A stretch of DNA of 64,000 nt from assembly GCF_964213995.1 (NCBI RefSeq), contig NC_135830.1, positions 10,912,001 through 10,976,000 of the forward strand. The letters run 5' to 3'. Every line of letters begins with the position of its first letter. The stretch's first letter is position 1. The translations under genes were made by a program, and so were the position numbers. The DNA comes from Mustelus asterias. Taxonomy: Eukaryota. The notes beneath the pieces were generated by a model that made no database searches, was not told where the DNA came from, and worked only from the letters and a program-made list of their open reading frames with translations. Positions 1 to 64,000 of the stretch are shown here, piece by piece.

Positions 1-2020
1 CACCGACTGCCCTTTCGGAAGGGGGTTATCGATCTCAAGGACACTATTTCTATGAAAAGCTGTGGAATTGCTCTAGTCAGTAACTACCCAACAATAAACG
101 TCCTAAAACATGTTATTCATTAAAATGGTGTTGTTTGAAGGATAATGCGGGGGTCAACTTGGCTGCTGTGCCTTGTCCAGTCCATTAACACAGTGACAGT
201 GAACACACTGTGGCACATCAAGAAAGGCGTCATATAAATACTCAACTATCATTCAATCAACTTCCCAAATTGGTGTACTGAGTGACGCTGTGAGAGTTTT
301 TGTGGAGGTTCAGCGCAGCTCTATGCCTCTGTGGGATCAGTGCACAGTAATACACCCCGGAGTCTCTCAGTTTTGTTTTAGACACTTTCAGCGGGATAGT
401 GCTCTTCAACAAATCAAACTCGGCAGAGAATCGGTCCCCTGGAAATCTCTCTGTTTTTCAGCTGTATCTATTCCTCTGCAGCAGAAACTCCATGGGTCCG
501 CTGGAATACTGACGGTACCAAAATAGGTCGGGGTTGCTGGCTGTATCTGTAAAGTTACAGAACAACTGAACATCATCTCCTTCCAGCCGTTGTCTGTGTA
601 ACAGAGTCTCCTCCACAATGTCCTGTAAGAATCCAGAGGATCGTCAAATCAAACGCTGACAATCAATTACTTTTAACTCACAGAATCCGCTTTTTGCTCT
701 GAATCACAGCCCGATAAACAAATCAGCGCCACTAAAAGTGTAACATATTTCCCACAGCTCAGGGACTGTACCGAGAAGGAGTTTGAATGAGGTAATAAAC
801 TCTCACGAACGCACATTTGGCACCGTCTATCGGGATCAGTTCCCTGTCTGTGTTTTCTGCAATTTGAAGGGGAATCTAAAACAACTGTCCGTCGAATTTA
901 AACTCCAGTGTTCGTCACAAGGTGTGTGGAGGCAAAGTGGATAGGGTTCATTTACTGAGCTGCGATCAATCCATTGTTCTCGATGTGTTAATGCAATGTG
1001 TGGTAAAGATGTGAAACTTGTGAACTTACCGGTTAACTGTAGGGATTCTATGATTCTCTATTCTATGAATATTTCGGATTGTTACTTAAGTTGCCATCTG
1101 TATGTATCAATATGTTTATCCGGCTTGATGACCGTTTTCCAGTAGTTACGATGCAAGAGCGTCACCAGTATGATCAGAAACGTCTCTAACTGAATCCCCC
1201 TCAGTAAATCGGAATGGGACGAGTCAGAGATTAAGAAGGAGAGAGGGAACACGGGCTCTGTTCAGCTGATTGCAGTATGTGTGTGTGCGTGTGGGGGTGG
1301 GATGGGGGGGGGGGTGGTGAGGGGGGGGGGTGACTCTTCTGTGTCATCACAAGCCTACCATACATACAGATTTAATTTATGACGCTGGGGCTTGAATTTG
1401 GCACCGTCTATCGTTTTCAATGCACGTTCGGATTTTCCTGATGAGTTGATTCAAGGTTTACTATAACATATGCCAAGACAAAAATGCAGCTCAGATATCT
1501 AAATTGGAGCTCTTTAGATACTGACTTTGTTACTGTTGATAGGCATTTGGGAAAACGATGCGAAATCTGCGGAAATCATTGCTCGAGGTCTCTGTTCAAA
1601 TCCTGGAGACAACGAAGTCGAGAGAACACCAAGTCGTCGGAGAAATTGGGGGAGTTATAAATCAGAATAGCGCCAGGGATTAACAGACTAATTTGGTTTA
1701 TTTTGCTTAGAAAGCGACCGAATTGATTTGTTTAGAATGTTCCCCTTTTCAGGGAGCAAAATGTCGTGTTATCGATATATTGCAAATTCACCGCTTCTTC
1801 TGTCTGAACTGCTGAGCACAGCGGCTGGGCGATAGCATATCTGGGAAAGGATTCTATTTGTCTGTGGGAGATGGACTCATAACAAAAAAGATTCTTCACC
1901 CAGGTGCAGTCTAAAATTTGAATAAAGGGTATAAACAAAATCGTAGCAGAATTCAAGATCGGAAATTGCTGAACAAGAACTTGAGTCCCGAAGACTCACA
2001 AGTGGGAGCAAGCTGCACTT

Positions 2021-2054
2021 TGTAGTTCCATTTCACCCCCACCAGAGGGCAGTG
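2021..2054 (+). promoter_or_regulatory. Candidate CTCF binding site
   Basis: CCACCAGAGGGCAG at 2039-2052 fits the CTCF core consensus. TGTAGTTCC just upstream resembles the CTCF upstream motif. Confidence 0.45.
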
Positions 2055-3417
2055 AAATACCGTGTTGGGTTCAGCGTCGGGGCGAAGTCCAGACTCACAA
2101 CCGTGGCCAGTAACCACATTGAGGAAATGTAACTAAAAGAATAAATATCGAAACAGAAATATCATATTAACATCGATTGCAAACTTATATTGCTTCAAAG
2201 ATATATATTATTATGGTTGCCAAAGTTGTGAATTTTTAGAAACTCTTTGGGAACAGGAATCACAGAAGATTCCTGTTCCCAAAGAGTGGACTGTCTGACT
2301 GAGCAGAGACAGTAAAGGGGTCTTTCCCTTCTGAATGATACTGGAACATTGAATTTGACGTTAGCAGTGAAATTAACTGATGGGAGATATTGAAAGTATT
2401 CTCGTTACAGCGCATCAGGAATTCAAACCTAATATCAGCTTCGGGACAGTCCGAATGTTTGTTTACAGACAAGTCACCGAAAGGCTTGAAGGGAGACAGC
2501 ACCTATTATAGGAGAGCTGGTTCCCGGTGACATGCATGTGTCTGCAATGGGTGTTCTGCGACGATTAGCCTTAAATTGTGTCTGCTTCGAACCCAGTAGA
2601 AATCCATTCAATTATTCCATTCTAACATCCCCAGTAATTATTCTCTCTTCCTCATTCTACAGCGAATGAGACAGGGGAGAGCAGCAATATTCCAGCAGCC
2701 CCCGCCCCCCGGTACTGTCCAAATACCCCCTGCCAGCAGAAAGCACTGGCGATTTTGCTGTGTGTGTTTTCTCAGAAAAGGTGAAGATAAAAATATTCAA
2801 TATTTTGATTGATACCCAGTTCCGTTCGCATTCAACAATAAAATTGAATTCGGAAAAATCAGAACACTGAGTTTTAATAATGTTGATACCCCGTTGACCA
2901 ACTGGGACCTCTGCAAATATAAACTGAATGTGGTAACATTCAGTACACAAAGTCCTCTCAGGAGAAAAACGAATGGTCTAGAAGGGCAAACCGTGCAGTC
3001 TGATTGAACTTCAGAACCTGTGTTGTGGAAGTCCAATTCGGCTGAAACCCTTATTGATGCGGCAGAGAAATTGATCTAACATTTGAATCATAAATTTAAA
3101 TTTGTGCCAATTCTTGTCTCTGTCGACATAACTGAACATTTTGCAGAATAGCATCTAATACTTGGGTAAGAGTAAATGTGAGATAATGTTTTCTGTCAAT
3201 GCTTAAGAACAAACGGATGGGGCTGAGGTATCTTTTCCTGACACTGAGAGATGGGTAAGTTTGAAGACTGTTGTTGTCCTATTTCAAACAGGGAACCTTT
3301 CGCACGTTAGGTGAAAGTATTAAACACCACACTTCAGAAACAGATAAAACATGGATCTGAAGTACAATCAGACTGCACGGTTCGACATCCCAGCTGGTCC
3401 CAGGATTATACAACATC

Positions 3418-3482
3418 GCATTTGTAGTGTAGTGACCGTCACATTCACATACACACGAAAGGTTCGCGTTTCGAAAACGTTT
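3418..3482 (+). pseudogene. tRNA-Val remnant
   Basis: TTTGTAGTGTAGTGACCGTCACATTCACATACACACGAAAGGTTCGCGTTTCGAAA is a degenerate match to vertebrate tRNA-Val. Confidence 0.5.
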
Positions 3483-3842
3483 TTTTAACCCCAGAGCGAG
3501 GAAAAGAGCAATAATTCACGTTTACTGTTGAATATCAACAGAATACTGTGTCTTACACTGTGTTACATTGAGCCTTCCCCTTCACAGTGCACATTCAAAC
3601 CCGACAGAATATCATTCACTGACTCCGTTTCGAGCTCTGACGGTTCAGAAAGCTTCCCTCAAACCTGCACATTCCGGCTGATTGCTGTTGATTTGTCTCA
3701 GATTATTAAAGGCTCGTGCAGCACCACCTCCGTTAATAACAGTGGCTCGAAGACAGTGGCGGATTAACCATTAGGCTGAGTAGGCTTAAGCCTCGGGGCC
3801 CGGAAGGGAGGGGGGCCCGAGAGCAAAACAAAATTGGTTTAA

Positions 3843-4561
3843 CCCTTTTAAGGGTGAATAAAGTTTCATAACTGTACCCCGTGGGTGAATTAATATTACA
3901 AATACCTATTAATAGAGGATCTTCACCCCGGACTTGTACTACATGCAAATAAATACAAAATAAATGCAACAAAGAGTTTACTTTTATGCTATAACATGTA
4001 TACATACTTATTTTAGTGCATATTTAGTTACATATAGTACTTTTTTCAACATTCACCCTAACATAGTATTAGCCCCACACCACAGCACGATGACTGTCAC
4101 CACTGCCTCCAGTGCTATCAACGTATCATCAAATTCACGATAATCATCTGATAATTCACCAACATCAACATCAAAATCCTCGGCATCTAAATCACTCCCA
4201 CTCTCATCACTGCATAATCCAACATCAAAACTGTTGTTGAGCGCATTTACCGCCTGTGAAAACGTCAAAACAGACTTTGTTTGCGCGCCGCCATTGTTGT
4301 TTACAACGCGACAAATGACTCGCTGTCACCACTCACCAGACAAAGAGTCCTAATTCATTATCATAATGCATTCATAACACGTGTATGACATCATCATGAA
4401 GCTGAAGAAAGAAGGCATCTGATTGGAACAAGAGCTGTTCGTTAATCATGTTTGACCAATCACTGCAGACATGACAAAGTCAGCCTACCGAGAAACGACA
4501 TTTATGTCGCCTTACACTGAATACGATGGACGACATTCATGTCGCTCTACCCTTCAAAGGT
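3843..4561 (-). mobile_element. piggyBac-type internal-deletion derivative nested in the hAT element
   Basis: TTAA on both sides (3839-3842, 4562-4565). Ends CCCTTTTAAGGGTGA and revcomp ACCTTTGAAGGGTAG. Paired subterminal palindromes CGACATTYATGTCG. Minus-strand acidic peptide (ORF 4053-4268) resembles a piggyBac transposase N-terminus. Confidence 0.7.
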
Positions 4562-4847
4562 TTAATTGAGTGTACTCGTGAGTATTTTGGATGATATTCC
4601 AGTACTTTTGCATATACTTTTTTTCATACCTGGAATATTACAAATACTATTTCGTTTTCTAAATTAGGCTCCAAACATATAAACATTTAGAAGTAATGCT
4701 TTTAGGACATCGTACTGCAGCCGCGAGTTTGTGTTTACAATGACGAAGTTATTACATCACGAGTTGGCGTTAGCAATGAAAATGTGGACCTAAAGCTCTC
4801 TGTTCATACGAGTATTTTGTATTGTTGACAGTTTTTTCCCCTGCAAA

Positions 4848-7305
4848 ATGGCTACTGTTGAATACAAACATAAAAGCAGAGCACAAAAAAGGAAAGAGAC
4901 AAAGAGAGTACAAGAAAGTCTACGAAGGAATACATGCAAGCTTGACAAGTTTTTAAGCCAGCAAATGAAGCAGTACTTGATGATGTGGACGGTGATGTGG
5001 ACGATGGAAAAGTAGGCGAAGATTCGCAACGTGAAGTTCATTCCGGATCCGATGATGAAGAAATCGCAGACAAGTCGTCGAAGTCGATGGAGAGTGATTT
5101 GGGCACGTGACCTGCCGCCTGACAAAATTACAGAAGACATCACCTATACTGGTTAAAGACTGGGAGCGAAGCCTGTTGGAACATGAATGCCAGTGTTGTG
5201 AAATCTATCAAATATGACGCTAAACAGAAACGTTACTTTAGTAAATCCATGTTTTACTGCTCCTTTACAAATGGCGAGAAAATCAGGAGAAGGTGGCTGT
5301 GCTATTCTCCAAGCACAGGTAAGGCATTCTGTTTTAACTGCAAACTGTTTTCAAGTGAAGACCATGCTTTTTCGAAGCATGGCTTCACTGACTGGAAAAA
5401 TGCAAGTCAAAGATTAGAAAGTCATGAAAACAGCCAAGTCCATTGGGATGCGACCATTACCCTCACTACAAGGTCTCGAGGTATTGAATGTGTAAACAGC
5501 TTGATTACTCCACAATACCAGTCAGAACGTGATTACATGAAAGCACTTCTGGAAAGGGTTGTTGCTACAATTAAATTTCTTGCTGAGCGGGGATTAGCCT
5601 TTAGGGGACACAACGAGTGCAGTGGATCACCAAACAATGGCAGTTTTCTAGGGACACTAGAATTGTTAGCGCAATTCGATCCTTTTTTTGGCAACTCATA
5701 TTGAAATGAATGAAATAAGGGTAAAGGCTCTGTTTCCTACTTTTCATCCACAGTATGCGATGAGCTGATTTAAATACTTGGACAAAAGGTGTCAGAGAAA
5801 ATTATTTCGGAACGCAAAGAAGCCAAATATTTTTCAATATCTGTGGATTCATCCCCTGATATTTCACACGCAGATCGGCTGTCTTGCATTTTTCGATATG
5901 TGCGTGAGAGTGGTCCAATTGAAAGATTCGTCAAATTTCTGAATTGCAGAGGTCACAGTGGTGAACAACTTGCCGAGAGTATTCTGATGTTTTTAGAAAC
6001 AGAAAAAATAGACTTAGAGAACTGCAGAGGTCAATCGTGCGACAACGCCTGCAACACGAGTGGCAAGTGTACTGGTCTTCAAGCTAAAATACAGGAGAGA
6101 AATATAGTAGCTGACTATATTCCTTGCTTTGCTCACTCGTTGAACCTTGTCGGTCATTCAGCAGTGGATTGTGTTCCGAAAGCTACTGCTTTTTTTGATT
6201 TTGTTGAACAGTTGTACAATTTCTTCAGTGCTTCAACCCACCGGTGGGAAATACTTGTGGGTGAGCTTGGAAAGAATCTTGCAGTTGTGAAGAGACTTAG
6301 TGATACTCGGTGGTCTGCTCACGCAAGTGCTACGGCCGCCCTCGATCAGGGATACGAGAAAGTGAAATCACCACTGCAAAGCATTGCTGACAATCCAGAT
6401 GAAAAGTCAAACACGCGACAAGAAGCGAGAGGTCTTGTGAGCAAGATGGAACCTCTGGAGTATGGAATACTTCTCAGCGTTTGGGCAACAATTTTGAAGC
6501 GATTCCACAAAACTAGCTTGAATTTACAAAACCCAGAAATATATCTTAACGAAGGCGTGAGATTTTGCAGTCTTTGGAGGCCTATATCTCAGACCTCCGG
6601 ATCAATGACTCATTTGAGAACTTTGAGCAAGAAGGCATTGCAAAGACTGCGACATCAGTTTACAAAGAAGAAACGCAAAGGAAACGATAAGTTAGTACCA
6701 GGATAACAAGATATGACTGCAAAGCACAGGCAGCAGATTTTTCACCTCGCCAGAGTTTCAAAATTAATGTGTACTTACCGATCTTAGACAAATTATCAGC
6801 AGAGCTTAAAAAACGCACTGAAGCATATAGATCTGTGTCCAACCGATTTGGATTTCTTTCTCGTATTTGCAATATTGATGTCGACGCACTTAAAAATGCA
6901 GCGAATTCCCTCATACAAGTTTATCCAGACGACTTTGACTTGGCCTTTGTGGAAGAGCACGTCCACTTTCAGAAGTACATTCAAAGACAATCCGATGATG
7001 ATGTCACTGTCACTGGGATGTATCGAGCTCTGGCAAGAGATCGGCTGCACGAGGTGTTTCCAAATACATACATTTGCTTTAGAATTTATCTGTCTTTAAT
7101 GATCACTAACTGTTCAGGTGAGCGTTCATTTTCGGCACTGAAGAGGATCAAAATCTATTTGCGCTCAACAATGAGCGATGAGAAACTTAGTCATCTGGCA
7201 CTCATGCACATTGAATCAGACATGCTTCGATCTGTTGATTTACATGCTGTTATCGACACTTTTGTAAACCAAAAAACATGGAAGTTTTTTAAAGTACAAA
7301 TGTAA
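4848..7305 (+). pseudogene. hAT transposase pseudogene (TTF-type zinc finger, DUF4371-like, DDE core, hATC dimerisation domain)
   Basis: Starts MATVEYKHKSRAQKRK at 4848. ORF 5183-5704 has WLCYS..AFCFNC..GFTDWK..LAFRGH, ORF 5789-6706 has FSISVDSSPD..PCFAHSLNL..TRWSA, and ORF 6769-7305 has ITNCSGERSFSALKRIK. Several stops and frameshifts. Confidence 0.9.
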
Positions 7306-7844
7306 AGAAAATGAAAAATAAATGAATAAAAGGGCTGTAATTGATTCATACAATTTTATGATATTACACATGTAGTACATTATACATAGTACAACGATAT
7401 AAGTTATCTGACGTCATTTAACGTCACTTTATTCCATTCAACGAAGGTGGGACAGGGGGCAGGGGGCAAGGTCAGGGGGCCGTACTAAAGCTCAGCGTAG
7501 GGGTCCGGGTGGTAGTTAATCCGTCACTGCTCGAACCCACATTTCAGACGGGGAAACTATTCTCCAGCTTCACAGTGAGTGAGATAGGGACACGCATCAA
7601 GATTTTACCCCGCACTCTCCAATCACCCGCTAACAGCAGAAAGCAGCGACTGCAGATGCACCTGTACGTTGTTTTAAACTCAGAGTGAGGATCAATAATT
7701 TACTGTTGAAAATTAACCGAATACAGTATTTTACATTTCCCCATCCCTCTATAGACTCCCGTTTCCAACTCTGACGGTTCAGAAAGCTTCTCTCAAACCT
7801 GCATGTTCAGACTCTTTCTTTCGTTCGTTCGTGGAACATAAGCG

Positions 7845-8085
7845 TCGCCGACCAGTATTTATTTGCCCGTCCCAAGTTGAGATGCAAACACTTTGCTGTG
7901 GTTCTGGAGTCACGTATCAGCCAGACCAACGAAGAACAGCAGATTTCCTTCCCTCACGGACATCAGAGAATCATCGGTCAATGGACACTGGTTGCATGCT
8001 CACTTCCAATCGCCTTTATTGTATTCAAATTCCACCAGCTGCAGTGGCGGTCCCCCAGAATCTTCGCTGGACGAGCGATGATACC
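7845..8085 (-). mobile_element. Deu-domain SINE fragment (SacSINE1-like)
   Basis: GGAGTCACGTATCAGCCAGACC..GCAGATTTCCTTCCCT is the reverse of the Deu-domain core. Related copies at 48110 and 51415. Confidence 0.55.
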
Positions 8086-8113
8086 GCGTGGCCAACTTCT
8101 CACCTAAAACACT

Positions 8114-8208
8114 TGCCTCGGGTGAGGTTCGAACTCACAACCTCGGCATCGCCCGCTGGCTGTACTGCTGTATAAATACCACACGCTAACCGATTGCGCC
8201 ACTGGAGC
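8114..8208 (-). tRNA. tRNA-Ile(TAT) with 21-nt intron (8150-8170), probably a pseudogene
   Basis: Revcomp GCTCCAGTGGCGCAATCGGTTAGCGTGTGGTATTTATA-cagcagtacagccagcgggcg-ATGCCGAGGTTGTGAGTTCGAACCTCACCCGAGGCA. Two acceptor-stem mismatches. Confidence 0.85.
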
Positions 8209-8281
8209 AGCACCTTTTTTTGTTTTGCGTCATATTATTAATGGCTCCACCAGCGACACCTCCGTTCACAGCCACACAAAA

Positions 8282-8622
8282 GGGCGGCACGGTAGCACAG
8301 TGGTTAACACTGCTGCTTCATAGCTCCAGCGACCTGGGTTCGATTCCCGGCTTGGGTCACTGTCTGTGTGGAGTTTGCACATCCTTCTCGTGTCTGCGTG
8401 GGTTTCCTCCGGGTGCTCCTGTTTCCTCCCACTGTCAAAAGATGTGCGGGTTAGGCTGATTGGCCGTGCTAAAATTGCCCCTTCGTGTCGTGGGATGCGT
8501 AGATTACAGGGGTTAGCGGGTAAAATATATGGGGGTAGGGCCTGGGTGGGATTGAGGTCGGTGCAGACTCGATGGGCCGAATGGCCTCTTTCTGTACAGT
8601 AAGGTTTCTATGATTTTTTATG
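8282..8622 (+). mobile_element. HE1-type V-SINE, full length
   Basis: tRNA-derived head GGGCGGCACGGTAGCACAGTGG, V-domain GTGTGGAGTTTGCAC..GGGTTTCCTCCGGGTGCTCC, and LINE-like tail GGGCCGAATGGCCT..TTCTATGAT. Confidence 0.9.
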
Positions 8623-9495
8623 AAAAGCACATTTCAGTCGGCGAAACAACCCCATCAATGATTCTCTCTTCCACATATCCACAGTGAGTGAGACAAGGAC
8701 ACGCAGCAGGATTTCACACCGCACTCTCCATTCACCCATTCGCTGCCGCAGACGGCGACGACTGCAGCTTCAACCTGTGGGTTACTGCACATCTCTGGGA
8801 CAAAATATCTGAGTTGGTTCAAACCTCCCAATACACCAAGCACAGGTTCAGGAAAACAAAGGCAGCTTAAACCCCGCCCACTGAACCTTCGAGCGGCATT
8901 TACACAATACACGAGTGAGCCACAAACAATATTCAGACCAACTTTCCAAAACTTTTCAGTGATAAATTCCTCCATTTGAGTGAAAAGCTGAGTGTTGTGA
9001 ATCTGGAAATCAGCACCAAGGGATTTGTGTTACCCAGTGACTTGTTTCCCACTGTTTGTCCGTCAGGTTTGCAATTCCATTTGTGTTGTATATTGAAGCG
9101 AATCTCATTTCAAAATGAGGGGAAAAAAACAGTAAATATTTAATCTTGGAACAAATTCTGACGGAAATGGATCACAATATTTGGATGGGGGTGCAGCTGT
9201 GAATGGTGTTATTGATGTTTGAATGGAAAGTATTGGTTCCTTGGGCTTCTGGTGGCCAGTTCCCTTCTCTCCCGTTGAATTCTTGTAATAAGAGACATGG
9301 ATTCATTTTACCTGCATGTCCATAGGAGAAAGGGAATAACCGCTACATCACAGCAATACTACGGGATCAAAATAACCAAAGAGACTTATATAGGATTGTA
9401 AACGGTCGTGCTGTAGTTCTGGAACAGGTTCAGTAGAAATATAATTGAAGTCATTGACACCCTGGTTTAGAATATCGTGCAAAGTTGCTGTCTCA

Positions 9496-9569
9496 GTCTC
9501 TGTGGTGCAATTCGTCAGCGCGTTCGGATGTTAACCGAAAGGTTTGTGGTTCGAGACCACACAGGGACG
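9496..9569 (+). tRNA. tRNA-Asn(GTT), diverged, probable pseudogene
   Basis: GTCTCTGTGGTGCAATTCGTCAGCGCGTTCGGATGTTAACCGAAAGGTTTGTGGTTCGAGACCACACAGGGACG, with D-loop and anticodon-loop changes. Confidence 0.75.
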
Positions 9570-10043
9570 GAGCTCTTAGTGTTTTCTCACATCAGCATTC
9601 AAACGCAAACAGTTGGCAATGGATCCGTGGACGTTCATAAAAATTATCTCTGAAGTGTTACCCGCTGTGGTGTTGCCAACGTTATTTAATGACTATTGAT
9701 TTCAAATATATAACATATACATGCATCCATTATACTGTTAAGTTTAACAATTAGAATAGAAGCAGTAATTTGTGGCTGAGCATTTGTTCCAATTCCATAT
9801 TCCTGTTCCCAGTCATTGTTGGATAGATCAGAAATCTGCCGAACCCAGACTGAAATGTGTTCAATGATGGAACATCTACAAGCCTCTGGCGTAGAGAATT
9901 CCGAAGATTCGCTCTCGTTTGAGTGATTCAATTTCTCCTCACCTCAGACCTAAATCATCAGCGCCTTATCGTGAGATTGTATCCCGTGTTTTAGATTCCC
10001 GGACCAAGGAGAATATTATCTCAGCATCCACCCTTCAAACTCG

Positions 10044-10315
10044 TAGAATCAGAGAATCCCTGCAGTACACCAAGCCTATGCCAATAACAATCCCAACAAC
10101 ACTATATCCCCGTCAAACCGCACATTCACCTTGCTCGTCCCTCTGATACTGAGAGGCAATTTAGCATGGCCAATCCACCGAACCCACACATCTTTGGACC
10201 GTGGGAGGAAAGCGGAGCCAGAAGTAAATGCACACAGACAAGGGGAAAACGTGCAAACTTCACACAAACAGTCACACGAGACCGGAATTGAACACGGGTC
10301 CCTGACGTTGAGGGA
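10044..10315 (-). mobile_element. HE1-type SINE, older copy
   Basis: Reverse V-domain (GGCAATTTAGCATGGCCAATCCACC..GTGCAAACTTCACAC). Confidence 0.8.
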
Positions 10316-10384
10316 TACACCCTCATCCCAGAGAAGAATCTAGTGAAGCTTCGCTGTACCGACTCCGATAAATGTTTAGCCTAC

Positions 10385-10520
10385 ACTGACGAAGTGTCAT
10401 CGTCATTCAAAACGTTGACGTTATCCTCTCTCCACAGATGCTGGCAAACCTGTTGTTATTTTGCGGCATTTGCTGTTTTTGATTTAGTTTCCAGCATCCT
10501 CATTATTTTTGCTTTCATTC
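10385..10520 (+). mobile_element. Penelope-derived short repeat with degenerate hammerhead motif
   Basis: CTGACGAAGTGTCATCGTCATTCAAAACGTT followed by CTCTCCACAGATGCTG..TTCCAGCATC. Same family as 11340, 20150, 26234, 46620 and 55330. Confidence 0.55.
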
Positions 10521-11262
10521 TGTCTGAAATGTGGAGACCCAAACTGCACACACTATTCCAAATGTGGTCTCAACAAAACCCTGAACAACGGTAGCAAGAC
10601 TTCAAACACTTCAAAACTTAACTCCGTGCTGAAAGCTGGAAGTAGAGGGTGACAGTGGATAATTGGCACTATGTGCATTCCTGTAATCAGTAACTGGGAG
10701 GATCAGGAAGATGATATATCTGTGTCTCTTTATACTGTCATTTCTAAACACCATCTCCTCTCAATGCTGTGTGTCTTACACTCCCTGCCCCTGCTTTCCA
10801 GGTAAAACTCGTTGTCACCAACTGTCTGTGTCTGTATCAAGCAGCTAATTGACCCTGAGAGCTGGACGGCTAGAGGGAGCTGGATGAGAAGCAGCGACAG
10901 AAACAGGAAGAGAAGCGACATGATAGTGTTTAGCAAATGACTTGTGTCAGTTGCTCTCCGTGATTAATGCCTGCCGTGTGTTACCTTGCAAGTTTCACAG
11001 AAGCCACAGTGATGAGGTTGGTGGCTTTTGGAAATTGAAAGTGCCACATGAGCAGCGTGCGGGACTATTTCACCTCACTGTCGATTTCATGTTCCAGCGA
11101 ACAGGAATCGCTCTGCTCATTGGCTGATGCACTCACTTGTGTTCGATCTAAACATGACAATTTCAAGGAGAAACTTGTTTTGGGTGAATAAAAAGTCTGA
11201 AATAAAAATAGAAGACAGATGGTTCATGGATAAATTAATGTTTTAAGGAACATGCATCAACC

Positions 11263-11328
11263 TCCCTGATGGTCCAGTCGTTAAGATTCGGCCCTTTCAC
11301 CACCGTGGCCCGGTTTCGATTCCCGGTC
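11263..11328 (+). pseudogene. tRNA-Glu(TTC) pseudogene, 3'-truncated
   Basis: TCCCTGATGGTCCAGTCGTTAAGATTCGGCCCTTTCACCACCGTGGCCCGGTTTCGATTCCCGGTC. Confidence 0.75.
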
Positions 11329-11506
11329 CTGCGTTAAGGCTTTAACAAAGGGTCATCTAAACTCGAAACGTTAGCTCTTTTCTCTCCTCACAGATGCTGC
11401 CAGACCCATTGAGATTTTCCCTTTTGATTAAAGTGAGCAACTGATTGGCTTGGCGGAGAGTTTAGTTGCTCCACCAGTAAACCGGAACTGCTTCAAATGC
11501 GCACAT

Positions 11507-11579
11507 GGCTATGTCGTGTAGTGGTTCTCACGTTCGTTTCACACGCAGAAAATCCCCAGTTCAAGATCGGGCCGAAACA
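11507..11579 (+). pseudogene. tRNA-Val(CAC) pseudogene
   Basis: GTGTAGTGGTTCTCACGTTCGTTTCACACGCAGAAAATCCCCAGTTCAAGATCGGGCCGAAACA. Confidence 0.7.
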
Positions 11580-23898: not shown

Positions 23899-25390
23899 GC
23901 CTTTGTCGTTCCTCAAGCGTCTGTCACGCTCAACGTCTATGTTTACGTTTGCTCCTCTGTGTGCGTCACTGTGGTTATGTACCCGGAGGGAACATGTCGA
24001 CATATTTTAGCATCAAATCTCTGTTCAATTGCTGTATAAATCTTCACGCTAAATGGTACAAAAATAACAAAAGCTTTGAAGTTGTAAGAGGAAATGACGT
24101 TTTATTTTGAATGGAGACTTTATTGAGTCAGTTCCGGCATGTTTTCATAACGGAAGCTGATTAAAATTTCACTCATCAACATTTAAACGGGCAGTGGATT
24201 TACTCGGTGTGATGGTGCGTTACAGTTCTATATCTACAATCAGAGCATCAATTTCTATCAGTTACTGAGAATGACAATAGGCTTGATAATATGTGCAGGA
24301 CGAATATAATTTGTCTAATTTTATTTGAATTCGACATTGCTAAATCTATTCCTATCATTGTGTTCCCGCAATGCAGAATCAGGACATCAATTCTGAACCA
24401 ACTCTCTGATATAGCATCTTACACAGTTCAAAATGATCAGCCCCACATCCTGAGACTGTGTCCCGTCCTTTAGATTCTCTGACCAGCGGAAACAATCTCC
24501 TTTCTTTCGTCTGACTCCAGAGAATAAACACCCAATTTACTCAGCCTTTCATCATAGGACAACTCCCTCATCTCAGGATCCAATCTTTCGAGCATTCCCC
24601 CGACAACTTCCAATGCAAGTCTATCAGTTCTCCATCGTGGGGATCAAAACTGCACAGAGTGTTGCAGCTGTGGTCTCAGGAGAACCAGGTTACAATTGTG
24701 GCAGACTTCTTGATTCTTGCATTTCATTTCCCTGATAATGAAAACCAAAATTCCCATTCACCACTTTGAGCATCAACACATAACTTTCTCAACTTTTTCA
24801 AGTAGGTCCTGTTCCTTCTACTTCTCTCTCTCCGTAACTAAATTTTCTTGCTCATTAATCTGTCTCCTCCCCACAACTTACTTCAACATCTAACTTGTTA
24901 CCGGAATCTCAAACGTAACCTCAGACTCCAGCGAGAATTTGACTCGCGACTATTGGTTTACAAAAAAAAACTGTGCTGTAATGAAGGCAGCTACTTGCGA
25001 AGATCAGAAAGTTTACCATAAACTGTGGAGTGAGGAGCAGACTGAATTTTTGTTGGTTGATATTTGATAGGTGTGGAAATGTCTGAGAAGTAGAACAGGG
25101 AGATAAAAAAATCTGACTTGAGAGCGGCAGATTTGGACAGGTATCAGATCCTTGGGTGAACAATGTTTGGGCCATGTGATTTATCTTCTGAGCTTGTTGT
25201 TGTTGTTACATCTCTGACTTTTCCAAGTCTGACACAAGATATCCAGCTGGAAGGTGAGTCTTGTTTTGCCCTTCACAGACACAGACTGAAAGCAGAAAAT
25301 GCTGATTACGCGCAGCAACGCAATTGATGCTTAATGACGAATGCAAATCATACTGAAATCGGAGCTATTCTGAAACTGAAGCATTGGAAG

Positions 25391-25461
25391 TGCTTGTTTC
25401 GGGTTTCGAAACAGAAATTTTCGCGTGTGAGGCGAATTTGATAACCACTACACTGCACATA
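25391..25461 (-). pseudogene. tRNA-Val(CAC) pseudogene
   Basis: GGTTTCGAAACAGAAATTTTCGCGTGTGAGGCGAATTTGATAACCACTACACT. Confidence 0.7.
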
Positions 25462-25727
25462 CACGATGACGGGTTTTGAACTCGCGGATCTACTTTGCTG
25501 GAGGAGGAACGAAGCTGGTTCCACAAGCCTATCAATTGCGCACAGTAATTCATATTTGCATTGCCTCTGCTCGTTCCTCCTGTCAAAATGAATAATGCTA
25601 CATTCTACTGCATGAATTTTTAGTGATTACATGTTCGATTAATGACGTTAAAAGTAATGACGTTTCAAGTAAATTGTAGAGTAACTGATACATTGGACCT
25701 GCGGTTGGCTTAATATCTTAGAAACTA

Positions 25728-25783
25728 GTAATCATGTCCGAGTGATTAACGTGATCGAGTTAAAATCCATTGGGATTTCCCGC
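25728..25783 (+). pseudogene. tRNA-Ser remnant
   Basis: GTAATCATGTCCGAGTGATTAACGTGATCGAGTTAAAATCCATTGGGATTTCCCGC resembles the Ser(AGA) 5' portion. Confidence 0.55.
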
Positions 25784-26233
25784 TTTTTATTATTCCTGCT
25801 TTCAATTGTATGTCTACAGAGTCAATTAAATCAAATCCATGCAAAAACTCGGGCGTGTTCCCATTTCCGTTAATTCACAGAAACATTCACGGATGCTGCA
25901 GCCGGAACTGGAACACCATCAGAACCATGTTAGTGTCAGCCTTGTTTTCATTGTGTTTGTCTCTCCTTAGGCCCCTGTCTCTCAGGTGTGTGTATTTGCT
26001 TCGTTTTCTCTGTGTCTCAGTGTGCTTCAGTTCCCGATGGAAACGAACAGCTTGTTACCGTCACAACATGATTCATACTCGTTCAAAAGTTGAATCTTGA
26101 AATGTTACAGAGAAAAGAGCAGAATGAAAGATGTAAGAGGAGTTTGTAATGTTTGAAGGAACTGCAGCTAAAAAGTAGAAGATTTGAGTGATGTTATTGA
26201 TGGTTGAGAGGAACGCATTGTAACCTTGGGGAT

Positions 26234-26470
26234 AAAAGCAAATTGCTGCGGATGCTGGAATCTGAAACCAAAAGGGGAAATGCTGGAAAATCTCAGCAGG
26301 TCTGGCAGCATCTGTAAGGAGAGAAATGAGCTGACGCTTCGAGTCCAGATGGCCCTTTTCAAAGCTGACATTTCAAATTGAGCTTTGGAAAAGTGTCACC
26401 TGGACTCGAAACTTCAGCTCCTTTCTCATTCTGGCAGACCTGCTGGGATTTTCCAGCATTTTCTCTTTTG
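26234..26470. mobile_element. Palindromic Penelope-derived insertion with two degenerate hammerhead motifs and a 14-bp TSD
   Basis: Arms AAATGCTGGAAAATCTCAGCAGGTCTG.. and ..CAGACCTGCTGGGATTTTCCAGCATTT are inverted. GTAACCTTGGGGAT flanks both sides (26220, 26471). Confidence 0.7.
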
Positions 26471-26589
26471 GTAACCTTGGGGATGCTGTTGGCCCGTTAA
26501 TTGTAAACTTTGTAATCAGAACAAACTGAGACACCAGATTCGAACAACATTTGGGTATTAAGAGTCGGACAAGGGTTATCACAGCAGTA

Positions 26590-26660
26590 GCCTGGCTACC
26601 TTAGTCGGTTGCATGGCAGATGTAATTGCAGAGTCTTGGGTTCAAGTTCCACGTTAGGCG
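26590..26660 (+). pseudogene. tRNA-Lys pseudogene
   Basis: GCCTGGCTACCTTAGTCGGT..GGGTTCAAGTTCCACGTTAGGCG, followed by the same ATTGTTTTTAAACTTTGC flank as the intact Lys at 52408. Confidence 0.7.
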
Positions 26661-28080
26661 CCATTGTTTTTAAACTTTGCTGATTTCCTGGTTAAATTCC
26701 AGCTCTCCATTCCTCCGGCAGTGACACCACTCAAACTGAGGCTTTCTCCATCTCGCATTGTTCATCTCACAATTACAGATTTCTGAATAAAAACTATTTG
26801 CAATCAGTAGAAGTCAAATAGTTTAGTGTTTCATTCAGGGAGAAGTTTTTTAGAAGTCATTTAGCCCGAGATTTTTATCCAGAAATTAGTGATATTTCTG
26901 TCAGTGTAAACGGTTAAATCTGACCTAATACCACCCGGATTTTAGCTTGTATCACCATCTCCATCGTCAGCGCTTTGGAGCCCATCACTGCCTTTGACTA
27001 TCTGTGTTTGATCTCAGCCTGTCACCCATGTAACATTTCCAACTCGGAAACAGTGATCCTGCTGCAGATGATTTACATTGCAATAAAAGCAGTAAATCCT
27101 GGAACTTTCAGCCAATCTGAGTGCTTCTGTGAAGAGCGAAACATTGTTTACATTTCTAGTCTATGTTCTTCCATTGGAATTGCATTGTGTCGCTGCACAA
27201 CTCGATTGGCTCTGTTTATCAATCCACTGAAGCTGTCAGTGAAAACTGCCCCCCACTTCACTGGGAGTAAATGGAACACGTTTATCATTGCAGCCGAACA
27301 AATATTCCTTCATGGGATATTCCCTTCACACCTGATGGGGCAGAGGGAACCTCAGTTTAAAATATCCGTTAGTGCAGCAATCTCTCAGTTATTCCGGAAT
27401 TTTAACCTATATTGTTGTGTTCAAGTCACAGTAATGCAATTTGGCCTAATGACATTCCAAAATCGTTACCAACAGAGTCACAGGAAATTAAACTATTTAA
27501 TGTAACAGAATTAATGGCAGGATTAGTGGGAGTGGTTCAGTAATGCATTTCACCCAGACGGTGGCTTATAGAACTCACAGCCTGAACTGTGATGAGGCAG
27601 AACTCTCCATTGGTTTTGAAAATAGAATACTTGGAAAAAAACTTGTGGTCCTGTAACCGACGGAGATGCAGAGAAACAGATACGATGTGGGATTAAACTG
27701 GAAGAAATTAGAGATTTAATGGTTTACAACGAATACAGAGTCAAGGAAAACAGAGCATGAGAGGAGGAAAGATCAAACGTCCTTACGGTAAAATGTAAGG
27801 CTGAAGTGATTGAATTACAACGGGAATGATTATTGTTTCCACTGACACAATATCCCAGATTTGGTTTCAAATTTGGCGCAAAATTGGAAGAATCCTTCTC
27901 GCTGAATAAAGCACTAAACTCGTCGACTTCCAGGGAAACAGAGACAGCTTTAAAGCAGAAAGCAATAAATGTGATGTGAACAAAGTGGGATGGAGAAAGT
28001 CTCAGTTTGAACGTTGACACTGCCGGGGGAAAGTGGAGCTGGAGTTCACCCAGGAAAGCAGCAAAGTTTAAAAGTAATGA

Positions 28081-28145
28081 CACCTAACTGGGGCTCAAAC
28101 CCTGAAATTAAAGCTTCATGTTTTACCGACTGAGCTAGACAGGAA
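28081..28145 (-). pseudogene. tRNA-Lys remnant (internal deletion)
   Basis: CACCTAACTGGGGCTCAAACCCTGAAATTAAAGCTTCATGTTTTACCGACTGAGCTAGACAGG, with flanks paralogous to about 52030-52900. Confidence 0.7.
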
Positions 28146-28759
28146 CACGGAAGAAGCGGCACTCCATATCCTAAAATATGTGAAGACTAACCTTTTTTTT
28201 GTCCATTTGTTGTCTCAGTTTATTCTGATTGCAAAGTTTACAATTAATCGACCGACAGAATCCCCGAGGTTTCAATGTATTCCTCTCAATCATCAATAAT
28301 TTCATTCACATCCTCCACTTCTTAGTTTCATCTCCATCCTAACATAGCAAACTCCTCTTACATGTTTCGCCTTAATATTTTTGTTCCAAGTCTCCCGGCT
28401 AGGTGAAATCAACGTTTCGGTATGGACACTGTAAAACTGTCTCCCAGTTTCAGAATTTTTAATCAGATTACTTCTGGTTATTCTGAACTATAGAAAGAAC
28501 AGACTCATCCCACTGAATATCTCCTCCCTGGACAACCGCCTCATCACAGAAATCAATCCAGGGAATTTAGCTCACACAGACACAGCAGAAAAAAAGAGCA
28601 AAAAAATGAACAGTGATAGATGCACAGACAGAGAGACTGAGGGGAGAAAAGAATGGGACAGTTATAGAGACAAAGTGAGACAGACAGTGACAGAGATTGG
28701 GATGGACACACAACCCACGAATGAATCATAATAAACACACAGCCAGCTGTCCGAATTAC

Positions 28760-30270
28760 AAGCATAGAGTCATGGAGGTTTACAGCATGGAAACAGGCCC
28801 TTCGCCCCACATTGTCCATGCCGCCACTTTTTTAAACACTAAACTTGTCCCAATTGCCTGTGTTGGGCCCATATCCCTCTATAACCATCTTACCCATTTA
28901 ACTGTCTAAACACTTTTTAAAAGACAAACCTGTACCCGCCTCTCCTACTACATCTGGCAGCTTATTCCAGACACTCACCATCCTCCATGTGAAAAGATTG
29001 ACCATCTGGGCACTTTGTATCTCTCCCCTCTCACCTTAAACCTATGCCCTCCAGTTTTAGACTCCCCTACCTTTGAGAAAAATATTGACTATCTAGCTGA
29101 TCTATTCCCCTCATTATTTTATAGACCTCTATAAGATCACCCTCAGTCTTCCATGCTCCAGAGAAAAAAGTCCAAGTCTATCCATCCTCTCCTTATAACT
29201 CAAAATATCAGTCCCGGCATCATCCTAGTAAATCTTTTCTGCATTCCTTCTAGTTTAATAATATCCTTTCGAGAATATGGTGGCCAGAGCTGTACACAGT
29301 ATTCCAAGTGTGGCCTTACCAATGTCTTGTACAACTTCAACAAGACATCCCAACTCCTCTATTCAATGTTCTGGCCAATGAAACCAAGCATGCTGAATGC
29401 CTTCTCCGCCACCGTCCACCTGTGACTAAACTTTGAAGGAGCGATGAACTGTACCCCAAGATATCTTTTTTTCTAAAACTCTCACCAACGCCCGACCATT
29501 AATTGAGCAAGTCCTGTCCTGGTTCGATCTACCAAAATGCATCACCTCGCATTCATCTAAACTAAACTCCATTTGCCATTCGTCAGCCCACTAGCCCAAT
29601 TGATCAAGATCCCGCTGCAATTCTCGATAACCTTCTTCACTGTGCATAATGCCTCCAATCTTGGTGTCATCTGCAAACTTACTAACCATGCCTGCTAAAT
29701 TCTCATCAAAATCATTAAAATAAATGACAAATAACAGTGGAACCAGGACCGACCCTGAGGCACACCGCTGGTGACAGGCCTCCAATTTGAAAGCAACTCT
29801 CTACAACCACCCTCTGTCTCCTATCATCAAGCCAATTTTACATCCATTTGGCTACCTCACGCGGAATACCGTAAGATTAAACTTATGCAACAACCTGCCA
29901 TGCCGTATCTTGTCAAATGCCTCCTAATGTCCATGCAGACAACATCAATTACACTGCCCTCATCGGCCTTCTTGGTTACCCTTTCAAAAAACTCAATCAA
30001 ATTTGTGAGACATGATTTTCCACTCACAGAACCATGCTGATCAGTCCTTGCCTCTCTCAATGCCTCCAGATCCTGTTTCTCAGACTACCTTCGAACAACG
30101 TCCCCACTACAGATGTGAGGCTCAGCAGCCTGTAGCTCCCAGGCTTCTCCCTGCAACCCTTTTTAAACAAAAGCACGGCATTTCCCACCCTCCAGTCTTC
30201 AGGCAGATCACCTGTGGCTTTCGATGATTCAGATATCTCTGCAAGGGGACCCGCAATTTCCCCGAGTCTC
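28760..30270 (-). mobile_element. CR1-clade LINE 3' portion, degraded
   Basis: ORF fragments GSVLVPLLFVIYFND..SKFADDTKIGG and QHGSVSGKSCLTNLIEFFE. Confidence 0.85.
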
Positions 30271-30295
30271 CCATAACGTGGGAGGTCGTCTGAAG

Positions 30296-32910
30296 CATAG
30301 AAGCATAGAAAAACAGCTCAGAAACAGGCCTTTTGGCCCTTCTTGTCTGTGCCGAACCATTTTATGCCTAGTCCCACTGACCTGCACTTGGACCATATCC
30401 CTCCACACCCATCTCATCCATGAACCCGTCCAAGTTTTTCTTAAATGTTAAAAGTGACCCCGCATTTACCACTTTATCCGGCAGCTCATTCCACACTCCC
30501 ACCATTCTCTGCGTGAAGAAGCCCCCGCTAATATTCCCTTTAAACTTTTCTCCTTTCACCCTTCAACCATGCCCTCTGGTTTTTTTCTCCCCTAGCCTCA
30601 GCGGAAAAAGCCTGCTTGCATTCACTCTATCTATACCCATCAAAATCTTATACACCTCTATCAAATCTCCCCTCAATCTTCTACACTCCAGGGAATAAAG
30701 TCCCAACCTATTCAATCTCTCTCTGTAACTCAGCTTCTCAAGTCCCGGCAACATTCTTGTGAGCCTTCCCTGCACTCTTTCAATCGTATTTACATCCTTC
30801 CTGTAACTAGGTGACCAAAACTATACACAATACTCCAAATTCGGCCTCACCAATGCCTTATATAACCTTACCATAACACTCCAACTTTTATACTCGATAC
30901 TCCGATTTATAAAGGCCAATGTACCAAAGGCACTCTTTACGACCCTATCCACCTGTGACGTCGCTTTTAGGGAATTCTGTACCTGCATTCCCAGATCCCT
31001 CTGTTCAACTGCACTCTTCAGAGTCCTACCATTTACCCTGTACGTTCTTCTTTGGTTTGTCCTTCCAAAGTGCAATATCTCACACTTGTCTGCGTTAAAT
31101 TCCGTTTGCCATTTTCAGCCCATTTTTCTGGTTGGTCCAAATCCCTCTGCAAGCTTTGAAAACCTTCCTCACTGTCCACTACACCTCCAATCTTTGTATC
31201 ATCAGCAAACTTGCTGATCCAATTTACCACATTATCATCCAGATCATTGATATAGATGACAAACAACAATGGACCCAACACCGATCCGTGCGGCACACCA
31301 CTAGTCACAGGCCTCCACTCAGAGAAGCAATCCTCCACAACCACTCTCTGGCTTCTTCCATTGAGCCAGTGTCTTATCCAATTTACTACCTCCCCATGTA
31401 TACCCAGCGACTGAACCTTCCTAACTAACCTCCGATGAGGGACCTTGTCAAAGGTCTTGCTGAAATCCAGGTAGACAACATCCACCGCCTTCCCTTCATC
31501 CACTTTCCTGGTAACCTCCTCGACAAACTCTAATAGATTGGTCAAACATGACCTACCACGCACAAAGCCATGTTGACTCTCCCTAATAAGTCCCTGTCTA
31601 TCCAAATATTTGTAGATCCTATCCCTTATCACACCTTCCAATAACTTGCCCACCACCGACGTCAAACTTACTGGCCGATAATTTCCGGGATTTCTTTTGG
31701 AACCTTTTTTAAACAACGGAACAACATGAGCCATCCTCCAATCATCCGGCACCTCCCCCGTGAATACTGACATTTTAAATATGTCTGCCAGGGCCCCTGC
31801 AAGTTCAACACTAGCTTCCCTCAAGGTCCGTGGGAATACCCTGTCCGGTCCTGGGGATTTATCCACTCTGATTTGCCTCAAGACAGCAAGCACCTCCTCC
31901 CCTTTAATCTGTAATGGTTCCGTGTCCTCCCTACCAGTTTGACCTATTTCCGTGGACTCCATGCCCGTTTCCTCAGTAAATACGGATGCAAAAAACCCAT
32001 TTAGTATCTCCCCTATCTCTTGTGGTTCCATACACAGTCTACCACTCTGGTCTTCAAGAGGACCAATTTTATCCCTCATTATCCTTTTGCTCCTAACATA
32101 CCTATAGAAGCTCTTTGGATTTTCCTTCACTCTGTCTGCCAAAGCAACCTCATGTCTTCTTTTTGCCCTCCTGATTTCCCTCTTAAGTAGCTTCTTGCAC
32201 TTTTTATACTCCTCGAGCATCTGATCTGTTCCTTGCTGCCTGTACATTTCATACAACTCTCTCTTCCTCTTAATCAGTGTTACAATCTCCCTCGAGAACC
32301 AAGGTTCCTTATTCCTATTTACTTTGCCTTTAATCCTGACAGGAACATACAAACTCTGCACTCTCAAAATTTCTCCTTTGAAGGCCTCCCACTTTCCATT
32401 TACATCCTTACCAGAGAACAGCCTGTGCCAATCCACACTTCCCAGATCCCTTCTCATTTCATCAAATTTGGCCTTTTTCCAGTTCAGAACTTCAACCCGA
32501 GGACCAGGTCTATCCTTATCCACGATCAGGTTGAAACTAATGGCATTATGATCACTGGATCCAAAGTGTTCCCTCACACTCACATCCATCACCTGCCCTA
32601 ACTCATTTCCCAATAGGAGATCCAATATCGCATCCTCTCTAGTTGGCACCTCTATATACTGATGTAGAAAATTCTCCTGAACACATTTTACAAACTCTAC
32701 CCCGTCTAAACCTTTAACAGTATGCGAGTCCCAATCTATATGTGGAAAATTAAAATCTCCTACTATCACAACTTTGTGTTTCTTGCAGTTGTCTGCTATC
32801 TCTCCGCTGATTTGCTCCTCCAATTCTCGCTGACTATTGGGTGGTCTATAATACAAGCCCATTGATGTGGTCATACCTTTCCTGTTTCTCAGCTCCACCC
32901 ATAGGGCCTC
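30296..32910 (-). mobile_element. Young CR1-clade (HER1-like) LINE, 5'-truncated
   Basis: Long ORF2 and a (CTTCTATG)n-type tail at about 30296. Near-identical to the 41935-42783 copy. Confidence 0.95.
31033..32898 (-). pseudogene. LINE ORF2 (partial APE endonuclease + reverse transcriptase), frameshifted near 31110
   Basis: VGDFNFPHIDW, SSDHNAI, KSPGPD, NYRPVSLTS, GVPHGSVLGPLLF and KFADD motifs. One T is missing relative to the 42750 copy. Confidence 0.9.
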
Positions 32911-33111
32911 TGTCGAAGGAATGAGGTCCTCTCAATTCGTGTCTGCAAGCAGAGTCAGCCATTGAAAATGTTTTGATTTACTTGTGAGCCTGCTATGGCG
33001 TTAGAATGTGTTCAGGTTCTCAACCCAAAGCCCATATGAAGCAATCCCGCCGTGTACACGGAAAATAAATTTACAGAACCAGTACCTTGTCCAATTCAAA
33101 ACAGCAGAAAT

Positions 33112-33190
33112 GGATTTGAACCCGGGACCTCTCGCAAGCTTGCGAATTTCAACACCCAAAGCGAGAATCATACCCCTAGACCAACGAGCC
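33112..33190 (-). pseudogene. tRNA-Pro(TGG) with 18-nt intron-like insertion (33137-33154); 3' acceptor strand lost
   Basis: Revcomp GGCTCGTTGGTCTAGGGGTATGATTCTCGCTTTGGG-tgttgaaattcgcaagct-TGCGAGAGGTCCCGGGTTCAAATCC, then unrelated sequence. Confidence 0.9.
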
Positions 33191-33569
33191 TTCGTTGCAA
33201 ATATTTGCCAAATAATTATATTTTCATTGTCATCCAAAATTGATCATACATCTGCAGTGAAAGTTGAAAATGCTGGAATCGCTCAGAAAGTCAGAGAGTG
33301 TGTGTGCACAGAGAAACAAAGCTCATCTTTCACCTCTATACCCTTTAACTGACACTGGGGATGCTTAAAAATGTAGAACGTTTCGAGCAAATGAGATGCA
33401 GGAGGGAGGAAACATAACATCCTGTCGGGTGGAAGTCAGGAGAGGTGAGATGAGGGAAACAAAGAAACACAAAGCGATTAACCACAGAATTAGGCCGTTC
33501 CGAAGTTCTTTCCAGGACACACATGTGCTGTGGATAAAGGGGAACCGGTGAATGTAATGTACATAGATT

Positions 33570-34190
33570 ACACTGGATTGCTTGCCTTTATAGGACGGGG
33601 CATAGAGTTTAAAAGTTGGGGTCTGATGTTGCAGTTGTATAGAACGTTGGTTTGGCCGCATTTGGAATACTGCACCCAGTTCTGGTTGCCACACTACCGG
33701 AAGGACATAGAGGCTTCAGAGAGAGTGCAGAGGAGGTTTACCAGGATGCTGCCTGGTATGGAAGGGCTTAGTTATTCGGAGAGATTGGGTAAACTGGAGT
33801 TGTTCTCACTGGAAAGACGGAGGATGAGGGGTGACCGAATAGAGGTGTATAAAGTTATGAAAGGCATAGTTAGGGTGAACGGTGGGAAGCTTTTTCACAG
33901 GTCGGTGGTGACGTTCACGAGGGGTCATAGGTTCAAGGTGAGGGTGGGAGGTTTAACACGGATATCAGAAGGACGTATTTTACACAGAGGGAGGTGGGGG
34001 CCTGGAATGCGCTGCCGGGCAAGGTGGTGGAGGCGGACAAACTGGGAACGTTTAAGACTTATCTAGATAGCCACATGAACGGAGTGGGAATGGAGGGATA
34101 CAAAAGAATGGTCTAGTTTGGACCAGAGAGCGGCGCGGGCTTGGAGGGCCGAAGGGCCTGTTCCTGTGCTGCATTGTTCTTTGTTCTTTG
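33570..34190 (+). mobile_element. CR1-clade LINE 3' end
   Basis: ORF 33530-34066 includes LYRTLVWPHLEYCTQFW..ERVQRRFTRMLPG. Tail TGTTCTTTGTTCTTTG. Confidence 0.9.
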
Positions 34191-34849
34191 GAGCCACATT
34201 GAGTTTTGCAAGTTCCACTCAGTAATATGGAAACATAGGGATCAGGAGCTCAAAGAGGCAAATTCAGCCCTTCGAGCCTGCTCCGTCATTCAATCAGATC
34301 ATGGCTGATCTCTCCCTGGTCTCAAGTCCACTTCCCCATTGTTTCCTTAAAAAGTGGTCAAGTCCACTTCCCCATCTGTTCCTCATTTCCCTTTAAACAT
34401 TTTTTGAAAAAATCAGAAATATATCTATCTCCTTTTGAAACCATTCAATCTTTCAGAACCCACCGCGTTCTGGGGCAACGAATTCCAGACACTCGCCACT
34501 CTGCGAGAACACTCTCTGCGAGAAGTACGTCCTCCTCATTTCAGATTTAAATCCACCGCCTCTCAATCTATACCTGCGTCTTCTTGTTCTACATTGCCCC
34601 ATTGAGGAATCATTTGGTCGACGTTTATTCCATTTGTTCCCTTTAGACTTTTGTACACCTCGATAACTTCAGCAACTTATGAGACTATTTCACCTCGCTG
34701 TCGACGTCATGTCCTGGCAAATACAGTAAGTGTTGTCATTCGCTGAAAGAACCAAGTGTGTCCCTCTAAACAGGATATTCTGAAGGAAATACTTGTCGCT
34801 GATGAAAATGATCTGAGATGAAAATAATAAGCAGAGAGATGTATTTTAA

Positions 34850-35155
34850 AGTTTATTTAGTCGTGTTACAAGTAGGCTTGCATTAACATTTCAGTGAAGT
34901 TGCTGTGAAAATCTGCTGGTCGCCACACTTGGCTGCCTGTTTAGGTAATTAGCAGAAGAATTAGCATAGCCAATCCAACTACCGTGCGCATCTTTGCACT
35001 CTGGGAAGAAACCAGAGCATTCGCAGGAAACCCAAACAGAAACACGAAGAACGTGCAGACTCCACACAGACAATGATCCAAGCCAAGTATCGAACGCTTG
35101 TCTTTCGCACTGTGAGGTAACAGTACCAAACACTACACCACCGTCCCATAGGGTA
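34850..35155 (-). mobile_element. V-domain SINE (HE1-related)
   Basis: Reverse V-domain ACGTGCAGACTCCACACAGACA. A similar element lies at 47755-48050. Confidence 0.7.
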
Positions 35156-35633
35156 CGTCAGTTTAAAAATACAGTTCACCCGTTACCCTTGGAGTTAAGT
35201 GGTTTGTGTTCAGTACCCACCCCTCCCGCTCCCTCCCTGCTGTGTTAATTGCAGGTCAGAAAATGAAGATTTATTGCTCTCGTCCTAACCGTGAAAATAA
35301 ATATCGGCTATTTCTTGGAAGAACAGAGAAATCTCAGTCTCGCTTCGTGTCCGTCCTTTTTGAAGTGAAGACCGTGATCAAATTCAACAGGAAGTTTTAT
35401 TTTCATTTCGCAGGAGATTGGGAAACAGGCGAGGTTAAGGTAGTTTAAATGGTGTCGACCCTTCACTGCAGCTCATTTTGTCTCAGACTGGAGATGGATT
35501 CTATTTGTTACACAGTTCAGGATTACCAGATTCAGCGAAGGAGCAGATTCAAGCCTTCTGATGGCCTTTCCCAGCTCCGTTGCTTCTAATGTATTTCAGT
35601 AACAATAACAGTAAATAACACGCTTACCATGTT

Positions 35634-35716
35634 GTTTAGCGTGGCCGAGTGATCTACGGCGCTGGAAATAATACTCCAGTTTCTGCAAAAAAGTTTCTTC
35701 GAATCCCACAATTGAC
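35634..35716 (+). pseudogene. tRNA-Leu remnant
   Basis: TAGCGTGGCCGAGTGATCTACGGCGCTGGA..CTCCAGT..TTCGAATCCCAC, with flanks paralogous to the 16330 gene. Confidence 0.7.
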
Positions 35717-36569
35717 AGAATTGTTGTTTGCTTTGGCCCTTGCAGCTGAAGATAAACAGTTCAGACTGAATGTAGCAGTGTGGGCGGTGTCGTTCCTGGT
35801 AGGAAAAAAGAGGAGGAACAGTGCCAATGAAACAGTTGTTGGGGGAAAGGAGAATGTTTGGAAGGAGTGCAGTTGCTCCTATAGGGGGAACAAACGGAAA
35901 CACCGGCTGAATGACTGGCTGCCGATATAAGCAACAGTATTGCAAACAGTGAGACTGTATTCCCGGCCCAGGGGTTAAGTTCTGGATAAAAGCAAATTAC
36001 TGCGGATGCTGGAATCTCTGAAAGTGAGTCATCTGGATTCGAAGCTACAGCTCTTTTCTCTCCTTACAGATGCTACCTGACCTGCTGAGGTTTTCCAACA
36101 TTTTCTCATTTGGTTCCAGGGACAAATGTGACGAATTTAGATTTTCCAAGTGAAGTTCAAATCCTGTCCTGTACGCTTCCCATCATTCCTCATTGTGACT
36201 ATGTTTTTAGGGAAAGTCATTTGAATTAAAGCAATGGGTACGAAGATGATCATCTCATTACCAATGTGTCACGTCAGCTTCCCTGAGAGCATAATGATCA
36301 GGATTCGGCGCAGTGGCCCCACGTTCAATTCCCAGTCATGGAGTCAATCATCTTTTGTTCAATTCTTCATTTACTGAAAACACGACTCACAGCGCCTGTG
36401 AAGGGAGAAACAAGGTTAATCTTCCAGCTGGATGAGTTTATATCAGAGCTGGGAAAATCAAACGTGTAACTTTGACAATAAACTCTGAAGAAGAGTCAGA
36501 TGATACACACGACGCACATGTCAAATCTTGTTACTTTCAAGTTGCATATTTTAACTTCCTTCCCCTGTG

Positions 36570-37770
36570 ATTGAGGGAAGTGCAGTTGATCTAGTTTGTT
36601 TTGTTCGAGCAAAGCACTGAGAAGGTCCCACAGGGGAGGCTGATTGAGAATATAGAAGCACTTGGAATTCAGGAAACTGGGCGAGATGGATCCGAAAATG
36701 TCTTCATAATAGGACACATAGGGCAGTGGTAGAAGTCTGTTCGAATGAATGGAGGTTAGAGCAAAGTGGCCTACTATAGGTTTCAGTGCTGAGACGCTTT
36801 TTGTTTGTTACATGCATAAATAATATAGATGATAATTTGAGGGGAATTATAAGCAAGTTTGCAGCTGGTGCAAAGATTGTTGGCGTGGTTAATATTGAAG
36901 ACGAAAACCTTATGTTCAAGGAAGGTCTCGATAGGTTGGTCAGATGGAACCAACAGTGGCAGATGGTGTATAAACCGGATAAGTGCGAGGTAATGCACTT
37001 TGGAAGAAATAATAACACAGGTGACTATTTAATGAATCGCAGGACATTAGGAAGCTCAGAGGAACATGTGGATTAGGAATACTTATAAACGGATCCCTGA
37101 AGGTGGCAGAGCAGTTGAATAGGATAGCTACGACGGCATAAGGGACACTTGTTTTTATCAGTCGTGGCATAGAATATAAGGGCAAGGAGTTAACGTTGGA
37201 GTTGTACAGCGCGGTGGTTAGGCCAGAGCTGGAATACTGTGCGCAGTTCTGGCCAGCTCACTGTAGGAAGGATGTGATTATACGAATAGGGGAACAGAGC
37301 AGATTCACCAAGATTTTTCCTGGGACGGAACATTTGAGCGAAAAGGGGGAAGTGGATAGGGTTGGATTATTTTCCTTTGAACAGAGAAGGCTGAGGGATT
37401 GCGGGGGCTGATTGTGGCGTATATGTTTGAGGTTCATGGACAGGGTGAAGGGAAAGCAGCTCTTCCCCTTTGTTGAGATGTTAATCACGAGGGGGCATAG
37501 TTTTAAGCTAAGGGGCTAGAGATTCAGCAAGTATTTTTTTTTCACGAAGAGGTTGGGGGAATATGCAGTACAGCGCCTGGGAAGGTATTATTGGAGGCCG
37601 GAAAAGTTATAAACTTTAAAAAGTATCTGGATGAACACTTGAAAAATCATAGCATTCAAGGATATGGGACACGTGCTAGAAAATGGGATTAGCGCGATGT
37701 TCGTGGCAGTTATTGTTGTTGTACACTCGATGGGCCAAACCGTCTCTACTGCGCTGTACGACTCTATGAC
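36570..37770 (+). mobile_element. Old CR1-clade LINE fragment
   Basis: ORF fragments INNIDDNLRGIISKFA, DKCEVMHFGR and VRPELEYCAQFW. Confidence 0.8.
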
Positions 37771-39434
37771 TAAGCACAGTTCACAGTGAGGAGAAATGCA
37801 ACATGTCCTCTGTCAGTGACCAACGCCTCTGCTGATAATCCGACCTATCAAGGAAACAAAAGGCACAACCAAACTGAGGAGAAACTGTGATAATGCGGGG
37901 ATTGCGGGAAGGGATTCAAGCAACAGAAAGTAAGAGACAAATGAATGGGGAAAGAAGTGCGAATGAAAATAAGACAGATTAATATATCAAATGTTGAACT
38001 CAATTTTGATTTCTCCTGGCTTTAACGTGTCCCCTTTTCATTTGGTAATAAAGTATTACATTTCTCTTTCAGTTCAGATGAAAGGTCACCTGATCATCTG
38101 TTTCTCTCTTCACAGAGCCAAGTCTGATCTGCTGGGGACATGAGATTCACAGTTTTACATTCCAGTCTGGTGTGGATTGATAATGAGAAGCTCCTTTAAT
38201 TGAGAAAAATAAATGCATTTAGGATTCTGACTTGAAACAAAATAAGCTGCACCCGTGAGTGAGAGAAACATTTTCAGATTTGACGATGTCCGTCAAACCG
38301 AGTTTAAAGAGTTAGGATGTTGTATTTGCATATTTTCAATCCACCACAACTATTCCTGCATCGAGGGAATTTTACACTATTGAAACCAATATACTGGTAG
38401 CCATTCCAATTTCGGTTCAGTTGCAAACCGACCTCCTTGCACAGGTCCTGCCGTCTCCCAGAACAGTTCCAGAGCTCTGGAAGTCTGAAGGCCTCACTTC
38501 TGCACCTATTCTCCAGACGTGCACTCGTCTGAAGTAACCACCTATTTCTACACTCACTGGCACGTGGCACCGTGATTACGAACTTCTGTTTTTTATTTTT
38601 TATTTGATCTACTTCTTGACTCCCTGAACTCTGCTTGCAGGATTTCCTCGCTTGTTCTATTATTTAGTTGAAATCAATACTTACCACGGTTTCTGTAGCC
38701 ATCTCCACCCCCTCCACCCTCCCCCACCCCCTCCACCTTCAGAAAAAGTTGCAGCCGTTTACTGACATTCTGACCCTGGCACTAGTGAGGCAGCAAACCA
38801 TCCCAGAAATGTTAAGTCTTTTCTCCAGAGAATTGAATCCCTCCCTCTATAGCAATGCCATTTTCCTCCTCACCTATTGTGCAGCAGACCCATGCATGTT
38901 GCCACGACGTTGACTTTCACTGCTTTCCCCGGCACATTCAGCCCCCCTCCCGCTCCACCGCGAAAGAATCAGTAGAGCAGTCCCCCCGCCCCCCTCCCCC
39001 ACCTCCCTCCCCCCCCCCCCCCCCCCCACCCTCCGCCGCGAAAGAAACAGTAGCCAAAACGTTAAAGCTGCCAGATGACCACAGGCCAGTCCTGAACTAC
39101 CTTCCTTCCTCTACTCCGCCTCGTGGTCACCCATGGGCTTTCTGCCTTTTCAACCTTCACCTGCGGTTTGGTCACTTTCGGAACGTGTTATCGACGACTT
39201 GCTCAGCTATGGGGATGCCCCACATTGAATCTTCTCAGCCTCAGCTTCGAAATGTGGTTAGCCAGTTGCTACGTTTGGACACACTTCCTGAACACCTGGT
39301 CACCTAGTGACACCTGAAACTTGCACTGTTGCCATATCGAACATTCGTAGGTGCAAGCTCTCCTGCCATGACTACCCTTAAGCCCATCCCTCTAGCCCCC
39401 AACCGCTCCAGGCCCGCCTCCACCACCCGCCCAA

Positions 39435-39477
<43 letters not shown>
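39435..39477. repeat. (TC)n(AC)n microsatellite
   Basis: Direct observation. Confidence 0.95.
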
Positions 39478-39705
39478 AAGCCGCAACACCGCACCAATTG
39501 GCTGCCTGAACACGTCAGAAAGGTTAGCTGGCAATCGCAGTTTGCATGTTGTGTATGGGATTCATGGTCATGTGCTGGTAAATGCGGTAATAGGACGTAT
39601 CAAATTGATTGAATGTGCATCGTACATTTCCATACAGTATAGAATTTGGACGTAATATTCAGCACAAACAAGCCTTCTGATCCTCATTGTGATTGCCGGC
39701 CCCGA

Positions 39706-39751
39706 ACACTATCCGCCAACCTATTACATTTGCTCATGATCCTTCAAACGA
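39706..39751 (+). other. Putative leader exon (L-PART1) of the TCR V gene; ACA at the expected ATG
   Basis: 46 nt encoding (T)LSANLLHLLMILQT plus 1 nt, then donor GTGAGT. Splices in frame (phase 1) to the V exon, giving ..LQTTQS|QLDK. Confidence 0.65.
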
Positions 39752-40155
39752 GTGAGTATTTCGGGCGATTATCACCGTTTTATTTCGTTGATGTTTTTTC
39801 GATTTTCCTCTAATATTTATTCCCCTCATTGGGGAGGCCTGGCTCCTCGAGTTTTGCTCTTGGACCCATGAATGCCCCGAGTCCATTTAATGGAAAATCA
39901 AACTGAACTATCTCAGTCAGAACGGCCGGTCTGGGGGAGGGGTTTTGCTTCCCCGAGAAGGGCAGCCTTGGCTGATGAATGTACCCAGAAGAAAATTGCA
40001 ATGTTAATCGTCTGGGGCCAGTGAGCTCAGGAAATAAATCTCTGAACATTCCCCTATTTTAATTTCACTCACGGAATGCAGTCCATCGCTAAATTTCAGT
40101 AGATTAGTGAATAAGAGCCCGCGTTATTATTTGTATATCTGTCTAAGTGTGTTTT

Positions 40156-40159
<4 letters not shown>

Positions 40160-40205
<46 letters not shown>

Positions 40206-40335
40206 GTGTCTGTCTGTCTGTCTGTGCATATGTTTTTGGCTGTGTGTCTGCGCGTGCCTGACTATGTGTGGATGTCTGTGTGTCTTTGTTTGTGTCCCTG
40301 CGTTTTGTGAGTTTCTGTGCGTGTCGGTGTGTAAC
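40160..40335. repeat. (TG)n microsatellite and TG-rich low-complexity tract in the V-gene intron
   Basis: Direct observation. Confidence 0.95.
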
Positions 40336-40556
40336 TGCACCTGTTTTTGTCTGTAGGAGGGAACCTATGTGGCGAAAGAGAGAATATCTTTTTGTGATTG
40401 TATGTGACAGAAAGAGAGGGAGAGATAATGTGTGTATTTTTGACTGTAAGAGTGTATGCGTTCGAGAGAGAGAAAAATTGTGCTCAAAACGTATTTCATT
40501 TTAAATCAAAAACACATCTAAGAGTTATGTTTGTCACATTCTGTTATTTTTTCCAG

Positions 40557-40864
40557 CGCAGAGCCAGCTGGATAAACTTTTCCAAAAGCCCACAGTAGTT
40601 GCAGTGAGTGAAGGGAGTCCCCTGATGTTGTCCTGTCACTACCCCACCACATACACAGCAGCTTACCCATATTGGTACGTACAGTACTCGGGACAGGGCC
40701 ATCAGTACATGCTGGTCAGACATACTGCTGGTAATGAAGAGAACGCGCCTACATTTGGAAAGCGGTTTTCTGCTGTACAGGATAAAATGAACACAAACAT
40801 CCTTTTGAACATCACAGACACTCAGATTTCTGACTCAGCCGTGTATTACTGCGCGGCGATGAAG
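40557..40864 (+). CDS. T-cell receptor alpha/delta-type variable (V) gene segment, open V exon
   Basis: Acceptor TTCTGTTATTTTTTCCAG. Translation QSQLDKLFQKPTVVAVSEGSPLMLSCHY..YPYWYVQYSGQGHQYML..GKRFSA..LLNITDTQISDSAVYYCAAMK has the 1st Cys, Trp, L-x-I and D-S-A-V-Y-Y-C hallmarks. An RSS follows immediately. Confidence 0.9.
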
Positions 40865-40903
40865 CACCACGTTACATCGAGCCTTAACACTCGTACAAAA
40901 ACT
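40865..40903 (+). other. 23-bp-spacer recombination signal sequence (RSS)
   Basis: Heptamer CACCACG, 23-nt spacer TTACATCGAGCCTTAACACTCGT, nonamer ACAAAAACT. Confidence 0.85.
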
Positions 40904-41934
40904 AACAGTTCCAGGTGATGTGTGACATTACACGCTCTTTCGGAGAATGTGCGCAGACGCGATGGGCCAATTGGCCACCATCTGCACTGCAGGGATCGCA
41001 TGCATTCCATGGATCCCTAATTGTCCTGAAAGTAAATGGCTTGCTACTGGGTTCAGAGAGTAGTGAAGAGTCAATCTGGAGTCGCATGTCGGTCAGGTTA
41101 AGGAAAGATGGCGATGTCCTCGTCTGACGCCCTGAAGGACATTGCTGAGTAAATTAATTTTCCAAGTCAAACGATGAAAATTCACGATCACCATTATTGG
41201 TGTTAATTTTCAATCACAGACTGTGTTAATTTAACGTTTACCAGTTTCAAATGTTAGAATTGAATCAATTGGTATGGAAGATTAACGTGGCCCTCTGACT
41301 AATGTGCGGAGTGACATTGTCACATGCCCACTGTCTCCTCGATAAGGGAAGTTATTTTCGAGACATTGCAACAGTGACTGCATTGCGAAAGTACCAGATT
41401 GGCTGTCACGTGCTTTAGGATAACTCGTGGTGCTCAAATGTATTTGTTTCCAGTTTCCAATTCTCCAAAATTGATAAACTTTAATGATTTATCTGAGGAA
41501 TTTGCTGCAGATAATGAACACTATAAAGCGCTAAAAGTTTTTCTTCGTCTCGAAAGCTGACGTCACACGAGGTGTTGGTGTTTCATATGCCCTGTTAAAA
41601 CATTTCCCCTTCTCTGTTCTGATTTTGATTCGTCTACTTTATGTTTCAATTGCTTCAAATGGAATTAGATAATCTGATCATCAGAATGAACTTAGGAGCG
41701 GAAATCTGTGGTCTCAGTAGCATTTGCAGTAGCTGAATATTTTTCCATGAATCATCTTCAGTAGAGAATTACACATCCTTACACCTGGTCACTGTTTCTA
41801 TCAGGAGTTACATGTAGATGGGAAACTTCCGTTAGAACCGGAAGTGCACATGTATCTGACTGAGGTAACTGGGACCGCAACTGCCAATCTCAGGTTATGG
41901 CAGCAGCGAGAAGCTCCACCTCCCGACCTCGCTT

Positions 41935-42783
41935 TAGAACCATAGAACCATAGAAAATTACAGCTCAGAAACAGGCCTTTTGGCCCTTCTTGTCTGTGCC
42001 GAACCATTTTATGCCTAGTCCCACTGACCTGCACTTGGACTATATCCCTCCACACCCCTCTCATCCATGAACCCGTCCAAGTTTTTCTTAAATGTTAAAA
42101 GTGACCCCGCATTTACCACTTTATCTGGCAGCTCATTCCACACTCCCACCACTCTCTGCGTGAAGAAGCCCCCCCTAATATTCCCTTTAAACTTTTCTCC
42201 TTTCACCCTTAACCCATGCCCTCGGGTTTTTTTCTCCCCTCGCCTCAGCAGAAAAAGCCTGCTTGCATTCACTCTATCTATACCCATCAAAATCTTATAC
42301 ACCTCTATCAAATCTCCCCTCAATCTTCTACGCTCCAGGGAATAACGTCCCAACCTATTCAATCTCTCTCTGTAACTCAGCTTCTCAAGTCCCGGCAACA
42401 TCCTTGTGAACCTTCTCTGCACTCTTTCAATCTTATTTACATCCTTCCTGTAACTAGGTGACCAAAACTGTACACAATACTCCAAATTCGGCCTCACCAA
42501 TGCCTTATATAACCTTACCATAACACTCCAACTTTTATACTCGATACTCCGATTTATAAAGGCCAATGTACCAAAGGCACTCTTTACGACCCTATCCATC
42601 TGTGACGTCACTTTTAGGGAATTCTGTACCTGTATTCCCAGATCCCTCTGTTCAACTGCACTCTTCAGAGTCCTACCATCCTACGTTCTTCTTTGGTTTG
42701 TCCTTCCAAAGTGCAATATCTCACACTTGTCTGCGTTAAATTCCATTTGCCATTTTTCAGCCCATTTTTCTAGTTGGTCCAAA
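41935..42783 (-). mobile_element. Young CR1-clade LINE 3' fragment (same family as 30296)
   Basis: ORF 42015-42611 and an (GTTCTATG)n tail. Very close to 30296-31142. Confidence 0.95.
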
Positions 42784-43796
42784 TAATTTATAATAACGTT
42801 AGCGGTTAAACTGACAACGGTGCACTTTTTTTTCCTCAAGGAATCTTCATTCCCGTAAAGGTGACAGAGTGAGCATTTCATTCATTGGAAGACTGATTTT
42901 GCAAGTTATGTTCACAGCGAGGACGTAAGGTAAAAAAAAAACTCTGCTGGACAATTGCTAACTGAAAGTTTAGCAGAATTGTCCATAAGTCAAACTAGAA
43001 ACTTATAAATCCCTTTGAATGTGTGTAATATTAATCCCGGATTCTAAAAATCCTGCATGAACTAAACATTGATGAAAGATCCGTTATTTATAATATATTC
43101 CCTGCAAGTTATCAATGTGTGTCATATTCTGTGTTCGCTATGACGTACATACGACGTCAGTGAACTTCAATATATTGCTGTTAAACAAAAGGAATTCGAG
43201 TTTTCAGCAGTGTCAGCGATTACTGTGCGTTCACACACACTCAGTGTGTGAATTGCGGCATTGTGCATTGATGTCATTGAATGGTAAATGTTACTTCCTT
43301 CTGAATATCATTATCCCGTTTGAAATTTCAATCTTTGCAGTTTGTGCATTTGGATCAGTTACTGTCCGATTGTCAGGAGACTGGTGGCTGTACCCTACGC
43401 CAAACACAGAATGTCATGACATATGAGCGGGAACAGGAGACACCGAGCCTCAATACTGGTAGAACCAGCGGTGACATATTGTCAGTGTCTGCAGGTTTCT
43501 AAGTAAATAGGCGTAAAGACAAACAGCAATGTGGTTATTCGGTATCTGTGCAATGTTTGAAGCGTTTATTACAGGTAATTAATTTGAGTGCAATTTTGAA
43601 CTAAACGTGAACAGTACTTGGGGTAAAACGTGAACACTGTGGGGTAAAATAGTAAAGTCTACATGTTTAGATTTGTAAACGATACCATCATTTGGTCTTT
43701 CTGTGTCAGGTTTCGTGAAAATTGCATTGGCGTCGAATTTGCAGCCAACACGCTGCCACCCTGATTAAGGATGCCATGTTGGTCTCCATTGTGTCA

Positions 43797-43813
43797 GTCT
43801 CTGTGGCGCAATT

Positions 43814-43853
<40 letters not shown>

Positions 43854-43870
43854 GAATCCACCCAGGGTCG
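43797..43870 (+). tRNA. tRNA-Asn(GTT), near-intact (one acceptor-stem mismatch)
   Basis: GTCTCTGTGGCGCAATTGGTTAGCGCGTTCGGCTGTTAACCGAAAGGTTGGTGGTTCGAATCCACCCAGGGTCG, with a T8 terminator downstream. Confidence 0.9.
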
Positions 43871-44897
43871 GTGATTTCACTTTTTTTTCTCTCCATCTGC
43901 TTTCATTGTCTCTTCGGTTTTGAGTGTCACTGAGTCCTTGGGCAACACTAAAAAAAGCTTATCGTGTGTTTCTGCCTCTGCTGTTAGCCGACGTTAATTT
44001 ATTGAACATTTATCTCTAACATATTATTTGTAACAATTTATATATTTCAAATATTATTAAACTCAATAACTGAACTCGAAACTTTAACCCATGTTTGATC
44101 TTGGGTTGCCATTATCCTGCACACTCCCCTTCTTTCTCAGATAGATCAGGAATTTGTCTGTCCCAACCTGAAATGTGTTCAACGAGGGAAATACACAGCA
44201 AGTCGGCAATAATCAGTGGAATGAGGACTGAGCTAAACTTTCACCAGAATGCTGTTTTTATAATTGCAACGTCCTGAGATTGAGAGCAGATAATTCACAT
44301 TTGAGTTTCTTTGAGAGAAGAATGCCTGCCGTGTTTTATATGATAAGTTTCACAGGATCAGCAATGATGAGATTGGTGTGTTTTGGAAATTGAAAGTTAC
44401 GCGTGAACAGCTTGTGGGACTATTTCATTTATCATTGCCGTCTTGCGGTGTGTTTTATGTTCTGACAAAACCTTTATTTATAATACACGCATTAGATGGT
44501 GGAAATTCTCAGCAGGTTTGGCAGAATCTGTGGACACGCATCAAATTTTAAACACTTCCATATGTCACCTGTGTTCCTGAAGGATACTGACTATAGTGTT
44601 CAAAAAAACTGACAAAACCTTTTCAAAGCAGCTGTCACATCGCTAAGTGTTATTAAATATTAAGGCATCACATTATTTCACAGCCATGCGGCACTTACAC
44701 TTGCCCAATACTTGAATAATATTCGGCAACTGCAGTCATGGAGAAAGAGATAAAATTCGGGGCAAATGTTACTTTCTGAGTCTTATGTTAGATCAATGAC
44801 TCTGCCACATGGGTAAGGTATTCAACAGAATTAAAATTCTACAAAACAAGTATTTACATTGCAATCTGATATTCTCGGCTGGTCACATTGGTCATGA

Positions 44898-45213
44898 TGT
44901 GGAGATGCCGTCGTTGGACTGGGGTAAACACAGTAAGAAGTTTAACAACACCAGGTTAAAGTCCAACAGGTTTATTTGGTAGCAAAAGCCACACAAGCTT
45001 TCGGAGCTCCAAGCCCCTTCTTCAGGTGAGTGGGAATTATGTTCACAAACAGGGCATATAAGGAGACAAACTCAATTTACATGAATAATGGTTGGAATAG
45101 ATTCCTGGACCTGCAGAGTTTCACTGGCTGTCTTGTCTGGAGACAATACACATCTTTTTAGCCTGTCTTGATGCTCTCTCTACTCACGTTGTTTTGTTTC
45201 TTAAAGACTTGAT
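44898..45213 (-). mobile_element. Short Penelope-terminus insertion with internal inversion and 13-bp TSD
   Basis: TSD ACATTGGTCATGA (44885-44897, 45214-45226). Absent from the paralogous site at about 63325. Matches the 58247 terminus, and the last about 110 bp is an inverted part of it. Confidence 0.85.
44992..45028 (-). ncRNA. Minimal type-I hammerhead ribozyme motif
   Basis: CAC-CUGAAGA-A-GGGGC(UUGGA)GCUCC-GAAA-GC-UU-GUG. Confidence 0.7.
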
Positions 45214-46509
45214 ACATTGGTCATGAGCAGAGTTCCTGGATTGGAGGAGTTAACATGTTCATTTTATATACGATGGGCTCCTCGATTCAAAATAAGGTGG
45301 AAACATAATCAAAATTAATATTTTAAAAAAAATTTCCCTGATTCTAGGTCGGTGTTGCATATGAACTGGATTGGAGCAGACAAAATGTTAATTTGTTCTT
45401 CACCATTTATTTAAAAAATGCCCTCAGCAAAGTCGCCACTGACATACTGTTGCTTTTCTACTTCGACTGTCACACTCACGGTGCAGTTGATGTAGGCTAG
45501 ATGGATTTGCCATGGCAAGTGAGTGATGTTACGGTTATACGGTGACAAAAAGTGCCTCAGTAAGGTACTCTGGGCTAATATTCTCTGGATGATGTTTCAG
45601 CTATTTTTGAATGAGGTACGGAGACATTTTTTCACTCAAAGGCTTGTGAATCTTTGGAATTCTTTGATTTATTATCACATGTATTAGCATACAGTGAAAA
45701 GTATTGTTTCTTACGTGCTTCACAGAGAAAGCATACCGTTCATAGAGAAGGAAATGAGAGAGTGCAGAATGTAGTATTCCAATCAAAGCTAGATTGTAAG
45801 AAATTGATTTAAAGCATTGTTGGAGACTTTAAAATAGTTAGAATGAAGTTTTAGAAGCATAGAACGAGAGTGAAAGATAGAATTAGAAGGTATGCAGGGC
45901 ACAGCTTGCAAGAGGTAGCCTCGCTCGGGCGCCATCCTGCATCAATTCTGTAGCCGCACAGAGGTCTGTGGATCTTCAGTTGATGAAGACGTTGAAGGTT
46001 GAGGTGGAGAGCTGTTGGAATCTAATTGAATGAAGGGCAATCGGGATAAACTGGGAAATTGGAGTTGAGGCTATGGATCTGCCTTTATTCAATCGTGGAG
46101 GAGGCACAATGGAACATGTGACCCAATTCTACTCCATTGACTCTATTCACTGGCAACACCAGATACGGCATCAATAGGTTCTGCTGGTAGAGTTCAGGGC
46201 AGTAATGGTGTGGAGTTGCCGGCGTTGGACTAGGGTAAGCACAGTAAGTAGTCTCACAACACCAGGTTAAAATCCAACATGTTTATTTGGTAGCACAAGC
46301 TTTCCTGTTGGACTTTAACCTGGTGCCGTGAGACTACTTACAGAACAGTAATATTAGTTGAAGCGTGTGTTCGAATCTCACCACTGCTATATGTCCAGTT
46401 AATTAACTTTGCGAAATACCTTTGTTATCACACGAATTCCATGCAACTCAAATGCAAATTATTGTTGGCAATTGTTGGAACCAGTTTCCTTGAATCATTG
46501 CATCGCAAT

Positions 46510-46581
46510 GTTTCTGTGGTGTAGTGGTTGTCACATTGGCCTTATACGCGAAAGGTCCCCCGTTTGATTCCGGCAGAAATA
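46510..46581 (+). pseudogene. tRNA-Val-body pseudogene, anticodon reads TAT
   Basis: GTTTCTGTGGTGTAGTGGTTGTCACATTGGCCTTATACGCGAAAGGTCCCCCGTTTGATTCCGGCAGAAATA. Confidence 0.75.
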
Positions 46582-46599
46582 CTTTCATCATAAAGAGAA

Positions 46600-46805
46600 A
46601 AGGTTGCAAGATCTAAACAAACCTGACAGCATCTGTGGAGAGAGAATAGACCCAACGTTTTAAGTCTGGATGACCCTTCGTCAGAGCTCCGGACTCGAAA
46701 TGTTGGCTCTATTCTCTCTCTACAGAGGCTGTCAGACCTGCTGAGATTTTCCAGCATTTTTTTATTTTTGTTCAGGTTCCAGCATCCGCAGTATTTTGCC
46801 TTCAC
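46600..46805. mobile_element. Palindromic Penelope-derived repeat with degenerate hammerhead
   Basis: Revcomp CTGACGAAGGGTCATCCAGACTTAAAACGTT. Inverted arms. Paralog of 20135-20340. Confidence 0.6.
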
Positions 46806-48109
46806 AGAAACATTTCCAAATGCTTTTAATTTCAGAGGATTCGAGTATTGGAATTAGTTGCGCGTTTGTCACGAAGAAATGAAACGACCTACTGAGTGTT
46901 CCCAGTATTTTCTGATTGCAAAGTCAGGAATCACTCAGTGAAAGGAACAAAAGGAATTTCTGTGATAGATCAGAAGGTAGGATGAATTTCATGACACCAG
47001 GAATGGTGGGCAAGGCAACATTGAGCCAGTGATAGTACGGCCTGGGTGGTCTAGTGGTTCACAGTCAATGTTTCCACCGCTATGGCCCGGAATTAATGAC
47101 AAACTGTTAACTAAACAGAGCACTTTGCTCAGCACGTACTGAATTTCTGGAGTTGAAAGTATCTGAAAATAAAGGAAGAAGACATAATTTACTTCAGTTG
47201 GTTACATGATGTTGGAATGACTGTGTGACAATGTCAGTAACGAAAGTGACCTGAAACGGAGCAGTGAAGACAGAGATGGTTATCAACGAATTTCAAATCT
47301 CTGATATCTGCTTTCCTGGCGTCCCGTGGTTAGGACTCGGCGCCATGTTCCGCGTTGGACTGCCAGGCAAGTAGTGAATAACTTCTTATTTAACTCTTCA
47401 GTAAACGAATTGTCCAACATTATACCCGATGTGCTCCAACCACTGAGATGAATTGTATCAGAGCTGGAAAAATCAGAGATGTAACAACAGCAATAAACTC
47501 TGAAGAAGAATGACACGGCAGACATTTATCACAAAAGCAACTGACACACATGTCAAATCCTTCCTCTTTCAAATCGCATCGATTAACTCCTTGTTCTCCA
47601 CCTCGGATATTTCCACATCCAACAAATATCACCCACCTGAAAATTCAACCTCTTCTTCGCTCCACTGATGATGATACACTAACTCCGCACGAGGCGCAGG
47701 AATTGGCTCCGTGGCTCAGTGGTTGGAGCACATCGGGTATAATGTTGGGCAATTTAAAGGTTTTTTATTAGTGGCACAATTAAGCTTACATTAACACCGC
47801 AATGAAGTTACTGTGAAAATTCCCTCGTCGGCAGAACCGGCACCTTCTCGGGTAAAGTGACAGCTAATTTAGCATGGCAAATGCACCTAACCAGCACATC
47901 TTTCAGTCTGTGGGAGTAAGAAGGAGCACCCGCAGGAAACCCACGCAACACGGGGAAAACATGCAGACTCTGCACAGACAGTAACCAATGCCGGGAATCA
48001 AAACCGGGTCCCTGGCGCTGTGAGGCAGCAGTGCCACCATGTTGCCCAAAAATATATTCTCTTGTTCGTAAATGGAGAAAGAGCAGGCAATGTTTGCAAA
48101 GGTGACCTA

Positions 48110-48470
48110 GTTCTTTATTAATTCATTAGAAATGGGCGTCGCTGGCTAGCCAGCATTTATTGTCCATCCTGGTTGCCCTGGGACAGTTTGGAGTCAACCG
48201 CTTTGCTGCAGCTCTGGAATCAATGTAGGCCATGCCGGATAAGCGACGGCAGATTTCCTTCCCTAAAGCGCATTACCGAACTCCACGTTTATTTTTCCGA
48301 CACTCGACAATGGTTTCATGGTCATCAGTAGATTCTTAATTCCAGATAGTTTTTATTGAATACAAATTGCACAACGTGCCGTGGCAGGATTCAAAACCGG
48401 GATCCCATAAAATTGGGTGAGGTCCTGGATTAATAGTCTCCCGTTAATACCACTAGGCCATCGTCTTTCC
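48110..48470 (-). mobile_element. Deu-domain SINE (SacSINE1-like)
   Basis: GACGGCAGATTTCCTTCCCTAAAG core. The tRNA-like head reads in reverse as ATACCACTAGGCCATCG. Confidence 0.65.
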
Positions 48471-49582
48471 TAGTTATAAGCTTTTATGTTGAAAGAGATT
48501 TGGGTGTGTTTGTACAAGGAACGCAGGAGGATAGCATGGTGGTGCAGCAAACAATAGGAAGAGAAATGGCATTTTGGTCCTTATTGCCAACAGATTGCTG
48601 TATAAGAATAAAAACGCCAATTTACATTTATACAGGATTTTGTTGGGAGCAAGTGTGAAATATTCGGTGCGTTTTTGATATCCACAATGCTTATTTTTAA
48701 AGGCTACCTTTCATTTGGAAACCCTGATGGGTTCCTGATATGAGAGAGTTCACCTGGGATGAGAGTCTGTGTAAATTGGGCTGAAATTCCCTGGAGTTTA
48801 GAATACTGAGAGGCAATCTTATTGAACCGACAGAATACTGAGAGATTGTTTCCCAGTCTCAGATGAGGACGCATCGGAGAACTGACACACAAACACATCC
48901 AGCCAAGACTCTAATTCTTAACTTTAATTGCATATTTGAAATGAATATATATTATACCATGTGATATGTATGATATGAATATTCATTAAATAAATAATGT
49001 TGACAACACCTGACAACAGTCGAGCGGCAACACTTGAGAAATATTTTTATTGTTGCCTAGGTTCACAAGCCGGAACTGCGCGACACTGAATACTTGTGGG
49101 GAAAATAAAAGTACAACCACCCGCCTCTGGATGGTACTGAGCCACCAACCATTTGCTTAAAGTCGAACGCAATAACGAATTCCGCAATTAAGACGAAGAC
49201 ACACTATATTAGGGTGTCAGCGAATGTTGTATATATCCAACCCCAATTCTCTCTTTTTAAAACATAGTCGAGAACTATAACATGACCACATCGTTTACAA
49301 TACTATGCAAGCCCCTTTGACTACTTTACTCCCCACAGTGTTGCAGCGATTTAGTGGTTTCCCGCTTCTCCCAACATGGGAAAGGGCCGTTTGATAGAGC
49401 AGAAAGGGACAAACTGTTTCCACTGACGATTGTCAGTAACCAAATAATTGGGATGGAAGGTAATTTATGAAAGACCGATTTGTATTTATGTGACGCCTTT
49501 CCGGGTTGGTGGACGTCACAATGCGCTTTGCAGCCAAATAAAGACAGTCACAATTGAAACTAAGGTAACAATTAGACAAGGA

Positions 49583-49646
49583 AGGGGGCACTCGGATTGA
49601 AACCGAGGGCCGTTTGATCTGCAGTCTACCACTGAGCTATACCCCC
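49583..49646 (-). pseudogene. tRNA-Cys(GCA) pseudogene with deletion
   Basis: Revcomp GGGGGTATAGCTCAGTGGTAGA(del)CTGCAGATCAAACGGCCCTCGGTTTCAATCCGAGTGCCCCCT. Confidence 0.8.
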
Positions 49647-51414
49647 TCAGCTGTAAGCGAATGCTCTGGATCCAGCATAGTCTTATTAAGTGGTGGAGGG
49701 GGATCCAGTGGTCAGACTGCATCCCGCTTTGTCTCAGAGTTACTGGTTTCTGAGTGAAGTCGGAGAGCTCAGCGTTAACGTTAGCGAGATGTTTTCTTGT
49801 GATTTGGCTGAGATTTGGATCCAGGACTAGGTGATGTTTGTGTCAATCTAATCGATAAAATCTACCCCCTTGTCATACAGATTTGACCTTGTATCCCCAT
49901 CTCTATTGGCAGCGCTTTGCAGCCTATCACTGTCCTTCACTATCTGTGTTTGTTCTTGAACTGTTGCCCATGTGACATTTCCAATTCGGACACAAATATA
50001 GATCGAACTCCACTGCTTCTGACAGAGCTGTTTTCGACCAGGAAACAACTCAGGTTTGTTAAATGGATTATCAAAAACTTTATATCTTGGCGTATCGAAG
50101 CCCGTCTCTGACCCTGAAAGCGCCAAATCCGAAGCACTGGACCACCAGGATTTCATTCTCCTCATTTTCCCATATACTGAATACAAGAATATGCACAGTG
50201 CCAATTATTCACAGTCGCATTCTCCTTCCAGTCTTGTGCACGTTTTTCAGCTTTGAAATTAGTCATCTTTTCACATTAGCTTCCAGTGTGATGAAAGCAG
50301 AGCAGTGATAAGCTGAAGTTTTTCAACAGATTTACCAAAATAAGGTTTAAAACAAACATTACTCTTTGAATATGGTGAGCTACAGTGAAATTTAATGTAG
50401 TAGAAGGTAGCTCATTCATTCTGACAGGAAGTACCAGCAATTGCAAAGTAAGTATGACGTCGAGATACCGGCATTGGACTGGGGTGGGCATAATAAGAAT
50501 TCTCACAGCGTCATGTTAAAGTCCAACAGGTTCATTTGTTCCGATAATAAAATAAATTTGCTGTATTTTATCAGCGCCCCGAAAGCTCCTGACTCCAAAT
50601 AGACCTGGTGTTGTAAGACTTCTCAATGTAAATATGAATTGTTGTGGGTAATTGACAGGATTGTGGAATGGGGCAGATTTTTCCTTCTTCCTGTTGAACC
50701 TGCCACAAGTATCTCTCCCGTTTTCGACCAGGAAGCAATATCCACTCTCCTTAATTCATGTGTTGCACGAGAGCAATGAATCATCATTCCCTAACCGTGA
50801 ATCGAACCCAAACCATGGCAGTTAAAGCAGCGAATTCTATCGACGAAACCAACACGGAAATTGAGGTGACCTGAGCATTATTGAGCAACTGTGGGCGTGT
50901 GTGTGCGTGTGTGATTTGGGAGAAAGGTCACGTGCTCTCGGGTAATCCCTGATGAATGAAGCCTCCGATCTCTTTATCGCTGAGCGTTTTGTGTTCTTGA
51001 GAAATCGTCCTCTGGGGCTGATGCAATGAGGCCAGGAGAGTAACTCACTGCACCGTCTGCAATGTGATTGTGGTGCGATTTGCTGAAAGCTGTTAATTTT
51101 ATAAAAATAATCTTTTTGCGAATTGTAAATGAAATGCCCTTCAGTACCCGGTAAGAATTCGCACAACACCAGGTTAAAGTGCAACGGGTTTGTTTGAAAT
51201 CACGAGCTTTCGGAGCGCATCTCCTTCATCACTCACGCTGAGGATTCACCACATTTTTCTGTCTTTGAATGAAAGCAATATATATCTCGTCAGTTCCCCG
51301 GTATCCTGAGTGTACGACACTGATTTCCACAGTACACTGCTTTAAATGTTTGTTTTCAATGTGAAATTAAGTAGTTTGATTCCATGTGAAGGATTTAAAC
51401 TTACACTCTTCCGG

Positions 51415-51745
51415 GAAGATTGTGACGTAGTGGTAAAATGAGTGGAGTATGAATCCTGTGGCCCAGGCTCAGAGGTCACGATCCCACCGCAGTCTAGAAC
51501 TGAAACGGAAGTGAAAGCTAGTCTCAGTAATGAAGCTTTGTTTTCCGATTGTCATGAAAACACATCTTGCAGAAGGAAATCTGTCATCCCTCTCCTTTCT
51601 GCCCTCCATGGGACTCCATAGGAAAGGCAATGTGATTGACTCTTAACTGCCCTCTGAAATGGTCCAGCAAAATACGCAGTTCAGTGGGAAATAGGGGTGG
51701 ACAACAAATGCTGGCATTGACAATGAAATATATATTGCATTCGCA
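51415..51745 (+). mobile_element. Deu-domain SINE, degraded
   Basis: GAAGGAAATCTGTCATCC..GACTCTTAACTGCCCTCTGAAATGG..ACAACAAATGCTGGC. Confidence 0.6.
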
Positions 51746-52407
51746 GCATTTTAAGAAATGATTAATTCACATTTTGTTTCATTTCATGTCAAACAGGGTG
51801 ACATATTCTGATGTCTCATTATTTAAAACCTCAGCCTTTCAACTGTTCAAACAGGTAAGATTCAGTCAGAGAAAGGTGAACCACTCTGATCCAAAACTAG
51901 GTTTTGTAGTTGCTGCGAATCCCACCTCAAAACAGAAAATGTTGGAAGGACTCATTAGCTTCAACAGCTTCTGTGGAGAGGGAAAGAGAGTGAATGATTC
52001 AGGTTGCTGACCTTTGACCCTAACTGGAAAAAAGTAGTGATTTAATGGTTTACAAACAAGTACAGAGTCAAGGAAAATAGAGAGGGAGAGGAGGAAAGAA
52101 CAAGCGGTCTTTTGATCGGATGGAAGGCTGGAGTGATTGAATTACAATGGAGATGATTATTGTTCCCACTGACACAATCTCGCAGATCTGGGTTTATATC
52201 TAATAATAAATGAGATCAAAACCTCTCGCTGAGTTCAGCGCTAAACTCCCCGCCTTCCAGTGAACTGGAGGCAGTTTTCAGTCACAAACCCACAACTGTG
52301 AGATAAACAACGCAGAAAGGAGAAAGACTCAGTTTGAGCGGTGACACTTCTGGAGGAATGGAGATCTGGAATTCACCCAGGAATGAGGCAAAGTTTAAAA
52401 ACAATGT

Positions 52408-52480
52408 CGCCCAACGTGGGGTTCGAACCCACGACCCTGAGATTAAGAGTCTCATGCTCTACCGACTGAGCTAGCCGGGC
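52408..52480 (-). tRNA. tRNA-Lys(CTT), apparently intact
   Basis: Revcomp GCCCGGCTAGCTCAGTCGGTAGAGCATGAGACTCTTAATCTCAGGGTCGTGGGTTCGAACCCCACGTTGGGCG, with a T5 terminator 7 bp downstream. Confidence 0.95.
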
Positions 52481-55084
52481 ACATGGAGTAACCTGCTTTC
52501 CATAACAAATATGGTTTTTCCATCTGGTGTCTCAGCTTGTTCTGATTTCAAAGTTTACAATGAATCTACTGACATAATCCCCAAAGTTCCTATCCATTCC
52601 TCTCAGTCATTAATAACATTACTCACATGTTGAAATTCTTAGCTTCGCCTCTCCCAAATATTCCAACCTCCTCTAACATCATTCACCTTATTTTTCTTTG
52701 TTCTTAATACTTTAGTCAGGGGTGGAGGGAACTCAACATTTGCACTGTCAAACGGTTTCCCAGTTTCAGACTTTTCAGTAAGATCACCTCTGATAATTCT
52801 AAACTCCAGAGCGAACAGACTCATCCCACTGATTCTCTCCTTGCAGGAGAAACACAGAAATCAATCCAGTGAACCTCGGTTACACACAGACAGCGAAATA
52901 ATGGACAGAGCAAGGAGCAAAATATGTCAACGTAATAAAAACATAGTCAGAGAGTCTGAGGGAGAGATATAGAGACACGAAAAACAGAAATAGCGAGTGT
53001 GGTACACTTCCACAACCCACGAATGAATAACAATAATTACACAGCCAGCTGTCTCAACCAACAAACATGGGGTCCTCTGAACTGGTGAACAGCGATAAAG
53101 TGAATGGCCACAAGCATATTAACAATGAAAATATTTCCATTGACATCCAAAGCTGCTCAGACTTCTGCAGTGAAAGGTGAAAATGCTGGAAAAACTCATA
53201 AAGCCAGACAGCTTGTGTGCACAGGAGAACAAATCTTATATTTTAGCTCCATAACCTTTCATTGGGAATAACTGGGAATTTTTAGAAATGTAGGAAGTTT
53301 TAAACAAGTGTTATCCAGCCGCATAGCAAGAGGGTTTGAGGCCTCTTGCGGGTGTAAATCAGGAGAGATTAAATGAGGGAAACAATGAATTTTAAAGAAA
53401 TTACACCACAGAATGGGGCCATTCCTAAGCCCCTTACAGGACTCAGTTGTGGTGTGGATGAAGGGGAACCTGTGGATGTAATGTACGTAGATTACATTGG
53501 AGCCACAGTGATGAGTTGGTGGGTTTTGAAAATTGAAATTTGCACTTAGGAACATAGAATTAGGAGCAGAAGTGGGCAAATTCAGCGCTTCGAGCCTGAA
53601 CCGTCATGCAATCAGTTCATGACTGATCTCTCCCTGTTCTCAAATCCACCTCCCGACCGGTTCCAATATCCCCTCATCCCTTTAATTATCAGGAATATAT
53701 CTGTCTCTTTCTTGAAATCATTTAATGATTCAGACTCAACCGCGCTATACGGCAATGCATTCCACAAATTCACGACCCTTAGTGAAAAGCAGTTCCTCCT
53801 CATCTCAGTTTTAAATCTACCACCTCTCAACCTATACATTTGACATGGTGTTCCCGATTGCGCATAAGAAAAAAGATTTTACTTTCTTTAATACTATTAA
53901 GAATTTTATAAAGCACGATCACTTCAGCATCTTGTGGGAGTATTTCACCTCACTGTCGATTTCATGTCCCAGCAAGCACAATCGGTGTTGTCATTAGCTG
54001 AAGCAGTCACTTATGTTCCCTCCAAACTGGACACATTCAGGGATATATGGAAAGTCATTTTGAAACACACAGTTCACCCATGACCCTGGGAGTCCAGTGG
54101 GTTGTATTCTGTACTCCCCAGTGTTGTTTGTTTTCAATTCCCGCTCAGGAAATGATTATTTATAGCTCTCGGCAAACTATTAAAAAATAGCCTGATTTAC
54201 TATCTGATCGAAAGCAGATCTACTAATATCAGCCGAGTGAGTTTTGCAAGTTGACATCACAGCTGGAAATGTCACATGTGCAACAGGTCAAAAACACAGT
54301 TGCAAGAAAGACAGTGATCGGCTGGAAAGCGCTGACAACAGAGATGGTGATGTAAGGTAACATTTGGATGGTAAATTGATCAGATTTTGGCGTTCACACT
54401 GAATTATTCAACTTGTCCCTCAATCTGCAACGAAAATATTTGGAAAAGGTTCTCTCCAGTTTCGAACAGTCGGAAGTGAAATTAGTAACTGTAAGTGGAA
54501 TGTCTGTTGTATGTTGTCACTGATTGAATGTATCACTGGGCTGGTAACAGAAAGTGCCATTTTGCAACAGAGACTTGCTTGTGGTGAATGTAGTCTGGCC
54601 TGGCGCGAAAAATAAAGCAACACATGCAGTGTGTGTAAAGCAAGTTGTAAAACAGGCTACAAGCAGCTGATCTGGTGGTTAGAGTCTGACACTTTCACTG
54701 CTGTTTGGATTGGCGGTCAGGTAATGGAGATTTGTTGCTCTCATCCAAACCGTAAAAACAAACGTCAGTTATTGCCTGGTGGAACATGTAAAACACAATG
54801 TCGCCTCGTGTCCTGAAGTGAAGACTGCGCAAATTCAACAGGAGGTTTTTTTTTGTCATTTCTGGCAGGATATTGGGAACCAGACATGGTTAAGGGCAGT
54901 TTAAATGGTGCTGGTCCTTCACTGCAACTCATTCTGTTTCTGACTGGATGTGATTCCTGTTTGTTATACAGTTCAGGATAAATTGATTCAGTGAAGGAGC
55001 AGGCTCAAGCCAACTGATGGACTGTCGCAGCTCCTTTGCTGCCAATTTCAATAACAATGCCAATAAAGGACGCAGCTGCTTACG

Positions 55085-55167
55085 TGGTAACGTAGCCGAG
55101 TAATTTCAGCCAGTGGTTGAAAGTCCAATTTCGACGGAGTTGTTGTTTCGACTGCAGCCACTGCCAG
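55085..55167 (+). pseudogene. tRNA-Leu remnant
   Basis: GGTAACGTAGCCGAGT..CCACTGCCA in flanks paralogous to 16330, 17387 and 35634. Confidence 0.55.
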
Positions 55168-56109
55168 AATGGGTTTGAGTTTTGGTCCCTGCAGCTGAAG
55201 TCCAGCATTTCAGATTGAATGCAAGAATTTGTGTTGTGTCGTTTTTGGCATGAAGAAAGAGGAGCGACAGAGCAATGTAAACAGTTGTTGAGGTAAAGGA
55301 ACGAGTGAGGAAGGAGTGGAGCAAATTATCGTGGATTCTGGTATCGGAAACAAAAAGAGAAAATGCTGGAAAATCTCACCAGCATCTGTAAGGAGTGAAG
55401 AAAGCTGACATTTCGAGTCCAGATGACCCTTTGTCAAAGCTGGGAGGAGTGGAGTTGCTCCGATAGAGAATACAAACGGGAACACCGGTTGAATGGCTGT
55501 CTGTCGAAATAAACAGCAGGATTGCAAACATTGAGACTGCAGTCCCGGCCCAGGGGATGTATTGGGATTTTCAAACTGAGATTCAAATCCTGACGTGCGC
55601 TTCCCGTCATTCCTCATTGTGACTTTTTTTTAAATTGAAAGTTATTGGAAATGAAGCAATGGGTGCAGCTATGATCAACTCCTGCAAAATTGTCACATCA
55701 GCGTCACTGAGGGTCCAGTGATCAGCGTCGGCGCCGTGATGCGGTTTCGTTTCCCAGTCACGGAGTGAATACATTTTTGTTCATTTCTTCATTTAATAAA
55801 AACAGCGTCCGTGAAGGGAACAACAAGCTAAATCTTCCAGCTGGATGAACTTGTATCAGAGCTGGAAAAATCAGAGATGTAACATTGACGATAAACTCTG
55901 AAGAAGAACCACATGACACAAACAACATACATGTCAAGGACATACACAATACACATGTCAAATCATGTCACTTTCAACTTCTGTCTTTTAACTTCCGGCT
56001 CTCCATCTCAGACATTTCCACATTCATCAAAAATCTCCGTCCTCAAACCCCATCCTGGTCCTCGATCCACGGATAATGCTGCACTTACTGAAAACACATT
56101 GCAGCATTT

Positions 56110-56182
56110 GGTTTCATAGCTCAGTGGTTAGAGCACTGGTCCAGTAAACCAGGGGTCGTGAGTTTAATTCTCGCTGGAGCCT
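56110..56182 (+). tRNA. tRNA-Thr(AGT)-like, likely pseudogene (C33, T-loop TTTAATT)
   Basis: GGTTTCATAGCTCAGTGGTTAGAGCACTGGTCCAGTAAACCAGGGGTCGTGAGTTTAATTCTCGCTGGAGCCT. Confidence 0.8.
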
Positions 56183-56289
56183 ATGGACGAAGTTTAGCTT
56201 ATAGAAGCTGTCGGAAAGGGGAAGAAAGTCCCTAAAAATAGAGAGCTTTGATGAGTGGAGGCGCCGATCGGCTGTCGCTTTGGAAAGCG

Positions 56290-57285
56290 AATAGATATTT
56301 CCTTCTTCGTAAAAAAAATAGAAAGAGCAAGACATATTTGAAGAGCTGAAAAAGGTAAGTGTCGATATTGAGCAGAGAATAGATGCGTTTGTACAAGGAA
56401 TGCATAAAGCTGGCATGTAGGTGCAGGCAATGATTGGAAGGAAAATTGCATTTTGGTGTTTATTGACGGCAGACTGGAGTCCAAGTATAACGAGGTGTTG
56501 CTGAAGTTGCACAGGGTTTTGTTGAGACCACATGTTGAATATTCTGTGCAGATATGATATTCACATTTAATAAAGGATATGTTTACATTGGAAACGATGC
56601 AGATAAGGTTCAGCAGATAATCCCTGGGATGAGGGAGTTGCCAATCCAAAGATGTGCGGGTTAGGTTGATTGGCTATGCTAAAATTGCCCCTTAGTGTCC
56701 TGGGATGCATAGAATAGAGGGATTAGTGGGTAAAATATATGGGGGTAGGGCCTGGGTGGGATTGTGGTCGGTGCAGACTTGATGGGCCGAATGGCCTCTT
56801 TCTGTACTGTAGGGTTTCTATGATTTCTATGATTTCTATGTATGATGAGAGGCTGAGCAAATTGGGCTGAAAATCTCTGGAGTTTGGAAGAATGAGAGGC
56901 GATTTCATTAAACCTACACAAGTCTGATTGGGTTTGATAGGGTGGAGACTGAGAGATTTCTTCTGCTTGTCGGGAAATCTAACCCACGGCAGTACAGTCT
57001 CAGGAAAATGGGCTGATCATTTCGGCCTAAGATAAGGAGAAATTACTTCACTGAAATGGTTGTGAATCTTTGAAATTCCCTATGCCAGACAGTTATGGAA
57101 GCTCCATCATCGAATATATTCAAGGTTGGGATAGACAGGTTTCTGGCCTCTCGGGGAATTCAGGGCTATGGGGAGCTGGTGAAAAACTGAGTTGTACCCC
57201 AAGATCAGCCATCACGGTACTGAATTTCGGGAACACGCTCGATGGACCGAGTGGTCTACTCCTGCTCCGATTTATTGTGTTCATG
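56290..57285 (+). mobile_element. Old CR1 LINE 3' fragment interrupted by a 5'-truncated HE1 SINE (about 56646-56843)
   Basis: Degenerate CR1 3' sequence. HE1 tail (ATTTCTATG)n ends at about 56843. Confidence 0.75.
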
Positions 57286-58340
57286 TGGATGATCAAGCTA
57301 ATAATTCATGTTAAAATAAAAACAGAAAGTGCTGGAAGTTCTCAGCAGGTATTGCAGCAAATGTGAATCGGACAGAGAGTTAAGGTTCTCAGTCTAATAT
57401 GGCTCTTTTTAAACTGGCAACTGAGTGTGAGTTACAACAATTAGCACAATATCGAGACAGGGAATTGAATTGAATCCAGGCAGTGAAAGCCCTGAATTTA
57501 AACTCCTGTATTATTTCGGCAGTAAACTTGTTCTGGAGACTGACCTGCCAATTGAAAGTGTGGAGGTTTGAGAGCACCCCGAGCCAAATGGACTCCCGCT
57601 ATTCCTGTTTCTGCTTATATTCCCGACACAGATTTACTTTGTGCCCTTCTGTAACAGTGAAATATTGTCCAAACTTTGTCAGTCTTGCTGTTATTCAGTA
57701 AATTACCATACTGTTATGATACATAGGCTCATCCCCTTTATCTCACATCGTAATCTGGAAAAACTATTTGTGAAACTGCGAACTGTTTTTTATTAACGTT
57801 CAGAGGCTTATTAATGATAAAAATTCCTGTCACTCACTTTGAGTGAATAATCAACAAGCTATTTTATTCAAATAACCAAGAACATTAAGTAAACAAGTAA
57901 AACATGTGAATTAAGGTACGGTTCGACTGAAATGCTGTTCAAATAATACTAGGAACATTCATTACCAATACTGTAATAACAGAATTTCAGTCACTCTCAA
58001 AGAAATTATACAAACAGCCTCGATGGGATTCAGAAGATTTTGGAGTTCTGCAGTAGTTGTGCGGTCTGTAAGGTCTTTCTAACTCCGTATCCTTCGGTTA
58101 GATAGTTTTCTTAAGCGAATTTTAATCTGTCAGGGGTGGAGAACTGCTGCAGAGGCAAATGTTTTTTTGACTGGCTGCCCTGGCCTCTGGAGATGGTCAC
58201 CCAAGATATTATCGAGCGATGGTTGTTCCTCTGGCCTTTTTTTACCTGATGTGGAGATGCCGACGTTGGACTGGGGTAAACACACTGAGAGTTTTAACAA
58301 CACCAGGTTAAAGTCCAACAGGTTTATTTGGTAGCAAATG

Positions 58341-58377
58341 CCATTAGCTTTCGGAGCGCTGCCCCTTCGTCAGATGG
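58341..58377 (-). ncRNA. Minimal type-I hammerhead ribozyme in the Penelope terminus
   Basis: CCAU-CUGACGA-A-GGGGC(AGC)GCUCC-GAAA-GC-UA-AUGG: intact core, stem I CCAU/AUGG, stem II, and palindromic AGCU stem III. Confidence 0.8.
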
Positions 58378-59422
58378 AGTGGATATCTGCTCGCAAACAA
58401 GGCACACAGAGACAGAAAATCAAGTTAAAGAATACTGATTAGAATGCCAATCCTGACAGCCAACCAGGCCTTAAAGGGACAGACAATGTGAGTGGAGGGA
58501 GCATTAGGCACAGGCTAAAGAAATGTGTATTGTCTCCAGACAGGAGAGCCAGTGAGATTCTGCAAGTCCAGGAGGCAAGCTGTGGGGGTTACCGAAAGTG
58601 TGACATGAATCCAATATCCCGGTTGAGGCCGTCCTCTTGTGTGCGGAATTTGGCTATCCATTTCTGCTCAGCGACTCTGCGCTGTCGTGTGTCGTGAAGG
58701 CCGCCTTGGAGAACGCTTATCCGGAGATCAGAGGCTGAATGCCCGTGACCGCTGAAGTGCTCCCCCACAGGAAGAGAACAGTCTTACCTGGTGATTGTCG
58801 AGCGGTGTTCATTCATCCGTTGTCGTAGCGTTTGCATGGTTTCCCCAATGTACCATGCCTCGGGACATCCTTTCCTGCAGCGTATCAGGTAGACAACGTT
58901 GACCGAGTTGCAAGAGTAGGTACCGTGTGCCTGATAGATACTGTTCTCACGTGCGATGATGGCATCCGTGTCGATGATTCGGCACGTCTTGCAGAGGTTG
59001 CTGTGGCAGGGTTGTGTGGTGTCATGGTCACTGTTCTTCTGAAGGCTGGGTAGTTTGCTGCGGACAATAGTCTGTTTGAGATTGTGCGGTTGTCTGAAGG
59101 CAAGAAGTGGGGGTGTGGGGATGGCCGTGGCGAGATGTTCGTCTTCATCAATGACATGTTGAAGGCTCCGGAGGAGATGCTGTAGCTTCTCCGCTCCGGG
59201 GAAGTACTGGACGACGAACGGTACTCTGTGCACCGTGTCCCATGTTTGTCTTCTGAGGAGGTCGGTGCGGTTTTTCACTGTGGCGCGTCGGAACTGTCGA
59301 TCGATGAGTCGAGCGCCATATCCTGTTCTTATGAGGGCATCTTTCAGCGTCTGGAGGTGTCTGTTGCGATCCTCCTCATCAGAGCAGATCCTGTGTGTAC
59401 GGAGCGCTTGTCCGTATGGGAT

Positions 59423-59767
59423 GGCGGCACGGTAGCACAGTGGTTAGCACTGCTGCTTCACAGCTCCAGGGACCTGGGATCGATTCCCGGCTTGGGTCAC
59501 TGTCTGTGTGGAGTTTGCACATTCTCCTCGTGTCTGCGTGGGTTTCCTCCGGGTGCTCCGGTTTCATCCCACAGTCCAAAGATGTGCGGGTTATGTTGAT
59601 TGGCCATGCTTAACAATTGCCCTTAGTGTCCTGAGATGCATAGGTTAGAGGGATTAGTGGGTAAATATGTAGGGATATGGGGGTAGGGCCTGGGTGGGAT
59701 TGTGGTCGGTGCAGACTCGATGGGCCGAATGGCCTCTTTCTGTACTGTAGGGTTTCTTTCTATGATT
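59423..59767 (+). mobile_element. HE1-type SINE inserted in the Penelope ORF
   Basis: Full-length match to the 8282 element. Confidence 0.92.
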
Positions 59768-61409
59768 AACGTGTTCAGGGTGGAAGCTGGAGAGTGGAGC
59801 ATCGTGAGGTTATCCGTACACTGCGGTACAGTGATTTGCTGAGGTGAGCGTCCTTAATGGAGATGCGTGTGTCCAAGAATGCAACCAATTCTGGAGAGTA
59901 GTCCATGGTGAGTCTGATGGTGGGATGGAACTTGTTGATGTCATCATATAGTTGTTTCAGTGATTGTTCACCACGAGTCCAAAGGAAGAAAATGTCATCG
60001 ATGTATCTAGTGTATAGCATCGATTGAAGGCACTGTGCGGTGAAGTCGTCTTGGTCGAACCTGTGCATGAAGAGGTTGGCATATTGAGGTGCGAATTTGG
60101 CCCCCACGGCGTGTGTCTGGATGAAGAACTGGTTGTTGAAGGTGCAGACATTGTGGTCCAGGATGAAGCGGATGAGTTGTAAAATTGCATCTGGAAACTG
60201 GCAGTTTTCGGCGTTGAGCTGAGGCCGTTGCAGCGATGCCATCATCGTGGGGGATGCTGGTGTAGAGTGCCGGGACATACATTGTGACGAGGAGTGCTCC
60301 TGGTTCAACTGCTCCATGTGTGTTGAGTTTCTGTAGGAAGACCGTCGTGTCGTGACAAAAGCTGGGGGGTCTTTGTACCATGGGTTTCAGGATGCCCTCG
60401 ACATAGCCTGAGAGGTTCTCGCACAGGGTCCCATTGCCCGATACGATGGGACGGCCGGGTGTTTTTGCCTTGTGTATCTTTGGGAGGCAGTAGTCATCTC
60501 CAACGCGGGGAGTACGTGGGATGAGAGCACGGAGGGTGCTCTGAAGGCCCGGATCAAAGGTTTTGATCGGAGTGCTGAGTTGACGGGTGTGTTCTTTAGT
60601 CGGATCTGTGGGTAACTGTCTGTAGTGTTCCTCGTTGTTCAGTTGTCGGTACACTTCTTTGCAGTAATCCGTTCTGTTCAGTATGACGATGGCCTCTGAG
60701 TGCGGAATTGTCTCCTCAACTCAGTCCTAAATGGTTGACACACCATCCGGATAATGTGAGCCCAGTTCAAAGCACTCCAGACTCCAGCAAGAGGCGGGGG
60801 AGGAGTTGGGGTGGGGGGTGGAGGGGGTGTTGCGGTGTTGGGGGGCGGGGAGACCGGCGGTGGAAACAATCTCTCAGCATGTACACTGTCAAACAGTCTC
60901 GCCTTTCCAGACTTTTCAATGGGATCACTTTTCATTATTCCATACCCCAGGGAGAACATGGTAACAGCAATGAGTCTCTCCTCCAAGGGCAACTGCCTCA
61001 TCACAACAATCAATCCAGTGAATCTTGGTTACACAAACAGCGCGAGAATAGAGGGAAATAAGAGCAAAGTATGGAAAGTTGATAGAGGCACAAAGAGAGA
61101 CTGAGACAGTGAAAGAGACTGACGTCGATACACAGAAACAAAGAGACAGATATAGACAGTGAGTGGGGTAGTCAGCCACATCTAATGCATGAATAACAAT
61201 GTAGACAAAGCCAGCGGCCGGAGTCCACAAGAATTGGGTCCTCTGAATCGTTGGCGAGGGACAAAGAGAATGTTCCAAAGCATAGTCAACTTCTGAAAAA
61301 ATCTCGAATTGCTTGAGAGGCAGTTTCCCAAACCAAACAGTGAGTAAACTCATCCTGCCCTGTCCACGGCAAATGAATGAGCAAGACTTTGCCATTGCTA
61401 ACAACAACG

Positions 61410-61499
61410 GGGCTTGTCTGGGATATGAACCCAGGGCCTCTCGCAAACTGGCAAATCATAACACCCAAAGCGAGAATCATACCCCTAGACCAACGAGCC
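61410..61499 (-). tRNA. tRNA-Pro(TGG), full length, with 18-nt intron-like insertion (61446-61463)
   Basis: Revcomp GGCTCGTTGGTCTAGGGGTATGATTCTCGCTTTGGG-tgttatgatttgccagtt-TGCGAGAGGCCCTGGGTTCATATCCCAGACAAGCCC. A58T and one acceptor mismatch may impair function. Confidence 0.9.
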
Positions 61500-62069
61500 A
61501 CTGCTGCAAGGTGCGCTCAAATACAGATATTATATTGCCATCCGAATCTGATCTGACAACTGCAGTGGAAGTTGGAAGCGCTGGAAAAACTCAGGAAGCC
61601 AGGCAGCATGTGCACACAGGGAAAGGAATCTCCTCTTACACCTGCATAACTTTTCTTTTCAACGGGTAAAGGTTGGAAATGTAGGAAGTTTTAAACAAGT
61701 GAAATCCAGGAGGTAGAAAGCATAACAACAGGAAACAGCTCTGATAAGGAACAATTCAGGAGAGATAAATGAACAAGTACTGTGTAGTCCATGGCCTGAG
61801 AGTGAGGAAAGCAGAGTATCACAGAATGTCTGCACCGCAGCATGAGACCATTCACAAGATATTTTAAGCAGTCGCGTGTCCTGTGGATAATAGGGAGCCG
61901 GTGGGTGTACTGTACAGTGATTACACAGAATAAATGCAATTATTTCATGATCTTCATTCCAAGTCCTCTGTTACTGAGCCCAGTCAGTGGGAACAGTCTG
62001 TCCCTCCCTGCTGTTTCAAACGGCCCTTTTCCATGTTAGGAGAAGGGATTAACCATTACACCACAACAA

Positions 62070-62248
62070 CACTGTGGGGTAAAATAATAAAATATACATG
62101 TTTAGATTTGTAAACGATGCCATCATTTGGTCTTTCTGTGTCAGGTTTGGTGAAAATTGAATTGGCGTCTAACTTGCAGCCAACACGCTGTCACCCTGAT
62201 TTAGGATGCCTTGTAAGTTCCAGTTCTGTCAGTCTCTGTGGCGCAATT

Positions 62249-62281
<33 letters not shown>

Positions 62282-64000
62282 ATGGTTCGAGACCATCGAG
62301 GGACGGGGCTTTCAGTTTTTTTTCCACTCCATCTGCTTTCATTGTCTCTCGGTTTTTGAGTGTCACTGAGTCCTTGGGCAACATTAAAAAAAAAACTTAT
62401 CGTGTGTTTCTGCCTCTACTGTTAGCCGACGTTAGTTTATTGAACATTTATCTCTGACATATTATTTGTACCAATTTATATATTTCAAATATTATTAAAC
62501 TCAATAACTGAACTCGAAACTTTAACCTATGTTTGATCTTGGGTTTCCATTTTCCTGCACATTCCCCTTCTTTCTCAGATAGTTCAGGAATCTGTCTGTC
62601 CCAACCTGAAATGTGTTCAATGAGGGAAATACACAGCAAGTCGGCAAAGATCAGTGGAATGAGGACTGAGTTAAACTTTCACCAGAATGAAAAGTCCTGA
62701 GATTGAGAGCAGAGAGTTCACATTTGAGGTGTTTCAGTTCTTTGAGAGACGAATGCTGCCGTGTTTTACAAGGTAAGTTTTCACAGGATCAGTAATGATG
62801 AGGTTGGTGGGTTTTGGAAATTGAAAGTTACACGTGAACAGCTTGTGGGACTATTTCATTTATCATTGCCGTCTTGCCGTTTTATGTTCTGATAAAACCT
62901 GTATTTATAATACAAGCATGAGGTGGTGGAAATTCTCAGCAGGTTTGGCAGAAGCTGTGCACACGCATCAAATTCTAAACACTTCCATGTGTCACCTGTG
63001 TTCCTGAAGTATACTGATCCTTGGGTTCAAAAAAAGTTGATAAAAACTTTTCAAAGCAGCTGCCCCATCTCTAAGCGTTATTAAATATCAAGGAATCACA
63101 TTATCTCACAGCCATGTGGCATTTACACTCCCCCAAAGCTTGAATAATATTCTGCAACTGCATTCATGGAGAAAGAGATAAAATTCGGGACAAATGTCAT
63201 TTTCTGAATCTTATGTTAGATCAATGACTCTGCCACATGGCTGAAGTTTGCAACCGAATTATATTTCAACAAAACAAGGATTTAAATTGCAATCAGACTG
63301 CACTGTTTGATATTCTCGGCCGGTCACATTGGTCATGAGCAGAGTTTCTGGATTGTCGGAGTTAACATGTTCATTTCATATACGATGAGTTCCCCGATTC
63401 AAAATAAGGTCGAAACATTATCGAAATTAATATTTTTTTGAATTATCCCCGATTCTTGATCGCTGTTGAATATGAACTGGATTGGAGCAGACAAAATGTA
63501 AATTTGTTCTTCACCATTTATTGAAAAAAAATACCCTCAGCAAAGTCGCTGCTGGCATACTGTAGCTTTTCTGCTTCCACTGTCACACTCACGATGCAGC
63601 TGATGCAGGCTGATGGATTAGCCATGGCAAATGAGTGATGTTCCGGTTCGACAGTGGCAAAAGTGCCTCAGTAAGGTACTCTGGGCTTACATTTTCTGGT
63701 TAATGTTTCAGCCATTCATGACTGAGATATGGAGATATTTCTTCACTCCAAGGCTTGTGAATCTTTGGAATTCTTTGACTTATTATTGTCACATGTATTA
63801 GCATACAATAAAAAGTATTGTTTCTTGCGCGCTGGACAGACAAAGCATACCGTTCATAGAGAAGGAAACGAGAGAGTGCAGTTTGTAGTGTTGCAGTCAT
63901 AGCCGGGATGCTAGAAATTGAATTGAAGCATTGTGAGAGAGTTTAAAAGAGTTAGAATGAAGTTTTAGAAGCATAGAACGAGAGTAAAAGATAGAGTTAG
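62070..64000 (+). repeat. Segmental duplication unit, paralog of 43570-45900 (runs off the window)
   Basis: Colinear identity by eye. Lacks the 44898 Penelope insertion. Confidence 0.9.
62232..62305 (+). tRNA. tRNA-Asn(GTT), near-intact
   Basis: GTCTCTGTGGCGCAATTGGTTAGCGCGTTCGGCTGTTAACCGAAAGGTTGATGGTTCGAGACCATCGAGGGACG, with a T-tract downstream. Confidence 0.88.

Follow-up and report, generated by a model that had tools for sequence, protein, structure and literature searches.

Does a T-cell receptor (TCR) V segment that seems to stand alone among tRNA genes in the shark Mustelus asterias belong to a receptor locus, and can it still give a chain? The window, a stretch of 64,000 nucleotides on contig NC_135830.1 (C71 below), had been described as carrying a solitary TCR alpha/delta-type V gene inside a tRNA array, either an orphon or a distal member of a TCR alpha/delta locus interleaved with tDNA. 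We find that the segment (window V) is itself ordinary and probably dead. More interesting is what it led to in its neighbourhood, a cluster-like, multiplied TCR-delta and a probable germline V–D joint (Table 1).

Table 1. Positions of receptor segments and tRNA genes; numbers without a contig name are window coordinates.
Feature	Position	Strand	Description
Second TRAV/DV pseudogene	295–1195	−	Leader 1195–1150, starting ATT; exon 622–334 with frameshift and TGA
23-RSS of second V	333–295	−	CACAGAG/ACAAAAACT, good
Upstream tRNA group	8114–19316		6 places: Tyr-like with intron, Asn, Gln, Leu (two), Glu; some decayed
Leader exon of window V	39670–39751	+	27 codons + 1 nt, by paralogue alignment
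Intron of window V	39752–40556	+	805 bp, GT-AG, phase 1, holds a GT microsatellite
V exon P0001, TRAV/DV type	40557–40864	+	Open, ends YYCAAMK, without J motif
23-RSS of window V	40865–40903	+	Heptamer CACCACG, spacer 23, nonamer ACAAAAACT; nonamer good
Downstream tRNA group	43797–62305		7 places: Asn (two), Ile/Val-like, Cys-like fragment, Lys, Thr, Pro/Gln-like; some decayed
Germline VDJ-joined IgM gene	86.6–99.5 kb		46 kb downstream of window V
Three TCR-type Vs	106–111.8 kb	+	Two visibly broken; one with damaged end and RSS
Six J-delta motifs	111.9–124.0 kb	+	Two open with near-consensus 12-RSS
C-delta exon	131.4 kb	+	Open, followed by its transmembrane exon
TCR-alpha J-C locus 1	C71:18.37–18.43 Mb		34 J-alpha motifs, open C-alpha and transmembrane exons
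TCR-alpha J-C locus 2	C546:150–242 kb		125 J motifs, open C and transmembrane exons, 78–92% alike locus 1
L013 (L103)	C71:19,223,494–19,221,658	−	Sole intact V-family member among the copies found; 27-residue leader, non-consensus heptamer CACCACG
C138 cassette (L149–L151)	C138		Ig-V/D/J/C-delta unit: open VH-like segment with 23-RSS ~430 bp before D-delta
C436, C119 and C96 cassettes (L131–L139)	C436, C119, C96		NAR-TCR supporting-V-like segment genomically joined to D, before J-delta and C-delta

The V segment, its leader and its signal

Window V has the architecture of a rearranging TRAV/TRDV gene, with a split leader, a phase-1 intron and an exon bearing two cysteines and a tryptophan. Its exon keeps both cysteines and the WY tryptophan, matches the Pfam V-set domain (E 3.8e-17) and, as in rearranging TRAV/TRDV segments, runs from YYC into a 23-spacer RSS without any J; the heptamer is weak. 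Intron, open exon and 23-RSS were as originally predicted, and a leader exon is indeed present, but not with the predicted start: position 39706 has no ATG, and the exon begins at 39670 with AAG. In the paralogue alignment, ATG stands at this codon in 15 of the 23 paralogues with an aligned leader, and AAG recurs in the two nearest relatives of window V. A Leu-to-His change interrupts the hydrophobic core, and the sole other in-frame ATG, with none before codon 23, would leave a five-residue leader (MILQT). With AAG at 39670, window V lacks the initiation ATG and intact signal peptide of a functional TRAV/TRDV gene. The idea that the family was dead at birth, with an ATA start in all copies, was dropped after an upstream ATG was found in paralogues.

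The RSS scores 11.7 bits, below all 21 dense-array 23-RSSs used as reference (16.6–29.5 bits), and ranks fourth among the 2180 CAC sites of the 64-kb window. Its heptamer CACCACG occurs in none of 30 compared RSSs. Both heptamer and nonamer are identical in the intact paralogue L013; because L013 shares CACCACG, the weak heptamer is no sign of decay in window V. Weak as it is, the RSS is genuine and goes back to the ancestor of the V family.

The alpha/delta-type assignment is probably right. In the tree, the V family forms a clade among TCR Vs (100/100), but with only 82/87 support for its split from VH, and the next genome matches are dense-array Vs at about 40% identity. Among solved structures (PDB), TCR alpha chains lead the single-V matches to P0001, and multi-domain antibody constructs stand higher by summed score. 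Searches for homologous proteins with P0001 and with a longer form of L027 returned no matches. Having an RSS, two exons and no fused J (FGxG), window V is unlike the non-rearranging VJ genes UrIg, UrIg2 and NKp30. The supporting V-delta of NAR-TCR is a leaderless V with an extra cysteine that sits behind the NAR V; window V, with its leader exon and without an additional cysteine, stands apart from supporting-V-like rows in the tree and is not such a segment. Contigs of four public runs over window V contain one intronic skip and no V(D)J joint; these contigs include the intron, mix paralogues and have no bearing on rearrangement, and their depth is no measure of copy number.

Far from solitary, window V belongs to a family with at least 24 close copies in the genome (64–100% identity; best 150 of 1612 candidates scored), six of them on C71 and the others on further contigs. 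The exon is open in 5 of the 24 copies found, and ATG, donor, acceptor, open exon and RSS coincide in one, L013, which lies inverted 0.8 Mb beyond C-alpha on C71 (19.22 Mb); each of the other 23 listed copies is disabled by some lesion. The dN/dS of window V reaches at least 0.9 in 9 of the 14 pairs compared; the remaining 5 give 0.28–0.77, and the counts are small and the pairs not independent. Since the start ATG is lost and only one of the 24 listed copies is intact, we call window V a TRAV/DV pseudogene. With good confidence we regard it as a start-less pseudogene, in a region of a type already known, its open exon and intact splice sites being the counterpoints. The gene is probably inert because of the lost start codon and not because of distance from a receptor locus. 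Window V would be a non-coding passenger copy, likely from segmental duplication in the shark antibody/TCR gene complex. Within that complex, tRNA genes and zinc-finger arrays likely multiplied along with IgM clusters and TCR pieces. If RAG uses its weak RSS, the product would be without a signal peptide and non-productive.

Neighbouring receptor segments and tRNA genes

The original prediction saw no other V in 64 kb, yet a second, broken V lies near the window's start, and two more occur upstream of the window, at most 4.3 kb away. Downstream of window V on the plus strand follow an IgM gene, open J-delta at 73–83 kb, C-delta at 91 kb and J-alpha/C-alpha at 7.4 Mb, so that J and C segments of TRD and TRA are linked to it in usable orientation; the delta (J-C) cassette spans 71–91 kb downstream on the same strand. 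The proposed check of chromosomal position against TRAC and TRDC places all of them on one contig and strand, and the notion of an orphon far from any receptor locus falls. Membership of a TCR alpha/delta region interleaved with tDNA is borne out by C71, on which C-delta and C-alpha are accompanied by J arrays and by IgM clusters. This contig also bears many C1-set exons, of which those inspected are of IgM type. No class II-looking C1 exon was identified on C71 among the best 150 scored matches, most of them untranslated; what we take to be class II-looking C1 exons lie on C8. The C-delta and C-alpha labels are defined by similarity to the C regions of the unnamed proteins P0027 and P0032 together with D segments or long J arrays, and lean partly on motifs that we presume to be diagnostic.

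Joining of window V to IgM D segments was considered and rejected: the downstream IgM gene is already VDJ-joined in the germline, and 144 kb scanned held no 12-RSS with three or fewer mismatches. In that IgM gene (L067/L068, C71:10,998,600–11,011,500), framework 1 of the V holds an inverted copy of about 155 bp of the gene's own 5' region, leader and intron start, still in frame and lacking in the 4.73 Mb twin.

The region around window V is the elasmobranch antigen receptor complex, in which TCR Vs and pseudogenes have been reported among IgM clusters in four species (Flajnik et al. 2025, PMC12227049). IgM miniclusters with germline-joined VDJ, together with NAR-TCR-like segments, would by themselves suggest an elasmobranch. 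As in that report's account, TCR-type Vs lie here between IgM clusters over megabases, on a contig that also carries TCR alpha/delta C; the two TCR-alpha J-C loci are a difference. The main text of that paper makes no mention of tRNA or zinc-finger content, and titles and abstract openings in the literature gave no report of tRNA clusters in the shark antigen receptor complex. Window V resembles V orphons as IMGT and PMC7555362 present them, in being a duplicated V segment unable to give a chain; the orphons in that paper's account lie outside the locus, whereas window V shares its contig with the locus and has usable J segments 73 kb away.

ARAGORN and Rfam each called 11 tRNAs in the window, 13 places in union. 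The description "inside a tRNA array" is accurate as to tRNA genes on both sides, less so as to density: window V sits in a 24-kb gap between the nearest tRNAs, at 19316 and 43797, and the array is not tight. Two diverged copies of an ORF-like stretch (35586–36063 and 55210–55629) suggest an older internal duplication of a tRNA-bearing unit. Elsewhere in the window, broken ORFs with weak DUF4371 matches (5123–7305) presumably stem from a decayed hAT-type transposase, and reverse-transcriptase-like ORFs and fragments on the minus strand (31033–32931, 42015–42680 and 58784–60720) are ones that we take to be of LINE and Penelope types.

The V-to-D junction and the multiplied C-delta gene

A 124-kb block containing window V, the tRNAs and the IgM gene (−12.5 to 111.8 kb in window coordinates, the extent fetched) has an inverted twin at C71:4.70–4.81 Mb. 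Likeness between the two is 99.4% across 65.7 kb and about 98% towards the block end, and it stops at a single base, C71:11,023,768 (L081, L227), 71 kb downstream of window V. Past this break, four further V bases and then a 23-RSS follow in the twin, whose V is unjoined. In the window-side copy, what follows is the end of a D-delta segment (its last 11–12 bases) with the 23-RSS on its 3' side. The junction lies 4 nt inside the V coding end and 3–4 nt inside the D coding end. The same D remains unjoined and retains its 5' 12-RSS in three sister cassettes (on C90, C110 and C111), whose likeness to the window-side delta cassette is 99% over 22 kb.

With its break no more than 4 nt from either coding end, the junction resembles a RAG coding joint, and RAG likely made it, probably in the germline. 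The junction was found once in the assembly, so its germline origin is what we infer, and the sequence might instead be a somatic rearrangement captured by the assembler. The joined V and the unjoined twin V carry the same stop and frameshift, and the only D found in the window-side delta cassette is the one already joined. The joint would have fused the window V block to the delta cassette, two different segmental duplicates, and would thereby have left window V oriented for joining by deletion relative to J-delta and C-delta. For Ig genes of sharks, RAG acting in germ cells has been reported (Lee et al. 2000, PMC2193156). Like the RAG-type germline-joined Ig genes described there, this is a trimmed-end coding joint fixed in genomic DNA; compared with the Ig joints in that account, a TCR V is joined here to D-delta across two segmental duplicates, and the V was broken before joining.

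Scoring of all 47 candidates yielded 19 C-delta exons genome-wide with 19 matching transmembrane exons. Three of the C-delta copies lie on C71 and are 96.7–98.1% alike. Exon 1 and the transmembrane exon are open with splice sites in all 15 copies examined of the 19; these 15 hold 13 distinct exon-1 sequences and, with flanks, are 79–99.8% alike. Upstream DNA is present for 14 copies, with a D bearing both RSSs in 10 and a V–D joint in 4; one of the 14, C138, has a VH-like segment directly before the D, and the cassettes on C436, C119 and C96 carry NAR-TCR supporting-V-like segments (Table 1). The pN/pS of exon 1 is 0.31–1.30 (six pairs). The connecting-peptide exon was not located in the C-delta copies inspected, which leaves full C-delta integrity unproven. 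Some near-identical copies may be alleles, and the true number may thus be nearer 10.

Units of TCR-delta-related D, J and C segments also occur as repeated clusters, some with a pre-joined V, in the TCR-mu of marsupials and monotremes. The shark D-J-C units resemble this multi-cluster arrangement; unlike TCR-mu, they are ordinary C-delta copies, and no second V domain was seen in the cassette next to window V. C-delta is usually described as a single gene; TCR-delta of the nurse shark is given as single-copy (PMC1513397, Table 2), and a review describes shark TCR genes as translocons (PMC6795676). Table S1 of PMC12227049, built on automated gene models that may miss copies, contains no multiplied C-delta in its four species, as against 19 C-delta exons here. 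Titles and abstract openings in the literature gave no report of a multiplied shark C-delta; older horn-shark TCR papers may already describe extra C genes.

Alternative readings and significance

Window V could still work, as an outlying V of a small TCR-delta locus. It would start translation upstream or at a codon other than ATG and join by deletion to J-delta 73–83 kb downstream, with removal of the IgM gene. The intact splice sites and open exon, the retained CAC and nonamer, and two open J with near-consensus 12-RSSs plus an open C-delta on the same strand all fit this reading. We consider it unlikely, given the damaged leader (the His in its core, no in-frame ATG before codon 23), an RSS below all 21 references, dN/dS values in which purifying selection is not clear, and a cassette whose only D found is already joined. 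Slightly less likely again is an ancient linkage in which the tRNAs flank window V because they serve antigen-receptor loci as insulators or accessibility elements, as had been proposed with the human tRNA clusters at 14q11.2 and in the extended MHC as parallels. Under the same ARAGORN settings, the density around window V (11 in the 64-kb window, 19 in 224 kb) matches that of C71 at large (17 in 200 kb over twenty hand-picked stretches), and tRNAs are few in D-J-C delta cassettes (0 in 434 kb) and J-alpha regions (2 in 199 kb), with 3 in 120 kb of dense V contigs. What speaks for the proposal is the contrast between C71 and large chromosomes, where sixteen stretches held no tRNA in 160 kb and Rfam on 15 stretches per set agrees (9 on C71, 0 on large chromosomes). 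The C71 tRNAs are, however, confined to 5 of the 20 stretches (against 0 of 16, Fisher p 0.053), several copies are decayed, and zinc-finger arrays in 7 of the same 20 point to a chromosome of general tandem duplication. Because tDNA is a trait of the whole duplication-rich contig and scarce in D-J-C and J-alpha regions, nothing ties the tRNAs to window V.

The least probable alternative is that the multiple V and C-delta copies and the V–D junction are assembly artefacts such as haplotigs, mis-joins or a somatic molecule. An assembly of 5313 contigs, with many copies on unplaced contigs, some 99.5–99.8% alike, and a junction seen once would allow for this. It is opposed by the divergence of the three C-delta copies on C71 itself, by the 13 distinct sequences among 15 exons and by a junction that respects both coding ends. 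In addition, contigs of the four public runs agree with the assembly's paralogues at 25 of 27 listed differences over the C-delta exon region.

Reading window V as a pseudogene within a multiplied TCR-delta region, we put forward tentatively, as a model with nearly an even chance, that TCR-delta in this shark has passed from one translocon to about 10–19 working D-J-C miniclusters, accompanied by a second TCR-alpha J-C locus and mixed with IgM clusters. Germ-cell RAG would still be building clusters, each time linking a V from one duplicate to a D from another; an example would be the joint through which window V, the tRNA array and IgM came to lie before C-delta. Should the C-delta units prove functional, the division of shark receptor genes into clustered Ig and translocon TCR would not be fixed, and allelic exclusion among many delta units would become testable. 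The V–D joint would then show that RAG has recently altered a germline chromosome at a TCR locus.
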